Source: an uncultured Clostridium sp.
GTDB taxonomy: Bacteria; Bacillota; Clostridia; TANB77; CAG-508
Direction of reading: 5' to 3'
Assembly: GCA_964618105.1 (NCBI GenBank)
Contig: CAZUAJ010000002.1
Location: forward strand, 1-59,501
DNA: 59,501 nucleotides
The position numbers and the translations under genes were made by a program. The notes below the pieces were generated by a model, which was not told the origin of the DNA, did not search any database, and was given only the letters and a program-made list of their open reading frames with translations. Positions 1-59,501 of the stretch are shown piece by piece (positions within the stretch are counted from its first letter, which is position 1; each line of letters starts with the position of its first letter).

Positions 1-410
1 ACCCCTGATTTATAGTTTGACACTACTTTTCCTAAATATTGACCTACATTTTGTTTTGTTAATGTTACTTCTGAACCACCTATTGTTACTTTTGGTGATT
101 GGTCTTCTGGTGTTTCTCCGCCACCTGTTGTGTTTCCTCCTGTTGTGTTTTCTTCTTCATTTCCACCTGTTTCACCATTTTCCATTCCGCTTAATGCTTC
201 ATCTAGCCAATTAATTAAACTACTAATTTCATTTTTATCACTTTCTATTGCATTTTCCATTTTGTTTTGTGCTTCTTTTGCTTTTCCTACTATTCCATTA
301 TCTCCTATTATTGCATTTATACTTATTCCTGCTAATATTAAAAGTACCACAATAGTTACAACTAAAGTTATTAATGTAACCCCTTTTTTATTTTTTAGTA
401 TTTTTTTCAT
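1..410 (-). CDS. Prepilin-type N-terminal domain protein (pilin/pseudopilin-like), 5' part only; the gene runs off the left edge
   Basis: Minus-strand ATG at 410 preceded by GGAGAAACAA. Translation MKKILKNKKGVTLITLVVTIVVLLILAGISINAIIGDNG... has a basic leader, Gly, then a about 20-aa hydrophobic helix as in class III signal peptides. A G/T/E-rich linker follows. No stop before position 1. Confidence 0.5.
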   Translation of the reverse strand, partial: MKKILKNKKGVTLITLVVTIVVLLILAGISINAIIGDNGIVGKAKEAQNKMENAIESDKNEISSLINWLDEALSGMENGETGGNEEENTTGGNTTGGGETPEDQSPKVTIGGSEVTLTKQNVGQYLGKVVSNYKSG

Positions 411-449
411 TTGTTTCTCCTTTTCTGCATAACTTTTCTTCATAAATAA

Positions 450-479
450 ATTATATAAGAATATGACATTTAATGTCAA
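450..479 (-). promoter_or_regulatory. SigA-like promoter for the pilin-like gene
   Basis: Minus strand reads TTGACA (479-474), an 18-nt spacer, then TATAAT (455-450), about 40 nt upstream of the ATG at 410. Confidence 0.35.
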
Positions 480-492
480 TAGAAAAACATAG

Positions 493-520
493 AAAAAGTG
501 ACATATTTTGTCACTTTTTT
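493..520 (-). terminator. Rho-independent terminator after spoIIE
   Basis: GTGACA / TGTCAC stem flanked by A-run and T-run (aaaaagtgacatattttgtcactttttt), immediately after the spoIIE stop at 524. Confidence 0.5.
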
Positions 521-523
521 ATT

Positions 524-3025
524 TTATAATTTGCTTATAACTTTTGTAACTATTACAGTCATGTCGTCTTTTTTCATTCCAAATTCATTGTCAATTGCTT
601 CATTTAATATTATGTTTGCTATTTGTTGTGAATCATCTGAATTAATATCTTCTAATAGATATTTTACCCATAATTCTTTATTTATATATTCTGTATTTGA
701 ATCTATTATTCCATCACTGCACATTACTAATATATCACCATCTTCTAGGTCATAATCATATACAATTAAATCATTTTTTGCTATTATTCCTGTTGGAAGT
801 GTATGTGATTTTAGTAATTGCACTTCTTTGTTTCTTTTAATAAAGGTTGGACATGCTCCGTTTTTTATAAACTCCATATTTCCAGCAAATAAGTCTAATA
901 TTTGAATGTCTAAGGTAGTGTACATATCTTCTTTTGTATTTGCTATTAAGCTTGAATTTATTAGTTTTAAAGATGTTTCTTTATCAAAACCAGCTTTTAG
1001 CAATTTATCTAACATATTTATTGCAATTTTACTACTTTGATTAGCTTCTTTTCCTGAACCCATTCCATCACTAATTGCTAATAAATATTTCCCATCATCT
1101 AGTTTTGTTTCTAAATGGCTGTCTCCGGAAACTTTTGAACCTTCTTTTGTTGATGCAGCTACACCAATTTGCAATTTGTAATTATCTTCAGAATAATATG
1201 TAAATTTACAATTGTTTATTTCTTCTCTTATGCCACAATTTTGAGCTTGTATTACAAATTTGGTTTGTAGTACTTTTTCTAATATTTTTGCTATTTTTTT
1301 AATGTTACATTTTTTTCCTTCTATGTCATCACATAATTTTGTAAATACATCTACAAAAAAACGTCCTGAAGCATTTTGTTTTATTTTTATATCACTTACA
1401 TCAATTTCTTTTTGCTTTAATAAATTTAATATTTCTTTTTTTTGTGTTTCATAAGGTGTTTTTTCTTCTTGCTTTATTTCTTCTGCCATTTTTGATATTG
1501 CTTCTGAAACACCTTCTAGTTGTGAAGATACATTTTTCTTATTTTCTTGCATTTTCATTTTCCAAATGAAATTTACCTTACTTACTCTATATGCAGAATT
1601 TATTGCTTTTATCATTTTAGATATATCATTTTCTGTTTGTGTTCCTTTTTTATTAAATCCTACTATGTATAAATTATGTTTTTCAAAAATATTTGCTAAT
1701 TCTTTTTCAGTAATTATTTCATTTTTTAATAAAAATTCAAAAATTTCATCTACAATTCCACAATTGTTTTCACAAATATCGTTATAAAGTAAGTTGTTTT
1801 CTAGTTCTGAAATATTTACATCTAATTCTTCTTTAAAAATTTGCTCATTTGATAATTCTTGTGCATTAACATCTTTTTCTTCTAATACTGTACTTGCAGC
1901 TTCTTCATAGCTTTTAGCTAAATCTGCTATTGTTTCTGACATACTATTTAATTTAGTTATAGTTTCTTGATTTGATGTTAATGCTCTTGTTGTAGTTTCT
2001 GGTAATAACTTTTCTTTTCCATATAAATCTTGTATGTCAATTTTAAATCTTTTTGGAACAGCAAGTAAGCCTAATGATGCTATTAGAATTTCTTGTATTA
2101 ATATAATTGATGAAGTATTTCCATTAGCCACATAAGTTAATATTACATTACCTATTATAAATCCTATTATAACACCAATTTTGCCAAGCTTATAAAATAT
2201 TCCTGCTATTAAACCTGATATTGCATAAGAAGCCACCATTATTGGCTCATTGTTTGCAATTATTCCAAGTACAGTGCCTATTGTTATGCCACTTGTTGCA
2301 CCAACTAACATTCCGTTTTTCCAGCCTAATATTAATACTAGCAAAATGCTTAAAATGTTTCTTATACTGTAACCAAATATTTTTAAGTCTTGAAATGCAC
2401 AAAATGTAATTGCTAATAACAAGCTTGTACCTATTACTTCTTCTATTGAAAATGCTTTTTTTATACCAATTTCTTTTAACATTGGTATTGAGTTTGTAAA
2501 TATTTTATAAAATACATAGCTTGATATTGCAAGCATAACACTTGTTAACAAATCATAAATATAAAAATTTGTAAAAAGCATTGGAACAACTTGTACTAAT
2601 AGTACTGCAAAAAATAAATGTGGTCCCATTTTTGATTGCTCATTTATACTATCTTGTTCTTTTGGTCTTTTAATTAAAACTAATACAAAGAATACAAGTG
2701 TTGTTAAAAAATATGTTAATAAGCTATTTGTTCCAAATGAAATAAATGTACCTAATAATGTTAATATATAACTAATTCCAATTGGCATACGATTACTTAA
2801 CATTGCTGTTAGAAAGCTAATTGCAAATGGGCTTAAGCTTAGCATAATGTTTTGACTATTAAAACCTACCATTGAAATCATAAATGATATTATATAAATA
2901 GCAATATTTTGCACACTAAAAAGATTTGTTAATATTTGCTTAACAGACTCCTTATTGTTATGTTTATTTCCTTTTTCTATATTATTAAACACTTTTTTAC
3001 CACCCCTACTTTTTTTAATTTTCAT
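524..3025 (-). CDS. spoIIE: Stage II sporulation protein E (membrane PP2C phosphatase)
   Basis: 833 aa. The N-terminal about 330 aa contain many hydrophobic helices. The C-terminal PP2C/SpoIIE domain has ISDGMGSGKEA and VMCSDGI motifs. Confidence 0.85.
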   Translation of the reverse strand: MKIKKSRGGKKVFNNIEKGNKHNNKESVKQILTNLFSVQNIAIYIISFMISMVGFNSQNIMLSLSPFAISFLTAMLSNRMPIGISYILTLLGTFISFGTNSLLTYFLTTLVFFVLVLIKRPKEQDSINEQSKMGPHLFFAVLLVQVVPMLFTNFYIYDLLTSVMLAISSYVFYKIFTNSIPMLKEIGIKKAFSIEEVIGTSLLLAITFCAFQDLKIFGYSIRNILSILLVLILGWKNGMLVGATSGITIGTVLGIIANNEPIMVASYAISGLIAGIFYKLGKIGVIIGFIIGNVILTYVANGNTSSIILIQEILIASLGLLAVPKRFKIDIQDLYGKEKLLPETTTRALTSNQETITKLNSMSETIADLAKSYEEAASTVLEEKDVNAQELSNEQIFKEELDVNISELENNLLYNDICENNCGIVDEIFEFLLKNEIITEKELANIFEKHNLYIVGFNKKGTQTENDISKMIKAINSAYRVSKVNFIWKMKMQENKKNVSSQLEGVSEAISKMAEEIKQEEKTPYETQKKEILNLLKQKEIDVSDIKIKQNASGRFFVDVFTKLCDDIEGKKCNIKKIAKILEKVLQTKFVIQAQNCGIREEINNCKFTYYSEDNYKLQIGVAASTKEGSKVSGDSHLETKLDDGKYLLAISDGMGSGKEANQSSKIAINMLDKLLKAGFDKETSLKLINSSLIANTKEDMYTTLDIQILDLFAGNMEFIKNGACPTFIKRNKEVQLLKSHTLPTGIIAKNDLIVYDYDLEDGDILVMCSDGIIDSNTEYINKELWVKYLLEDINSDDSQQIANIILNEAIDNEFGMKKDDMTVIVTKVISKL

Positions 3026-3195
3026 ATATTTTAGTACAATATTTCTAAAATGTTTGTCGTTTTTGGTATGAAAATAAAAAAAGTTTTCTATCTTTTTTGC
3101 TATCTTTAGTGTTTTTATTTGCTTTTTCTCTTTTATATTTTATATTTTACATTATTTTTATTTGTTTTTCAATATATGAAAATATATTTTAGCTT

Positions 3196-3238
3196 AAAAA
3201 AGAAACCTTATAGGCGTTTGCCTATAAGATTTCTTTTG
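3196..3238 (-). terminator. Terminator after the adhesin gene
   Basis: agaaaccttataggc-gttt-gcctataagatttct hairpin followed by a U-run on the minus strand. Confidence 0.55.
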
Positions 3239-3241
3239 ATT

Positions 3242-6200
3242 TTATTTTTTAAGAACCTTTTTCTTAATTATAATTATTCCTACTGATAATAATGCAAATA
3301 CTGCAACTCCTACACCTAAGTATAAGTAAGTTTGACCAAATGGTGGTAAAATAATTATTTTTTCTGCTTTTGCAGAATCAACTTCTGCTGGTGCTTCATT
3401 TGGTTTTTGGTTACCTACTATAGAGTATGCCATTCTTCTACCTACTGTATTAGAATATTGAACAATTTCTGCAATGTTATCATAAGTCATATCATCTGAA
3501 GTGTTTTGTGATGTAATAGTTTGTGTTAATACTAATTTTTCACTTGTTGACTCTTTTGGTGATAATTTTTTATTTAATTTTTCTGTTTGTATAATTGTAG
3601 TATTATTTATTGCATTTTTTACATCATCACTTACATTTAAACTGTCTTTTGATGCAATTTGCCAATTTGAATTGTCTACTTCTCTGTATTGTAAATTGTT
3701 GCTTACATAATCTACTATTATATCTCCTGAAGTTTTTACTATATCTCCTGATTTTACACCTTTATAGTAGAATTCTTTTCCTGTGTAGTCTGTTTCACCC
3801 ACATTTTGTAATGTAAATTTGTATTCTATTTTAATTGTTGCTCCATGCATTAATTCTGAGTCTACAATAGCTTGAATTAATCCGTTTTTTCCGCCTGTAT
3901 ATAGTGAACCTACTAAACTATTTACATCATTTTGACTTGCATTATATTTGTATGCACTATTATATGATTTATAATATTTTGAGTTATTTATTAAGCTATA
4001 GTTTTTGCCTTTTGTCCATGATAAGTCTGGTACTGCTTCTTTTGCATCATATAATATAGTTCCATTAGCTAGTGTAATTTTTACATTTTCAACATGTTTA
4101 TTTAATTCTAATTGAGCTTTTGGTCTTTCTGTTAGTCCTAAATCAACATCTTTAATGTGATAATTATTTTCTTCTGTATTTGTAATTATTCTATTATATT
4201 CAACTTCTATTGAAATTACTCCAGTTTCCGCCTTCATTTGAGTATTCTTATTTACACTTGTTGAATTTGCTAATGTTTGAGCTAATTGATTTGTAACTCC
4301 ATGGTAATTATTACTGCTATATTTGTTTACGTCTTCTCTATAACTCCAAATATCTTTTGCATCAGATACTAATTTTTCATTTGATTTTTTAATGCTATAT
4401 CCATAGCTTCCTGATGTATTTTGATTTTCAGTATCTGTGTAACCAGAATATACTTTTTTACCTAATTCTTGTGCTGCACTAATTATTTTTTCAGATGCAT
4501 CTTCAAAATTTGTTCTACCGTTTTGGTCTATACCTTTTTGATATATTGTTGATTTGTAATCTTGACCATTGTATTTTGCATTATATTCTCCACCATAAGT
4601 GAATCTTATAACATAGTCCCCTGGTATATAATCTTCAAATAAATAAGTACCATCTGAACTTGTTTTTTGTTGGTTAGTATTTCCTAGTGTCGTTGTTTTC
4701 CAAATATATTCTTGCCCATTTGCTAATTTTTCTACTAATTCAACTTTTATGTTTTCTATACCAGCATTTTTTTCATTTCTTATGCCATCACCAATTATTG
4801 ATTCACCAACAACTTCTGTTCTTAAGTCTTCCCATACAGTACCATTTATTTTTCTAGTTTTACTTTCATCATAGAATACTCTTAGTCCTTTTGCTCTATC
4901 TGTATCGTCTTCATATTCTTTTTCGTTTTGTAAATCATTTTTATCAACATTACCTGGTACAGAGTCTATATCTAATAGCCCGGCATAGTCTTTTGAGCCT
5001 TTTACAACTTCATTTGGCAATTCAGTATTATCTTCATAATATGATGTATAGCCATTAATTTCTGCAACATTAAATTTTGCTTCATTTTCATTTTGATCTA
5101 AAATTACTTTTTCATTTTCTTTATTTACTTGGAAAGTTAAATAAATACATTCTTTTTCTCCTGCTGCTAGTTGTTTATCTTTTAGTCCATGAACATAGAT
5201 TACACCATTTTTTTCGTCGCTGTCCACATTTTTAGCATTTGAAATATATTTTAAATCTTCTTTATCCATTGTTTTAAAGTATTCATCATTGCTAAATGAA
5301 TTGTTGTCATAAGTTACCCATGATAAGTCTTTTCTGTATTTATAGTCACTATCAAAGTAGTCTGCTACTTCATCAATTGTATTTAAAATACCTCTTGATT
5401 GATTTCTAAGTGTAATTTTGTATGTTATAAATACTTCTAACGCTTTTCCACCATGTCCTTGTTCTCCATTATATTGTGCATTTGGATCATAATTCCAGTC
5501 TGTTTTAAATACTTCTCTATTATAGCTTCCATTATAATAACTTACATCAGATAGTCTTACACTTATGTCCCAATTATTTTCGTCATTATCATTTGCTCTA
5601 TTGTATGTATATATTTCGGTCTTTCCATTTATTTTTGTGACAGCTCTAAATACGTCTTTCTTTAAGGCTATGTCATTAATTTTTCTTCTTACTAGACCTA
5701 AATCAATATAAAATTGACCCGGATAAAGTGGTTTATATACTTTTGATCCAACTACAACATCTGACATATTTGAAAATTGCGCATTTCTAGCTTCCGAACC
5801 TGTTGAAAAACTTTCTTTTGAGTTTATAACAAATTCATCATAATATGGATATAAATCAAATCCGCCAACATTTTCAACCTTTCTTGATTTTGTATATGCT
5901 AAAATTTTACAATTGTTTATAAATTTTTCTTGATCTTTGTCTGGTTTTTTTGTTGCACTATTTAATTCATTTGTTTCTACTATTATTCCATTTTCTATTG
6001 CAAAGAAACTATCAATTACACCGTCTTGTACTAATTGTTGCATTGAATATACTTTTCCACCCTTATAATTATTGGGGTAAGCATTGATTTTTGAGAATTT
6101 TTCATTTAATTCTTCTCTTTCGGAATCTTTTTCAGTAGCTTTTGATGTAGTTAGCCATTGACTTGAATTATATTCTGGTCGACTATATGTTGTTGGTACA

Positions 6201-7802
6201 TATAATTGTCCATTATATTCAAATGTTACATAATATTTTTCTTGAGAATCAAGGTCATTAAATATGTAACAACCTGTTTCATCTGTTAAAGTTTCATTTA
6301 CTTTTTTATTTGATGAATTATATATTTCAACTTTAATATTTGGTAATGCAACATCATTTTTATCTCCACTTACGCCATTATATGGTGTGTTTTGCTTATC
6401 ATTCAAGCCTCCATCTACCCATACATATCCTGCTAAATCCATTGTAAGTTTTTGCTCTAATTCTAGTTCAAGCTCTTGTTCATAAAGTTGTCTACCTGCT
6501 GTTGCTGACATTAGCCATTGTTGTTGGAATTCATCCAAATAACATGTTGTTTTACAGCTATAATGATCATAATCATAACATGAAGATGTACAGTTACCTT
6601 CTTCGTCATCATTATGTATTGGGTGATAGTGATCTTGTTTCTCTGCATGAGCATAAGATACAATATATTTAACTCCACGTAATTTCGAATAATTTCCTTC
6701 TGCAACCATATATTGGAACTTTACTTTTATTTTTATTTTGCTAACAAAATTTTTATCGCTAGGATTTATCCCAGCATTTGGATTTTCAAATATTATTTCA
6801 AAATCTTGATCTGGTTCTGGATATACTTGCTCTGTTTCATCAACGAGCATATTGTCTGCTTCAAAAAATTCTGGTTCTTTTTCTTCTGTTCCTATAACAA
6901 ATTTTTGTATATCAATTCTTTCTTTTACTATATCTCCGCTTTTATTGTAACCAATTACATATATATCTGATATTCCACCAAAAGCAATGTTTCCATAAAT
7001 TCCTGTTGTATAGCTTAAATTTAATGGACCAACTGCATAAGTTTGAGAAGCTGAGTCAACTTTTGTATATACATCATCTATATTTGTATTATCTTCTGGA
7101 GCTAATCCTTCTTTACCCGCTTCTTCATTTTTTAATATTTCATCATAATATGTTGCATAATCTATTGCTTCTTTGTCATATATTGATGGTCCATCATGTC
7201 GTGAACCCCAGCCTTGTATAATTAGTCCCCAGTCAATTGTTTTACCATTTACTTCTACTTTATTTGTATTCCATAAAGCTTTTTGTTTTTCTTCACTCCA
7301 TTGACCATTTGGTTCTTCTGAAACTATGTATGAAACTGCTGGTGATAAATCCCCGCCACCATAATCTTTATATACTGGTGGTGTTTTATATCCTTCTCCA
7401 ACTGTTGAAGCACAGCCACAGCTAGATTCATAAGGTTTTTTTCCGCCGCCTGGTGTATGTGCTTCATATTCTAAAGCACTATAATTTCCGTTATACCTTT
7501 GGCTATATCTAATGTCATATCCGCCATCTTAAAGGAGAACCTGGGTTTATACAATATATTTCAAATCCACCATAGGTTGGAAGTTCAAAAGAATTCATAT
7601 TTTCTGGTAATGCTTCCCATAAACCTGTTTCAACACTTTTTAGCGGATAAGAAAGTTCTTCTACAACAGAACTTGATGATACTGTTCCTTTTCCATTTTT
7701 TACTTCTGCTTGTACATCATTATTAATAAAATAGAATAAACCCAAGAATATTGCAATTGTCATTATGTTTGTAAAAACTATTTTTATAATCTTACCCTTC
7801 AT
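3242..7802 (-). pseudogene. Giant cell-surface adhesin interrupted by a 1-nt frame disruption near 7515-7531. Has signal peptide, candidate thioester (TQXA-like) domain, SdrD-B/Cna-B-like domains and a C-terminal membrane anchor
   Basis: The 95-aa ORF 7515..7802 has a signal peptide (IMTIAIFLGLFYFINNDVQA) and ends ...FEIYCINPGSPLRWRI*. The next frame is open without any stop from 7528 to 3242 (I translated 6850-7528 by hand: DGGYDIRYSQRYNGNY...EEKQKALWNT...) and is continuous with the 1202-aa ORF. Total length 4561 nt = 3n+1. Repeats such as GTYLFEDYIPGDYVIRFTYGG are SdrD-B/Cna-B-like. The C-terminus is ILPPFGQ + hydrophobic stretch + KKKVLKK. Confidence 0.7.
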
Positions 7803-7819
7803 GTTTTTCTCCTTTCTTT

Positions 7820-10800
7820 TTAATTTTTATTTAAAACTCTTTTTTTAATTTCAAATATACCAAATCCAATTATTGCCACAACTGCTAACATAAGCACAAC
7901 ATAAAATGTTATTTGAGCTCCTGTTACAATACCTATTACAATATCTGCTTTTGACATATCGTCTTCATCTTCTTGTTTATTTGCTATTGTTGAGTCTATG
8001 TCTTTTAGACCTTGTTCATTATAGCTTTCATATATTTCTGCATTATTGTTTAGTATTCCAATACTGTCTTCTGTTATTTGTTTTAATAAAATTAATGTAA
8101 CTTCTTTAGATTCACCTGGATTAATAACTGTATTTTCTAAACTTGTATTATATACATTTCCGTCTTTTGCTAAATACCAATCTTTGTTTAATTCTGTGTT
8201 AAATACAACTCCTTTTGGTAAATAGTCAGCTATTTTTTTTGCATATCCTGCAACTCCGCCTTGATTTGTAACAACAATTTTATATTCAATAACAATACTG
8301 CTTTTTCCAAGGTTTTGTTTTAATACTTCTATTTTAGTATTTTTTACATCATTGTATTCGAATGTTTCTGTTCCTGATGTTGGAGTTGTTCTTGTTATTT
8401 TAGTAATATATTTGTCTAATTTTAAGTCAAATTTTTCTGCCACATATACACCAATGTCTATATCTCTTATATTGCTATTTGTTATTTTTATTGAATCAGA
8501 TATACCTACTATTGTTTTTACACCATTTACAGTCATATTTATATCAATTACATCTGAATTAAGTGTTTCGTCTACACCTTTTTTCTTATATTCTGTAAGG
8601 TTGTAAATTCCATTTCCATAATCAAATATTACAAAGTACTCATTTGGTAGTAAATTATCAAACTGATATTTTCCTTGACTATCTGTTGTTGTTATTTTTT
8701 CTGCATCTGTTTGAGTATCTTTTACAATTTTACTTGTTTTCTTATATGCAAGCATTACTTTAATGTTTGATAGTAGTTCTTCTTCTTCATCTCTCATGCC
8801 GTTTTTATTACTGTCAATCCATGCTGTACCTGTTATTTTATATGTACTTGTTGTTGGATTGCTTGGATTACTTGGAGTGGTTGGCAATTTGTGTGCTTCT
8901 TCATTATATTCTATTATATTAGTTACAGAATTTGTTGCTGTTTCATTCAATCCATTTGCACTAATTAAAACATTATTAATTATTTGTTTATCATTTTTAT
9001 CTGGTAATAAATTTGCTTTTGCTATTATTTTTATTTCTTTACTTTCACCAACTTCTAAACTTGTGATTGTAATTTCCACTTTTCCATTATTAAGTTTATT
9101 TGTTTTTTGTTCTTTTCCTGCATATTCATATATTGCTTCTTCAAATGTTAAACCTTCTGGCAAGCTATCTTTTATTTTTATATTATTAATGGTAGATTTA
9201 CCACTGTTTGTTATTTTAAAGCTATAAGTAACATTTTCTGTTTCTTTTATATATTTAGGTGTTGATGTTAACTCTGATATTTTTAAGTCTATAATTTCTA
9301 ATGCATATTCAGAAATATTAGAATAATGTTCTTCAGTTCCTTCTGCTTTAGCTTTTGCCATTAAAGAAATGTTTCCTTCAAATTTTTCTATTCCAATATT
9401 AAGCATAATTACTTTTTTAATATCTATAGTATCTATTTTTATTGTTAATACATTAGATGTTTTATCATAAGTTATACCTTCAGTAGTGCCATTTTCTGAT
9501 GACCAACTTTCTTTAATAATTGCATCTTTATATGTAGTTCCTTTTGGTAAAGGTATTGTTATTACTGTGTTGATTAGTTTACCACTTCTTGAAATGTTTT
9601 TTACATTTATAGTGTATTCTATACTTTCACCGTTTTTTAGTACAATATCTTCTGCTATATTACTAGACATATTAATTTCGATTTTACCTTCTTGTAAATT
9701 AATAGTACATTCATTAGAAGGAATTTCTCCTTCTAGTCCATTAGAAGATACATATATTTTGTTGCTAACTACTTTTGGGAATCTTGTTTTTTCATTTAGT
9801 TCTTCTTTTGTTATGTCTTCAGCTGTTGAAAGTGCTGAACTTTTATTCATTTTTAAATAATAACAAATTTCCTTACTTTCACCAACTTTTATTGTACCTA
9901 TATTGATAGTTTTTGTTGTATCATCAATTTCAAAAAATCCATTTCCTGTAACATAGTCTATAAATTTAGTATATTCTGGCAATGGAATTCTAACTTTGGC
10001 ATTTGTTGCATCTAAGTTCCCAGTGTTTTTTATAGTTGCTTTCATTTTTACAATTTGGCCTTCTCTTACAGTTTCTGCTGTTGATTTTAATTCTATTGAT
10101 AATTCTGGGCCTGACCCTGTTGTTAATTTTACTATAGGTGCGGTTTTTGATTCAAATATTTCACCAAGTGTTGAAATATTTGTATAATATACTTTATACA
10201 CTTCATTTACTGTATTGTTATATGTAATACCTTCTGGTATTTCAATTTGATATATTATTTCTAATGTTTCTCCATTTTTCATTTCATAGTCATTTAATAC
10301 TATCATGTATGATTGTACATTTGCTGTTTTTTCAGTATTCCAGTTATTGCTTTCATTCAATTCTTTTGTTGCTTCTGCATTTTCTGAATAATAAACTGTG
10401 TATTTTGAAGTGTCTATTCCTTTTAATGTTACATTTCCTACTAATTTTGTACTAAATGTTGAACCTAGTTCTTTTTCTGTGTCTATTTCCTTATTGCCTT
10501 TTACTGGTATTCTACCTAATATTACAATGTCTTTAATATTATTGTTATAATTATTTATTACTTTTCCAGTAATTGTTGCCGTTCTTTTTTCTGTATAAGT
10601 TTTTATTGTTCCTGTTATTCCTTCATTTGATATTGACAATAATTCTTTTTCACCTTTTGCATAATTTGAAACACCATTTGCAGTAATTATTCCTTGTGGT
10701 GCTACAAAGTTTAATTTTGTTTCAACTGTTCCTTTTGCGTTTGTAGCAACATCATTTGAATTTACATATTCCATTGTTATTTTGTTTTCATTGTTTGGTG

Positions 10801-12787
10801 TTAATTCTCTTGCTTTTATGTTTGTGTTAAATATAATTATTGTTCCTTTATATTCAGCATCTATTGTATATTCTGTTTGTTTTCCTTCTAGTTCTACATT
10901 AATTACTATTTGTCCATTTTCTTTTACTAATTGTAAATCTTTTATTTTTAATCCATTTGACATTAAAATATCATAGCTATTTATTTTGAATTTTGAAATA
11001 TGTTCAGGAAATTTTATTTTTAATTTTGTATTTGAGTATAAAGCATTGTTCACACTTGATGTGTCTAGTACTGCTCTTATTTCTACATTTTCATTTTCTA
11101 CAGCTGTTGTTAAGTCTTGTTTGTTTACTTCAACACTTATAATTGTTTTTGGCTCTGCTAATGATATTTCAGTTGTTTCATTGTTTAGTTGTAAAGCTAA
11201 TTTAGTAAATGTTTTTAATTGTTGTTTTGAATAATTGATATCTTCTTTTATTGCTTTTTGTACATTAATAGTTAATTGTCCTTCTGTAACAGGTTTACTT
11301 GTTAATATTGTTAATTTATTGTTGTTTAATGAATTAATGTCTAATACATAATTATTATTTTCTACAGTTGATGTTTTATTTATAGTTCCGATTTTAGTTT
11401 TTTGCATATCATATATTTCAATTTTTCCTTCTTCTCCAAGGATTTTTTCAAATACATTTTTTGCTATAGTTATTGTTTTATTGTATGCATAGTTGTTATT
11501 TGATATTGTTGTTGAATTTTTTTCTCCATCTTTTGTTACAAATTGGTCAACTTTTTGTTCAAATTTTATTTCTTCTGTTAGTTGTGGTGCACTTACTATT
11601 GCATTATAACTTACATTGTATGTTGTTTCCTTTTTGCTTTTTGCATCATAGTTTGCATACATTTGTCCTTTTGCTATACTTGTTTCTGAACTAACACTAT
11701 AGTCTACTAATTCTCCTACTGTTTTATTTGCTTTTATTTCAGTATTAGTCTCTTCTATTTTTATGGTTTTGTCTTGATTACTATATACTTTTATGTTTCC
11801 ACTTATTTTTAAGTTTGTATCAATTCCGTGTTCAACAGAGAAGTCATGGATTTGCTTATTTTCATATACAAATGTAACTAAGTATTCGTCACTTACATTT
11901 TTAAGCCAAGCTATTTTATTGCTTAAGTTTTTAACATTAATTGTTAAGTTTCCTGTTTCTGCATTGTATGAATAGTTTTCGCTATTAAAGTTTAATCCAT
12001 TTTTTTCACCGTTTGTTGCTTCAGTTTTATTTGCAACTACTGTAACCAATGTTGGTTTATTATTATTAATTTCTGGAACTTGAATATTAAGTTCTGTTTC
12101 TTTTGTTGGTACAACGTTATCTTTTATTCCAGAATTTATTTTTGCTTGTAAAATAACTCCTTGTTTTTCTTCAGTAGCATAAGTAATGTATTTTGTTAAT
12201 TCTGCTTTTACTTCTGGTTTAATTTCATTGTCTGTTGTTACATCCCAAGAAAGCTTGTTTATAATTTCTTTTGAAACATTTTTTTCTTTTGCATTGCTAT
12301 TTATGTATGTTGCTGTAAATACAGTTTTTGTTTCTTTTGAAAAATTATCTACTGCTACTTCATTTGATTTTAAAATATTAATTGGTACCTCTATTTTTAC
12401 ATTAGAGCCACCATTTATTTTATTTAATAAAATTTTGTTGTTTTCTATATCAACATTTTGAATATTTAAATCGCTAATTGATTTATCAATTTCAAAGTTT
12501 GTATTTTGAAAGCTTATTACTCCTTTTTCTAAATAACCTTTTCCACTTACTTTAATGTCTAGATACATTTTGGCAGTTGAGTTCATTTTTTCTGTTTTAG
12601 TATGACTTCCATCTTCAAAATATGCATTAAATTCTACATTTTGTTCTTGTGTTTTAGAGTTTTGATTTAATATTTCATTTTCTGATAATGCATAGGTTAT
12701 TCCATAAACTCCTATAACTGACAAATTTGCGCTCATTAAGCACATTAGTAATAATACAGCTATTAGTTTTTTTAGTAGTTTGTTCAT
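7820..12787 (-). CDS. Giant cell-surface protein with DUF11/CARDB-like repeats, an SdrD-B-like domain and a C-terminal membrane anchor
   Basis: 1655 aa with N-terminal signal peptide (LIAVLLLMCLMSANLSVIG). Repeats include EGQIVKMKATIKNTGNLDATNAKVRIPLPEYTKF and ENVTYSFKITNSGKSTINNIKIKDSLPEGLTF (DUF11-type). Also TGTAWIDSNKNGMRDEEE...GKYQFDNLLPNEYFVIFDY. The C-terminus is GIVTGAQ + hydrophobic stretch + KKRVLNKN. Confidence 0.75.
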   Translation of the reverse strand: MNKLLKKLIAVLLLMCLMSANLSVIGVYGITYALSENEILNQNSKTQEQNVEFNAYFEDGSHTKTEKMNSTAKMYLDIKVSGKGYLEKGVISFQNTNFEIDKSISDLNIQNVDIENNKILLNKINGGSNVKIEVPINILKSNEVAVDNFSKETKTVFTATYINSNAKEKNVSKEIINKLSWDVTTDNEIKPEVKAELTKYITYATEEKQGVILQAKINSGIKDNVVPTKETELNIQVPEINNNKPTLVTVVANKTEATNGEKNGLNFNSENYSYNAETGNLTINVKNLSNKIAWLKNVSDEYLVTFVYENKQIHDFSVEHGIDTNLKISGNIKVYSNQDKTIKIEETNTEIKANKTVGELVDYSVSSETSIAKGQMYANYDAKSKKETTYNVSYNAIVSAPQLTEEIKFEQKVDQFVTKDGEKNSTTISNNNYAYNKTITIAKNVFEKILGEEGKIEIYDMQKTKIGTINKTSTVENNNYVLDINSLNNNKLTILTSKPVTEGQLTINVQKAIKEDINYSKQQLKTFTKLALQLNNETTEISLAEPKTIISVEVNKQDLTTAVENENVEIRAVLDTSSVNNALYSNTKLKIKFPEHISKFKINSYDILMSNGLKIKDLQLVKENGQIVINVELEGKQTEYTIDAEYKGTIIIFNTNIKARELTPNNENKITMEYVNSNDVATNAKGTVETKLNFVAPQGIITANGVSNYAKGEKELLSISNEGITGTIKTYTEKRTATITGKVINNYNNNIKDIVILGRIPVKGNKEIDTEKELGSTFSTKLVGNVTLKGIDTSKYTVYYSENAEATKELNESNNWNTEKTANVQSYMIVLNDYEMKNGETLEIIYQIEIPEGITYNNTVNEVYKVYYTNISTLGEIFESKTAPIVKLTTGSGPELSIELKSTAETVREGQIVKMKATIKNTGNLDATNAKVRIPLPEYTKFIDYVTGNGFFEIDDTTKTINIGTIKVGESKEICYYLKMNKSSALSTAEDITKEELNEKTRFPKVVSNKIYVSSNGLEGEIPSNECTINLQEGKIEINMSSNIAEDIVLKNGESIEYTINVKNISRSGKLINTVITIPLPKGTTYKDAIIKESWSSENGTTEGITYDKTSNVLTIKIDTIDIKKVIMLNIGIEKFEGNISLMAKAKAEGTEEHYSNISEYALEIIDLKISELTSTPKYIKETENVTYSFKITNSGKSTINNIKIKDSLPEGLTFEEAIYEYAGKEQKTNKLNNGKVEITITSLEVGESKEIKIIAKANLLPDKNDKQIINNVLISANGLNETATNSVTNIIEYNEEAHKLPTTPSNPSNPTTSTYKITGTAWIDSNKNGMRDEEEELLSNIKVMLAYKKTSKIVKDTQTDAEKITTTDSQGKYQFDNLLPNEYFVIFDYGNGIYNLTEYKKKGVDETLNSDVIDINMTVNGVKTIVGISDSIKITNSNIRDIDIGVYVAEKFDLKLDKYITKITRTTPTSGTETFEYNDVKNTKIEVLKQNLGKSSIVIEYKIVVTNQGGVAGYAKKIADYLPKGVVFNTELNKDWYLAKDGNVYNTSLENTVINPGESKEVTLILLKQITEDSIGILNNNAEIYESYNEQGLKDIDSTIANKQEDEDDMSKADIVIGIVTGAQITFYVVLMLAVVAIIGFGIFEIKKRVLNKN

Positions 12788-13114
12788 AGCTTCCTCCTTA
12801 TATTTTTTATATTACATCATATTTTATTATACGACATTTTTTCGCATTTTTCAATGTTTTTGCAAGTTTTTTAATTACTTTTTTTGTAATTTTTTCTTAT
12901 ATTTATAATTATATGCTTATATTTTATCATTTTTATGCTTTTTTTCAATTAAAAACTGCTTATAAATAGCTAAAAAAGCGGTGTTTTACTTACGGAAATT
13001 CTATAAATATTTGAAATATTAAATTTGTATTACATTTTTTAATTATTCACATTTTTAAGCTTGTTACATATAATATTATAGTCTTTAAAACATATATTAT
13101 ATTGAGGTGATTAT

Positions 13115-13273
13115 ATGAATAACAAAATTGATATGGCACAACTTATGAACATAATTTCTAAAATGGACAAAAAAGATTTAGAAAATAATCTTTCTAAAGT
13201 TAGTCAAATGCTTAATTCTAAAGATGCTGACAACATTATAAGTCAAATAAAAAAGAATAATAATATTAACTAA
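13115..13273 (+). CDS. Small hypothetical protein (52 aa), not in the ORF track
   Basis: ATG at 13115 follows GAGGTGATTAT. Translation MNNKIDMAQLMNIISKMDKKDLENNLSKVSQMLNSKDADNIISQIKKNNNIN. It is followed 15 nt later by the next + strand gene. Confidence 0.4.
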   Translation: MNNKIDMAQLMNIISKMDKKDLENNLSKVSQMLNSKDADNIISQIKKNNNIN

Positions 13274-13288
13274 TATGGAGGGAATTTT

Positions 13289-13678
13289 ATGAGTGAAGAT
13301 ATGTCAGAAATTTTACAAAAAATGAATGAAATGCTTAAAAATAATGAAATACCAGATTCTATAAAAAACATGATGGGTAATTTAAATTTAAATTCAGATG
13401 GCATATCTTCTAAAAATTCTACGGAACAGGACACTTCAGAAAATTCTGATTCAAATATGCCAAATTTTGATATTGACACTATGTTGAAAATGAAGTCTAT
13501 TATTGATAATATGAATAAAACTCAAAATGACCCTAGGGCTAATTTGCTTAGGTCTTTAAAACCGTATTTGAAAAAAAGCAGAAAGGATAAAGTTGACCAG
13601 TATATAAAATTATTTAGTATGGGAAAAGCTTTTGAAATTTTAAATCCTTTAGGTGGTGATAAGAAAAATGATGTATAA
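13289..13678 (+). CDS. Hypothetical protein (129 aa), acidic N-terminal part and basic helical C-terminal part
   Basis: ORF with GGAGGGAATTTT RBS. No family recognised by eye. Confidence 0.5.
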   Translation: MSEDMSEILQKMNEMLKNNEIPDSIKNMMGNLNLNSDGISSKNSTEQDTSENSDSNMPNFDIDTMLKMKSIIDNMNKTQNDPRANLLRSLKPYLKKSRKDKVDQYIKLFSMGKAFEILNPLGGDKKNDV

Positions 13679-14051
13679 TTACCCTTTTTCTAGTTTTCCA
13701 TATTTTAGAAGATATTCTACTTCTGCATATACATATACTCCAAAGCCTTCTACTTTTGTGCCACAAAGTCAAAGCAAAAACTTTGTTGGAAATTCCAAAA
13801 AAAATTTTAATAATAATTCAGATAATGTTTCCTCAAAAAAGCAGGATTCTTCATTTCATTGTGGACTTAGTTTTTTAGACAATTTTTTTAATCAACAAGA
13901 TAGAAATAAAGATGAAACATATTTTGATTTATTTGGATTAAAATTATATAATGATGATCTTTTACTTATTGGGCTTATTTTCTTTTTATATAAAGAAGAT
14001 GTTAAGGATAAATATTTATTTATTGCACTTATTTTATTGTTATTAAGCTAA
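13668..14051 (+). CDS. Hypothetical protein with C-terminal hydrophobic segments
   Basis: The ORF track starts at GTG 13653. ATG 13668 is better placed after AGGTGGTGA. The C-terminus is LLLIGLIFFLYKEDVKDKYLFIALILLLLS. Confidence 0.45.
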   Translation: MMYNYPFSSFPYFRRYSTSAYTYTPKPSTFVPQSQSKNFVGNSKKNFNNNSDNVSSKKQDSSFHCGLSFLDNFFNQQDRNKDETYFDLFGLKLYNDDLLLIGLIFFLYKEDVKDKYLFIALILLLLS

Positions 14052-14057
14052 AAATTG

Positions 14058-14097
14058 AATTCTAAATAATTTATTTTAAAATAAATTATTTAGAATT
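14058..14097. terminator. Bidirectional terminator (20-bp perfect palindrome) between convergent genes
   Basis: aattctaaataatttatttt / aaaataaattatttagaatt, flanked by A-run and T-run. Confidence 0.5.
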
Positions 14098-14109
14098 TTT
14101 AAGCTTTTA

Positions 14110-14532
14110 TTATATTAAAATAATTTCTCCTTCTTGATTTACATAAGCATAGGTTTTAGGTTCAGATTGTTCTTCATTGTTTTCACTTTTTTCAATTTCT
14201 TTTACAATGTCTGCAATACGAATTTGTACTGAATTTATAGAAACTGCTGCTATTATAGCTTCTTTATTTCCTTTTGCTCCTGCGTGTGCCATTCCTCTAA
14301 GGTTTCCAAGTACAACTATGTTTTCTTCTGCTAGCACTTCTGCTCCTGCATTTACATCTCCTATAATTACTAAACTACCTTCAAATTCAATTTTTTGACC
14401 AGACCTAAGTGAACCTTTATAAAATTTTGTATTTGATGTTGCAATTTCTTTATTAAAACTTTTTTTTATGCCATATAGTCCTAGTTTTTTTACTTCTTCA
14501 TTAGTTTCTAAATCTTTTTCCAAATTTTTCAT
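14110..14532 (-). CDS. minC: Septum site-determining protein MinC, short form (C-terminal domain only)
   Basis: LRSGQKIEFEGSLVIIGDVNAGAEVLAEENIVVLGNLRGMAHAGAKGNKEAIIAA...VQIRIADI matches the MinC C-terminal beta-helix domain. Only about 40 aa precede it. Confidence 0.75.
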   Translation of the reverse strand: MKNLEKDLETNEEVKKLGLYGIKKSFNKEIATSNTKFYKGSLRSGQKIEFEGSLVIIGDVNAGAEVLAEENIVVLGNLRGMAHAGAKGNKEAIIAAVSINSVQIRIADIVKEIEKSENNEEQSEPKTYAYVNQEGEIILI

Positions 14533-14556
14533 CGTTTTAAATCCCCTTTATTTAAA

Positions 14557-16644
14557 TTATCTATTAACTTGAGTAGATGGAATTGCACTAAGATCTTCAT
14601 TTACATTTTTAGCATTCATTCCAAAGTACTCTTTTATTATACTTTTTGCTGTATCTCCAACATTTCCTCCTGAGCCAGCATTTTCAATTAACACTACAAC
14701 CGCAATTTCTGGGTCATCATAAGGTGCAAACCCCGCAAACCAACCATTAACTTGATTGTTTATTCCTGTTTCTGCTGAACCAGTTTTTCCTCCAATTTCT
14801 ATTCCTAAGTCAGAAAAAACATAATATGCCGTTCCTCCTTCTTCACTTGTAACTCCTTTCATTCCTTTTAAAATAGCGTTTAAATTTTCTTTTTTTATAT
14901 TTAGGTCATCAATTTTTTGTATGTTTGTAATTCCTAATTTTTCATTAACTTTTTGTTCATATTCTTTTTTAGGAACCTTGTTTCCATCTGAATCTATAAT
15001 TGATTTTATTAAACTAACATCTACAGTTTTTCCACCATTTGCAATCATACTTGTATATCTTGCTATTTGAATTGGAGTATAGCTGTTATAGCTTTGTCCT
15101 ATAACTGCTGACAAAGTATCACCTAGTTGCCATTGCATATTTGTTGTGTCTTCACATTGTTTTTTTAGGTCAACTATTCCACTTATTTCTCCAGATAATT
15201 CAATTCCAGTTTTTATTCCTAATCCATAAGCTTTTGCATATTTAATTACTGGGTCTATTCCCATTTTATAACCTAGCTCATAGAAAAAATAATTGCAGGA
15301 TTTTTTTATTGCTTCTGTTACGTTTAAATAGCCATGTCCATAGTGCCTGTCTGTGTATATCCAACATGCTGGGTTATGTCCTCTTGGGTATATACCTGTA
15401 TCATTAATAGTTGTACTTGTTGTTATTATATTGTTTTCTAGTGCTGCTGTTGCAACTACCATTTTAAATACTGAGCCAGGTGCATATATTCCTGATATAG
15501 CTCTGTTATAATAATTATTGCCTTTATTATATTCTTCTAATTTTTTTTGACTTATTCCTGTTATAAATAGCTCTGGGTCATAGTCTGGATAACTTGCTAA
15601 TGCTAGTACTTCACCTGTTTTTACATTCATTACAATTGCCGCTCCTGCTTTTGCATTGTATTTTTCTCCATAATCTCCATTCGCTATTTTTTTTATGTTT
15701 TTTTCTAATGCTTGTTCTGTTACTTTTTGTAAATTTGCATCTATTGTTAATATTACAGTATGCCCTGCTTTTGCTTCTTCTGCAATATATTCTTCTGTAA
15801 TTGTTCCGTCTACAGACATGTCAACTTGTCTAACTCCGTCTTCACCTTTTAAATATTCTTCTAAAGTATATTGAATTCCTGTTTTCCCTATAATATCATT
15901 TATATCATATTTTTCTTTATTTGCATTGTATTCATCAGGTGAAATTGAGCTAACATAGCCTAATATGTGAGATGCCAAACTTCCATAAGGATATGTTACT
16001 ATAGGTGTAGTTACAACAGCTGTTCCTGGAAAGCTAATGCTTTGCTCTTTTATTTGATTAGCACTTAAATAACTAATGTTTTTTGATATTGTTACTGGTT
16101 TTATGTTGCTATAGCCATTTCGAGAAATTTCATATCTAACCACCATAATTTTTCTTGCTTTTTTTACATCTTGTTCGTTTATTTCATATCGTTCTTTTAA
16201 TAAATTAAAAGCTTCTTCTGCTGTTGCATTTTCATCAATACTGTATTCTCTTTTCCAACTTTTTTGATTTTCTTCATCTTTTGTTGTAAAAGCATAAGGT
16301 TCTACTGTAATTGGTAAATTATCATTGTATGTGTCTTTGTTTTTTTCTAGTAATGTTACCAAATTATATATTATCTTATTAAGTGTATCATTATCTAACT
16401 TTGTTTTGTATAGTTCTAAACAAAATCCAGTTTCAGTTGTTACTAATTTATTTCCTGAGCTGTCTGTTATATCTCCTCTTGCTGCCTTTACTGTCGATTC
16501 TCTTGAAAGCCTTGTATTTGATGTTTCTCTATATGTATTTCCTTGTATTATTTGAAGGTTAAAAAGTTGCGCTAATAAAATAACTCCAACTATATATATT
16601 ATCACCATTATTATGTTGTACCTTACATTTTTTGCTGGTTCCAC
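14557..16644 (-). CDS. mrdA: Penicillin-binding protein 2 (elongasome transpeptidase)
   Basis: 695 aa with N-terminal TM anchor. Has SxxK (SVFK) and KTG (GKTGSAE) motifs. Sits in the mreBCD-PBP2-minC order. Confidence 0.85.
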   Translation of the reverse strand: MEPAKNVRYNIIMVIIYIVGVILLAQLFNLQIIQGNTYRETSNTRLSRESTVKAARGDITDSSGNKLVTTETGFCLELYKTKLDNDTLNKIIYNLVTLLEKNKDTYNDNLPITVEPYAFTTKDEENQKSWKREYSIDENATAEEAFNLLKERYEINEQDVKKARKIMVVRYEISRNGYSNIKPVTISKNISYLSANQIKEQSISFPGTAVVTTPIVTYPYGSLASHILGYVSSISPDEYNANKEKYDINDIIGKTGIQYTLEEYLKGEDGVRQVDMSVDGTITEEYIAEEAKAGHTVILTIDANLQKVTEQALEKNIKKIANGDYGEKYNAKAGAAIVMNVKTGEVLALASYPDYDPELFITGISQKKLEEYNKGNNYYNRAISGIYAPGSVFKMVVATAALENNIITTSTTINDTGIYPRGHNPACWIYTDRHYGHGYLNVTEAIKKSCNYFFYELGYKMGIDPVIKYAKAYGLGIKTGIELSGEISGIVDLKKQCEDTTNMQWQLGDTLSAVIGQSYNSYTPIQIARYTSMIANGGKTVDVSLIKSIIDSDGNKVPKKEYEQKVNEKLGITNIQKIDDLNIKKENLNAILKGMKGVTSEEGGTAYYVFSDLGIEIGGKTGSAETGINNQVNGWFAGFAPYDDPEIAVVVLIENAGSGGNVGDTAKSIIKEYFGMNAKNVNEDLSAIPSTQVNR

Positions 16645-16656
16645 GTTTTTCCCCCC

Positions 16657-17214
16657 TTAATAATATCTTGATAATATTTTTTTAGTTTTAAAAATATCTT
16701 CTAATTTACTACCAATATTTTGAATAAGTGGATATAATATAATTGTTAAAATAATGTTAAAAATTATTTCAATTAGCAATATTTTTATAAATGGCAATAA
16801 CTCAATTATTATATTCCATTTTATTATTTGAAATATGTAATATCCTATTTCAAAAAATGCTGTTCCTATTGCAACTGTTATCATTATCATAAGTTTGTTA
16901 TCTTTTGAAAAGTTTTTTTCTAAGTATTCTGATATTAAACCTATTATTGCTAGCAAAAATGCTGATATTCCTATTGATTTTCCTAATAAAAAGTCAATAA
17001 CTAGTCCAAAAAAAATTCCTAATACAAAACCTGCTTTTTTTCCTACAAATAAACCTATAAATAGTACTAATATTATATATAAATTTGGCATTACACCGCC
17101 TATAGTAAACCATGTAAATAAGTTGGTTTGCAAAAAATATATTATAAAAAATGCAATTATTAAACTTATTATTGCTATTGTTTTTTTCATGTTCTTTCTT
17201 TTTCCTTCCAGCAT
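16657..17214 (-). CDS. mreD: Rod shape-determining protein MreD
   Basis: Polytopic hydrophobic protein directly after mreC. The true start may be the internal ATG at 17190 (MKKTIAI...). Confidence 0.7.
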   Translation of the reverse strand: MLEGKRKNMKKTIAIISLIIAFFIIYFLQTNLFTWFTIGGVMPNLYIILVLFIGLFVGKKAGFVLGIFFGLVIDFLLGKSIGISAFLLAIIGLISEYLEKNFSKDNKLMIMITVAIGTAFFEIGYYIFQIIKWNIIIELLPFIKILLIEIIFNIILTIILYPLIQNIGSKLEDIFKTKKILSRYY

Positions 17215-17225
17215 TTTCTTTTTAG

Positions 17226-18044
17226 TTATTCATTTGTAATAACCAATACTGTTTGCAATTTCGAGAAGTCAACCGCAGTTTCTATATAAGCATAACGGTC
17301 AATATTATTTTTTGTATTAACAATTTGCTTAATTGTTCCAATGTGAATACCTTTAGGGTAAATACCTCCTATTCCAGAAGTTTCTACATTGTCATTTTCT
17401 AATAATGTGGCATCTGTTGGTATATACGAAGCTTTTAGTGTATAGTTGTTTTCTAATGTACCATTTACAATAATAGCTTCTTTTGATGTACTAATAATAC
17501 TGCTTACTGATGTAGCACTGTCTATAATTGTTTGAACTTTAGCTGTATTTTCAGTTGTAGATATTACATAACCAACTAATCCTTTGTCTGCAATTACAGT
17601 CATTTTAGGTTTTATACCGTTTTTACTTCCAACATTTATTACTACTGTTTTTTCATAGTTATTTATATTTTTGTTTATAATGTAGGCAGGCAATGTTTTA
17701 TATTCCAAATATTTATCTTTTAAATTAACATATTCTTTTAATGTTTCATTTTCAGATTTTATTATTTCTAATTCTCTTAGTGACTGTTCTAATTCACTAT
17801 TTTTCTTTTTTAATTCTTCGTTTTCCGCTTCTAAGTTTTTTACATCTGTAAAAAACTTGTCATTTCCTTCTATTTTATTTTTTAAGTAAGTAAGTCCATT
17901 TTGAATTGGCATTACAATACTACTGAAAATGTTTTCTACAAATGATACCTTTTTCAATTCTGTATTTGATAGAACCACAATAATTATTAAAATAATAACT
18001 GTTATTATAATACCAACTAATCCTGTTTTTTTGTTTCTATACAT
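17226..18044 (-). CDS. mreC: Rod shape-determining protein MreC
   Basis: N-terminal TM, coiled coil (NLEAENEELKKKNSELEQ), then the beta-rich MreC domain. Lies between mreB and mreD. Confidence 0.85.
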   Translation of the reverse strand: MYRNKKTGLVGIIITVIILIIIVVLSNTELKKVSFVENIFSSIVMPIQNGLTYLKNKIEGNDKFFTDVKNLEAENEELKKKNSELEQSLRELEIIKSENETLKEYVNLKDKYLEYKTLPAYIINKNINNYEKTVVINVGSKNGIKPKMTVIADKGLVGYVISTTENTAKVQTIIDSATSVSSIISTSKEAIIVNGTLENNYTLKASYIPTDATLLENDNVETSGIGGIYPKGIHIGTIKQIVNTKNNIDRYAYIETAVDFSKLQTVLVITNE

Positions 18045-18065
18045 TGCTTCTCCTTAAAAATAAAC

Positions 18066-19094
18066 TTATCTTCTTCTAGAACTGTTTAATACTGTTCTTA
18101 ATTTTTCTAAATCTTCTAATGTTTTTTCTGCACCTTTAGCTACACATTCAAGTGGATGGTCTGCCACATATACTGGCATTTCTGTTTTTTCAGCTAATAA
18201 ACTGTCAAAATTTCTAATTAGTGCTCCACCGCCTGTTAGTACTATTCCTCTTTCCATAATGTCTGATGCAAGTTCTGGTGGTGTTTTTTCTAGTGTTTGT
18301 TTTATTATATCTATTATTTTTTCAATTGAATCTTGCATTGCTTCTTGTACTTGTGTTGATGTTATATACATTACTTCTGGAAGTCCTGTTGATAAGTTTC
18401 TTCCCCTTATTTCCATACTTTCTTCTGTTAGCAATGGTTTTACACATCCAAGAGTTATTTTTATTTGTTCTGCAGTGGTTTCACCTATTGCAAGGTTCAT
18501 TTCTCTTTTTACATAATTTATAATATCTTCATTTAATTCATCTCCAGCTATTCTTAGTGAGTTACTAATTACAATTCCTCCTAAAGAAATAACTGCTACT
18601 TCTGTTGTTCCACCACCAATATCTACTATAATATTTCCATTTGGCTCAGCCACTTCTAAATTAGCTCCTATTGCTGCTGCCATTGGTTCTTCAATTATAT
18701 ATACTTCTTTTGCACCTGCTTGAATTACAGATTCTTCAACTGCTCTTTCTTCTACTTCTGTAATTCCAGAAGGAACTCCTACTACTACTCTTGGTCTTCC
18801 AGCATTGTACCTTTGGCATACTTTTTGAAGCATTGATTTAAGCATCAGTTGTGTTGCAGTATAGTCTGCTATTACTCCATCTTTTAAAGGTCTAACTGCT
18901 AATATTTCATTTGGTGTTCTTCCTAGCATTTCTTTCGCCTCTGAACCAGTTGCTATTATTTCTCCATTATTTTTATCTATTGCAACAACTGATGGTTCAT
19001 TTAAAACAATTCCTTTTCCTTTAATAGTAATAATAATGTTAGCTGTTCCTAAGTCTACCCCTATGTCTTTTGAATTCCACCCTAATAATTTCAT
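18066..19094 (-). CDS. mreB: Rod shape-determining protein MreB (actin-like ATPase)
   Basis: DIGVDLGTANIII..., IVDIGGGTTEVAVISLGG and GIVLTGGGALIRNFD are hallmark MreB motifs. Confidence 0.95.
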   Translation of the reverse strand: MKLLGWNSKDIGVDLGTANIIITIKGKGIVLNEPSVVAIDKNNGEIIATGSEAKEMLGRTPNEILAVRPLKDGVIADYTATQLMLKSMLQKVCQRYNAGRPRVVVGVPSGITEVEERAVEESVIQAGAKEVYIIEEPMAAAIGANLEVAEPNGNIIVDIGGGTTEVAVISLGGIVISNSLRIAGDELNEDIINYVKREMNLAIGETTAEQIKITLGCVKPLLTEESMEIRGRNLSTGLPEVMYITSTQVQEAMQDSIEKIIDIIKQTLEKTPPELASDIMERGIVLTGGGALIRNFDSLLAEKTEMPVYVADHPLECVAKGAEKTLEDLEKLRTVLNSSRRR

Positions 19095-19811
19095 ATTAAA
19101 TTCTTCCTTTCTTTTTCTAGTACATAAGATTTTATGCTAGTATATTCATTATACCCAATTACAATATGATCTAGTAATTGAATTCCTATTATTTTTGAAG
19201 CTTGTTCCATTTTTTGTGTAAATTTTAAATCTTGTTCGCTTGGTGTTGATACTCCACTTGGGTGATTGTGTACTACAATAATTTTTGGTGCTCCCATTTT
19301 AATAGCTTCGCTAAATATATCTTTTGTATCTATTATTGCTGAGTTTGTGGCTCCATATGATATGTTTTGTATTTTCATTACAATATTTTGGGAATTTAAA
19401 ATAACTACTTTCACTATTTCTCTTTTTTCTAATTTCAATTCAGCCATTAGTAAATTGGCTATATCATTTGGGCTTTTTACTTTTATTTTGCATTTATCAA
19501 TTGGTTTTGAAATTCTTTTGGCAAGTTCACATACAGCTTTTAACTGTATGGCTTTTACCCTTCCAATACCGTTTAATTTGCATTAGTTCTTCTAAAGATA
19601 ATTCTTGTAAAAATGTTAAATTATCTTTACAATTTTTTTCTTTTCCTAGTGAAAGTATTTTTTGTGCTAGCGTAACCGAGCTTTCTTCTTTCGTACCATT
19701 TTTTATAATTATCGCTAGTAATTCTGCATTTGATAATGTATTTTCTCCATACATTTCTAATTTTTCGTAAGGTCTTTCTGAAATAGGGAGCTGTTTCATT
19801 TTTATTGACAT
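19091..19811 (-). pseudogene. radC: RadC-family JAB/MPN protein with a 1-nt frame disruption near 19568-19573
   Basis: N-terminal ORF 19527..19811 (MKQLPISERPYEKL...LEELMQIK) runs into RYWKGKSHTVKSCM*. One frame over, the text continues GIGRVKAIQLKAVCELAKRISKP...LLMAELKLEKRE..., joining ORF 19091..19447, which carries the HNHPSG JAMM motif. Total length 721 nt = 3n+1. Confidence 0.8.
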
Positions 19812-19893
19812 ATTTTAATTCCTTTCTTAAGTGCCCCCTTAAATTATTGTTGAATAAATTTTATTTTTTAAAAGTATATTTCCCTTATTTAAA

Positions 19894-20151
19894 TTAAACT
19901 TTTTTGTAAATAAATATTGCTAATACAATTCCTATTATACTTGCTATGTTTATTTTAAACATTAGTCCAAAAGTAAGTTTAACAACATTTAGGTCTAATT
20001 CTATTGGATTTGATAAACCAAACTCTTCACCATAAGATAACCATGATAAAAAGTCTACATTTGATGCTAAATCACCAAGTAATCCACCTACTACAATTCC
20101 TGATAAAATAAATAAAAGTAAAATCCATATATTTTTTTCTCTTGTTGCCAT
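19894..20151 (-). CDS. Small membrane protein, DUF4321-like
   Basis: ATG at 20151 follows AGGAGGAAATATAAAA. Translation MATREKNIWILLLFILSGIVVGGLLGDLA... This is the usual neighbour of the maf/radC/mreB cluster in Clostridia. Confidence 0.55.
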   Translation of the reverse strand: MATREKNIWILLLFILSGIVVGGLLGDLASNVDFLSWLSYGEEFGLSNPIELDLNVVKLTFGLMFKINIASIIGIVLAIFIYKKV

Positions 20152-20371
20152 TTTTATATTTCCTCCTAAGTAACATTCTTGTAGTATTATATATTCATTT
20201 GTTGTATTTTTCAAGATAATTTACAATATTTTCATATAAAAAGCAATTGACATTAGGCATTTTGTGTTATATATATTATAATTATTAAAATTTTCCATAA
20301 ATTGTTGGTTCCATTTACATAGTAATGGTAGTATAATATTATTAGATTTATATTAATTAGGAGGACATTTA

Positions 20372-21013
20372 ATGAAATTTGAAAAATTAAGTGAGAACAA
20401 AATACAAATTACTTTAACTATTCAGGATTTAGTGGAAAAAGATATTGATTTTCATGTTTTCATGTCTAATCCTATTGAGTCACAACATATATTGTTAGAT
20501 ATGTTGGAAGAAGCTAAAAAAGAAACTGGATTTGACCCAGAAGATTATAATTTAAAGGTTGAGGCTTTATCTATGGCTGATACAAATTTTATTTTTACAA
20601 TTACCAAAATAAGCCCTGAAGAAAAAATAAAAACAGCTAAGAAAAAATTTACAGTTAAGAGAAAAAATATAGTTCCAGCTTTTCAATCTGTTTACTCTTT
20701 TAATCAATTTGATGATTTTTGCAATTTTTTAGTTTTTTCGAATAATAGCGGCATATATAGTTATTTAAAAGAAATTGCTAAATCAGTTACTTTATATGAA
20801 TACAAAGAAAAATATTATTTAATAATAAATAACGCAAATACTGAGTTGCTTAACAAAATTAAGTTCTACTCTTGTATTACTGAATTTGCAAAATGTATAA
20901 ATTCAAATGTTTTTTCTAGCAAATTAAAAGAATGTGGTAATTTAATTATGAAAAATAACGCATTTGAAATTGGATTTAACTTTTTTGTTGGTAAAAAAAG
21001 TATAAAAAAATAG
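20372..21013 (+). CDS. mecA: Adaptor protein MecA-like (ClpC adaptor)
   Basis: MKFEKLSENKIQITLTIQDLVEKDIDFHVFMSNP...LLDMLEEAKKETGF resembles the MecA N-terminal domain. Strong RBS AGGAGGACATTTA. Confidence 0.7.
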   Translation: MKFEKLSENKIQITLTIQDLVEKDIDFHVFMSNPIESQHILLDMLEEAKKETGFDPEDYNLKVEALSMADTNFIFTITKISPEEKIKTAKKKFTVKRKNIVPAFQSVYSFNQFDDFCNFLVFSNNSGIYSYLKEIAKSVTLYEYKEKYYLIINNANTELLNKIKFYSCITEFAKCINSNVFSSKLKECGNLIMKNNAFEIGFNFFVGKKSIKK

Positions 21014-21041
21014 GCACTTCAAATGTACCTATTTTTTTATT

Positions 21042-22022
21042 TTAATATACATAATTTTGTGGATCATATAAAACTCCATTTACTCTTACTTCAAAATGTA
21101 AGTGTGGTCCAGTTGAATTTCCTGTAGAACCAACTTTAGCTATAACTTGACCTTGTGAAACAGATTGCCCTTTTGATGCTATTAGTTGACTACAATGTGC
21201 ATAAACAGTTTCAACTCCATTTCCATGAGCTATTTTTATCATGTATCCATAAGAATTATTCCACCCTGCTACTGTAACTGTTCCTCCAGCTGCTGCTTTT
21301 ATTGGTGTACCTGTTGAAGTTGCAATATCTAACCCTCTGTGTCCATCACTTCTTGTTCCAAACCTTGAAGTTATAATTCCTGAAACTGGTGTTATTAATG
21401 AAACTCCAAGATTTATTTTTTTATATGATAATCCAGATACATTACCTGAATATGCTGTTGCAACATAAGTAACTTGTGGTGCTTCATATAGTTTAGATAC
21501 ACATTTTTCTACAGATGTAAATTTTTTTGTTTCAGTATCATATTTTTCCACAATTCCTAATTGTTTTTTATTTGCACTATCTTTCTTTTTTAGTTTTGAT
21601 ATAACTTCTTCTGCTTCTTTAAATGTTGAAACATAAGCTTTTTCTTTTTTATTGTTTGTAATTGCATAATATTTGTAATATTGTGTACCGTCTTGTATTG
21701 CTTTTTCATATATTTCATCGTCATTTGGTATTATATCTTTTTTTAATAAACATAATGTATATTCTGGTACAGAATTGATTTGCCTAAATGCAATACCTTT
21801 TTCTGTGTCTCCTTCCATGTACTTATTTATTCTATTTTGTAATTCTGTTTTATTTTCCGTATAGCCTACAAGTTCACCATTTAATGATACCGCATAAGTT
21901 GGTTTATAAAAAAATGCAACCACACTTATAACAAGAAATGCAGATAAAATAGTTAATATTATTATTTTTACTGTTGTTCTAAAGAACATTGCAAACTTTC
22001 TAAAACTATTAATTTTAAACAC
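21042..22022 (-). CDS. M23/LytM-family metallopeptidase, membrane-anchored
   Basis: N-terminal TM. The C-terminal part has HRGLD (HxxxD) and PHLHFEV (HxH) with GSTGNSTGPHLHFEVRVNG. Confidence 0.85.
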   Translation of the reverse strand: MFKINSFRKFAMFFRTTVKIIILTILSAFLVISVVAFFYKPTYAVSLNGELVGYTENKTELQNRINKYMEGDTEKGIAFRQINSVPEYTLCLLKKDIIPNDDEIYEKAIQDGTQYYKYYAITNNKKEKAYVSTFKEAEEVISKLKKKDSANKKQLGIVEKYDTETKKFTSVEKCVSKLYEAPQVTYVATAYSGNVSGLSYKKINLGVSLITPVSGIITSRFGTRSDGHRGLDIATSTGTPIKAAAGGTVTVAGWNNSYGYMIKIAHGNGVETVYAHCSQLIASKGQSVSQGQVIAKVGSTGNSTGPHLHFEVRVNGVLYDPQNYVY

Positions 22023-22140
22023 TCCCTATTCTTTTTTTGTTTCCTATATATTTTATAATAAATATGGAAAAATTACAAGGGGTTGATTGATTTTTTTGTT
22101 AATCCTTTATAACATCAAACATTATTTAATAATAATAGAA

Positions 22141-22170
22141 AAATCAAGCATGAGAAATGCTTGATTTTTC
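22141..22170. terminator. Terminator downstream of the coat-protein genes
   Basis: atcaagcat-gagaa-atgcttgat stem-loop with flanking A-run and T-run. Confidence 0.5.
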
Positions 22171-22177
22171 TAATTTA

Positions 22178-22423
22178 CTATTGATTTAATTCATCTTTAA
22201 CAGTTTGTATTTCTGTTACTGTTGCTTTTTGTGCAGGTTGATAATATCCTTTTGTTTGTGCAACTTTGAATAATTCATATTGAAAGCTCTCATCACCATT
22301 TCTAATTTGTTGAAGTGTTTGTCTTAGTTGCATGTTTTCTGCCTCAGTTATAGCTGTTTGATATGCCGTTAAGTCAGATTTTACACTCCCTAAAATATCA
22401 TTTACCATTGTTTTTTCATCCAT
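22178..22423 (-). CDS. Spore coat protein F-like (Coat_F domain)
   Basis: 81 aa. MVNDILGSVKSDLTAYQTAITEAENMQLRQTLQQIRNGDESFQYELFKVAQTKGYY fits the Coat_F pattern. Confidence 0.6.
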   Translation of the reverse strand: MDEKTMVNDILGSVKSDLTAYQTAITEAENMQLRQTLQQIRNGDESFQYELFKVAQTKGYYQPAQKATVTEIQTVKDELNQ

Positions 22424-22494
22424 TACATTTTCTCCCTTCTTAATTTAATGTTTGTGTTGTCATTTTAAATTAATTTTTTAGCTACAGTTTAAGA

Positions 22495-22683
22495 TTAATC
22501 GTTTAAAAATGACATTAATTTTTGTTTTGTATTTAAAGCGTCTTGTGCTGATTTTGCAAATAGTTGCTTTATTTGTGGGTCTACAGCTTGTGAAGAAAAT
22601 GTATTTAGTTTTTGATATGCTGTTTCGTGTGCTCCTATTAAATGCCTTAGATGTTGTAATTCTAGTTGATTTAAATTTGCCAT
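22495..22683 (-). CDS. Small spore-coat-associated protein (CotF-partner type)
   Basis: ATG at 22683 follows GGAAAGGAATG. MANLNQLELQHLRHLIGAHETAYQKLNTFSSQAVDPQIKQLF... Paired with the CotF-like gene. Confidence 0.45.
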   Translation of the reverse strand: MANLNQLELQHLRHLIGAHETAYQKLNTFSSQAVDPQIKQLFAKSAQDALNTKQKLMSFLND

Positions 22684-22803
22684 TCTTATCATTCCTTTCC
22701 TCATAATATTTCGTATTTATTATGAGCAAATTTTTAAATTTTATACGATGTTTATATTTTAAAAATTAAATTAACATATATAAAATAATAGGATATAATG
22801 TTT

Positions 22804-25086
22804 CTATAAAATTTCTAAATTTGCAAATTTAGCCATAAGCCTTTTATGACCTGACTTATCAAATTGAATGTCTAACTTGTAATCGTCTCCTTCTGCTTCA
22901 ATCTTATTTATTATTCCTTCACCAAATTTCTTGTGATAAATTCTCATTCCTTCTTTATATTTTGTAATGTCAACTTCTTGTTTGTTTTGTTTTTGTGATA
23001 ATGAATTTAAAAAGCTTTCTGCCGTTCTAAATTGATATGTAGATTTTGATTTTGTTGTTTCTTTTTTATTATCTAATTTATAAGTTGTTACTGTTCCAAC
23101 TTTCGTTTTTCCATATTCCCAATTATATGACATGTCGTTAAACTTTTCTTCTGTGTCATTATTAACAACTCCATCTAATAAATTATCTGGAATTTCTTTA
23201 ATAAATCTTGATACTGCATTATAACTTGTTGAGCCAAATATTGTTCTATGTTTTGCGCATGTTAAGTGTAAAAATTGTTTTGCTCTTGTAATTCCTACAT
23301 AAAATAAACGTCTTTCTTCTTCAAGTTCTTTTGGTTCTCCAATTGATTTATATCCAGGAAATATACCTTCTTCCATTCCTACTAAAAACACTACTGGAAA
23401 TTCTAACCCTTTTGCACTATGTAAAGTCATTAAAGTCACAGTATTGTCTTCGTCTTGCATTTCGTCTATATCACTTGATAAAGTAATACTTTCTAAAAAT
23501 TCTGCTAATGTATTGTCTGCAGATTCTTCTTCAAATTCTATTGCTACTGTTAAAAATTCTTCTAAGTTTTGTATTCTTGTTTCTGCTTCAACTGAATTTT
23601 CTAATTCTAATGCTTTTGTATAACCAGATTTGCTTAAAACTTCTTTTAATAAATCTGAAATATTAAATTCTTCTTTTTTTACTCTTAAGTCTTCTATTAA
23701 ATTTATAAATTCCTCTGCATTTGCTTTTACTCTATTTAATCCAAATTCTTCTGCATGTTTTATTATTTCATACATTGATGTTCCGGTTTTGTCTGAAATT
23801 TCTTGTATATTGTCAAGGCTTGTTTTTCCAATTCCACGTTTTGGTTCATTTATTATTCTTTTTAATGACAAGTTGTCAGATGGATTATATATTAACCTTA
23901 AATATGCAATTGTATCTTTTATTTCTTTTCTTTCATAGAATTTTAAGCTACCAACAATTTTATATGGTATGTTTTCTCTTCTTAGAATATCTTCTATTGC
24001 CCTTGATTGTGCATTCATACGATATAATACTACAAAGTCTTTTGGTTTTAAATATTCTTCTGTTTTTAGGTGTTCTATTTGTTTTACTATATAGTTTGCT
24101 TCATCATATTCATCTTCTGCTTGGTATAAGCAGGGTAAACTTCCTTCTTCGTTTTCAGTCCATAACTTTTTTTCATATTTATTTTCGTTGTGTTTTATTA
24201 CTGCATTTGCAGCTTTCAAAATATTACCTGTGCAACGATAATTTTGCTCTAGTTTTATAATTTTTGTACCTGGAAAGTCTTTTTCAAAATTTAAAATATT
24301 ACTTATGTCTGCTCCTCTAAAGCTGTATATTCCTTGGTCGTTGTCTCCTACTACTGTGATGTTTCCATAGTGCGATGCTAATATTGTTACTAATGTAAAT
24401 TGTGCTTTATTTGTATCTTGATATTCGTCTACTAATACATATTTGAATTTTTCAGTGTAATGCTGCATTACATCTGGATTGTCGCTTAATATGTCTATTG
24501 TGTAGTTTATAATGTCGTCAAAGTCTATTGCATTGTTTTCTTTAAGCCTTTTTTGGTACATTTCATATACTTGTCCTATTTTTTCTCTTCTGTAGTCTCC
24601 TGAGTATTTGGTTTGATATGCTTTTGGCGTTAACATTTCATTTTTTGCATTACTAATTTCTGATAAAACACTTCTGTCTGTGAATGTTTTATCATCTAAT
24701 TTTAGTGTTTTTAAACATTCTTTTACAACTGTTTTTTGGTCTGATGTGTCAAATATTAAAAATGATGTGTCAAAGCCTATTCTGTCTATAAATCTTCTTA
24801 AAATTCGTACACAAATAGAGTGGAATGTTCCCATCCACATTTCTTGAGCTACATCTCCAACTATTTTTTCCACTCTTTGTTTCATTTCACTTGCAGCTTT
24901 ATTTGTAAATGTAATAGCCAATATGTTATATGGTTTTACGTTTTTTTCTGATATTAAGTATGCTATTTTATGTGTTAGCACTTTTGTTTTTCCTGAACCT
25001 GCTCCTGCAATTACCAAACATGGTCCTTCCGTAGCAAGTACGGCCTCTTTTTGTTTATTATTTAATTCTTCTATTAAGTTTTGCAT
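22804..25086 (-). CDS. pcrA: ATP-dependent DNA helicase PcrA (UvrD family)
   Basis: 760 aa. Has AGAGSGKTKVLTHKIAYL (Walker A), VDEYQDTN, and the TLHSAKGLEFPVVFL and YVGITRA motifs. Confidence 0.9.
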   Translation of the reverse strand: MQNLIEELNNKQKEAVLATEGPCLVIAGAGSGKTKVLTHKIAYLISEKNVKPYNILAITFTNKAASEMKQRVEKIVGDVAQEMWMGTFHSICVRILRRFIDRIGFDTSFLIFDTSDQKTVVKECLKTLKLDDKTFTDRSVLSEISNAKNEMLTPKAYQTKYSGDYRREKIGQVYEMYQKRLKENNAIDFDDIINYTIDILSDNPDVMQHYTEKFKYVLVDEYQDTNKAQFTLVTILASHYGNITVVGDNDQGIYSFRGADISNILNFEKDFPGTKIIKLEQNYRCTGNILKAANAVIKHNENKYEKKLWTENEEGSLPCLYQAEDEYDEANYIVKQIEHLKTEEYLKPKDFVVLYRMNAQSRAIEDILRRENIPYKIVGSLKFYERKEIKDTIAYLRLIYNPSDNLSLKRIINEPKRGIGKTSLDNIQEISDKTGTSMYEIIKHAEEFGLNRVKANAEEFINLIEDLRVKKEEFNISDLLKEVLSKSGYTKALELENSVEAETRIQNLEEFLTVAIEFEEESADNTLAEFLESITLSSDIDEMQDEDNTVTLMTLHSAKGLEFPVVFLVGMEEGIFPGYKSIGEPKELEEERRLFYVGITRAKQFLHLTCAKHRTIFGSTSYNAVSRFIKEIPDNLLDGVVNNDTEEKFNDMSYNWEYGKTKVGTVTTYKLDNKKETTKSKSTYQFRTAESFLNSLSQKQNKQEVDITKYKEGMRIYHKKFGEGIINKIEAEGDDYKLDIQFDKSGHKRLMAKFANLEIL

Positions 25087-25213
25087 TTGTTCTTTATTCC
25101 TTTCAGTTTTTAGTACTTTGCCAATAATATAAAAATATTCTACTACATTATATATAAATTATGAGTTTAAAGTCAATAGATTTTGATTAATTTCTACAAA
25201 CAAACTTTCTGTG

Positions 25214-25957
25214 TTATATTGACATTGCAAATATTCCTATAAGTAGACCTAACATGCTACCAACTGCTGTCATTCTTCCATGGTATAAGTTATTAGCTTC
25301 TGGTGTTAATTCGCCTGATACTATGTATATCATTGCTCCTGCTGCAAAGGCTAAACACATTGCTATTATACTTTGTGAAATTCCACCAACTAATGCTCCT
25401 AAAAATGCCCCTATTCCAGTAGTAATTCCTGAAAGTATTACATAAAATATTACTTTAGATTTTTTCATTCCTCCATTTTTCATTGGTACTGCCATTGATA
25501 TTCCTTCTGGTATGTCATGTAAGCATATTGCAATTGCAAGTGAAAGACCTAATTTTATTGATGCTCCAAATCCTGAGCCTATTGCTAAACCTTCTGGCAA
25601 GTTGTGTAATGCCAACCCTATACTTACTACTATCCCTGTTTTTAATAGTGCATTTTTACTATCTTTAAATCTTGTTGATTTATTAAATTTTTTGTCTACT
25701 AACAAGTCACATATTATCATCATTATTATTCCCAAAAATATTCCTAAGAATACTGTTGGTAAGTTTGTTAGGTTAAATGCTTCTGGAAGTAAGTCAAAAC
25801 ATACAATTGCAAGCATTAAGCCAGATGCAAATGCTAATATAAAGCTTAAAAATTTTTTTGACGGATTTTTGAATTTTATTCCTATTATTCCGCCTAGTGT
25901 TGTTCCAAATGTTCCAAAAAATAAACCAATTAATGTAGTTTTTAGTATTTCATTCAA
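25214..25957 (-). CDS. ZIP-family divalent metal (zinc) transporter
   Basis: Polytopic protein with HNLPEGLAIG and HDIPEGISMAVP signatures, as in ZupT/GufA. Confidence 0.8.
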   Translation of the reverse strand: MNEILKTTLIGLFFGTFGTTLGGIIGIKFKNPSKKFLSFILAFASGLMLAIVCFDLLPEAFNLTNLPTVFLGIFLGIIMMIICDLLVDKKFNKSTRFKDSKNALLKTGIVVSIGLALHNLPEGLAIGSGFGASIKLGLSLAIAICLHDIPEGISMAVPMKNGGMKKSKVIFYVILSGITTGIGAFLGALVGGISQSIIAMCLAFAAGAMIYIVSGELTPEANNLYHGRMTAVGSMLGLLIGIFAMSI

Positions 25958-26015
25958 AATAAAAACTCCTTTAAAATAAAATTTGTTAATTAATTTTATT
26001 TTAAAGAAGTTTATT

Positions 26016-27080
26016 TTATTCTTCTTCAGTTCCTTTTAATTTTTCAGCTGTGTCTGCTGTAATTAAACTATCTATCATTTCGTCTAAGTCACCATTTAAA
26101 AAGCTTTCCATTTGATATATAGAAATTCCAATTCTATGGTCTGTTATTCGCCCTTGAGGATAATTATATGTTCTTATTTTTTCGCTTCTATCTCCACTAC
26201 CAACTTGACTTTTTCTTGCATTTGCTACTTCACTATCTTGTTTTGCTTTTTCTTGTTCATATAATCTTGAACGAAGTAATTTCATAGCATAATCTCTATT
26301 TTGAAATTGTGATCTTTCTGTTTGACATTCTGCAACCATTCCTGTTGGTATGTGTATTAAACGTACTGCTGATGATGTTTTGTTAACATGTTGACCACCA
26401 GCACCAGATGCTCTAAATACTTCCATTTTTATATCTGCTGGATTTATGTCTATTTCTACATCTCCAACTTCTGGTAATACTACAACTGTTGCTGTTGATG
26501 TGTGTATTCTTCCACTTGCTTCTGTGTCTGGAACTCTTTGTACACGGTGTACTCCACTTTCAAATTTTAGTCTGCTATATGCGCCTTTTCCAGTAATCAT
26601 AAAAGATATTTCTTTATAACCGCCAAGTCCAGTTTCATTTTCATTTAATATTTCTAGTTTCCAATGCTTTTTTTCAGCATACATTGAATACATTCTAAAT
26701 AATGTACCTGCAAATAGTGCAGCTTCTTCTCCGCCAGCTCCACCACGAATTTCACAAATTACGTTTTTGTCGTCATTCGGATCTTTTGGAATTAGTAAAA
26801 TTTTTATTTCTTCTTCTAATTTTGGTAATTTTAATTTATTTTCTTCTATTTCAATTTCTGCAAGTTCTTTCATTTCAGGGTCTTTTAGCATTTCTTTTGC
26901 GTCTTCAATTGCTTGTTTTGCTTTTTTATATTCCCTATATTTTAACACAACAGGTTCAATTTCTGCATGTTCTTTCATAAGTGCTTGCCACTGTGATTGC
27001 TGAGCAATTATTTCTGGATCACTAATTTTTTTAGTAACCTCATTATATCGTTTTTCAACTTCATCCAATTTTTGAAACAT
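26016..27080 (-). CDS. prfA: Peptide chain release factor 1
   Basis: [21 protein letters not shown] (RF1-type tripeptide region) and [23 protein letters not shown] (GGQ). Confidence 0.9.
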
Positions 27081-27182
27081 TATTTTTCTCCTATTCTTTT
27101 TAATTATTATTAAGTAATATACTTTTTAAAATAATTTAAGCTTTGCTTTATTTAAAGCAAAGCAATTATACCATATATTTTA

Positions 27183-29108
27183 TTATAATTCAATGAAATT
27201 ATATTGTATATTCATTAAATCTAATATTTGCTTTTCTCTATTACTACAAGTTAAAATAATAATTTGGTGTTCACTAGATTTTTCATTTAAAAACATTAAA
27301 CAATTTTTTAATCTTTCATCATCAAAATAAGCAAATACTTCGTCTAATATAATTGGCATTTTTTCTTCTGATATTTCATCGAGCATTGAAAGTCTTAAAG
27401 ATAAGTATAATTCATCAATTGTTCCAACACTCAGTCTATTTACAGAAATATATTCGCCATTTTGTAATTCAACGATTAAACCTTTTTCTTGATTAAATAC
27501 TACCTTTTTATATTTTCCATTTGAAATTGTATTTGCTATATTAGATAAATTTTGAGTAAATCTTGGCGTAACATTATTTTTCATTTTTTCATAAGCTTTT
27601 TCTAATAATTCTTTCGTTGCTAATATACATTTATTTCTTTTTTGTAATTCACTTAATTTTTCAGTTAAAACTTCATATTCTTCTTCTTTAGAAATATATT
27701 CTTCTAATTTATTATTAATATCAATTTCTTCATGTTCAATACTATTTAATTTTAATTTATATTCCATTATTTTTTTATTTGAAATTTCTATTTCTTTTTC
27801 TAATTTATCTTTTTCTTCTATTTTAAAATCAATTTCATTATTATAATTTAATATTTTTTCTTTTTCCAAATTAAAATTTAATATAATTTTTTGTTTTTCA
27901 TCTTCTATTTCATTTTTAGATTTTTTTATATTTTCTTCTAATAAATTAATTTGGCTATTTAATATGGTAATTTTTTCATTCAATTCATTTTCTATTTTTT
28001 CATTTTTTATATTTTCTTTTTTTATTTCATTAATTATTTTTTTATATTTTAAAAATTTAATGGTAAATATAATTAATTCACTTAAAATTAAAAATAAAAT
28101 AAAATAATTTATAATTTTATTTTTTATTAAATTAAAATTAATTATACTTAAAATAATTAATAAAATAAAAATAATAATAAATAATTTATAATTTATTTTT
28201 TTATTTAAATTAATTGTATTTGATTTTATATTTTTTAAATTATTTTTTATTAAATTATTTTTTTCTTCTATTTTATTTTTTATTTTTTCTTCATTTTCAT
28301 TATTTATTTTATTTTTTAAATTATTTTTTTCTAATTCAATTAAATATTTATTAAATAATAAATTTATTTTATTTAAATTATTATTTTTTTGTTCTTCTTG
28401 TTCTAAATTTTGTTTTAAATTATTCTTTTCTTGTTCTAAATTTTTCTTGCTTTCATTTGCTTCTTTTTTTGTCTTTAAGTCTTCCTGTAGCATTTTTACT
28501 TTATTTTGAACTATATTAATTGGTCTGTCCTGTGTTCTTGTTGTTCCAACTTCTTCTACTAACCTTTTGTTTAGCTTTTCGATTGCCTTTTGATATGACA
28601 CTTTATCATCTCCAGTTCCCGCAAGGTTTGCAAGTTTTTGTATTAAAATATTCTGAGATTGATTATCTAGTACAACATCTTGTTGTGGTGACATTATCGT
28701 TGATATGTAAGTTCTCTCGTCTATGTTGGTTTGTTCATAAAAAAATTGATTTCCGTCCTTTTTGTCAATTTTAAATTCTTGTGAAATTTCTTCTAATTTT
28801 TCATTAAAAACAGTTGGATTTTTTTTATGAAAGTCACGATAGACTTCATAAGTTTCATTATTATTTAATTTATATTTTATTTTTCCAGAAAATTCTTCAC
28901 CTATCCAAGGTAAATATTTTTCATAATCTGATAATTCTTTTCCATTTTTATTTTTAGAAATTCCATAAAAAATATTTTTTAAATAATTTAATAATGTAGA
29001 TTTTCCTGTTTCGTTTTTTCCATAAATAATATTTATATTATTTTTTAAATTAATTTCTTTTTGTTTTAAATTTCCATAATTATTTATTTTAATATTTTGT
29101 ATTTTCAA
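27183..29108 (-). CDS. SbcC/YhaN-like AAA ATPase with long N/K/I/E-rich coiled coil and central hydrophobic hairpin
   Basis: TTG start after AAGGAGAAAAAA. Walker A is GKNETGKSTLLNYL. The C-terminal part has PIILDEVFAYFDDERL (Walker B/D-loop). The mid-protein segment LFIIIFILLIILSIINFNLIKNKIINYFILFLILSELIIFTIKFL is hydrophobic. Confidence 0.6.
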   Translation of the reverse strand: MKIQNIKINNYGNLKQKEINLKNNINIIYGKNETGKSTLLNYLKNIFYGISKNKNGKELSDYEKYLPWIGEEFSGKIKYKLNNNETYEVYRDFHKKNPTVFNEKLEEISQEFKIDKKDGNQFFYEQTNIDERTYISTIMSPQQDVVLDNQSQNILIQKLANLAGTGDDKVSYQKAIEKLNKRLVEEVGTTRTQDRPINIVQNKVKMLQEDLKTKKEANESKKNLEQEKNNLKQNLEQEEQKNNNLNKINLLFNKYLIELEKNNLKNKINNENEEKIKNKIEEKNNLIKNNLKNIKSNTINLNKKINYKLFIIIFILLIILSIINFNLIKNKIINYFILFLILSELIIFTIKFLKYKKIINEIKKENIKNEKIENELNEKITILNSQINLLEENIKKSKNEIEDEKQKIILNFNLEKEKILNYNNEIDFKIEEKDKLEKEIEISNKKIMEYKLKLNSIEHEEIDINNKLEEYISKEEEYEVLTEKLSELQKRNKCILATKELLEKAYEKMKNNVTPRFTQNLSNIANTISNGKYKKVVFNQEKGLIVELQNGEYISVNRLSVGTIDELYLSLRLSMLDEISEEKMPIILDEVFAYFDDERLKNCLMFLNEKSSEHQIIILTCSNREKQILDLMNIQYNFIEL

Positions 29109-29192
29109 TTTTTTCTCCTTAATTTAATTATTTATTTTTTAAAATTTAATTATTTAATAAAATTATATTATTTTAATTTAATTATTTATTTT

Positions 29193-30272
29193 TTAATTAT
29201 CTAAAATCGAAAGACCTATTTCTAATATTTCATCTAGTTCTTCCTGTGTATAATTATTTTTACCTAATTCATTTATAATTTCATTTATAAAAATTCCTTT
29301 TAGAGTATTTTCATTTGCCATTTTTTCTAAACTATAATTTAATTTTGTTTTATTTTTAATTTTTATAATATTTTCTTTATTTATAAATCTTAGTATATTA
29401 TTTATATTTATTTCAAATTTTCTTTTTCCCATTAATATTACTTTATATAAATTATTTACATCTAATTGAATATTATTTATTATTTCTATTAATTCTTCTT
29501 CATCATTTATTTCAGTTGTGTCTAATTCTATTTCTTTAAATTCTCTATTATCTGCAAAGATAAATGCTATTTCAGTTTTACCTTTTTCAATATTTCCAAC
29601 AATAAATCCATGTTTTCCAAGTTCATCAAATCCCATGGAAATTGTTGAGCCTGGGTATACTATGTTTTGATTTTCTTCTTCATTATAATCTAATTTATGT
29701 ATATGTCCAAGTGCAACATAATCAAATCCTATTTCTTTTAGTTTGTTTTTATTTATAGGATTATACTGTAACTGCAATTTATCACTTGCATTTATACTTC
29801 CATGTGTAATTAAAATGTTAATTTTATTTTTATCTTCTAATATTATTTTTTCTACATTAGAATTTTCACAATAAAAATCGTCAAAACCAAAGCCATAAAT
29901 ATTTGCTTCATTAGTTTCCACTTTTTCTATTTTAGATGTAAATATCTTTACGTTTTCGTTCCATTCATAATTATTATACATTGAATTTAAAACATAAGGG
30001 TCATGATTTCCTGGTGCAATAAATATTTTAGTTTCTGGTATTTTTTTAAATAATTCATTTATATATTCTATTGTGCTTTTTCTAATATAATTATGTTCAT
30101 ATAAATCTCCTGCTATAAATAAATATTCAATTTCATTTTCCTTAATATAATTTATTATTTTATTAAATACTTGTCTTTGATCTAATCTTCTTATTTTGCC
30201 ATAATTTCCTTTTTGACTTAAATTTGTAAATGGTGTATCAAAGTGCATATCTGCTATATGTAAAAATTTCAT
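29193..30272 (-). CDS. SbcD/YhaO-like metallophosphoesterase (DNA repair exonuclease family)
   Basis: MKFLHIADMHFD, FIAGDLYEH, GNHDP and ALGHIHK calcineurin-like motifs. Immediately upstream of the ATPase gene. Confidence 0.7.
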   Translation of the reverse strand: MKFLHIADMHFDTPFTNLSQKGNYGKIRRLDQRQVFNKIINYIKENEIEYLFIAGDLYEHNYIRKSTIEYINELFKKIPETKIFIAPGNHDPYVLNSMYNNYEWNENVKIFTSKIEKVETNEANIYGFGFDDFYCENSNVEKIILEDKNKINILITHGSINASDKLQLQYNPINKNKLKEIGFDYVALGHIHKLDYNEEENQNIVYPGSTISMGFDELGKHGFIVGNIEKGKTEIAFIFADNREFKEIELDTTEINDEEELIEIINNIQLDVNNLYKVILMGKRKFEININNILRFINKENIIKIKNKTKLNYSLEKMANENTLKGIFINEIINELGKNNYTQEELDEILEIGLSILDN

Positions 30273-30335
30273 GTTTCCTCCAATATAATTATTATTTTGT
30301 TTTTATTTTTTAATTTTTAATTTTTAATTTTATTT

Positions 30336-30500
30336 TTAATTTTAATTCTTAATTTTAATTCTTAATTTTTATTTTAATTTTTAATTTTTAATTTTAATTC
30401 TTAATTTTAATTCTTAATTTTAATTCTTAATTTTAATTCTTAATTTTAATTTTTATTTTAATTTTTATTTTAATTTTTATTTTAATTTTTATTTTAATTT
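30336..30500. repeat. Tandem repeat array of a 13-mer TTAATTTTAATTC and a 12-mer TTATTTTAATTT
   Basis: 13-mer copies at 30336, 30349, 30388, 30401, 30414 and 30427, plus a variant at 30440. 12-mer copies at 30453, 30465, 30477 and 30489. Counted directly. Confidence 0.85.
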
Positions 30501-30954
30501 TTTGTTTTTTAATTTTATTTTATTTTTATTAATTAATTTCTTTTTATCCTTTAAATGTTTTTATCTATTTTTGTTATTTTATATTATATTATTTTTTTAG
30601 TCAATACCTAGTTTTGATTTTGTCATTTTGTTACTTTTTTAATTTTTAATTATTGCTTTTTTAATACTATTATTATTTAGAATTTATTAAAATTTAATTT
30701 TTCCGTTTTTATGTCTACCTTTAAACTATTTTCGACATTTTTATATGTTTTTCTTTCCCCCGTTAGGTTACAGCAGTTTTTTTTAGACCTTTTAGACCAA
30801 TTTTTGATTATATTTTTTTTATTTTTATTTTAAGTAATACTTATTTTTTTAAATTTTCATTGTTTTAATTTTCGTTTTTTGTCTTTTTGGTTTATTACTT
30901 TTAAATTTATATATATTTGTATTGGTTATCAAATTCATCCTATTCACTTTGCTT

Positions 30955-31113
30955 ATTTATTAAATAATTAATTAATTATTTATTTAATTATTTATTTATT
31001 TATTTAATTATTTATTTATTTAATTATTTATTTAATTATTTATTTAATTAATTAATTATTTATTTAATTAATTATTTATTTAATTATTTATTATTTATTA
31101 TTTATTATTTATC
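30955..31113. repeat. Imperfect tandem repeats built from AATTATTTATTT-type 12-mers, ending in four TATTTAT 7-mers
   Basis: Direct reading: ...aattatttatttaattatttatttatttatttaatt... then tatttattatttattatttattatttatc. Confidence 0.8.
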
Positions 31114-31152
31114 AAAAAAAATAAATGATAATTATTTATCATTTATTTTTTT
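31114..31152 (-). terminator. Terminator after the coupling-protein gene
   Basis: aaataaatgataa-ttat-ttatcatttattt hairpin followed by a U-run on the minus strand, 3 nt after the stop at 31155. Confidence 0.5.
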
Positions 31153-31154
31153 AT

Positions 31155-33188
31155 TTATTCTTCATCTATTGGTCCAAATAATTCATCAAATTTTGCTTCT
31201 AATTCTTTTTGAACATCTACAGAAAATACTTCTGTTTCTTCATCATCTTGTGGTAATATTGGAGCATCTTCTTTAATATTTTCTATTGTTGTTTTATTTT
31301 CTGTTTCTAACGGTTTATCAAATTTTTCTTCAACTTGATTATTTCCTTTATTATTTTCTTTTATGTTATCATCTATATCATCTTCAAATAAATCATCTAA
31401 GGATTCTACTTTTAAATCGTTCTTTTTAGTGTTTTCTTCGTCTTCCACATAAGGATTATATGGATTATATTTTCTCCATTTTCCCCTATCTCCAATATTA
31501 AAATCCAAGTGATTTAATGTATATTCTGATAATTTTTTAACCATCTGACTTTCAAAATAATAATATTTTTTAGCTTTAATTGGTTTAATACCTTTTTCAT
31601 AAATAATACAGTCGTCATTGTCCATTCTTCTTAATTCGTCAGGAGTCATTAATGCTCTTGCTAATATTTGATCAGATTCACTAAGTCCTTGTCTATGATA
31701 CTGCTTATCTCTATTTATTGATATACTATCTCTTGTAATTGTTTTTTCGCCTAAAGCTTTTGAAAAATATTCTACTGTTTTATATGAGTTACTTCCTAAA
31801 AATACATGTGTATCACAGTTACCCATAATTGTTTCATAAGATTTTTCATATACAGCTTCTAATTGGTCTAAGTTTTGTAATATAACACTAAATGAAATTC
31901 CCCTACTTCTACTTGTTGATATTTTTTTATCAAAATCTGGTATTTTACCAATATTAGCAAACTCGTCACATATAAAGAATGTTGGAACTTTTAGTCTTCC
32001 ACCATTTGCATCAGCAAAATTATATAACTGTTGTATCATTTGAGAGAAAAATATTGTTAATAAAAAGTCATAAGCTGTATGTGTATCTGAAGATATAACA
32101 TATACTGCTGTTTTTTTACTTCCAATTTGTTCAAAGTCAATTGTATCAGTTGAAGTTACTTCCGCAATTTCTTTTGAATCAAATTTTCCTAGCTTAGATT
32201 GCAATGAACTTAAAATTGAACCATAAGTCTTTTCAGGTGCTATTTCAATTGATTTGTAATACATTCTGGCTGGATGGTCATAAGGTAATTGATTTATGAG
32301 TTCTGTTAATAAATTGCTTCCACCATTTGTATTAGCTGCTCTTACTAATTCTGCACAACTTGCTAAATTTTGTTCTTCTTCTGGTCTAGTAGCCATTAAA
32401 TAATAGATTAACGACTTTAATAGCATTTCTGCCATGTCGTCCCAATATGGGTCTGAACTACTTCCTGCTTCTGATTTTTGCCCTTTTACAATTGTATTTG
32501 CAATAACGTCAACATCTATTTCACTTGAAATATGCATTAAAGGGTTATAACCATCACTATTTGCTGGATTTACTAAGTTTAATACTTTAATTTCATAGCC
32601 ATTTTTTTCTAAAAATCCGGCTGTTTTATCATATAATTCACCTTTTGGATCTGTAAATACGTAAGAACCTAACATTTGGTATGCATTTGGTATTGAATAT
32701 GATGCTGATTTACCAGAACCAGATCCACCCACTACCAATACATTTACGTTTCCTCTTTTATCTACTGGCAAATAATGATTTTGTGCTAATAAAATTCCTT
32801 TGTTTTTACTTAAAATTTGGTATTGTTCTCCACCTTCGCACCAATCACTTGATCCGTGTTCAATGTCTTTATATTCACTTTTAGCTTTTGACCTAAATAA
32901 ACCTATTGTTGAAAAAATTAAATATATAATTGTATAATAAGCTAAAGTTTTTAAAAAAACATTTATATATTTTTCACTAAATATTTCTGTAAAAGTATTG
33001 AAACTTTTTATACTTTTAAAAACATTTTGTATAAATTCACTAAAATCAAAAATTCCATTGTTAGTTGACTCAACAATGGAATATGAAATTGGTGCAACAA
33101 GTATTACAGCTAAAATTAACCATAATACAGCTATTATTATTAAACTTTTTTTGTTATCTTTTAATGTTTTTTTTACTTTTACGTTCAT
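31155..33188 (-). CDS. Type IV secretion coupling protein (VirD4/TraG/TraD family ATPase) with acidic C-terminal tail
   Basis: Two N-terminal TM helices. Walker A is VVGGSGSGKSASYSIPN. Also FTDPKGELY, and FFICDEFANIGKIPDFDKKISTSRSRGISFSVILQNLDQLEAVY (Walker B / TraG-D_C). The last about 100 aa are D/E-rich. The ATG at 33188 has a better RBS (AAAGGTGATAAAAGTT) than the GTG at 33200. Confidence 0.8.
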   Translation of the reverse strand: MNVKVKKTLKDNKKSLIIIAVLWLILAVILVAPISYSIVESTNNGIFDFSEFIQNVFKSIKSFNTFTEIFSEKYINVFLKTLAYYTIIYLIFSTIGLFRSKAKSEYKDIEHGSSDWCEGGEQYQILSKNKGILLAQNHYLPVDKRGNVNVLVVGGSGSGKSASYSIPNAYQMLGSYVFTDPKGELYDKTAGFLEKNGYEIKVLNLVNPANSDGYNPLMHISSEIDVDVIANTIVKGQKSEAGSSSDPYWDDMAEMLLKSLIYYLMATRPEEEQNLASCAELVRAANTNGGSNLLTELINQLPYDHPARMYYKSIEIAPEKTYGSILSSLQSKLGKFDSKEIAEVTSTDTIDFEQIGSKKTAVYVISSDTHTAYDFLLTIFFSQMIQQLYNFADANGGRLKVPTFFICDEFANIGKIPDFDKKISTSRSRGISFSVILQNLDQLEAVYEKSYETIMGNCDTHVFLGSNSYKTVEYFSKALGEKTITRDSISINRDKQYHRQGLSESDQILARALMTPDELRRMDNDDCIIYEKGIKPIKAKKYYYFESQMVKKLSEYTLNHLDFNIGDRGKWRKYNPYNPYVEDEENTKKNDLKVESLDDLFEDDIDDNIKENNKGNNQVEEKFDKPLETENKTTIENIKEDAPILPQDDEETEVFSVDVQKELEAKFDELFGPIDEE

Positions 33189-33213
33189 AACTTTTATCAC
33201 CTTTTCTTTGGTT

Positions 33214-33546
33214 TTATCTATCTACTTCTACTTCTCTTTTTGATTTAGAAATTTTGGCTTGCATTTTGTCTTTTTTATTTTTATGTTCTAATATTTTTTT
33301 AAATGCCTTTTCGCTTTTCATTGAAATAACTGTTCCGTCTGATTTTACAAGTTCATTTTTATCATTTACATAAGATTCTCCAACATAAAGTTCAACATTA
33401 CCTTGTTCTTCAACATAACTTGGTATTATCTCAAACACTTGAGATTTTGGAGGAATTTCTAAAGTTTTTTCTGTTGCTTTAAATGCACTTCCAGCAATGC
33501 TTACTGTGCTTTTTGATTCTTTTGAATGTACAGTTGTACTGCTCAT
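33214..33546 (-). CDS. Hypothetical soluble protein (110 aa) with basic C-terminus
   Basis: GAAGGGAG RBS. 13 nt from the next gene in the coupling-protein operon. No family recognised. Confidence 0.5.
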   Translation of the reverse strand: MSSTTVHSKESKSTVSIAGSAFKATEKTLEIPPKSQVFEIIPSYVEEQGNVELYVGESYVNDKNELVKSDGTVISMKSEKAFKKILEHKNKKDKMQAKISKSKREVEVDR

Positions 33547-33560
33547 ATAAATACTCCCTT

Positions 33561-34085
33561 CTATTTTCCTTCTTTATTCTCTCTAATTTCAAATGCAAAA
33601 TATGACTTATATGGTTTTAATTTGCATTTTCCTTTTACTTCATTTGTTTCTTGATCCAAATATAGAACTGGCTTTACTTCTTCTGTGGTTTCCGGGTCTA
33701 TAATTGATATTGGCCTTTTTAAGTCAGGCGTATATTTAAAGTCTTTATATTCTTGCTCTTGCTCTGAATATAAAGTATCAAACTTAATTGGTATAGGACG
33801 TTTAGCTATTTTTACTTTGTTTTCTTCTAGAATTCCCATATTTATAACTACTTTATCTTGTCCAAAAGATAAAATTACTAATTCTTCATCATTTTCTGGT
33901 TCATCTACAAAAAATGTTTTCTTTTTTAAATTTCCATTTAGCTCTTCAGCATATTCTAAACGCTGTACTGTAAACTTTGGATAATCATTTAACAATTCTT
34001 TTGGTGTTTTGTTTACCCTATAAATTACTGTACTTACTCCTTGAGGATCTGTAATACTAAAGTGTTTACCTTGTATTTTGTCCAT
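33561..34085 (-). CDS. Hypothetical soluble protein (174 aa)
   Basis: AAAGGAGAGAAAAG RBS. First gene of the three-gene unit ending with the coupling protein. No family recognised. Confidence 0.5.
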   Translation of the reverse strand: MDKIQGKHFSITDPQGVSTVIYRVNKTPKELLNDYPKFTVQRLEYAEELNGNLKKKTFFVDEPENDEELVILSFGQDKVVINMGILEENKVKIAKRPIPIKFDTLYSEQEQEYKDFKYTPDLKRPISIIDPETTEEVKPVLYLDQETNEVKGKCKLKPYKSYFAFEIRENKEGK

Positions 34086-34210
34086 CTTTTCTCTCCTTTT
34101 CTATGAATTGCTTGATAATACATAGTTCATCTTTTGTTAAATTCTGTCACTACATTAAATTATAGTACATTTTTAGCTTTATGTCAATATTTCGAGCTTT
34201 AATTTTTATG

Positions 34211-35110
34211 TTAACTATGTATTTCTCTTGGATTATATTTTGATATTTCTTTTAGTTGTTCAAATATTTTCTTTTCTTTTTCTGTAATTTGTTTTGGTAC
34301 CATTATTTGAATATTTACAAACAAATCGCCTCTTCCACCTTTTCCGTCAAGGTAACCTTTTCCTTTTATACAAATATTTTCTCCACTTTCTGTTCCTTGT
34401 GGTATATATATTAACATTTCTTCATCTATTGCCGAAATATTCAATTTAGCTCCCAAAACCGCTTCCCATGAAGTAATGTATAAAGTAGTATATAAGTCAA
34501 CACCATTTAACTTAAACTTTTTATCATTTTGAATGTGAATTTTTATTAATAAATCTCCTGCTTTACCACCATTTTCACCTTGTTTTCCTTGCCCTACCAT
34601 TCTAATTTTTTCTTCATTTCTAATTCCCGCTGGTATTTTAATTTTAAATTCTCTCATTTTTCCGTCTACTGCTCTTAATGCCAATTTCTTCTCTGCTCCA
34701 TAAAAGGCATCTAAAATAGATACTGAAATTTCAGTTTCTATATTTTCGCCATTTTTCATTATTTTTTCATTTTTATTTTTTGTTTTTTCTTTTTGTTCTA
34801 CTTCTCCAAAAAACATTTCAAAAAATCTTGTAAAAATTGGCTTTTTTTCTTTTTGAGCTTGTTCCTTGTTTTTTTGTTTTTTTCCTATACGAGAATTCCA
34901 CATTCTGTCATACTTTCGTTTTGAACTTGAATTTGACAATGTTTTATATGCTTCATTTATATCTTTAAATCTTTCTTCTGCAAAATTACTTGTAGTATTA
35001 ATGTCTGGATGATATTTTTTTGCTTGCTCTCTATATGCTTGTTTTATTTCTTCTATTGTTACATTGCTATTTTTTAGCCCTAATATTTTATAATAATCTT
35101 TGAAAATCAT
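34211..35110 (-). CDS. J-domain co-chaperone, CbpA-like (DnaJ without zinc-finger domain)
   Basis: DYYKILGL...YREQAKKYHPDIN (HPD) J-domain. DnaJ C-terminal beta-domains are present (GENIETEISVSILDAFYG..., GDLLIKIHI..., GDLFVNIQIMVP). There is no CxxCxGxG repeat. Confidence 0.8.
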   Translation of the reverse strand: MIFKDYYKILGLKNSNVTIEEIKQAYREQAKKYHPDINTTSNFAEERFKDINEAYKTLSNSSSKRKYDRMWNSRIGKKQKNKEQAQKEKKPIFTRFFEMFFGEVEQKEKTKNKNEKIMKNGENIETEISVSILDAFYGAEKKLALRAVDGKMREFKIKIPAGIRNEEKIRMVGQGKQGENGGKAGDLLIKIHIQNDKKFKLNGVDLYTTLYITSWEAVLGAKLNISAIDEEMLIYIPQGTESGENICIKGKGYLDGKGGRGDLFVNIQIMVPKQITEKEKKIFEQLKEISKYNPREIHS

Positions 35111-35212
35111 TTAGATTTCCCCCTAGAATGCTTCTTTAATTTTTCCGTCTTTTGTTATGTACATTATTATATCATATCTTTTTTATGTTTTAAATACTTT
35201 ATTTGCAATTAA

Positions 35213-35773
35213 TTATAAAGATTTTAATTTATTTACAGTTAATATACTGTTAAAATGAGGTTCTTCTTTTCTTTCTTTTGTCTTATTTATAGCAAATTCA
35301 ATAATATATACAACACATTTATTTATATTTTCATAAGCTAAATTTCTTACAATTTCCAAATCTTGATAAGACCTTGTTTCTTCTATTTTATCTGCGACAA
35401 AAACAATTTTATCTAATAAATTCATATTAGGGTTACCTGTTGTATGATATTCTACTGCTTTTTGTATTTCTTTAGATAAATTATATTTTTCTTTAGCTAT
35501 ACTTGCACCTATTTTGGCGTGTAATAAACCTAAATTTTTTTGTTCAATTTTATCAATTTTAATATTATATTTTTTAGCATATTCTAATTTTTCTTCGTCT
35601 GTCATTTCTTTTGCTATATCATGTATAAGTCCTGCTATTTTAGCAGTTTCCACATTTACTCTGTAATATTTTGCAAGTTCTTCTGCTGATTTCATTGTTC
35701 CTATTGAATGTAAGTATCTTTTTTCCGATAATATATTTTGTAAGTCTTTTTTTATTTGTTCAATTTCATTCAT
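35213..35773 (-). CDS. yqeK: HD-domain bis(5'-nucleosyl)-tetraphosphatase YqeK-like
   Basis: RYLHSIGTMKSAEELA...AGLIHDIAKE and FVADKIE motifs. About 186 aa, as for YqeK. Confidence 0.7.
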   Translation of the reverse strand: MNEIEQIKKDLQNILSEKRYLHSIGTMKSAEELAKYYRVNVETAKIAGLIHDIAKEMTDEEKLEYAKKYNIKIDKIEQKNLGLLHAKIGASIAKEKYNLSKEIQKAVEYHTTGNPNMNLLDKIVFVADKIEETRSYQDLEIVRNLAYENINKCVVYIIEFAINKTKERKEEPHFNSILTVNKLKSL

Positions 35774-35790
35774 AATTATTCCAATCTATT

Positions 35791-36849
35791 TTAATTTTGA
35801 GCTAATTTTATTAATTCGTCTAATAATTTTGTATATTCTATTCCACATTGTTCCCATAATTTAGGGTACATACTAATTTGTGTAAAGCCTGGCAAGGTAT
35901 TAATTTCATTTATATATACCTTATTATCACTTTTTCTTATAAAAAAATCTACTCTTGCTAGCCCTTTTCCATCTACTGCTTTAAATGCTTTAATTGCTAT
36001 TTTTTTTATTTCTTCTTGTTTTTCTTCTTCAATTTCTGCTGGAATTACCACTCTTGACTCTGCATTTTTATATTTAGCATCAAAAGTGTAAAAGTCTTCT
36101 GCTGGTAAAATTTCTCCTACACAAGTAGCTTTTACATCTGTATTTCCAAGTACTGCACATTCTATTTCTCTACCTATTATTTCTTCTTCAATTAATATTT
36201 TTGTATCATATTTACTTGCATATTCTATTGCTTTTTTTAATTCACTTATACTATTAGCTTTTTTTATTCCAACTGAAGAACCAGAATTTGATGGCTTAAC
36301 AAAAACAGGAAAGCCTAATTTTTTTTCTGTTTTTTGAGCAATAGTTTCTAAAGTTAATTTTTCTTCTTCAAAATTTTCACAAACATAAGTATATTCTCCT
36401 TCTTCAGCTTTTACATAAACATATTTTGCTTGCGGAATTTTTGCTTTTCCAAATATAATTTTCGCATACACTTTATCCATACATATACTTGAACTAAGCA
36501 CTTTACAACCTACATATTTTACATTTAATAATTCTAATAGACCTTGTATAGTTCCATCTTCCCCATATAGTCCATGTAATACTGGAAATGCTATGTCTAA
36601 GCCCTTTAAATACTCAAATTCATTTTCTATTTTCTCTATTTCTGTTATTTTATCTCCTACATGTAATGCCTCAATTTCTTCTATATTTTTTTTGTATTTG
36701 AACCATTTTCCTTCTTGCGAAATATATATTGGTAAAATTTCATATTTTTCTTTTGATAAATTTTTTATAATAGAGGTTCCTGATGAAATTGAAACATCAT
36801 GCTCTGTTGACATTCCACCAAATATAACTCCTACTTTTAATTTATTCAT
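35791..36849 (-). CDS. ddl: D-alanine--D-alanine ligase
   Basis: MNKLKVGVIFGGMSTEHDVSISSG..., FPVLHGLYGEDGTIQGLLE, and an ATP-grasp C-terminus ending EINTLPGFT. The ORF is open to 36888, but the ATG at 36849 follows AAAGGAA. Confidence 0.9.
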   Translation of the reverse strand: MNKLKVGVIFGGMSTEHDVSISSGTSIIKNLSKEKYEILPIYISQEGKWFKYKKNIEEIEALHVGDKITEIEKIENEFEYLKGLDIAFPVLHGLYGEDGTIQGLLELLNVKYVGCKVLSSSICMDKVYAKIIFGKAKIPQAKYVYVKAEEGEYTYVCENFEEEKLTLETIAQKTEKKLGFPVFVKPSNSGSSVGIKKANSISELKKAIEYASKYDTKILIEEEIIGREIECAVLGNTDVKATCVGEILPAEDFYTFDAKYKNAESRVVIPAEIEEEKQEEIKKIAIKAFKAVDGKGLARVDFFIRKSDNKVYINEINTLPGFTQISMYPKLWEQCGIEYTKLLDELIKLAQN

Positions 36850-36900
36850 ATTACAAATCATTCCTTTCATATTTTTAGACATATTCAATTTTTGAAAATT

Positions 36901-38280
36901 TTAGCAAATAGCTTCACAAATTTCTGTAAAATTTAAACTGTTTGAAGCTTTTAATAAAACAGTATCTTCATTCTTTAAATTTTCATTTAATATATTAATT
37001 GCTTCTTTATTTGAACTACAATTAAATATGTTTTTAATTCCACCCTTTTCTGCTTCTTTGGCAATATTTACTGCTTCGTTTCCAACACAAATAAGTATAT
37101 CAATTTTATTTTCTGCAACTACTTTTCCTACCTTTTCATGTAATTCTTGACTATATTCTCCTAATTCTAACATATCTCCTAATACTGCAATTTTTCTTGA
37201 ATTAGGCAATTTTCCTAAATAATCTAAAGCAGCTTTCATTGAATCATAATTAGCATTATAGCAATCATTTACAACTGTTGCTCCACATTTTGCTTTTTTT
37301 ATTTCCATTCTTTTTTTAGTAAGTTCAAAATTTTCTATTCCTTTTATTGCTTTTTCAATTGGAATATTAAATACTTTAGCAACAGCTAGCGCACATAAAC
37401 TATTTGACACAAAATGCTCTCCGCCTACTGGAATATGTACATTGTAAATATTATTTTCTATAATTGCTTCACATTCACTACCATTTTCATTAAACACAGC
37501 ATTTCTTCCTAAAATTATACTTCCTTCTTGTGTTCCATAGCTAACAATGTTGTAATTATTTTTTTCTTTTTCATACCAATTATGTAATAAATCATTATCA
37601 TAATTTACAACTACTGTTCCATTTTTATTTAATCCTTCTAATATTTCTAATTTTGCTTTTAATATATTTTCTCTTGAGCCTAAAATTCCAATATGAGCTG
37701 TTCCTATGTTTGTAATAACTGCAACATCTGGCTTTGCAATTTTTGAAAGTAAGCTTATTTCTCCAAATGAGTTCATTCCCATTTCAAGTACCATTACTTC
37801 TTCGTCTTTTAAGCTAAGTAAAGTTAGTGGCATGCCTATTTCATTATTGTAATTTCCTTGCGTTTTTAATACTTTGTATTTTTGTGAAAGCACACTTGCT
37901 ACAATATCTTTTGTACTCGTTTTTCCTACACTTCCCGTAATTGCAACAACTAGAATATTACACATACTTCTTTTGTATTTTGCCAATTCTTGCAACATCT
38001 TTACAGTATTTTCTACTAAAACTATCGTCGCTTTTGAGTATTTTTGTAATACATCTTTTGAAACTTCTACATTTTGCAATATGCAAGCCTTTGCTCCTTT
38101 TTCTAATGCTTGTTCATATAGCGTACTTCCATTAAAATTTTCTCCTTGAATTCCTAAATAAATTTCTCCTTTATTTAAAACTCTTGTGTCTTTACATAAT
38201 TTATCAAAAATTAAATTTTCATCACCTTGAATTAATTTTCCATTACACTTTTCTATAATATCTTTAATTGTTATCTTCAT
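36901..38280 (-). CDS. murF: UDP-N-acetylmuramoyl-tripeptide--D-alanyl-D-alanine ligase
   Basis: Mur ligase motifs (ITGSVGKTSTKD, NNEIGMP, LEMGMN). Lies directly upstream of ddl. Confidence 0.9.
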   Translation of the reverse strand: MKITIKDIIEKCNGKLIQGDENLIFDKLCKDTRVLNKGEIYLGIQGENFNGSTLYEQALEKGAKACILQNVEVSKDVLQKYSKATIVLVENTVKMLQELAKYKRSMCNILVVAITGSVGKTSTKDIVASVLSQKYKVLKTQGNYNNEIGMPLTLLSLKDEEVMVLEMGMNSFGEISLLSKIAKPDVAVITNIGTAHIGILGSRENILKAKLEILEGLNKNGTVVVNYDNDLLHNWYEKEKNNYNIVSYGTQEGSIILGRNAVFNENGSECEAIIENNIYNVHIPVGGEHFVSNSLCALAVAKVFNIPIEKAIKGIENFELTKKRMEIKKAKCGATVVNDCYNANYDSMKAALDYLGKLPNSRKIAVLGDMLELGEYSQELHEKVGKVVAENKIDILICVGNEAVNIAKEAEKGGIKNIFNCSSNKEAINILNENLKNEDTVLLKASNSLNFTEICEAIC

Positions 38281-38391
38281 ATTTACTCCTTTTTTAGTTA
38301 TATATTAATATATTATTCTTATATTATACATATTCTTTTTTTATTAGCAGTATTATATCATATTACAAAAATAAAATATATACTAGAACAC

Positions 38392-38426
38392 AAAAAATCA
38401 CTTTAGTAAAACTAAAGCGATTTTTT
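38392..38426 (-). terminator. Terminator after the SASP gene
   Basis: aaaaaatcactttag-taaaa-ctaaagcgatttttt. Confidence 0.55.
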
Positions 38427-38437
38427 GTAATTTGCAA

Positions 38438-38605
38438 CTATTCTGCTGTTCTGTTTGCAATTTCTATTGCCTTTGTAACAATATTGCCACAAGTTTTTGA
38501 TGGTACATTTCCCCATCCTCCATCTTGTTTTACCTGCTCATAAACACCAAGCTCTTTTGCAATTTCTTCTCTTAATTTATCAGAAATAAGTCCTTTATTT
38601 GCCAT
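38438..38605 (-). CDS. Small acid-soluble spore protein, alpha/beta-type-like (55 aa), not in the ORF track
   Basis: ATG at 38605 follows GGAGGTAAATACAAG. Translation MANKGLISDKLREEIAKELGVYEQVKQDGGWGNVPSKTCGNIVTKAIEIANRTAE resembles the two conserved SASP helices (..EIA.ELG.. and ..G..G.iv...IE.A). Confidence 0.6.
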   Translation of the reverse strand: MANKGLISDKLREEIAKELGVYEQVKQDGGWGNVPSKTCGNIVTKAIEIANRTAE

Positions 38606-38761
38606 CTTGTATTTACCTCCTGACAGATTATAATTGTGAAAATTGTTTTTGTTTCTTACTTGATTAATAGTGAGAATTTTTTAAAAATTCTGTATTACTT
38701 ATTTATTTTCACATTATTATTATTAACATTTTACCTCAAAATATTTTTAATATTTTTCCCA

Positions 38762-40147
38762 TTAATGTGTTAATGTTCCATTTGGTGTATTTGTAATTAC
38801 CAAAATATCTTGTTCTTCTCCTGTTTCAGCATTTATATACACTAGAAAATCTGTATCATCTACTTTTCCTTTAAATTCCCAGCATAATACTTCGGTTTTC
38901 CATTCAGTTGGAACTATTGCTAAATTTTCACTTAAAATATTTAATTTAGAATTCAAATTTTTCTTTGCTTGTTCCTTGGTTATTTTTACGTTAGATATAT
39001 TTCTTTCTTTGTGGCTATTCAAATAACCTGTTGTTTCTATTCCCATTATTTCTCCTGTATCTAGTGCAACTTTTAATTTAATTAAATCCGGGTAAACAGT
39101 TACTCCTTCTTGCTCATAAGCATAATTTATTGTTACAATTCCATCTTGCTTTAAATAATATGTTTCTTTCATGCTCTCAAATCCATGAGAATTTAAAAAC
39201 TCTTTTCCAATTTCATCTGCTCTTTCTTGTGTAACGCTTTCTGCTTCAATGTTTCTGTTATAGTTCATAAATACAACGTGTCCACCCTTTTCGGAAATTG
39301 AAATTACCATATTTGCGTCTTTTTCGCCATTTACTTTAACATTAAAGTCAAAAGTTGGCATATTAGTATTTTCAGACTTTCCACTTAACTGTATCTCCTG
39401 CAATTTATCTTTACCTATAAACTTTTTAGCAATTTCTTTTGCCTTTTCTTCATCTATATTCTCACCTGTTAGCCCTACTTTTTCTTTATTGGTTATGTGT
39501 TCTGAAAATGCTCCATCATAAATCAAACCCGAATATTCATGAAAATTTTGCTCTATATTACTAAAACTACTTTTTGAAATATTACTAACTTCTTGAGCAA
39601 AAGCTATTGTTCCTTTTTCCGTCAACTCACCCCAACTAATTCTTCCACTTCCAATGTCTGTTGATAATTGATCTAAAGTATTTTTTAATTCAACACTATA
39701 ATCATGTAATTCTTTCAAATTGTCCAAATCTTCTTGTGATAAATTTTCATTTTCTATATTTTTTCTTGATAGTGAATAGCTATAATCACTTACCTGGTTT
39801 AAAAATTTAGCTGTTTTTTCAAGTTCAACAGTCTCTATAGGCAACCTTGATAAATACACTTGTGCTAAATTAGCTTCCTTCCATACATTAGTTAATGTTT
39901 CAGCACCATGTTCTGGAGTACTAGATATTAGGGATTTTGCCAAATATGTTTCAACATCTTCCACATAATTAACAAGTTCATAAAATGCCATATTATATTG
40001 ATTTTCTGATGCTTGCCTATAATCTACTTGTTTTTTATAAATCCATATTGACAAAGCTATTATTATTGCAAACAGTACTACTATTATGCTTAGCATCTGT
40101 CCTTTTTTTAATCTGTTTTTCCAATCAATTAATTTATTCATGTTCAT
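38762..40147 (-). CDS. ypeB: Germination protein YpeB (PepSY-domain partner of SleB)
   Basis: N-terminal TM, then YRQASENQYNMAFYELVNYVEDVETYLAKSL (YpeB N-domain), then C-terminal PepSY-like repeats. Downstream of sleB. Confidence 0.75.
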   Translation of the reverse strand: MNMNKLIDWKNRLKKGQMLSIIVVLFAIIIALSIWIYKKQVDYRQASENQYNMAFYELVNYVEDVETYLAKSLISSTPEHGAETLTNVWKEANLAQVYLSRLPIETVELEKTAKFLNQVSDYSYSLSRKNIENENLSQEDLDNLKELHDYSVELKNTLDQLSTDIGSGRISWGELTEKGTIAFAQEVSNISKSSFSNIEQNFHEYSGLIYDGAFSEHITNKEKVGLTGENIDEEKAKEIAKKFIGKDKLQEIQLSGKSENTNMPTFDFNVKVNGEKDANMVISISEKGGHVVFMNYNRNIEAESVTQERADEIGKEFLNSHGFESMKETYYLKQDGIVTINYAYEQEGVTVYPDLIKLKVALDTGEIMGIETTGYLNSHKERNISNVKITKEQAKKNLNSKLNILSENLAIVPTEWKTEVLCWEFKGKVDDTDFLVYINAETGEEQDILVITNTPNGTLTH

Positions 40148-40232
40148 CTTTTCCTTTCTTTTTTTATAATTTTTTTGTTAATGTTTTTTAAATCTTCTTT
40201 TATTACAATGTACAATATATAATTTATTTTTG

Positions 40233-40390
40233 AAATAATGTTATATAATATTTTTTGTAGTGAGGCTGTGGGGACCAGCGAGCTAGAAGGCGTTACAAGT
40301 GTTTTTTAAATATTTGAGCTAGCACTGAAATTGTATTACGCCTTCTTGCGAAGTAGGGATGGAACGAAAAAAACATTATATAACATTGTT
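40233..40390. repeat. Element E1: GC-enriched structured element with imperfect about 23-nt inverted-repeat arms; shares its core with E2
   Basis: Arms are aaataatgttatataatattttttg (40233-40257) and cgaaaaaaacattatataacattgtt (40365-40390). The core is GTGAGGCTGTGGGGACCAGC, a hairpin (AGAAGGCGTTACAA...TTGTATTACGCCTTCT), then GCGAAGTAGGGATGGAACG. Confidence 0.5.
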
Positions 40391-40487
40391 GAAAAGTATA
40401 TTTAAACATTATCACATATATATTACTACTACAAAAAAAATTTTTTTAAACATTACATTTCCATATATTTAACATTGTTACATCTTT

Positions 40488-40955
40488 TTATTTGCAAAAG
40501 CGATGTTTTCCTATTGTTTTTATAAGTGGTCTTGACCAAATCCATTTATTTGTTGCAGTATCAGGATTAAAATAATATATTGCACCACCAGTTGGATCCC
40601 ATCCATTCATTGCGTCTGATGCTGCTTTCATAACTGTTGAATTCTCATCTATTGCCATATTTATTTGCCCATCAGATACCGCTGTAAATGCACCTGATTG
40701 ATAAATAACTCCAGCTATTGTGTTTGGAAATCTTGAATCTTTCACTCTGTTTAATATAACTGCTCCTATTGCTACTTGTCCTTCATAAGGTTCTCCTCTT
40801 GCCTCTCCATTTATTGCTCTTGCTATAAGTTGTAAATCTGAATTACTTGTACTTGCAGCTTGCACTTGTTCTTTTGTTATCAAATTCATCATTACATAAC
40901 TTAATATAAATAAAACCAAAATTCCAATTAAGCATAAAAATATTTTTTTAATCAT
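40488..40955 (-). CDS. sleB: Spore cortex-lytic enzyme SleB-type cell wall hydrolase (Hydrolase_2 domain)
   Basis: LIARAINGEARGEPYEGQVAIGAVILNRVKDSRFPNTIAGVIYQSGAFTAV. Signal/TM at the N-terminus. The ATG at 40955 is preferred over the ORF start at 41018. Confidence 0.85.
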   Translation of the reverse strand: MIKKIFLCLIGILVLFILSYVMMNLITKEQVQAASTSNSDLQLIARAINGEARGEPYEGQVAIGAVILNRVKDSRFPNTIAGVIYQSGAFTAVSDGQINMAIDENSTVMKAASDAMNGWDPTGGAIYYFNPDTATNKWIWSRPLIKTIGKHRFCK

Positions 40956-41117
40956 AAATAAATTTAATTCCTTCCTAATTTGTATATAACAATATTTTTC
41001 TATTGGTATTTTGCACATTTTTTTGTAAATTTATTCAATCTTTAAAAATAAAAAGCTTTGTATTTTTCTGCAATATATGATACAATCTGTTCAAATAAAA
41101 AAAGGAGAAAAAATTTT

Positions 41118-42242
41118 ATGAAAAAAGTATTAATTCTTTATGCTTCTTATGGTGGTGGACATTTATCCGCAGCAAAATCTATTCAAAAATACATAACAGA
41201 AAATTATACAAACGTGAAAACAGAAATGATTGATTGTATGAAATATATAAATAAACCTTTGGAAAAAGTTACAACAGGTGCTTATAGAGAAATGGCAAAA
41301 AAGGTTCCAAAATTATGGGGAAAAGTATATTTTGATTCTGAAAAAGGGTTACTTTCTGAAATAAGTAAAGATAGCAACAAACTCATGGCAAAAAAATTGA
41401 GCAAATTAATTAATGAAATGAAACCTGATTTAATTATTTCAACTCATCCGTTTAGTAGTCAAATGGCAAGTTATTTAAAAGGAAAAAGTAAAATTGATTG
41501 TGAAATTGCTACTATTTTAACTGACTTTGCCATTCATAAACAATGGCTTATAGGAAGTGAATACACAAATAATTATTTTGTTTCAAATGACAATATGAAA
41601 AATGACATGATAGAACTTGGAATAAGTGAAAATAAAATTCATGTAACCGGAATTCCAATGTCTGATAGATTTTTTGAAAATTTTGATAAACAAAATATTT
41701 ATAAAATGTTTAATTTAGACACTGAAAAAAAAGTAATTTTATTTTTTGGCGGTGGTGAGTTCGGTCTTGGAAAAGACAAAACTGTTCAAATATTAGAAGC
41801 ATTTATTAAAAAACTGCCAAATTATCAAATTGTTGCTGTTGCAGGAAAAAATGAAAAAATGAAGGAATGTTTTGAAGAATTAGCAAAAAATAATGAAGCC
41901 GAAAATAGAGTAAAAATACTTGGTTTTACAGATAAAGTTCCAGAATTAATGCATATTTCTTGTTTGGTTGTAAGTAAGCCTGGCGGTCTTACTACTACTG
42001 AAACATTAGCTTCTAACTTACCATTAATTATAATTAATCCCATTCCAGGTCAAGAAGAAGAAAACGCTGAGTTTTTAGAATCAAAAGGTGCTGGAATTTG
42101 GATTAGAGCAAATGATAATCCTGAAGAAATTATTGATTTAGTATTTAAAGATGAAAATAAACTTTTAGAAATGAAAGAAAATGCTATAAAACTTGCTAAA
42201 AAGAATTCAACTAAGGAAATTTGTAATATACTATTAGGCTAA
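41118..42242 (+). CDS. MGDG-synthase/UgtP-like diacylglycerol glycosyltransferase (GT28)
   Basis: MKKVLILYASYGGGHLSAAKSI (MGDG_synth N-terminal domain) and C-terminal VSKPGGLTTTETLASNLPLIIINPIPGQEEENAEFL. The ATG at 41118 follows AAAGGAGAAAAAATTTT. Confidence 0.7.
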   Translation: MKKVLILYASYGGGHLSAAKSIQKYITENYTNVKTEMIDCMKYINKPLEKVTTGAYREMAKKVPKLWGKVYFDSEKGLLSEISKDSNKLMAKKLSKLINEMKPDLIISTHPFSSQMASYLKGKSKIDCEIATILTDFAIHKQWLIGSEYTNNYFVSNDNMKNDMIELGISENKIHVTGIPMSDRFFENFDKQNIYKMFNLDTEKKVILFFGGGEFGLGKDKTVQILEAFIKKLPNYQIVAVAGKNEKMKECFEELAKNNEAENRVKILGFTDKVPELMHISCLVVSKPGGLTTTETLASNLPLIIINPIPGQEEENAEFLESKGAGIWIRANDNPEEIIDLVFKDENKLLEMKENAIKLAKKNSTKEICNILLG

Positions 42243-42271
42243 AAAAGCTCAGTTAAACTGAGCTTTTTTTC
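42241..42271. terminator. Bidirectional terminator between the glycosyltransferase gene and recR
   Basis: aaaaaagctcagt-taa-actgagcttttttt. Confidence 0.65.
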
Positions 42272-42871
42272 TTATAATTCCCTTCTTCCTTCTAAAGCCT
42301 TACTTAGTGTAACTTCGTCTGTATATTCTAAGTCGCCTCCTACTGGAATTCCATGCGCAATTCTTGTTACCTTTATGCCTAGTGGCTTTACAAGTTTTGA
42401 AATATACATTGCTGTTGCTTCACCTTCTACCCTAGGGTTTGTAGCTAAAATTATTTCTTTAACTTTTCCTTCCATTAAACGAGATAATAATTCCTTTAAT
42501 TTAATATCATCAGGACCCACTCCATTCATTGGAGAAATACTACCATGTAAAACATGATAAACACCCTTAAATTCATGTGTTCTTTCCATTGCAACTACAT
42601 CTCTCACATCTTCTACAACACAAATAACTTCATGATTTCTATTTTGATTTCCACATATATGGCAAGGGTCTGTATCTGTAATATTATAGCATTGAGAACA
42701 ATATTTCAAATTCTTTTTAGCGTTTTGTATAGCTGTTATAAATTCATTTGTTTCTTCTTCACTTGCATCTAATATATGAAAAGCAAGTCTAGCAGCTGTT
42801 TTGTTTCCAATGCTGGGCAATTTTTCAAATGCTTCAATTAATTTTTCTATTGATGGTGAATAATATGACAT
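42272..42871 (-). CDS. recR: Recombination protein RecR
   Basis: Has a Cys4 zinc finger ([16 protein letters not shown]) and a Toprim region ([17 protein letters not shown]). Confidence 0.95.
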
Positions 42872-42872
42872 A

Positions 42873-43214
42873 TTACATTAACCCCGGAATATTGTATTTA
42901 CCAAGCTCTTGTGCTTGTGCACTGTCCACTTTTCTTAATGCTTCATTTACACAACTTAAAATTAAGTCTTGTAACATTTCTACATCATTTGGATCTACTA
43001 CTTCTTTTTGAATTTTTATTTCTTTTATTTCTTTGCTTCCAGATACTTTTACATATACTGCACCCCCACCAACACTTGCATCAAATTCTTTGCTAGCAAG
43101 CTCTGTTTGTGATTTTTCCATATCTGCCTGCATTTTTTTTGCTTCTTTCATTAATTGATTGATGTTCATTCCACCAAATCCGCCCATTCCTCCTGGAAAG
43201 CCTCTTTTTGACAT
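42873..43214 (-). CDS. ybaB: YbaB/EbfC-family nucleoid-associated protein
   Basis: 113 aa. [23 protein letters not shown]...[20 protein letters not shown]. Sits in the dnaX-ybaB-recR order. Confidence 0.9.
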
Positions 43215-43221
43215 TGTAAAT

Positions 43222-43272
43222 CATTCCTTACATAATAAATATTTAGGTTTTTACGGTTTTACCTATAAACCC
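43222..43272. repeat. Leader motif copy A (duplicate at 59260-59305), abutting the ybaB RBS
   Basis: In gene orientation: GGGTTTATAGGTAAAACCGTAAAAACCTAAATATTTATTATGTAAGG. Compare copy B: GGTTTATAGGTAAAACCTTAAAAAACCTAAATAAATTATGTGAGG. Confidence 0.6.
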
Positions 43273-43321
43273 TGTTTTTGTATTTGTACATACATGTTGT
43301 TTACTATGTTATAAACTGTAA

Positions 43322-44917
43322 TTATTCAATAACATTTACTGGGAAATCAAGCTCATCTTTAAGCACAGTAGCTGAATCTTTTTCTTTAGCTTTTTGAGCT
43401 AAAATTGCATCTTGACAGTCTAATAATTTTATTCTCATTTCTTTTTTACATTCTATTGAAACAAGCCTTGTTAATTCCTGTATATTTTCTGGCTTTTCCA
43501 TAATACTTTTTACAAATGGTGTTAATCCATTTTGAAATACTATTCCTACTGTCATATCATTTAACATTGTAGCAACTGTGTTTAAAAGGTTACTTGCTAA
43601 AAGCATTTTTCTTTCTTGTTTAAGTTGCTCAATTATTTTGTTCCAAAATGGCAATTTCTCAATATTTAAATTTGAAACCTGTTCAATATTCACTTTTCCT
43701 ACTGGTTTATCAAATTTTTTTTCTTGCTTTTGCTCAGCTACTTGTGATTTTGTAACTTTAATATTTCCAGAATTAATTTTATTTTCCAAATTATTTAGTC
43801 TTGTTACTAGGTCTTCTAATCCTGAATTATTTACATTTTCTTGTCTGCTGCATAATTTTATCATTTCAACTTCAAATAATACAGTTTTTTGTGATGACCA
43901 TTTCATATTATTTTCAAGTTCAGACAAAGAATAAATTATTTGCAATAATCTTTCTTTTGAAATTAAATTTGCAATTTCTTGCATCTGTGTTAATTCATCT
44001 TTGCTATATATTTCTAACTTTCCACCAGTTTTATATACTAAAATATCTTTAGTATACTTAATAATTTCCCATAAAAGATTATTAAGTTCTTTTCCTTGAT
44101 TTGTTAATTCTTCTATTGTTTTTAATATGTCTTCTACCTTGTATTCAGCAATTGCCTTCATTATTTTTGATATAAATGTTAATTTAGGAATACCTACTAA
44201 TTCTTTGACTAAATTTTCGTCAATTTTATTTGCACCTTCTTGAATACATCTTTCCAAAATACTTAAAGCATCTCTCATTGCACCATCTGCCAATACAGAA
44301 ATTATTTTTAATGCTTCTTTTGTAATTTCTATATTGCTTTCTTTACATACATATTCAAGTCTTTTGCCAATATCATTATTAGATATTTTTTTAAAATCAA
44401 AACGCTGACATCTTGAAAGTATTGTTGCTGGCAACTTTTGTGGTTCTGTTGTCGCTAATATAAATTTAACGTGTACTGGCGGTTCTTCTAAAGTTTTTAA
44501 AAGAGCATTAAACGCACCAGTTGAAAGCATGTGCACCTCATCTATAATATATACTCTATATTTTGCAAGCGTTGGTAAAAAATTCACTTCATCGCGTATT
44601 GCTCTAATATCGTCTACACTGTTATTTGAAGCTGCATCCATTTCAACAATGTCTGTTAATGAACCTGCTAAAGCAGCTTTGCATATTTCACATTCATTGC
44701 ATGGTTCACCATCTTGTGGATTTAAACAATTAACTGCTCTTGCTAAAATTTTTGCAGTTGTTGTTTTACCCGTACCTCTAGTACCATTAAGCAAATATGC
44801 ATGTCCTACCCTGCCTGCCATTATTTGATTCTTTAAAGTTTTAGTAATAGCTTCTTGCCCAACCATATCCGAAAATTTTAGTGGTCTAAACTTTCTATAT
44901 AAAGCCGTATATGCCAT
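43322..44917 (-). CDS. dnaX: DNA polymerase III subunit tau/gamma
   Basis: YRKFRPLKFSDMVGQE, GTRGTGKTTTAKILA, a zinc module CNECEIC, and IIDEVHMLS. Confidence 0.9.
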   Translation of the reverse strand: MAYTALYRKFRPLKFSDMVGQEAITKTLKNQIMAGRVGHAYLLNGTRGTGKTTTAKILARAVNCLNPQDGEPCNECEICKAALAGSLTDIVEMDAASNNSVDDIRAIRDEVNFLPTLAKYRVYIIDEVHMLSTGAFNALLKTLEEPPVHVKFILATTEPQKLPATILSRCQRFDFKKISNNDIGKRLEYVCKESNIEITKEALKIISVLADGAMRDALSILERCIQEGANKIDENLVKELVGIPKLTFISKIMKAIAEYKVEDILKTIEELTNQGKELNNLLWEIIKYTKDILVYKTGGKLEIYSKDELTQMQEIANLISKERLLQIIYSLSELENNMKWSSQKTVLFEVEMIKLCSRQENVNNSGLEDLVTRLNNLENKINSGNIKVTKSQVAEQKQEKKFDKPVGKVNIEQVSNLNIEKLPFWNKIIEQLKQERKMLLASNLLNTVATMLNDMTVGIVFQNGLTPFVKSIMEKPENIQELTRLVSIECKKEMRIKLLDCQDAILAQKAKEKDSATVLKDELDFPVNVIE

Positions 44918-45044
44918 ACTTTTCCACTCCTTTTTCGTATTATTTTTTGTTTGTAATATTATACTGAAACATTTATTATTTGATAATGTTATATAATCTT
45001 TTCCTACTAATACAATTTTATTATAACAAACAGAAAACTAATAC

Positions 45045-45210
45045 TTAAAATGATATGAAAATTTAGACCATTAGTCACTCTATGGAGAATAATTCCACAC
45101 AAAAGTATCTACTTATTGCTGCTTCCTTCCGGATCTGACAAGGTTCATAGGCTTTTATTGGTTTATTCTCCATACAATGACTAAAGCTTACTTTAATCAT
45201 ATCATTTGCA
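45045..45210 (-). ncRNA. ffs: Signal recognition particle RNA (small, single extended hairpin)
   Basis: Minus strand contains GUCAGAUCCGGAAGGAAGCAGC (the conserved domain IV motif). Long flanking complementarity: GUCAUUGUAUGGAGAAUAA / UUAUUCUCCAUAGAGUGAC and AAAUGAUAUGA / UCAUAUCAUUU. Canonical position between tadA and dnaX. Ends are approximate. Confidence 0.8.
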
Positions 45211-45238
45211 TTATATACTTTTTACATAAAAATATCAA
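45210..45238 (-). promoter_or_regulatory. SigA-like promoter of the SRP RNA
   Basis: Minus strand reads TTGATA (45238-45233), a 17-nt spacer, then TATAAT (45215-45210). Confidence 0.5.
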
Positions 45239-45351
45239 GCTTAAATTTATTGTTTTGAAGAATCCTTAATTTTTATTTTGAATTTCAATTTTAAACATAA
45301 TGGAATTTAAAATGAAAATTAAGAAAAATTAAAAAATGGCAATAATATTTT

Positions 45352-46095
45352 TTATTTCACTCTTTTAAAAATTATATCATTCATATCATCAATTTCTAAA
45401 TAACAATTTTTTTCTTCTCCAAGGTTTCCTGTTGGAAGTTCCAGTTTAATGTTTGATTTATATTTTGCTTTAGTTGTTTCTATTGTAAAATCAAACGAAA
45501 CTTTAAATTTTATTTCTTCTGTTGTCGCTTCTATTTTTTCTAATAAAGTAGCATCATGTTCAATTTGTTTGTCTTTGTCAGAAGAATAACTGCCAATATC
45601 TGTATTACTAATACGAAGTATTGCTGTTCCACCTTTACTTCCTATTTGTAAATTTGTAGAACTGCTTTGACTCGCACCTTTGTATTCTAATTTTTCTTTT
45701 ACTACAAATTGTTCATCATAACTAAATAATCTGCCTTCTTCACTATTAGGCATATATGACTTAATTATACCTTTTTGTGGTTCTTCAATTACATTTATAT
45801 TTTCTATTTTAACTGATTTTATTAATAAGTTTTGTGGAACTTTTTCGTTTTGATCAATATAAAAGTGAATATCATTATTTTGAAAAATACTAAAATCCCA
45901 TTTTTTGTTACTTTTGTCTTTTTCGAGCCCCTCAGCAGTACCAACTACTATAATTTTTGAAAGTTTAAAAGGCATATTTGTTTCACCTTCAACCTCGTAT
46001 TTTATCATAAGTATAGCAACTGTTACAAGTACTAAACATATTATCGAAACTGCTATTATTAATTTTATTGTTTGCTTTCTACTTTCTGTAAACAT
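45352..46095 (-). CDS. Hypothetical membrane-anchored protein (247 aa)
   Basis: AAAGGAGAGAAAA RBS. N-terminal TM (LIIAVSIICLVLVTVAILMI) followed by a soluble beta-rich region. No family recognised. Confidence 0.55.
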   Translation of the reverse strand: MFTESRKQTIKLIIAVSIICLVLVTVAILMIKYEVEGETNMPFKLSKIIVVGTAEGLEKDKSNKKWDFSIFQNNDIHFYIDQNEKVPQNLLIKSVKIENINVIEEPQKGIIKSYMPNSEEGRLFSYDEQFVVKEKLEYKGASQSSSTNLQIGSKGGTAILRISNTDIGSYSSDKDKQIEHDATLLEKIEATTEEIKFKVSFDFTIETTKAKYKSNIKLELPTGNLGEEKNCYLEIDDMNDIIFKRVK

Positions 46096-46634
46096 TTTTC
46101 TCTCCTTTGTGAATTTTTGTCAGTTTTGGGGACGTTCCTTTGTCTGACATTTTTGTCAGTTAAAGGAACGTCCCTAAAACTGACATTTTTTCTTAATTCT
46201 TTAAAAAAGTTTTTTAAAATTGTTTCACATTCTTGTTGCAGTATTCCGGTTTCTACTTCCACTTTATGATTGAATTCATATTCTAGTAAATTTAGTACAG
46301 AACCACAAGCACCTGTTTTTAAATCCATTGTTCCTATATATACTTTTTTTAGTCTTGCTTGAATTAATGCTCCTGCACACATACTGCATGGTTCTAGTGT
46401 TACATACATTTCACAATTTGATAATCTCCATGCTTTTAACTTTTTACTTGCTTTTTGAATTGCTAAAATTTCTGCGTGTTTTGTAGTGTCTAGTTTTTTT
46501 TCTTTTTCATTATATGCTCTAGCTATAATTTTATTATCTTTTACAATAACGGCACCAACAGGTATTTCACCTTTTTCATAAGCTTTTTTAGCCTGCTTCA
46601 AAGCCTCTTTCATAAATTTTTCTTTTTCTAGCAT
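46065..46634 (-). CDS. tadA: tRNA-specific adenosine deaminase TadA with about 35-aa C-terminal extension
   Basis: HAEILAIQKA and TLEPCSMCAGAL (CDA zinc motifs). The usual end ...FFKELRKN is followed by VSFRDVPLTDKNVRQRNVPKTDKN..., which is encoded by the palindrome at 46118-46185. Confidence 0.85.
   Translation of the reverse strand: MLEKEKFMKEALKQAKKAYEKGEIPVGAVIVKDNKIIARAYNEKEKKLDTTKHAEILAIQKASKKLKAWRLSNCEMYVTLEPCSMCAGALIQARLKKVYIGTMDLKTGACGSVLNLLEYEFNHKVEVETGILQQECETILKNFFKELRKNVSFRDVPLTDKNVRQRNVPKTDKNSQRREKCLQKVESKQ
46118..46185. repeat. 68-nt near-perfect palindrome (E3) with four TGTCAG/CTGACA units and a GGGACGTTCC core
   Basis: tgtcagttttggggacgttccttt-gtctgacatttttgtcagtt-aaaggaacgtccctaaaactgaca. 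There is one mismatch between the arms. Confidence 0.8.
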
Positions 46635-46670
46635 AACAAATTCTCCTGTTTAGAAAAATTTGTTGCAAAA

Positions 46671-46747
46671 TGGTGTGCCTAGCGGGAATTGAACCTGCGA
46701 CCTCTCGCTTAGGAGGCGAGCGCTCTATCCAACTGAGCTATAGACAC
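46671..46747 (-). tRNA. tRNA-Arg (anticodon CCU), CCA encoded
   Basis: Minus strand: GUGUCUA-UAGCUCAGUUGGAUAGAGCG-CUCGC-CUCCUAA-GCGAG-AGGUC-GCAGGUUCAAUUCCCGC-UAGGCAC-ACCA. Seven acceptor pairs were checked by hand. Confidence 0.9.
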
Positions 46748-46842
46748 ATTTTTTGTAACATTTATATAATACAATATTTTTTTGTTTTTAGCAAGTATTT
46801 TCAAATGTATGATTTTATGTTATATTTATATAGAGGTATTTT

Positions 46843-47580
46843 ATGGAATTAAATGAAAATGAAAGAATTGATAATTTAGAATTAAATAATTTAAAAATAA
46901 TACAAAATACAAAAGGTTTTTGCTTTGGTCTGGATAGTATTTTACTTTCTGATTTTGCAAAAAATATTAAAACAAATTCAAAGGTAATTGACTTAGGTAC
47001 TGGTACTGGAATTTTACCTATTTTACTTTCTGCTAAAACTAAAGCTTCAAAAATATTTGGAATAGAAATTCAACCAGAAGTTGCTAATATGGCGAAAAGA
47101 AGTGTTTTATTAAATAATTTGCAAAACAAAATTGAAATTGTTTGTGAAAATATTAAATGTTTAAAAGATATTTATAATGTAAATTCATTTGATGCTGTTG
47201 TAACAAACCCACCTTATAAATTACTTGGTACAGGAAATATAAATGAATGTCAATTAAAACTTATTTCTCGCCATGAGATATCTGCTAATTTAGAAGATTT
47301 TATATCAATTTCTAGCTATTTATTAAAAGACCAAGCTAGTATATATATGGTTCATAGACCTGAAAGATTAGTTGATATTTTATGTGTTTTTAGAAAATAT
47401 AAATTGGAACCAAAGGAATTAAAATTTGTTTATCCTAGTAGCTGTAAGGCTCCAAATCTTGTTTTAATTAAAGCAACTAAAAATGCAAAACCATTTTTAA
47501 AAATTGATAGTCCTTTATTTGTTTATAATCTTGATGGTAAATATACAAATGAATTATTAAAAATATATGGTAAATTGTAA
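46843..47580 (+). CDS. Class I SAM-dependent methyltransferase, tRNA (adenine-N6)-methyltransferase-like
   Basis: VIDLGTGTGILPILL (SAM motif I) and VVTNPPYK (NPPY). Precedes rsmI, as yabB does in Bacillus. Confidence 0.6.
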   Translation: MELNENERIDNLELNNLKIIQNTKGFCFGLDSILLSDFAKNIKTNSKVIDLGTGTGILPILLSAKTKASKIFGIEIQPEVANMAKRSVLLNNLQNKIEIVCENIKCLKDIYNVNSFDAVVTNPPYKLLGTGNINECQLKLISRHEISANLEDFISISSYLLKDQASIYMVHRPERLVDILCVFRKYKLEPKELKFVYPSSCKAPNLVLIKATKNAKPFLKIDSPLFVYNLDGKYTNELLKIYGKL

Positions 47581-47611
47581 ATAATATTTTTTAATATTAA
47601 GGAGGTTTATA

Positions 47612-48436
47612 ATGATTGGCAAAATTTATTTAGTAGCAACCCCAATTGGAAATTTAGGTGATATCACATTTCGTGCAATAGAAACTTTAAAAAATGTTGA
47701 TTTAATTGCAGCTGAAGATACTAGGCAAACTTTAAAACTATTAAATCATTTTGAGATTAGTAAGCCAATGATTAGTTATCATAGACATAATGAAAATATA
47801 AAGTGTGATGATTTAATTGAAAAAGTATTGTCAGGTAAAAATATAGCAATTGTTACAGATGCTGGCACACCAGGCATTTCTGACCCTGGTGAAGAAATTG
47901 TAAAAGAGGCAATAAAAAATAATATTGATATTATTCCAATTCCTGGTGCATGCGCTTTTGTAAATAGTTTAATTGTTTCTGGAATTTCAACAACCGAATT
48001 TTCTTTTTATGGTTTTTTACCTTTAAATAAGAAGAATCGTAAAGAAAAATTGTTACAAATTATGAAAGAACAAAAAACAGTTATTTTATATGAAGCTCCA
48101 CATAAATTATTAAAAACTTTAGAAGATATTTTAGAAAATATTGGAGATATTCAAGGTTGTTTAGTACGTGAACTTACTAAAATTCATGAGCAAAAAATAT
48201 ATGGTAAAATTTCAGAGTTAATTAATTTATCCTACGAACCTAGGGGTGAATATGTGATTATATTAGATTTATCTCAAAATAAAAATTCTAAAGATATTAA
48301 TTTTTTAGAAATGAGTTTAGAAGAGCATTATAATTTTTATGAAAAATTAGGTTTTAATAAAAAAGATATTATTAAACAAATTGCAAAAGATAGAAATGTA
48401 AGTAAAAATGAGATTTACCAAAATTTTATATCATAA
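47612..48436 (+). CDS. rsmI: 16S rRNA (cytidine1402-2'-O)-methyltransferase
   Basis: GKIYLVATPIGNLGDITFRAIETLKNVDLIAAEDTR, TDAGTPGISDPG and YEAPHKL. Confidence 0.9.
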   Translation: MIGKIYLVATPIGNLGDITFRAIETLKNVDLIAAEDTRQTLKLLNHFEISKPMISYHRHNENIKCDDLIEKVLSGKNIAIVTDAGTPGISDPGEEIVKEAIKNNIDIIPIPGACAFVNSLIVSGISTTEFSFYGFLPLNKKNRKEKLLQIMKEQKTVILYEAPHKLLKTLEDILENIGDIQGCLVRELTKIHEQKIYGKISELINLSYEPRGEYVIILDLSQNKNSKDINFLEMSLEEHYNFYEKLGFNKKDIIKQIAKDRNVSKNEIYQNFIS

Positions 48437-48483
48437 TTTTTTTAAAAATAGTGTTGATAAAATCAACACTATTTTTGTATTTA

Positions 48484-48735
48484 TTATTCTTCTTTTATTT
48501 CTGCTAATTTACTTAAGCATTTATCACAAATTAGCTTTCCTTTATATTCTGATAATTTTTTAGAATTTCCGCAAAATATACAATTTGGCTCAAATTTTTT
48601 TAATATTATATTAGAACCATCAACATATATTTCTATAGGGTCTTTTTCTGCAATTTCAAATTTATTTCTTAATTCAATTGGTATAACTACTCTCCCCAAT
48701 TCGTCAACTCTTCTTACAATACCTGTAGATTTCAT
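48484..48735 (-). CDS. abrB: Transition-state regulator AbrB (SpoVT/AbrB swapped-hairpin domain)
   Basis: MKSTGIVRRVDELGRVVIPIELRNKFEIAEKDPIEIYVDGSNIILKK. The ATG at 48735 follows AAGGAGGTGCCAA. Confidence 0.85.
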   Translation of the reverse strand: MKSTGIVRRVDELGRVVIPIELRNKFEIAEKDPIEIYVDGSNIILKKFEPNCIFCGNSKKLSEYKGKLICDKCLSKLAEIKEE

Positions 48736-48760
48736 TTGGCACCTCCTTAAAATAACATTT

Positions 48761-48767
48761 TTCGACA
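48761..48767 (-). promoter_or_regulatory. Spo0A box (TGTCGAA) in the abrB leader
   Basis: Exact TGTCGAA on the abrB strand, 26 nt upstream of the ATG and just downstream of the predicted -10. Confidence 0.55.
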
Positions 48768-48783
48768 AATTAATTACAATATG

Positions 48784-48812
48784 ATAATACCATAAAAACT
48801 TTGAAATTGCAA
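48784..48812 (-). promoter_or_regulatory. SigA-like abrB promoter
   Basis: Minus strand reads TTGCAA (48812-48807), a 17-nt spacer, then TATTAT (48789-48784). Confidence 0.4.
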
Positions 48813-48862
48813 CAAGAATAGTTTAAAACATTAACATTTTTTGTAATTTGATGTTTTTTTGG

Positions 48863-48879
48863 TGTCGAATTTTGTCGAA
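48863..48879 (+). promoter_or_regulatory. Tandem Spo0A boxes TGTCGAAtttTGTCGAA
   Basis: Two exact 0A boxes as direct repeats with a 3-nt spacer (10-bp phasing), in the abrB-spmA intergenic region. Confidence 0.6.
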
Positions 48880-48955
48880 AACTTTTTTTGATAGTCCAAT
48901 TTTAGTAATAAAATTTGATTATTGGAATACATTGAAAAAAAGAAAGGTGATTTTT

Positions 48956-49531
48956 TTGTTAAATATAATTTGGCCTATATTTATTGTAATTTCAATAATA
49001 TATGCTTTAATTTCTGGAAATATTGAAAATGCAAGTAATGGAATTTTTGAGTCTGCAAACTCTGCTGTTCAATTAACACTTACTTTTTTTGGCACTATTT
49101 GTTTATGGAATGGAATAATGGAAATTGCTAAAAAAACTAGCTTAATTCATATTTTATGCAAAACTTTAAATCCTTGTATTAACTTTTTATTTCCTGATTT
49201 AAAAAATAATAAACAAGCAAAAGAAGAAATTTCTATGAATATGGTGGCTAATTTTCTTGGGCTTGGAAATGCTGCTACCCCACTTGGTTTAAAAGCAATG
49301 CAAACTTTGCAACAGAATAATTCCAAAAAAGATACTTTAACAAATTCAATGGCTATGTTTATTGTAATAAATACTGCTTCAATGCAACTTATTCCTACAA
49401 ATGTAATAGCTATTCGAAGTTCTTTAGGTTCTAGCTCGCCTAGTGGAATTATTATTCAAGTTTGGTTTGCCACAATTGTTGCAGCTTTTGTTGGAATTAC
49501 TGCAACAAAATTATTAATGAAAAAATTTTAA
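48956..49531 (+). CDS. spmA: Spore maturation protein A (nucleoside-recognition/Gate domain)
   Basis: LLNIIWPIFIVISIIYALISGN...FFGTICLWNGIMEIA... Likely TTG start at 48956 after AAAGGTGA. The ORF track begins upstream at 48848. Confidence 0.75.
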   Translation: MLNIIWPIFIVISIIYALISGNIENASNGIFESANSAVQLTLTFFGTICLWNGIMEIAKKTSLIHILCKTLNPCINFLFPDLKNNKQAKEEISMNMVANFLGLGNAATPLGLKAMQTLQQNNSKKDTLTNSMAMFIVINTASMQLIPTNVIAIRSSLGSSSPSGIIIQVWFATIVAAFVGITATKLLMKKF

Positions 49532-49581
49532 AAATTATATTTTTATATAATTTATTTTTTATGAAGGGATAATTTAAAAAT

Positions 49582-50109
49582 ATGCAAATAGTTAATTTTT
49601 TTTCTGCTTTTGCGATTCCTGCAACAATAATAATTATTATATTATTTGGTTTAAAAGAAAAAGTAAAAGTTTTTGATATTTTTTTAAATGGTGCTAAGGA
49701 TGGGATGAAAATGGTTGTTGAATTATTTCCAACATTATTAGGAATTTTTTTAGCAATTGGGCTACTTAGAACTTCTGGCATTTTAGATTTTATAATTAAA
49801 ATAATTTCTCCAATTACAAATTTTTTAAGTATTCCTAGCCAAATTTTACCTTTAGCAATGTTAAGACCAATTTCTGGTAGTGCCTCAATTGGTGTTGCTG
49901 TTGATATTATGAATAATTATGGTGTAGATAGTTTAATAGGTTATATAGCTTCTACAATTATGGGTTCAACTGAAACTACTTTTTACACAATAGCAGTTTA
50001 TACAGCCGCTGTCAAAATAAAAAAAATCCGCTTTGTTTTATTTGCGGCTTTATTAGCAGATTTTGCTGGAATGGTTGCATCTGTTGTTATTTGTCGAATT
50101 CTGTCATAA
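49582..50109 (+). CDS. spmB: Spore maturation protein B
   Basis: 175-aa polytopic protein paired with spmA. Contains LRPISGSASIGV and GSTETTFYTIAVY. Confidence 0.8.
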   Translation: MQIVNFFSAFAIPATIIIIILFGLKEKVKVFDIFLNGAKDGMKMVVELFPTLLGIFLAIGLLRTSGILDFIIKIISPITNFLSIPSQILPLAMLRPISGSASIGVAVDIMNNYGVDSLIGYIASTIMGSTETTFYTIAVYTAAVKIKKIRFVLFAALLADFAGMVASVVICRILS

Positions 50110-50402
50110 AGTTTTTGTTGACAAATTTTAAATTTTAGAGTATTATAATTTTAGTTTTAATTTACAATTTTTAAATCTTATTTCTTTACATTTTATTCTT
50201 AAAATTTTAAAGAAAACTTTAAAACATGATTTTATTTTTGTAGAGGAAATTTTTTCTTGCATAATTTCTTATTGTGTATTTCCATAACCTAACTTTTTTT
50301 TATTTTCGAAATTATAGTGCCCCCAATTTATTATAATTTTAAATAAATATTAAATATCTTGAATGAATTTTTAATTTCCTCTACATTACTAATATATATT
50401 TT

Positions 50403-51194
50403 TTATGATACTTCTAAATCTAATATTTCGCTTGGACTTGAACGTTTTGCAACTCCAATTTTAATTTTGTTTTCATCAAAATTATTAGCGTATAATTCAT
50501 CAATAACAGTTTTATATGCAAGTTCCGGAAAGTTATTTTCCTTACTTAAATGTCCTAACATAACATTTTTTAAACCTGAATTTAATAAATATGAAATAGT
50601 TTTGCCTGCAGCTTCATTTGATAAATGTCCATTTGGACCTGCAATACGTTGTTTTAACGAATATGGGTATTTTGAATATGACAATATATTTGGGTCATAA
50701 TTTGATTCAAGTAATATGAATCCACTTCCTTCTAATTTTTTTATTATTTCTTTATTAATATGCCCTATATCTGTTGCAATACTAATTTTTTGATTATTAT
50801 AAAATATATTAAATCCGCATGGGTTTGCAGCATCATGTGGTATTGAATATGGATTTACTTTCAAATCACCTATTTCAAATTTTTCATTTACATTAAAAAA
50901 ATTTTTATTTTTTACTTTTTCAGCAATTAAAGGCATTGCTTCCCAAGTTTGTTTGTTTGCATATACTGGTATATCAAATTTTTTTGATATTGTTGCTAAT
51001 CCCTTAACATGGTCTGAATGTTCATGTGTTACCAGTATTGCATCAATTTCATTTATATTTACATTTATATTATTTAAACCGTCTTCAATTTTTTTTGCAC
51101 TTTCCCCTGCATCAACTAAAATTTTAGTATTATCAGTTTGTACAAATAAACTATTCCCACTACTTCCACTATATAAACTACAAAATTTAAACAT
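50403..51194 (-). CDS. MBL-fold metallo-hydrolase (YycJ/WalJ-like)
   Basis: LVTHEHSDHVKG (HxHxDH) and the overall beta-lactamase fold pattern. Confidence 0.65.
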   Translation of the reverse strand: MFKFCSLYSGSSGNSLFVQTDNTKILVDAGESAKKIEDGLNNINVNINEIDAILVTHEHSDHVKGLATISKKFDIPVYANKQTWEAMPLIAEKVKNKNFFNVNEKFEIGDLKVNPYSIPHDAANPCGFNIFYNNQKISIATDIGHINKEIIKKLEGSGFILLESNYDPNILSYSKYPYSLKQRIAGPNGHLSNEAAGKTISYLLNSGLKNVMLGHLSKENNFPELAYKTVIDELYANNFDENKIKIGVAKRSSPSEILDLEVS

Positions 51195-51277
51195 TTGTGT
51201 CTTTCCTTCTTTTAGTTTTATTCGTTATTTTTTATAAAAACTTTCTCTTTATGTGAGAAAGTTTTTTATTATATATT

Positions 51278-52552
51278 TTACTCTGCAACTCTTTGTATAT
51301 TAGCACCTAATTTTCTAAATTTCTCTTCAATATTTTCATATCCTCTATCAATATGTTCAATATTGTATAGTTGTGTTTCACCTTTTGCACTAATTCCTGC
51401 AATAATTAGGGCTGCACCTGCTCTTAAGTCTGTTGCATATACTGGTGCACCTGTTAAGTCATTTACACCTTCAAATACAGCTGATTTTCCTTGTGCAGTA
51501 ATTTTGGCTCCCATTTTATTTAATTCAGATGTATATTGAAACCTTGATTCCCATATACTTTCGTGAATCATACTTGTACCTTCTGCCATTGAAAGTACCA
51601 CTCCCATTTGTGGTTGCATATCTGTTGGAAAGCCTGGATATGGAAGTGTTTTTACTATTGCTTTTGTTGGTCTTTTATTCATTGTAACTCTTATTGAGTC
51701 GCCCATATCTTTTACATTTCCACCAATTTCAAGTATTTTTGCTGTAATACAATCCAAATGCTCTGGTATACAATTTTTTATTGTTATATCTCCTCTAGTA
51801 GCCACTGCTGCAAGCATAAATGTTCCTGCTTCAATTTGATCTGGTACTACTGAATATGTACTGTTTCCTTTTAATTCTTTTACTCCATTTATTTTTATAA
51901 CATCTGTACCAGCCCCACGAATATCTGCTCCCATTGTATTTAAAAAATTGGCTACGTCAACTATATGTGGTTCTTTTGCTGCATTGTCAATAGTTGTTGT
52001 TCCTTCTGCAAGTACTGCTGCTAACATTGCATTTATTGTAGCACCAACAGAAACAACATCCATATATATAGCATTTCCAACCATTTTTTTTGCTTTTGCA
52101 GTTACTTTTCCTTGCGCAACTATAACTTTAGCGCCTAAAGCTTCAAAAGCTTTAATGTGTTGGTCTATTGGTCTTGCTCCTAAATTACATCCGCCAGGAA
52201 GTCCAACTTCTGCTTGTCCGCATCTGCTAAGTAATGCCCCCAACAAATAGTATGATGCTCTAAATTTGCTTGTCATGTCGAGTGGTGCTTGTGTGCAACA
52301 TATATTTCTAGTATCAATTTCAATTTCATTTTCTGATAACCATGTTATTTTTGCACCTAATTCTTGCAATATTTTACATGACATTTTTACGTCACTAATA
52401 TTAGGTAAATTTTCTATTTTACATACTCCATTAACTAATAAAGTAGCTGGTAATATTGCAACTGCTGCATTTTTTGCTCCACTTATTACTACTTCTCCTT
52501 TTAGTTTTGTAGGTCCACTTATTACTAATTTATCCAAAGGTATTACCTCCAT
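51278..52552 (-). CDS. murA: UDP-N-acetylglucosamine 1-carboxyvinyltransferase
   Basis: GEVVISGAKNAA, LPGGCNLGARPIDQH (active-site Cys loop) and FPTDMQ. Confidence 0.95.
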   Translation of the reverse strand: MEVIPLDKLVISGPTKLKGEVVISGAKNAAVAILPATLLVNGVCKIENLPNISDVKMSCKILQELGAKITWLSENEIEIDTRNICCTQAPLDMTSKFRASYYLLGALLSRCGQAEVGLPGGCNLGARPIDQHIKAFEALGAKVIVAQGKVTAKAKKMVGNAIYMDVVSVGATINAMLAAVLAEGTTTIDNAAKEPHIVDVANFLNTMGADIRGAGTDVIKINGVKELKGNSTYSVVPDQIEAGTFMLAAVATRGDITIKNCIPEHLDCITAKILEIGGNVKDMGDSIRVTMNKRPTKAIVKTLPYPGFPTDMQPQMGVVLSMAEGTSMIHESIWESRFQYTSELNKMGAKITAQGKSAVFEGVNDLTGAPVYATDLRAGAALIIAGISAKGETQLYNIEHIDRGYENIEEKFRKLGANIQRVAE

Positions 52553-52623
52553 TTTTATTTTCTTTTATCTTTATACCATACTTTGTATTTTATTGCAAGA
52601 TACTTATTTTTAAAAAGGAACTA

Positions 52624-52670
52624 CTATAAATGGCAATAATAAATCAAAAGTTTATTATTGCCATTTATAG
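52624..52670. terminator. 20-bp perfect stem-loop between spoIIR and murA
   Basis: ctataaatggcaataataaa-tcaaaag-tttattattgccatttatag. Confidence 0.5.
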
Positions 52671-52726
52671 CATAACTTTTTTCTTTTATAAGAATTTATA
52701 TAACTTAATTTTAGTTTATTAAATTT

Positions 52727-53374
52727 TTATAAATTACCAAGTTTTAAGTTTTGAAATAATTCTACAATTTTAAATTTAAATGAAATTTCGCTATCATCTT
52801 TTTTACTTATTAAATCATATTCTTCATTATTTAAATTTTGTTTTAATTCTTGTTTTGAATTGTCTGGCACAATTCCTGTACTTACATCTACAAAACATAA
52901 TGGTGGAAACATTACGCACCACCAGTTTTTTCCTTTTGCTTCCCCAATTTGAACCTTTAGTGCATCATAAATCCCCGCTGGTAAAGATATATCCCCATAA
53001 TATTTCGTCGGAAAATTTGCTTTTCCTATTTCTATATTTACATTATAATTAAACCCGTTTTCTCTAATTACTTTTTCTGCTATATTTTTAAATTCTTGTA
53101 TATGTTCTTCTGCTATTTTTATTGTTTCTTCTTTGTTTATACTGTTTTCTGAAATGCTATTCATGTATGAAAGTAATTCATCTCTTATTTTTAATTTTAA
53201 ATTTTGGTCTTCTTCACTATCACTATTAGCTATAATATGCAATCTAAATACACTATCTGCTATATTATTAGAAACAGCATCTACATAGGAAATTGCAGAT
53301 ATTAAAATAAATATACTTAATAATATTAAAATGACAAATATTTTACATATTTTTAATCTTTTGAAATTTTTCAT
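52727..53374 (-). CDS. spoIIR: Stage II sporulation protein R
   Basis: N-terminal signal/TM, FRLHIIANSDSEEDQNLKLKIRDELL, and WWCVMFPPLCF. Confidence 0.8.
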   Translation of the reverse strand: MKNFKRLKICKIFVILILLSIFILISAISYVDAVSNNIADSVFRLHIIANSDSEEDQNLKLKIRDELLSYMNSISENSINKEETIKIAEEHIQEFKNIAEKVIRENGFNYNVNIEIGKANFPTKYYGDISLPAGIYDALKVQIGEAKGKNWWCVMFPPLCFVDVSTGIVPDNSKQELKQNLNNEEYDLISKKDDSEISFKFKIVELFQNLKLGNL

Positions 53375-53582
53375 ATTTTTTTATCTCCTTGAAAAAAATT
53401 TTATTTAATACAATTATTAACATCTTTTTTATATTTTATACATTGCTGCCATTTTTTTTAATTTTTTAAAGTCAAAATGTCGAATAAACACGCACGATTG
53501 TTGGCTTTTTCGCTTGACTTTTATATGAATAAATGGTAAAATTTTCCATGTTGAAATAAATAAAAACTGGGGGTTATTTTGT

Positions 53583-54116
53583 ATGAAAAATAAAAATTAT
53601 CAAGTAGAAAAATTATGTGGTTTTTATGTAAGTGACTGGCATTTGGCTACAACTGTTTTACCATATATTAATTCTAAAATTGAAGAAAATACTAATGTAA
53701 TAACATTCCTAGAAAATAATGTTGAAGAAAATATAAAAATTTTAATGCAGAATATGAATTTAAAAAATAAGAACAAAATATTAAATATTCGTTGGTCAGA
53801 AATAAATGATAAAAAATACACTACTGTTGAAAATATTTTGAATAAAGAAATTTCAAATAATAATATAATTTTAATTAGTGGAAGTAAAAATTATATTGAA
53901 ATAATAAATAATAGTATTGAAAAGTGGTTAGGCAAAAATCAACTTAAATTTTTAAAAATAATTAATCTTTTTGAAATAACAGAATTTAATAATGACATTG
54001 TAAATATTTTAAATGTTCATGATAAAATTTTGAATACATCTGGTGAAAAAGAAATTTCCGATATATTTAGTGGGTATAATAATGGCACTTTTCCTAAAAT
54101 TGCAAATGATATTTAA
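53583..54116 (+). CDS. Hypothetical protein (177 aa)
   Basis: ORF with GGGGGTTATTTTGT upstream. N/I/K-rich. No family recognised with confidence. Confidence 0.45.
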   Translation: MKNKNYQVEKLCGFYVSDWHLATTVLPYINSKIEENTNVITFLENNVEENIKILMQNMNLKNKNKILNIRWSEINDKKYTTVENILNKEISNNNIILISGSKNYIEIINNSIEKWLGKNQLKFLKIINLFEITEFNNDIVNILNVHDKILNTSGEKEISDIFSGYNNGTFPKIANDI

Positions 54117-54182
54117 TATATTTGACTAAATTGGTTAAATCGTATAATATATAATTGTAATTTTTTAAAGGAGGTACTCTTT

Positions 54183-55427
54183 ATGGAGGAAAAATTAAAA
54201 ATGGTCAGAGAATTGCTTGCTAAAAATGGACAAGAGCATTTATTACAATGTTACAACAATTTTTCTGATGAACAAAAAAACAAATTATTAGATAATATTT
54301 TAACATTAGATTTTAACCAGGTAAAAAGTTTATATGAAAGTACTAAAAATAAGCCAAATTTTGAAAATATGAAATTGGAGCCAATCTCTCATGTTACTAA
54401 AGCTGACCTTTCAGCTCAAGATTTAGAAAAATATACAAAAATTGGTGAAGATGTTATTAAAGCTGGTAAATTAGCTGTAGTTACTATGGCTGGTGGTCAA
54501 GGAACTAGACTTGGTCATAATGGTCCAAAAGGAACCTTTGACTTAGGGCTTGACTCTCACAAATCTATTTTTGAAATTTTGTGTGAGCACATAAAAGAAG
54601 CAAAAGCAAAATATGAAGTAACTATTCCTTGGTATTTAATGACAAGTGATGAAAATAATGATGATACTATTAAATTTTTTGAAGAACATAATTATTTTAA
54701 TTATCCTAAAAATGCTATTAAGTTTTTTAAACAAGGTAAACTACCTATGCTTAATACAGAAGGCAAAATTTTATTAGATGAATCAGGTATGATAAAACAA
54801 GGTCCTGATGGACATGGTGGAATTTTTGAAGCTATGAGAAAAAATGGTGTTTTGTATGATATGCAAGAAAAAGGCATTGAGTGGATTTTTATTGGTGGAG
54901 TTGATAATGTTTTGGTTAAAATGGTTGATCCTGTTTTAACTGGACTTATGGTTTTTGAAAATTCTTTATCTGGCGGAAAAAGTGTTGTAAAGGCTTGCCC
55001 TGAAGAAAGAGTTGGAGTTTTCTGCAAAAAAGATGGAAAACCAAGTGTAATTGAATATACTGAAATTTCTAAAGAATTATCTGAGGCTTTAGATGAAAAC
55101 GGTGAACTTCTTTATGGAGAATCACACATTTTATGTAATGAGTTTAATATTTCATTATTAGAAGAAATTAGTAAAAATAAATTACCATATCATGTTGCTT
55201 TTAAAAAGGCAAACTATTTAGATGCTTCTGGAAATTTAGTTGAACCAACTGAACCAAATGCATATAAGTTTGAAGCATTTTTATTTGATGCATTTAGTAT
55301 AGCTGATAATATGAGCATTTTAAGAGTTAAACGTGAGGAGGAATTTGCTCCTGTTAAAAATGCAACAGGCGTTGATAGCCCAGAAACTGCAAGAGCTTTA
55401 TATAAAGCTTTTCATAAAATTTCGTAG
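54183..55427 (+). CDS. UDPGP-family UTP--hexose-1-phosphate uridylyltransferase (UDP-N-acetylhexosamine pyrophosphorylase-like)
   Basis: VVTMAGGQGTRLGHNGPKGTF, PDGHGGIF and FIGGVDNVL, as in eukaryote-type UAP/UGP enzymes. Confidence 0.7.
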   Translation: MEEKLKMVRELLAKNGQEHLLQCYNNFSDEQKNKLLDNILTLDFNQVKSLYESTKNKPNFENMKLEPISHVTKADLSAQDLEKYTKIGEDVIKAGKLAVVTMAGGQGTRLGHNGPKGTFDLGLDSHKSIFEILCEHIKEAKAKYEVTIPWYLMTSDENNDDTIKFFEEHNYFNYPKNAIKFFKQGKLPMLNTEGKILLDESGMIKQGPDGHGGIFEAMRKNGVLYDMQEKGIEWIFIGGVDNVLVKMVDPVLTGLMVFENSLSGGKSVVKACPEERVGVFCKKDGKPSVIEYTEISKELSEALDENGELLYGESHILCNEFNISLLEEISKNKLPYHVAFKKANYLDASGNLVEPTEPNAYKFEAFLFDAFSIADNMSILRVKREEEFAPVKNATGVDSPETARALYKAFHKIS

Positions 55428-55460
55428 TATTATAAAAAATAATTGTAAAGGAGAATTTAC

Positions 55461-57191
55461 GTGGAAAAATATAAAGAAAAATATGAAGCTTGGCTTAGTA
55501 ATTCTGTTATTTCAGACGAAGACAAGCAAGAATTAAAAAACATACAAAATAATGAAAAAGAAATTGAAGATAGATTTTATAAAGACCTAGAATTTGGCAC
55601 AGCTGGTTTAAGAGGCGTTATTGGCATTGGTACTAACAGAATGAACAAATATACTGTTACTAAAGCATCTCAAGGTTTAGCTAATTATATTATTAAAAAA
55701 GGTGTACAAAATAAAGGTGTTGCAATTGCTTATGATTCAAGAAGAATGTCAAAGGAGTTTAGTGAGCAAGCTGCTCTTTGTTTAAATGCAAATGGAATTA
55801 AAACATATAGGTTTGACAGTTTGCGCCCTACTCCTGAACTTTCTTTTGCGGTAAGAAGTTTGGGCTGCACAGCTGGTATTGTTGTAACTGCAAGTCATAA
55901 TCCACCTGAGTATAATGGGTATAAAGTATACTGGGATGACGGAGCTCAAATTGTTGAGCCAACAGATAAAGAGATTATTGCAGAAGTAAATGCTATTACA
56001 GATTTTTCTACTATAAAAACTATGGATAAACAAGAAGCAATTAGCCAAGGTTTATATCATGTAATTGGTGAAGAAATTGATAAAAAATATATTGCTGAAT
56101 TAAAAAAATTAGTAGTTAATAATGAAGCAATTAAAAATAATCAAAAAAATATTAAAATAGTTTACACACCACTTCATGGCACCGGAAATCGTTTAGTACA
56201 AGCTATTTTAACTGAATTAGGTTTTGAAAATGTTTATGTTGTTCAAGAACAAAAAGAACCTGATGGAAATTTCCCAACTGTAGATTATCCAAACCCAGAA
56301 GATTCTAGAGCATTTAAATTAGCTTTAGAGCTAGCAAAAGAAAAAGATGCTGATATTGTTTTAGCAAATGATCCTGATGCTGATAGATTAGGTATGTATG
56401 TAAAAGATACCAAAACAGGTGAATATATTCAATTTAATGGAAACATGACTGGAAATTTAATTGCAGAATATATTTTATTACAGAAAAAACTTCACAATAA
56501 ATTACCTTCAAATGGTGCAATAATTAAAACAATAGTATCTTCTAATTTAACTTATGCAATTGCCAAATCATATAATGTTAAATTATTTGAAACATTAACT
56601 GGTTTTAAAAATGTTGCTAAAATTATTAGAAGTTTTGAAGAAAATAACAATAATTATGAATGTTTATACTCTTATGAAGAAAGTTATGGCTGCATAATTG
56701 GAACTCATGCAAGAGATAAAGATGGAATTGTTGCTGTTATGACACTTTGTGAAGCTGCTTGTTACTACAAAGAAAATGGTATGACTTTATGGGATGCAAT
56801 GGTTGCAATGTATGAAAAATATGGTTATTATAAAGAAAAACAATTTTCAATTACTTTAAAAGGTGTTGAAGGTGCTGAAGCAATTAAACAAATGATGGAA
56901 AATATGAGAAATAATCCACCAAAAGAAATTGCTGGTGAAAAAGTTTTATATGTTGGCGATTATTTAGCACAAACAATTTGCTACACAGAAACTAATAAAT
57001 GTGAACCTACAAATTTACCAAAATCAAATGTGCTTTACTATAATTTAACAAATGATAGTTGGTGTTGTGTGCGTCCTTCTGGAACAGAACCTAAAATTAA
57101 ATTTTATATGGGTGTTAAAGGAGCTAGTTTAGAAGATGCTGATAAAAAGTTACATGAACTCGAAAATGCAATAAGAGAAATTGCAAAATAA
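55461..57191 (+). CDS. Phosphohexomutase (phosphoglucomutase/phosphomannomutase, PgcA-like)
   Basis: GTG start after AAAGGAGAATTTAC. TASHNPPEYNGYKV (active-site Ser loop), DPDADR (Mg site) and RPSGTEPKIKFY. Confidence 0.85.
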   Translation: MEKYKEKYEAWLSNSVISDEDKQELKNIQNNEKEIEDRFYKDLEFGTAGLRGVIGIGTNRMNKYTVTKASQGLANYIIKKGVQNKGVAIAYDSRRMSKEFSEQAALCLNANGIKTYRFDSLRPTPELSFAVRSLGCTAGIVVTASHNPPEYNGYKVYWDDGAQIVEPTDKEIIAEVNAITDFSTIKTMDKQEAISQGLYHVIGEEIDKKYIAELKKLVVNNEAIKNNQKNIKIVYTPLHGTGNRLVQAILTELGFENVYVVQEQKEPDGNFPTVDYPNPEDSRAFKLALELAKEKDADIVLANDPDADRLGMYVKDTKTGEYIQFNGNMTGNLIAEYILLQKKLHNKLPSNGAIIKTIVSSNLTYAIAKSYNVKLFETLTGFKNVAKIIRSFEENNNNYECLYSYEESYGCIIGTHARDKDGIVAVMTLCEAACYYKENGMTLWDAMVAMYEKYGYYKEKQFSITLKGVEGAEAIKQMMENMRNNPPKEIAGEKVLYVGDYLAQTICYTETNKCEPTNLPKSNVLYYNLTNDSWCCVRPSGTEPKIKFYMGVKGASLEDADKKLHELENAIREIAK

Positions 57192-57199
57192 AAAATAAG

Positions 57200-57231
57200 A
57201 AGTTGTCAATATTAATATTGACAACTTTTTA
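57200..57231. terminator. Bidirectional terminator between convergent genes
   Basis: aagttgtcaatatt/aatattgacaactt perfect palindrome plus a T-run. Confidence 0.6.
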
Positions 57232-57948
57232 TTTTTTTTCTTCTTTCCAGCCATTTATGTGTGCTCTTTTTATTGCACCTGTCATATTAGCTCTAATAGT
57301 TGGAATTTGCTTTTCCCATTCTAATATCATATTTTTCATATCTTCTCTTTTAGAAACTCCGTCCATTGGACAAACTTTTGGCATTACTTCAACATTATTT
57401 CGTTTAACAAATTTTTTTATTTCCTTTTCTGGTGTATCTATTAATGGCCTAATAAGGGTCATTTTTGAACGGTCCATATAGCTTATTGGTGCAAATGTAG
57501 ATAAATTCCCTGCATATAAAAAATTAAGTAAGAATGTTTCTAGTGCATCATCTTGATTGTGTCCTAATGCAATTTTGTTACATTCTTCACGTATTGCAAC
57601 TGAATTAATAATTCCTCTACGTAAATTTGCACATAGTGAACATGGATTTTTTTCTTGTCTTATGTCAAAAACTATTTCTTTTATATGTGAAACTTCTTCA
57701 ATATATTCTACTCCTATTTGATTGCATTTAACTTTTAAGAATTCTGAATTAAAAAAATCAAAACCTGGGTTTACACTAATTGCAATTATTTCAAACTTTT
57801 TAGGGTAAAACCTTTGAAGTGCTTTTAAGCCCATAAGAAGTGTAAATGAGTCTTTTCCGCCTGAAAGGCCAACTGCAATTTTATCCCCATCTTCTATCAT
57901 ATTATAATTATCAATTGTTTTTCTTAAATAACCTAAAATTCTTTGCAT
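57229..57948 (-). CDS. PP-loop ATPase, TtcA-like tRNA 2-thiolation protein
   Basis: VGLSGGKDSFTLL (SGGxDS), PCSLCANLRRG and KVCPMDG cysteine motifs. Confidence 0.65.
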   Translation of the reverse strand: MQRILGYLRKTIDNYNMIEDGDKIAVGLSGGKDSFTLLMGLKALQRFYPKKFEIIAISVNPGFDFFNSEFLKVKCNQIGVEYIEEVSHIKEIVFDIRQEKNPCSLCANLRRGIINSVAIREECNKIALGHNQDDALETFLLNFLYAGNLSTFAPISYMDRSKMTLIRPLIDTPEKEIKKFVKRNNVEVMPKVCPMDGVSKREDMKNMILEWEKQIPTIRANMTGAIKRAHINGWKEEKK

Positions 57949-58051
57949 TTATTTATTCCTTTTCTTATTTTTTACTTAGCTATTTTTCTTATAATTATAC
58001 AATTTTTTTATATTTATAACAAGCGAACAGATTAAACATTTTTTCATTTTC

Positions 58052-58308
58052 GTTACAAGATACTGGTTTTGTTAAATTGTTTGGATTAGAGTATGTACGT
58101 CCTGCAACGGAGAAAGTATTTTTATTTTTCTGCGTTCGTCCCAACTGCATAATAAGCTGTAAATAAAATTTTACTTTCGTAAATTTTATAACAGCTTATT
58201 ATTTGTCGGTCCCCACACAAGCTCACTTTGAAAATAAAAATGTACTTTCTCCTGCGCGGACTTTTAGTATCTTTTCCAAACAATTTAACAAAACCAGTAT
58301 CTTGTAAC
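58052..58308. repeat. Element E2: 257-bp hairpin element with 34-bp perfect terminal inverted repeats; core related to E1
   Basis: gttacaagatactggttttgttaaattgtttgga (58052-58085) is the exact reverse complement of 58275-58308. The arms continue imperfectly inward. The inner stem is ataataagctgt / acagcttattat (58149-58160 / 58191-58202). The unpaired strands are TGCGTTCGTCCCAACTGC and TTGTCGGTCCCCACACAAGCTCAC. Confidence 0.6.
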
Positions 58309-58441
58309 TAATTTTCTAATAATATCTTTTGTAACAAATATATTAAAATTATCATAATCTATTAATAAAAATACATATATTAAGCATTTTTTAAAAGCAA
58401 TTTCTATTTTACCGTAAATATACGAAAGGAATGATAAATTT

Positions 58442-58645
58442 ATGAATGAATTTGAATATAGAGAAGAAAAAAAAGAGTTTAAAAAAGCTCCACCTAAAGG
58501 ACCGCCAAAAGGACCACCTAAGAAATTTGATTTTAAAAAGAAAAAAGATAATACTATAAAATCTTTATTTGAAATAGAACACTTTTTGCGTGATTTTAAG
58601 CAAGTTGCTAAAGGTATAAAATTATATAATGTTTTTAAGTGGTAA
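58442..58645 (+). CDS. Small basic protein (67 aa) with a PPKGPPKGPPKK repeat
   Basis: ORF with GAAAGGAATGATAAATTT RBS. No family recognised. Confidence 0.4.
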   Translation: MNEFEYREEKKEFKKAPPKGPPKGPPKKFDFKKKKDNTIKSLFEIEHFLRDFKQVAKGIKLYNVFKW

Positions 58646-58702
58646 AATTTATGATTTTTGGGCGGATTAAAGTTACATTTTTACCCCGCCCCAAAAATAA
58701 TA

Positions 58703-59254
58703 TTATTTACTTCTAGTAAAAACTTCTTTAAAATTTACTTTTCCATCTTTAAATTCTTTATTTTCTTGACCATTAATTAAAATTTTCACACCACTTACCT
58801 CATTAAGTTCTGTTAATGTATTTACTATTGCATTTATTGTTTTTTGTTCTAATTCTTCCCCATCTTCATGGTTTTCAATAAATTCATTTGATAAATTCAA
58901 ATATACTACATCTCCTTTTAATTCTGCACCTAACACTTTAGTTCCATTTGAAATTGGGGATTGTAATTTTTCATTTTTTGGTGTCTCTATTAAAATATTA
59001 ATTAGTGTCTCATACGGATCTGTTAATAAGTTTTTTACATCTACTGTTCTTCCCTCTGGCGTAATTTCTTTTGTTTCTTTGTTTATATAATACAAAGTTA
59101 CTAATGTTGTTCTCATTTGCTCGTCTGTTGTTTCTTCTTCTGGTTGGATTACATTTTCTTCTAATTTTTTATTTTTGTTCTGCCATAAAAGTACACCTGT
59201 AATAGCTATTGCTATTATTAAAATAATTCCAATAATTAATGTTTTTTTATTCAT
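58703..59254 (-). CDS. GerM-domain protein (germination/sporulation lipoprotein-like)
   Basis: N-terminal TM/signal. LVTLYYINKE...LLTDPYETLINILIE...GDVVYLNLSNEF...NAIVNTLTELNEVSGVKILINGQ fits the GerMN pattern. Confidence 0.6.
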   Translation of the reverse strand: MNKKTLIIGIILIIAIAITGVLLWQNKNKKLEENVIQPEEETTDEQMRTTLVTLYYINKETKEITPEGRTVDVKNLLTDPYETLINILIETPKNEKLQSPISNGTKVLGAELKGDVVYLNLSNEFIENHEDGEELEQKTINAIVNTLTELNEVSGVKILINGQENKEFKDGKVNFKEVFTRSK

Positions 59255-59259
59255 AATTT

Positions 59260-59305
59260 ACCTCACATAATTTATTTAGGTTTTTTAAGGTTTTACCTAT
59301 AAACC
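59260..59305. repeat. Leader motif copy B (duplicate of 43222-43272), abutting the gerM-like RBS
   Basis: See copy A. About 45 of 50 positions are shared, including the AAGGTTT-ATAGGTA-AAACCTT hairpin. Confidence 0.6.
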
Positions 59306-59501
59306 TTTTTTACTTGAACTAATCAATTATTATGTATAGCTTGTTTAATTTAGAACTATTTTCATAATTAATTTTAATCTTAAGCAAATTAGTTAAAATG
59401 AAAAACAAAAACTGATAAAATGATAAATTATGTGAAATTTCTGTGAAATGGTAGTATTTACCACGCCTAACTCATTGACTTTTTTTTTATTTTTATGTAA
59501 A

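What the first reader, a model, noticed from the sequence alone, without database searches (positions are those of the whole stretch)
31155..35110. Orphan VirD4/TraG-type coupling protein in an operon with two unknown small proteins, next to a CbpA-like J-protein
The 677-aa protein has every hallmark of a type IV coupling protein: two N-terminal TM helices, Walker A/B, the TraG-D_C segment and a long acidic tail. No relaxase, VirB4, VirB6, peptidoglycan hydrolase, integrase or other conjugation gene is present within at least 25 kb on either side. Instead it is the last gene of a tight three-gene unit (gaps of 14 and 13-25 nt). The other two members are soluble proteins of 174 and 110 aa with no recognisable family. 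The unit follows a zinc-finger-less DnaJ/CbpA-like co-chaperone by 125 nt. Coupling proteins of effector-translocating T4SS systems use small adaptor or chaperone proteins bound to their C-terminal tails (the Legionella DotL-IcmSW precedent). The arrangement could therefore be a stand-alone ATPase-adaptor module with a new role such as substrate delivery, DNA handling during sporulation, or defence. The null hypothesis is a decayed ICE or plasmid remnant bounded by the AT-repeat spacer.
Basis: partly seen in the sequence, partly recalled or inferred. Interest (0 to 1): 0.65.

Follow-up and report, generated by a model that had tools for sequence, protein, structure and literature searches.

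The report
Chromosomal coupling-protein ATPase with novel partner
A membrane ATPase that plasmids normally use to feed DNA into a conjugation channel is kept, with an unknown all-beta partner protein, as one of the best-conserved core gene pairs in hundreds of uncultured small-genome gut Clostridia, so it probably does something other than ordinary conjugation.

Summary
On the minus strand lie a DnaJ-like gene, a 174-aa gene (p174), a 110-aa gene (p110) and an intact 677-aa type IV coupling protein (T4CP). No conjugation gene occurs anywhere in the 59.5-kb window.

The decayed-remnant null is rejected. The p174-T4CP pair sits at the same core-chromosome site in at least 80 species-level genomes, and T4CP follows p174 in 40 of 40 further metagenome loci. 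Both proteins are more conserved than the MurF and Ddl genes nearby (dN/dS 0.01-0.06).

Distant p174 homologues (25-39% identity) also lie directly upstream of a T4CP in three other chromosomal contexts, so p174 plus T4CP is the core. DnaJ adjacency is lineage-specific.

p174 is a new all-beta family, absent from plasmids and viral contigs. Its domain also occurs fused to Sel1 repeats, in some proteins with TIR or kinase domains.

These T4CPs share a C-terminal motif (QKELEAKFDELFG) that two conjugative relatives and all PLSDB plasmids lack.

In about two thirds of relatives, though not in this window, one extra C inside the Walker A codons means a +1 frameshift at a very rare CGG codon is needed to make the ATPase.

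Function is unknown. My best guess is a domesticated translocase that works without a T4SS.

The parts
34159..34187 (-). Sigma-A type promoter TTGACA-17 nt-TATAAT of the p174-p110-T4CP operon
   Evidence: It scores 12/12 in the window. The same promoter scores 12/12 in 69 of 80 related loci and 11/12 in 11 of 80. In the 25 rows printed it lies 63-105 nt upstream of the p174 ATG. The 5'UTR carries a conserved CTATG-N(~13)-CATAG palindrome before the SD.
33561..34085 (-). p174: 174-aa soluble all-beta protein, a new family and the obligate partner gene of this T4CP clade
   Evidence: No family in four HMM libraries. 3933 homologues, the top 120 at 90-95% identity. AF2 model with 14 strands, pLDDT 81, pTM 0.76, and no real structural match in PDB or BFVD. 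It always lies directly upstream of a T4CP. It is absent from plasmids and viral contigs. The domain also occurs fused to Sel1 repeats, in some proteins with TIR or a protein kinase.
33214..33546 (-). p110: small, charged, fast-evolving protein, largely disordered by prediction
   Evidence: A 50-132 aa ORF occupies this position in nearly all relatives, but only 30-51% identity is detectable at best. Recurrent N-terminus MSSTNVHS. The C-terminal residue is R in 36 and K in 12 of 72 sequences, with an ..E.E..R tail. Single-sequence AF2 pLDDT is 52. It is absent in lineage L086.
31155..33188 (-). T4CP (VirD4/TraG-like, CD1115 family), 677 aa: N-terminal membrane anchor, ATPase domain, acidic tail
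   Evidence: Its closest plasmid T4CPs are only 33-37% identical. Matches in PDB are Cag5 at 1.6e-14 and TrwB at 3e-4. Median identity to relatives is 77%, and dN/dS is 0.007-0.057.
32706..32729 (-). Walker A codons (GGT GGA TCT GGT TCT GGT AAA TCA), uninterrupted in the window
   Evidence: At exactly this point, 58 of 79 genome loci and 36 of 59 scored metagenome loci (one further locus ambiguous) carry one extra C (GGA C GGN). The distant L087 carries it too. The extra C forces a +1 frameshift.
31173..31217 (-). C-terminal tail motif DVQKELEAKFDELFG (residues 658-672), a candidate tethered partner-binding peptide
   Evidence: It is conserved in every tail printed from the TANB77-type loci and in lineages L086, L087 and L088, where the ATPase domain is only 41-44% identical. 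It is absent from the conjugative T4CPs L090 and L091. No match in 72,556 plasmids at E<=10.
31114..31144 (-). AT-only 9-bp hairpin (AAATGATAA / TTATCATTT, 4-nt loop) followed by a T-run, a probable intrinsic terminator of the operon
   Evidence: Read directly from the sequence. The scanner did not flag it because the stem has no G-C pairs.
34211..35110 (-). Class-B (zinc-finger-less) J-protein, a conserved neighbour and probably not a component
   Evidence: Domains. The CbpA equivalog scores 197.9 bits, below its cut-off of 403. It is adjacent in all but one of the genome loci with enough flank (L069 had flank but no DnaJ hit) and in 50 of 52 metagenome loci. It is not adjacent in L086 or L088 and lies 7 kb away on the opposite strand in L087.
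30273..31154 (.). 14%-GC spacer with two AT-only tandem-repeat arrays (30286-30600 and 30953-31112), the variable insertion site of the locus
   Evidence: In relatives the T4CP-YhaO interval ranges from about 100 bp to about 9 kb. In L001-L003 it holds 2765-3027-aa Flg_new surface proteins, and in L004 a 414-aa gene.

Best explanation
Shown:
- This is an anciently domesticated, vertically inherited two-gene module: p174 plus a CD1115-type coupling-protein ATPase.
- It is fixed in the core chromosome of a large clade of uncultured, sporulating, small-genome gut Clostridia.
- It is transcribed from its own perfect sigma-A consensus promoter.
- It is under stronger purifying selection than neighbouring cell-wall genes.
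- It is never linked to other conjugation genes in any locus examined.

Inferred mechanism:
- The T4CP forms the usual membrane-anchored hexameric ATPase.
- p174, a cytoplasmic tandem beta-sandwich protein, is its dedicated partner, acting as an adaptor or regulatory subunit.
- p174 probably docks on the clade-specific C-terminal peptide QKELEAKFDELFG, which a variable acidic linker tethers to the ATPase.
- Together they act as a translocase or docking motor for a macromolecular substrate (DNA or protein) without a linked T4SS.
- The small, basic-tailed, fast-evolving p110 is a candidate client or modulator.
- In most relatives the amount of full-length ATPase is set by a +1 ribosomal frameshift at GGA-CGG inside the Walker A codons. 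The window's own gene has lost this and is read straight through.
- The DnaJ-like gene is a syntenic neighbour, not part of the machine.
For: - Family and integrity of the T4CP.
- Distribution: more than 272 species-level genomes encode p174 relatives, and the best 80 all come from uncultured Clostridia MAGs, two of them assembled as whole chromosomes of 1.57-1.70 Mb.
- Synteny: the order MurF-Ddl-(YqeK)-DnaJ-p174-small ORF-T4CP-variable region-YhaO-YhaN is kept.
- Linkage: T4CP follows p174 in 40 of 40 independent metagenome loci.
- Independent contexts: three more lineages with p174 at 25-39% identity keep p174 directly upstream of a T4CP in other core contexts.
- Conservation: median identity is 72% for p174 and 77% for T4CP, against 63% for Ddl, 55% for MurF and 58% for DnaJ. 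p174 equals or exceeds every non-module neighbour in 62 of 62 loci.
- Selection: dN/dS is 0.007-0.057.
- Expression signal: the consensus promoter is conserved in 80 of 80 loci.
- Mobility: p174 is absent from PLSDB and IMG/VR.
- Common origin: p174-linked T4CPs are closer to each other (41-59%) than to conjugative ones (34-39%).
- Tail motif: they share a C-terminal motif missing from the two conjugative T4CPs examined and from all PLSDB plasmids.
- Canonical context for comparison: MobC-relaxase-PcfB/DUF3801-T4CP-...-PrgI-VirB4.
- No T4SS genes in the 59.5-kb window.
- No other conjugation gene in the four annotated relative contexts.
Against: - No experiment and no expression data exist; no RNA runs were found.
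- Binding of p174 to the tail motif is pure inference. Complex prediction was not possible with these tools.
- Whole genomes could not be searched, so a T4SS, or the Tad pilus cluster conserved across TANB77 (PMC11680825), encoded elsewhere could be the real partner.
- The p174 domain also works without a neighbouring T4CP, in a solitary TIR-p174-Sel1 protein. It is therefore not exclusively a T4CP-binding module.
- No stand-alone function has ever been demonstrated for a VirD4-type T4CP, to my knowledge.
Confidence: 0.45

Rival explanations
1. The T4CP is the substrate receptor of a secretion or DNA-transfer apparatus encoded elsewhere on the chromosome. This could be a conserved T4SS or possibly the clade-wide Tad-type pilus machinery. 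p174 would then be its substrate adaptor, and the module is only genetically, not functionally, orphan.
For: Every characterised VirD4-type T4CP works with a VirB4-type channel (established knowledge). The protein meets the CD1115 conjugative equivalog cut-off. A Tad cluster is conserved in about 95% of TANB77 species (PMC11680825). Whole genomes could not be searched here.
Against: In four independent chromosomal contexts the pair moved as p174 plus T4CP, without any T4SS gene within 8-10 kb. Canonical CD1115 T4CPs sit inside the relaxase-PcfB-T4CP-PrgI-VirB4 block. These genomes are only 1.3-1.7 Mb. Tad systems are not known to use T4CPs.
Confidence: 0.3
2. It is a conflict or defence module against phages, plasmids or ICEs. 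p174 would be a sensor domain, as suggested by its fusion to TIR, kinase and Sel1 domains. The T4CP-like ATPase would be the effector or a decoy that intercepts incoming relaxosomes, and the fast-evolving p110 would be the arms-race component.
For: All ten long p174-domain proteins scanned carry Sel1 repeats; three also carry TIR and one a protein kinase. There is a weak PADLOC mad8 hit on the T4CP at 1.5e-6. p110 evolves rapidly. A variable insertion hotspot lies directly downstream.
Against: The module sits at a fixed core-genome position in all species. p174 is among the most conserved proteins of the region, which is the opposite of a diversifying sensor. No defence-system model matches p174 or p110 convincingly. 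No mobile-element hallmarks are present.
Confidence: 0.12
3. This is the first reader's full version: a four-gene chaperone-assisted unit in which the CbpA-like J-protein recruits DnaK to load or unfold clients for the T4CP, with both small proteins as tail-binding adaptors.
For: DnaJ is adjacent and co-oriented in all but one of the genome loci with enough flank, and in 50 of 52 metagenome loci. A DnaJ/CbpA-like gene also lies within 7 kb in lineage L087.
Against: The operon has its own promoter in the 125-nt gap. MurF, Ddl and YhaO are just as syntenic, so adjacency here reflects general synteny. DnaJ is absent next to the pair in L086 and L088. DnaJ is much less conserved, at a median of 58%. 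p110 is missing in L086.
Confidence: 0.1
4. It is a decayed ICE or plasmid remnant with no function.
For: The T4CP is of conjugative ancestry. No other conjugation genes are nearby. In most relatives the gene appears 'broken' by a 1-nt insertion.
Against: dN/dS is 0.007-0.057 downstream of the insertion. Synteny is fixed in more than 100 loci. Conservation exceeds that of MurF and Ddl. The promoter is a perfect consensus and is conserved. The same 1-nt insertion persists across lineages only 44% identical.
Confidence: 0.02

Closest known systems
Conjugative VirD4-like T4CPs of the CD1115 family (Firmicutes ICEs and plasmids; NCBIfam NF045973)
   Same: Same domain architecture: N-terminal membrane anchor, T4SS-DNA_transf/TrwB ATPase domain and TraG-D_C. 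It passes the equivalog cut-off at 448.9 bits against 250. Walker A and B motifs are intact.
   Different: It is only 33-39% identical to plasmid-borne members. It sits in the core chromosome without a relaxase, MobC, PcfB/DUF3801, PrgI, VirB4 or hydrolase, compare. It is preceded by p174 in place of PcfB, and the two are unrelated by HHalign. It carries a clade-specific C-terminal motif. It is inherited vertically.
T4CP tail-adaptor systems: Legionella DotL with IcmS/IcmW/LvgA/DotN, and F-plasmid TraD C-terminal peptide with TraM
   Same: The logic is the same: a coupling ATPase whose flexible acidic C-terminal extension ends in a short conserved peptide, plus small soluble co-encoded proteins.
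   Different: There is no sequence or fold similarity. p174 is an all-beta tandem sandwich with no family hit. No T4SS or effector repertoire is known here. The interaction is untested.
Stand-alone FtsK/HerA-superfamily membrane DNA pumps (SpoIIIE/FtsK; Streptomyces TraB)
   Same: They are membrane-anchored hexameric P-loop translocases of the same superfamily that work without a T4SS channel. This is the functional precedent for a T4SS-independent role.
   Different: They belong to a different family, since the window protein is VirD4/TrwB-type and not FtsK-type. There is no evidence here for DNA binding or for recognition sequences.
Programmed +1 ribosomal frameshifting at slow A-site codons (prfB CUU-UGA-C; yeast Ty3 GCG-AGU-U)
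   Same: This applies to the relatives only. The shift site is conserved. An extremely rare 0-frame A-site codon (CGG) follows a Gly codon. The +1 frame is under strong purifying selection. No independent start codon exists.
   Different: No obvious P-site re-pairing is possible (GGA to GAC), so the site is Ty3-like and not prfB-like. No SD-like stimulator lies at the prfB spacing. The site lies inside a P-loop. It is untested experimentally. The window's own gene lacks it.

Membership tests
Type IV coupling protein (VirD4/TraG/TrwB; NF045973 CD1115 family) | Sequence match above curated family thresholds | tested here: met
   PF02534 scores 278.7 bits against a cut-off of 20.1, and PF12696 scores 129 bits. 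NF045973 scores 448.9 bits against a cut-off of 250.
Type IV coupling protein (VirD4/TraG/TrwB; NF045973 CD1115 family) | N-terminal transmembrane anchor plus intact Walker A and Walker B motifs | tested here: met
   Hydrophobic segment at about residues 15-35 (KD up to 3.2) and a weaker one at about 75-97. GGSGSGKS at residue 154 and FFICDE at residue 404.
Type IV coupling protein (VirD4/TraG/TrwB; NF045973 CD1115 family) | Genetic linkage to a relaxase and a VirB4-type T4SS, the functional definition of coupling a relaxosome to a channel | tested here: not met
   None in the 59.5-kb window. None in the four annotated relative contexts within 8-10 kb. The other related loci were checked only for the syntenic housekeeping genes. 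Canonical members have such linkage. The rest of the genome was not testable.
Type IV coupling protein (VirD4/TraG/TrwB; NF045973 CD1115 family) | DNA-dependent ATPase activity, hexamer formation and substrate recruitment | not testable with these tools
   Requires biochemistry.
Decayed ICE or plasmid remnant | Relaxed selection or inactivating lesions, patchy distribution, and flanking integrase or att repeats | tested here: not met
   dN/dS is 0.007-0.057. The core position is fixed in more than 100 loci. No integrase is present. The AT repeats are internal tandem arrays and not flanking direct repeats.
DotL-IcmSW-type T4CP adaptor or chaperone | Homology of the small proteins to IcmS, IcmW, LvgA or other known adaptors | tested here: not met
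   No Pfam or NCBIfam hit for p174 or p110. The p174 model is all-beta with no PDB match at TM above 0.3.
DotL-IcmSW-type T4CP adaptor or chaperone | Physical binding of the small proteins to the T4CP C-terminal tail | not testable with these tools
   The only evidence is indirect: a clade-specific conserved tail motif that co-occurs with p174.
CbpA / class-B J-domain co-chaperone | J domain with HPD plus DnaJ C-terminal domains and no zinc finger; CbpA equivalog score | tested here: inconclusive
   The domains are present. However, the NF007618 CbpA equivalog scores 197.9 bits, below its cut-off of 403. It is a class-B J-protein but not demonstrably CbpA.
Known anti-phage defence systems (PADLOC-DB) | Match of components to a defined system | tested here: not met
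   There is only a weak mad8 hit on the T4CP at 1.5e-6 and nothing for p174. The p110 hit at 9e-4 is not credible.
Programmed +1 ribosomal frameshift (in relatives, not in the window) | Conserved shift site, slow 0-frame codon, selected +1 frame, and no independent initiation | tested here: met
   GGA[C]GGN is found in 58 of 79 genome loci and in 36 of 59 scored metagenome loci. CGG accounts for 27 of 146,809 codons in those loci and 0 of 13,918 in the window. dN/dS downstream is 0.007-0.057. A TAG stop lies immediately upstream in the +1 frame, and there is no start codon when the Val codon is GTA. HiFi assemblies agree (L034 and L036). The frameshift product itself has not been observed.

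The most novel reading that the evidence does not exclude
A VirD4-type coupling protein has been exapted, together with a previously unknown beta-sandwich partner, into a T4SS-independent housekeeping machine of a whole order of gut Clostridia. Its dosage is controlled by an ancient programmed +1 frameshift placed inside the ATP-binding loop. The p174 fold would be a new interaction or sensor domain that was also recruited into Sel1-repeat signalling or conflict proteins, some with TIR or kinase domains.
Probability: 0.35. Interest if true: 0.85.

Novelty: new variant of a known kind. Interest (0 to 1): 0.72.

Why it matters
T4CPs are regarded as obligate parts of conjugation and effector-secretion systems.

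A T4CP that is fixed in the core genome, more conserved than MurF and Ddl, and paired with an unknown protein in reduced genomes of an abundant but uncultured gut clade would point to a new cellular role for this ATPase family.

The clade carries names such as Clostridium sp. CAG:508, CAG:567 and CAG:389, and Candidatus Merdicola. From my own knowledge GTDB places these in order TANB77; I did not verify that with the tools.

The finding also gives a handle on the biology of that clade. It defines a new protein domain (p174) shared with multi-domain Sel1-repeat proteins, some also carrying TIR or kinase domains.

In the relatives it offers what looks like a new, deeply conserved bacterial +1 recoding site at a near-unassigned CGG codon. 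That would be a rare addition to the very short list of bacterial +1 programmed frameshifts.

Tried and rejected
- Family searches for p174 and p110 in Pfam, NCBIfam, PHROGs and PADLOC found nothing usable.
- Foldseek of the p174 model against PDB and BFVD gave only generic Ig-like noise, with TM about 0.2-0.36.
- HHalign of the p174 profile against the PcfB/DUF3801 proteins that precede conjugative CD1115 T4CPs gave probability below 1%. p174 is therefore not a diverged PcfB.
- tblastn of p174 against PLSDB and a scan of IMG/VR found no relative.
- Rfam on 30000-35500 in E-value mode found nothing.
- No RNA-seq runs hold the locus, only gut DNA metagenomes. Expression remains untested.
- Looking up the window's own proteins to obtain precomputed annotation mostly failed.
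- Single-sequence AF2 of p110 gave low confidence, pLDDT 52.
- Literature searches for orphan or exapted T4CPs, TANB77 secretion systems, and frameshifting in T4CP genes found no description of this module. The TANB77 paper describes a Tad pilus cluster only.
- I considered a sporulation-specific role. It has no support from the promoter, which is a textbook sigma-A consensus, and only anecdotal neighbourhood support (SpoIID and SpoIIID next to the pair in L086).
- I first read the 160-aa plus 525-aa ORF pairs in relatives as a split gene. I rejected this because the break lies inside the P-loop and because many loci have no start codon for the second ORF.
- A first genome scan with the 18-sequence alignment failed because it had no sufficiently conserved stretch.

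Full report
**1. What is in the window**

On the minus strand lie, in order, four genes:
- a 299-aa J-protein (34211-35110);
- a 174-aa ORF, called p174 here (33561-34085);
- a 110-aa ORF, called p110 here (33214-33546);
- a 677-aa ORF (31155-33188 from the ATG; 681 aa from an upstream GTG).

The large protein is an unambiguous type IV coupling protein.
- Pfam gives T4SS-DNA_transf at 1.2e-82, TraG-D_C at 1.2e-37 and TrwB_AAD_bind at 1.5e-25.
- NCBIfam NF045973, 'VirD4-like conjugal transfer protein, CD1115 family', scores 448.9 bits against a cut-off of 250.
- It has Walker A GGSGSGKS at residue 154, Walker B FFICDE at residue 404, an N-terminal hydrophobic anchor, and a 117-aa tail with 37 D/E against 15 K/R.

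The J-protein has a J domain (with HPD) and DnaJ_C but no zinc finger. It stays below the CbpA equivalog cut-off. p174 and p110 match no family in Pfam, NCBIfam, PHROGs or PADLOC.

The whole 59.5-kb window is ordinary core chromosome of a roughly 26%-GC sporulating Clostridium. It encodes SpoIIE, PBP2, MreBCD, MecA, PcrA, a peptide chain release factor, YhaO/YhaN-like proteins, YqeK, Ddl, MurF, YpeB, a Hydrolase_2 cell-wall hydrolase, RecR, DnaX, an EPSP_synthase-family protein, SpoIIR and others. It has no conjugation gene.

The three genes form their own transcription unit. A perfect TTGACA-17-TATAAT promoter sits in the 125-nt gap after the J-protein gene. An AT-only hairpin plus T-run follows the T4CP stop codon (read).

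**2. It is not a remnant**

The T4CP has thousands of homologues. The top 120 are 77-86% identical and sit on contigs of up to 0.98 Mb.

p174 has 3933 homologues. The top 120 are 90-95% identical, and some carry source names such as Clostridium sp. CAG:567 and CAG:508.

A scan of one genome per GTDB species found at least 272 species with a p174 relative. The best 80 are all uncultured Clostridia MAGs, among them Candidatus Merdicola, Clostridium sp. CAG:389 and two chromosome-level assemblies of 1.57 and 1.70 Mb. From my own knowledge these names belong to GTDB order TANB77. NCBI lists Merdicola only as Clostridia incertae sedis.

Where enough flank is available, these loci keep the order MurF-Ddl-(YqeK)-DnaJ-p174-small ORF-T4CP-variable region-YhaO-YhaN. 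L069 is the one locus with flank but no DnaJ hit.

In a second, independent set of 80 metagenome loci, T4CP follows p174 in 40 of 40 loci with enough flank. DnaJ precedes p174 in 50 of 52.

Median amino-acid identity to the window:

| Protein | Median identity |
|---|---|
| T4CP | 77% |
| p174 | 72% |
| Ddl | 63% |
| YhaO | 59% |
| DnaJ | 58% |
| MurF | 55% |
| YqeK | 48% |
| YhaN | 46% |

p174 equals or beats every non-module neighbour in 62 of 62 loci. Pairwise dN/dS of the ATPase domain is 0.007-0.057. The promoter is 12/12 consensus in 69 of 80 loci and 11/12 in the other 11.

**3. What the conserved core is**

Distant p174 homologues (25-39% identical) were traced to three other lineages. 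Each sits directly upstream of a T4CP, but in a different core neighbourhood.
- L086: FtsH ... p174-T4CP-SpoIID-M23-SpoIIID-MreB, with no middle gene and no adjacent DnaJ.
- L087: VanW-p174-49 aa-T4CP-RarA, with a DnaJ-like gene 7 kb away on the other strand.
- L088: an acyl-CoA-ligase-like gene-p174-121 aa-T4CP.

The invariant unit is therefore p174 plus T4CP. The J-protein is adjacent only in the window's lineage, where all housekeeping neighbours are equally syntenic, and it is far less conserved. I treat it as a neighbour.

The middle ORF is present in nearly all loci of the window's lineage, at 50-132 aa. It evolves so fast that tblastn usually misses it. It keeps only three features:
- an N-terminal MSSTNVHS-like start;
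- an [LI]E[MI]PP patch;
- a basic tail whose last residue is R (36 of 72) or K (12 of 72), often as ..E.E..R.

Single-sequence AF2 suggests it is mostly disordered.

**4. What p174 is**

An AF2 model built from an 18-sequence alignment is all-beta, with 14 strands, pLDDT 81 and pTM 0.76. Foldseek finds only generic Ig-like similarity in PDB and BFVD, at TM about 0.2-0.36.

p174 has no relatives in 72,556 plasmids or in IMG/VR. It is unrelated to the PcfB/DUF3801 proteins that occupy the equivalent position in front of conjugative CD1115 T4CPs.

An exhaustive representative search found 314 clusters. These include long proteins of 377-1028 aa with the p174 domain embedded. All ten of those I scanned carry Sel1 repeats, three carry TIR domains, and one carries a protein kinase. 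One such protein, the TIR-p174-Sel1 protein P0347, is a solitary gene with no T4CP nearby.

p174 is therefore a new, autonomous beta-sandwich domain. It most plausibly mediates protein or ligand interaction.

**5. How this T4CP differs from conjugative ones**

The best plasmid matches are CD1115-family T4CPs at only 33-37% identity. Those lie in the canonical MobC-relaxase-PcfB-T4CP-...-PrgI-VirB4 block.

The p174-linked T4CPs of the four lineages are 41-59% identical to each other, against 34-39% to conjugative ones.

Within the otherwise variable acidic tail they all end in the same peptide, [DE][IVL]QK[EQ]LE[AK]KFDELFG. The two conjugative T4CPs examined lack it. A 36-aa query holding it has no match in PLSDB at E<=10.

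A conserved short peptide tethered by a variable acidic linker is how TraD binds TraM and how DotL binds its adaptors (established knowledge). The obvious candidate ligand here is the co-inherited p174, but this is inference.

**6. An unexpected recoding signal in the relatives**

In most relatives the T4CP appears as two overlapping ORFs of about 160 and about 525 aa. The break is one extra C inside the Walker A codons: GT[T/A] GGA [C] GG[A/T] TCN GGN TCN GGT AAA, encoding VVG|GSGSGK.

How widespread it is:
- It is present in 58 of 79 species-level loci.
- It is present in 36 of 59 scored metagenome loci, with one further locus ambiguous.
- It is present in the distant lineage L087, whose T4CP is 44% identical.
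- Two HiFi assemblies, L034 and L036, also carry it.

Why it must be read through by frameshifting:
- The zero frame then reads GGA CGG and stops five codons later.
- The +1 frame has a TAG immediately upstream. Where the Val codon is GTA it has no start codon, so the ATPase cannot be made independently.
- CGG is nearly unused: 0 of 13,918 codons in the window's long ORFs, and 27 of 146,809 in the loci with the insertion.
- The downstream frame is under very strong purifying selection.

This is the signature of a programmed +1 ribosomal frameshift at a hungry codon. It resembles Ty3 more than prfB, because GGA cannot re-pair in the +1 frame.

States with and without the C are interspersed on a neighbour-joining tree. 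That pattern suggests an old recoding site that was repeatedly lost.

The window's gene reads GTA GTG GGT GGA TCT ... and is one of the uninterrupted versions. This supports the view that the full-length fused protein is the functional product. In frameshifting species, a membrane-anchor-only product and a scarcer full-length ATPase would both be made.

**7. Mechanism, with shown and inferred steps separated**

Shown:
- The T4CP is intact, selected and inherited vertically.
- It has an obligate partner gene, p174.
- It has its own strong sigma-A-type promoter.
- No conjugation genes are linked to it in four independent contexts.
- It carries a clade-specific tail motif.
- A recoding site is present in most relatives.

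Inferred:
- The T4CP hexamer sits in the membrane.
- p174 binds it, probably through the tail peptide, as an adaptor or regulatory subunit.
- The complex translocates or docks a macromolecule without a dedicated T4SS.
- p110 is a client or modulator.
- Frameshifting sets the stoichiometry.

I put about 0.45 on this package. That is about 0.9 on the 'domesticated, selected p174-T4CP module' part and about 0.35-0.4 on T4SS independence.

The main rival, at 0.3, is that a T4SS or another apparatus encoded elsewhere is the real partner. A TANB77-wide Tad pilus cluster is known (PMC11680825), but Tad systems are not known to use T4CPs.

A defence or conflict role, at 0.12, is suggested by the TIR/Sel1 fusions and the fast-evolving p110. 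It fits poorly with the fixed core position and the extreme conservation of p174.

**8. Novelty and score**

I found no description of this module or of the frameshift in the searchable literature. The ATPase belongs by sequence to a known family, but one defining feature, linkage to a relaxase and T4SS, is not met locally. I therefore file it as a new variant of a known kind.

It has three new elements:
- the p174 family;
- the clade-specific tail motif;
- the Walker-A +1 recoding site in relatives.

Interest is 0.72.

Noticed in passing
Relatives L010, L013, L015-L020, L022-L032, L034-L045, L047-L053, L057-L060, L063-L066, L068-L071, L073-L081, L085, L087 and 36 of L092-L171; equivalent window position 32706-32729 (-), which is uninterrupted: One extra C lies inside the Walker A codons (GGA[C]GGN TCN GGN TCN GGT AAA) of the T4CP gene in about two thirds of related species. 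A +1 frameshift at a nearly unused CGG codon is then needed. The downstream frame has dN/dS of 0.007-0.057, and there is often no start codon for an independent second ORF. This is a candidate ancient programmed +1 ribosomal frameshift.
   Followed up: yes
Same site in loci without the extra C (L001-L009, L011, L012, L021, L033, L046, L055, L056, L062, L067, L072, L082, L084): Loci that lack the extra C mostly use the rare Val codon GTC just before it (GTC GG[A/T] GG, which creates a GGAGG-like string in some). Loci with the C use GTT or GTA. On a neighbour-joining tree the two states are interspersed. This is unexplained.
   Followed up: partly
Proteins P0282, P0298, P0305, P0320, P0328, P0329, P0334, P0342, P0343, P0347; locus L089 8001-9494: The p174 domain is embedded in 377-1028-aa proteins. 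All ten scanned carry Sel1 repeats, three carry TIR and one a protein kinase. P0347 (TIR-p174-Sel1) is a solitary gene between a MatE gene and a phosphate-transporter operon, with no T4CP nearby.
   Followed up: partly
window 31173-31217 (-), and the T4CP C-termini in all related loci: A C-terminal peptide [DE][IVL]QK[EQ]LE[AK]KFDELFG is conserved, and an APILPQ patch upstream of it is frequent, within an otherwise variable acidic tail. The peptide is shared by all four p174-linked T4CP lineages. It is absent from the two conjugative T4CPs examined and has no match in PLSDB.
   Followed up: yes
window 34086-34158 (-) and the homologous 5'UTRs: The 5'UTR of the operon is conserved, with a CTATG-N(~13)-CATAG palindrome immediately upstream of the AAAAGGAG ribosome-binding site. 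It could be a hairpin or an operator. The arms are invariant, so there is no covariation evidence, and Rfam has no match.
   Followed up: partly
window 30273-31154; L001-L003 12369-21452; L004 12213-13457: The interval between T4CP and the YhaO-like gene is a variable insertion site. In the window it is a 14%-GC spacer with two AT-only tandem arrays (30286-30600, period 13; 30953-31112, period 4/12/16). In L001-L003 it holds a 2765-3027-aa Flg_new/MBG_2 surface protein plus a 100-aa ORF. In L004 it holds a 414-aa gene.
   Followed up: partly
window 3242-6850 (-) and 7820-12787 (-): Two giant putative surface proteins (1202 and 1655 aa; SdrD_B, CarboxypepD_reg and CLIPPER domains) lie next to SpoIIE. 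They were not examined further.
   Followed up: no
window long ORFs overall; tRNA at 46671-46747 (-): CGG is not used at all in 13,918 codons of the window's long ORFs. The only tRNA gene in the window is tRNA-Arg(CCT). Whether the genome encodes a CGG-reading tRNA is unknown.
   Followed up: partly
p110 homologues downstream of p174 in 72 loci: The fast-evolving middle protein keeps a basic C-terminus. The last residue is R in 36 and K in 12 of 72 sequences, typically as ..E.E..R. This recalls the positively charged C-terminal signals of VirB/D4 substrates and could mark it as a client of the T4CP.
   Followed up: partly

Follow-up and report, generated by a model that had tools for sequence, protein, structure and literature searches.

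Two intergenic stretches of a contig from an uncultured Clostridium sp. share a short asymmetric core enclosed by inverted repeats, which raises the question of whether they are structured RNAs, DNA hairpins recognised by a protein, or parts of something else. The window referred to below is the whole stretch of DNA that was analysed (59,501 nucleotides). An earlier note, made from the sequence alone, had called the two elements E1 (40233-40390, + strand) and E2 (58052-58308, - strand), and both were found at these places with the sequences that it described.

E1 and E2 in the window

E1 occupies the spacer that separates sleB (Hydrolase_2) from ypeB, both of which are encoded on the other strand, and E2 is flanked by a PP-loop (TtcA-like) gene and a small divergent ORF. 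The 5' motif GTGAGNNTGT(N0-2)GGGGACC has exactly two matches in the window (40260-40276 on the + strand and 58226-58208 on the - strand) and none in any of 100 shuffled windows. The covariance model of the family described below recovered E1 and E2 alone, at 101 and 129 bits; the next matches in the window were partial ones that read the inner hairpins on the opposite strand (≤22 bits), and unrelated matches scored ≤16 bits. Both elements are predicted to fold more stably than shuffled sequences (z = -5.5 for E1 and z = -16.2 for E2). Their parts are listed in Table 1.

The 34-bp perfect inverted repeat reported for E2 is indeed present and extends to 42 nt at 93%, and its GTTACAA terminus is common to the multi-copy long-form elements. 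The 5' arm of E1 is locus-specific, with only the core-adjacent T-run and ATAT common to the family, while the lower stem of its inner hairpin is that of the CAG:508-type copies L153, L154, L166 and L174. No target duplication was recognisable in the flanks of E1.

Table 1. Parts of E1 and E2, in window coordinates and in the 5' to 3' order of each element.
Feature	Coordinates	Strand	Remarks
E1 5' outer arm	40230..40256	+	AT-rich; pairs with 40367-40393; weaker pairing outward to 40214
E1 conserved 5' core strand, GTAGTGAGGCTGTGGGGACCAGC	40257..40279	+	Pattern and covariance-model match
E1 inner hairpin, GAGC-TAGAAGGCGTTAC ... GTATTACGCCTTCT-TGC	40280..40349	+	Predicted fold; stem covaries across the family
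E1 conserved 3' core strand, GAAGTAGGGATGGAACG	40350..40366	+	Family comparison and covariance-model match; GUAGG opposite CCAGC of the 5' strand
E1 3' outer arm	40367..40393	+	Inverted repeat I1 and fold; weaker pairing outward to 40410
E2 target-site duplication, upstream copy, GAAAATTA	58309..58316	-	Abuts the terminal repeat; 7/8 match to 58044-58051
E2 terminal inverted repeat, 5' copy, GTTACAAGATACTGG...	58275..58308	-	34 bp, perfect with 58052-58085
E2 middle arm, 5' side	58227..58274	-	Imperfect pairing with 58086-58132
E2 conserved 5' core strand, GTGAGCTTGTGTGGGGACCGAC	58205..58226	-	Identical to the family consensus
E2 inner hairpin, AAATAATAAGCTGTTA ... TTTACAGCTTATTAT	58149..58204	-	Fold and pair analysis
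E2 conserved 3' core strand, GCAGTTGGGACGAACG	58133..58148	-	GUUGG pairs with CCGAC of the 5' strand
E2 middle arm, 3' side	58086..58132	-	Fold and inverted-repeat analysis
E2 terminal inverted repeat, 3' copy, ...CCAGTATCTTGTAAC	58052..58085	-	Perfect with 58275-58308
E2 target-site duplication, downstream copy, GAAAATGA	58044..58051	-	7/8 match to the upstream copy

Among 77 related species, the sleB-ypeB spacer usually measures from -24 to about 130 nt (median near 20) and in no case (0/77) holds an E1-type element; a strain-level check for the exact SleB and YpeB proteins of the E1 locus found no record. E2 is absent from the corresponding spacer of the closest relative available (L392, PP-loop protein 91% identical), where a single related GAAAAATTA stretch is apparently present, although this spacer aligns poorly and was assessed by eye. 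A Logan contig from the species of the window, which encodes an identical PP-loop protein, breaks inside the 3' terminal repeat of E2.

The earlier note could assign the elements to no RNA family, and searches against Rfam 15 agree with it: at the gathering threshold, the only matches in the window are tRNA and SRP RNA. At E ≤ 10, E1 is still without a match, and the E2 region yields only weak chance matches, most of them outside the element; those overlapping E2 fall within its AT-rich inner hairpin at ≤16 bits. Rfam families including 6S, HEARO, Y RNA and the known ribozymes were rejected for want of any match near the gathering score, and a literature search by sequence strings returned unrelated eukaryotic matches only. 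By inspection, the conserved positions do not fit a K-turn, a loop E, an ECF-sigma promoter (GAAC...CGT) or the RecV site AWAGTWNCCNTTW-N6-WAANGGNWACTWT (PMC12282940), and consensus scans of the conserved parts found neither a sigma-70 promoter nor an intrinsic terminator. A small-peptide gene was ruled out because the reading frame differs between E1 and E2 types, which are shifted relative to each other by a 2-nt indel; stops are also present.

A dispersed intergenic family in gut Clostridia

To find relatives, we scanned genomes and metagenomes with the pattern TGTGGGGACC-N50-80-GTWGGGAY(N)GAACG; a looser first pattern applied to genomes had matched mostly by chance, in GC-rich genomes. The pattern located 59 loci in GTDB species representatives, two of which (2/59) were GC-rich chance matches, and 55 more loci in metagenomes, for a pooled count of 112 copies. 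The pattern scan thus found more than 110 copies; this multi-copy distribution, like the target duplications and the inverted cores described below, was out of reach of the earlier note. Scans of viral contigs, plasmids and phages returned none. The carriers are MAGs of AT-rich gut Clostridia, together with metagenomes, from rabbit, chicken, human, mouse and shrew; they include rabbit 'Lapin' bins, a chicken MAG, Clostridium sp. CAG:508, Candidatus Scatovivens, and Hadza and other human gut samples. The family inhabits AT-rich Clostridia of the gut that are relatives of Clostridium sp. CAG:508 and Candidatus Scatovivens. In several genomes there are 5-10 copies, with a maximum of about 10 per MAG.

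All copies examined for context, namely the genome loci and those of the window, are intergenic (59/59), and 39 of the 45 that have genes on both sides lie between co-directional genes. Relative to these co-directional neighbours, 22 copies are antisense and 17 sense; such random orientation upholds the argument already made against a cis riboswitch.

The elements measure 140-257 bp and are nested palindromes, with long inverted-repeat arms around a central module. In all copies the arms are nearly perfect inverted repeats of 20-45 bp, reaching about 80 bp in the GTTACAA... long forms. In the module between them, about 90-125 nt long, the 5' strand, (A)AGUGAG-CUUGU-GUGGGGA-CCGAC, and the 3' strand, G-YAG-UUGG-GACGAACG, are conserved and enclose an inner hairpin that varies. 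One genome contains identical arms around two unrelated inner hairpins as well as an identical hairpin between different arms, indicating that the parts of the element recombine.

The central module is predicted to fold better on one strand

We built the covariance model from 36 copies and read conservation from an alignment of 52 unique copies. Since TGTGGGGACC and GGGAYGAACG are both imposed by the search pattern, their invariance is partly a matter of ascertainment. AGUGAG, CCRAC/GUUGG and CUGUUA/UUUACAG are free of this constraint, and AGUGAG, which lies outside the pattern, is at least 90% conserved in the 52 copies.

The earlier note had described a conserved core held in helices of unrelated sequence. 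The core is conserved, but the inner stems are not wholly unrelated, CUGUUA and UUUACAG recurring in them. It had further held that the two core strands cannot pair with each other, which proved incorrect: CCGAC of the 5' strand pairs with GUUGG of the 3' strand, beside possible tandem G.A pairs and a short helix. The five pairs are C-G, C-G, G.U or A-U, A-U or G.U, and C-G, and the CCAGC/GUAGG combination of E1-type copies makes four of them (4/5) with one A.A mismatch. G-GA-CC and GG-GA-C could extend this helix through tandem G.A pairs. For the adjacent short helix, CUUGU/ACGAG and GCUUGU/ACGAAC both fit, as these positions are nearly invariant, with U/C variation always facing G; divergent members favour the version with a G-rich bulge of 7-13 nt opposite 1-3 nt. 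Two bulges are left unpaired, a 5' one rich in purines, (A)AGUGAG, and one rich in G, GUGGGGA. Three divergent members found in other species by model search (L198, L210 and L240) keep GGGGACCRACAA, GYAGUUGG and the G-rich bulge, and have either swapped the adjacent helix (ACGAC/GUCGU, AAAGUAA/UUACUUU) or reduced the inner hairpin to a few pairs.

In the 36-sequence alignment, 95.7% of cells hold standard pairs, compared to 39-47% in controls with the partner shifted by 1-3 columns. Changes on both sides occur at 12 pairs, and the observed covariation score was reached by no shuffle. With its conserved core and covarying helices, the family is a genuine one, as had been proposed from two copies.

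Of 52 copies, 50 have a more stable predicted fold on the strand that carries the G-rich motifs (forward strand) than on the complementary one, the mean difference being 11 kcal/mol. Considering non-redundant copies, the forward strand is better in 19 of 23 for the inner hairpin alone (p = 0.001) and in 18 of 19, with one tie, for core plus hairpin. Inner hairpins contain 26 G.U pairs versus 2 A/C mismatches, whereas the outer arms are strand-symmetric (43 versus 50 G.U pairs, equal energies). Because the asymmetry resides in the centre and not in the arms, it is apparently the centre that is selected as a one-strand fold, and this fold appears to be that of RNA or of single-stranded DNA of the forward strand.

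Independently transcribed genes for trans-acting small RNAs, for which the element merely supplies a hairpin, might produce such a pattern. They would account for a strand-specific, covariation-supported fold that is more conserved than its flanks at most orthologous sites (see below) and for an orientation that is independent of the neighbouring genes. Many copies even have a -10-like TATAAT/TATATT 6-10 nt upstream of GUGAG; however, this box lies within the palindromic AT-rich arm and for that reason occurs equally on the other strand, and both a -35 box and a terminator are absent. The tight packing of the copies between co-directional genes is a further difficulty, and the variation of copy number and presence among sister species better fits a mobile element than a housekeeping RNA. 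We consider small RNA genes of this kind quite improbable.

Arms and module insert together

The long forms (215-250 bp; about 20 copies), which come from a chicken MAG, a MAG associated with mouse and a single metagenome, terminate in GTTACAATTCACAG...CTGTGAATTGTAAC, and in several of them perfect 8-bp direct repeats (TGATAATT, AAAATTGC and AACTTTTC) abut the GTTACAA termini. One short-form site allowed a comparison of filled and empty states. The site is filled in L313, L316 and L176, just past the stop codon of the upstream gene, and is empty in the sister species L314 and L315 (upstream protein 94% identical), which read ...TAAAAATTAG... without interruption. TAAAAATT is found once in the empty sites and is duplicated at the filled site. 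Since the empty sites of L314 and L315 lack the entire element, it is the whole element, arms included, that constitutes the insertion. The elements thus insert as whole units with their arms and duplicate 8 bp of their target. Target duplications, terminal inverted repeats and filled and empty sites together substantiate the connection to mobile elements that the earlier note had suspected.

Clear target duplications are those of the GTTACAA long forms and of the one short form with an empty-site comparison; most short forms have none that is recognisable. Perfect 8-mer duplications were called at 5 of 57 non-redundant copies versus 4 of 114 controls, a modest enrichment, and automatic calling is confounded in the short forms because they target palindromic A/T runs. 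Only one other MITE that shares these termini was seen, with a different centre, at 10125-10385 of L278.

The searches for a source of mobility covered about 0.5 Mb of carrier loci and the genes of the window. In the carrier loci, no 5'-only or 3'-only half-motif had a partner within 4 kb, as an autonomous copy would, no pair of GTTACAA terminal repeats 0.7-3 kb apart marked a parent element, and no transposase with matching termini was found. The RAYT, TnpA(Y1), TnpB or IscB gene that had been put forward as acting on the hairpins is missing from the 43 window proteins scanned, as are other transposases, recombinases and integrases. When 440 ORFs beside 57 loci were clustered all-against-all, the recurrent protein families were common ones only, with M23 peptidase at the top.

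The absence of an obvious target duplication from most short forms would suit a folded single-stranded DNA site, either one for an HUH/Y1 transposase (IS200/IS605 end, PATE, REP-RAYT) or an attC-like one for an integron integrase. So would a strand-specific fold that tolerates G.T pairs, and the conservation of the irregular part between variable helices recalls attC sites, as does a loose likeness of CCAAC/GUUGG to the attC R box. An attC site has R''/R' (RYYYAAC/GTTRRRY) and L boxes with extrahelical bases and occurs in cassette arrays next to intI. The attC boxes do not fit the present elements, in which the only resemblance, a loose one of GACCAAC / GTTGGGA, is located deep in the hairpin and not at its base; the copies are solitary between housekeeping genes and form no cassette arrays, and the window encodes no integrase. 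IS200/IS605 elements and REPs are not known to make a target duplication, whereas the long forms here, and the short form whose empty site could be compared, have 8-bp duplications and terminal inverted repeats. The orientation bias expected of lagging-strand-dependent elements is also lacking, and Y1, RAYT, TnpB, IscB and integrase genes are neither present in the window nor recurrent near the other loci. A single-stranded DNA site is therefore most improbable, and the analogy to REP, PATE or IS200/IS605 ends drawn in the earlier note fails, given target duplications, terminal inverted repeats and no strong orientation bias.

Persistence, constraint and inversion of the module

Many copies occupy orthologous sites in different species; once inserted, an element is thus retained in place from one species to the next. 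Core and hairpin at the M23-peptidase site are 97-98% identical, compared to 85-90% for 400 bp of mostly coding flank, and the module is likewise more conserved than the flanks in four further orthologous pairs. In the pairs L061/L139 and L144/L156 it is the flanks that are better conserved. For the majority of orthologous sites, then, conservation is higher in the central module than in the coding DNA beside it. The arms behave otherwise: at the L144/L156 site they have diverged to 85% identity, and still the two arms within each element match almost perfectly. Arms thus diverge in sequence yet remain complementary.

Comparison of the flanks of the 112 copies revealed 21 orthologous site groups, 6 of which (6/21) contain the module in both orientations. 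Within a single species, at the CAG:508 site, 14 contigs have one orientation and 2 the opposite one, with flanks 98.9% identical. Alignment of this site shows that the 21-bp arms have not moved and that only the segment between them is reversed, the breakpoints lying in the arms. Conversely, an orthologous site with 15 members shows no flip, and in all of the roughly 20 recently amplified long forms the core points the same way with respect to the asymmetric portions of the arms, so that inversion looks occasional or rare. The flips look as expected from recombination or template switching between perfect repeats of 20-35 bp, events that would also keep the arms perfect and strand-symmetric. 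No conserved recombinase half-sites were found in the arms, which apart from an A/T run are unrelated between copies.

The presence of both orientations at 6 of 21 orthologous sites, even within one species, raises the question of whether the module is an inverton, flipped at high frequency by a site-specific recombinase so that an orientation-dependent signal switches the neighbouring genes. The switches of C. difficile are comparable in being short segments between unrelated inverted repeats (PMC5903667, PMC7446863, PMC12282940), and many copies carry TTTGTA at the arm-core junction, resembling the RecV spacer tttgta (PMC12282940). However, the shared core orientation of the long forms and the unflipped 15-member site make flipping look rare, and the arms lack conserved half-sites on which a recombinase could act. 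No recombinase is encoded in the window and none recurs near the 57 loci, though an enzyme like RecV might act in trans from elsewhere in the genome; the module contains neither a sigma-70 promoter nor a terminator to be switched, and its neighbours are housekeeping genes. We find an inverton very unlikely.

A probable MITE-like family with a constrained centre

Taken together, our results best support the view that E1 and E2 belong to a previously undescribed MITE-like family of nested palindromes with a conserved central module, probably one of RNA, that is under constraint; we put the probability of this reading at about 0.6. Small size (under about 400 bp) without a transposase gene, terminal repeats around a core, target duplications, and multiple copies with filled and empty sites are features that define bacterial MITEs (PMC3184786), and the family shows them. 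The family is neither a classic stand-alone structured RNA nor an IS200/REP-type hairpin, and its varying terminal repeats around a conserved centre are the reverse of an ordinary MITE family.

In this MITE-like family, the module would be recognised in single-stranded form, most probably as RNA that arises when transcription of host operons runs through the element. In such a transcript, a forward-oriented centre would form an irregular rod with the G-rich bulge beside the CCRAC/GUUGG helix, and the arms would form a 20-35 bp duplex suited to a double-strand-specific RNase. The effect, if any, might be an orientation-dependent processing or stability of the surrounding mRNA, like that of ERIC and Correia elements. 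The mobilising transposase would be encoded away from the element. One observation sits awkwardly with this scheme: the random orientation of the copies relative to genes fits poorly with a module that needs to be read in one direction from host transcripts. A bolder version, which we regard as unlikely, would give the module a function of its own as a structured RNA that is portable: a rod with a G-rich bulge, either catalytic or bound by a protein, that a MITE has spread through operons and whose activity on the host transcript is switched by inversion between the arms of the element; if true, it would be a natural transposon-borne flip-switch at the RNA level.

If the reading as a MITE-like family with a constrained module holds, the usual pattern of conservation is inverted: the ends vary and the constraint falls on the centre, where changes are compensatory and one strand is preferred, and the host or some protein would read this centre as a folded single strand. 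The family would then offer a natural case of inverted-repeat-mediated inversion and of concerted evolution of repeat arms, and a candidate RNA or protein recognition motif in an uncultured and abundant group of gut Clostridia. It would also carry a practical warning, as such elements break metagenome assemblies and could be misread as riboswitch-like. If the module is inert, the family is simply another of bacterial MITEs.

Comparison with known systems

Three kinds of known elements invite comparison. REPIN/REP-RAYT elements and the PATEs derived from IS200/IS605 are likewise dispersed intergenic hairpins that undergo compensatory evolution and depend on an enzyme encoded elsewhere. They are characterised by the lack of target duplication and of long terminal repeats, by a conserved stem with a GTAG-type head and by a Y1 transposase; neither the conserved GTAG-headed stem nor dependence on Y1 was found here.

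The invertible switches of C. difficile (flgB, cwpV, cmrRST and pdcB) are 150-200 bp long and lie in 5' UTRs between unrelated inverted repeats; RecV flips most of them, and some act by RNA-level termination in the leader (PMC5903667, PMC7446863, PMC12282940). As in these switches, a segment of about 100-200 bp between inverted repeats that vary with the site occupies an intergenic or 5' position and is found in both orientations. The switches differ in having unique sequences, imperfect repeats of 10-21 bp, a proposed RecV-binding motif and fast switching, whereas the present family repeats a conserved module between longer, perfect repeats, apparently flips rarely, and has no recombinase-binding motif in its arms and no recombinase near its loci.

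The closest parallels in general form are the Correia/NEMIS elements of Neisseria, ERIC/IRU of enterobacteria, and RUP and BOX of pneumococcus, which are likewise small (140-260 bp), non-coding, multi-copy and intergenic. Both they and the present elements have terminal inverted repeats around a core, duplicate their target and are known from filled and empty sites, and both form very stable predicted stem-loops that are likely co-transcribed with neighbouring genes; ERIC affects mRNA decay in an orientation-dependent manner (PMC3184786). Unlike in those families, the termini here differ between copies and subfamilies, the parent insertion sequence was not found, and it is an asymmetric centre that is conserved, is predicted to fold better on one strand, has covarying helices, and is found inverted between its arms. 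What sets the present family apart from Correia, ERIC, RUP and BOX is therefore its conserved asymmetric centre, the compensatory evolution and preferred strand of that centre, and its ability to flip.

Possible exchange of element centres

At an orthologous intergenic site in two species (loci L144 and L156 of our comparison set), elements of the E1/E2 family have outer arms that are 85% identical, enclosing unrelated inner hairpins and cores in opposite orientations. This combination suggests that the centre was replaced via recombination with another copy. A palindromic element at locus L278 (see the table) has the termini of the family's long forms, TTACAATCCACAA ... CTGTGAATTGTAAC, and a different centre. 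This centre contains CGAACGAAGTGAGGGC, which resembles a direct fusion of the family core's 3′ end to its 5′ start.

Palindromic sequences in the sleB-ypeB spacer

More palindromic fragments are present in the part of the sleB-ypeB spacer that remains to the right of E1, and they may be the remnant of a decayed second element or a longer outer layer of E1 itself. Inverted-repeat analysis revealed that one segment of this region, ACTACAAAAAAAATT, is the reverse complement (93%) of the arm-core junction of E1, AATATTTTTTGTAGT, and that a second segment pairs across E1 with ACAATGTACAATATAT. Two related metagenome-assembled genomes, from which loci L181 and L206 derive, carry different, unrelated palindromic insertions, likewise long, in the same spacer. 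Hairpin elements seem to have landed repeatedly in the sleB-ypeB spacer.

Palindromic elements, other repeats and genes
Feature	Location	Strand	Remarks
Palindromic fragments	window 40394-40487		right of E1
ACTACAAAAAAAATT	window 40428-40442
Segment pairing with ACAATGTACAATATAT	window 40463-40478		partner at 40205-40220
Palindromic insertion	L181 ~2970-3280		related species
Palindromic insertion	L206 ~2975-3120		related species; arms ~30 bp, include TTGGGACGG
Palindromic element	L278 10125-10385		260 bp
VirD4/TraG-type type IV secretion coupling protein	window 31155-33200	-	T4SS-DNA_transf, TraG-D_C
Two very large predicted surface proteins	window 3242-12787	-	1202 and 1655 aa; adjoin spoIIE
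E2-equivalent spacer	L392 1010-1500		~350 nt unrelated sequence
GC-rich hairpins in copy flanks	L132 ~4920-5030 and 5890-6000		rabbit metagenome-assembled genome; e.g. TGTAGGGGCGGATTCCATATCCGCCCGAAAG

Assembly breaks and surrounding sequences

Numerous contigs from independent assemblies terminate inside a copy or at its edge (L126, L129, L164, L168, L170, L171, L172, L079, L138 and L257), and the sole same-species contig for E2 breaks inside the 34-bp repeat of that element. The family elements fragment metagenome assemblies.

Elsewhere in the window, the coupling protein gene stands alone amid housekeeping and sporulation genes, no further conjugation genes being recognised in the window. 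The two predicted surface proteins contain SdrD_B, DUF11 and CarboxypepD_reg repeats.

In L392, the available locus most closely related to that of E2, unrelated sequence lies in the spacer equivalent to that of E2. It includes a locally GC-rich stretch, GAAGGGAGGCGGTGCAT, preceded upstream by a promoter-like TTGTTT-N17-TATAAT. Possible readings of this arrangement are a leader and a small gene. A different repeat occurs in the copy flanks of L132, where GC-rich hairpins are arranged in tandem pairs and look REP-like.
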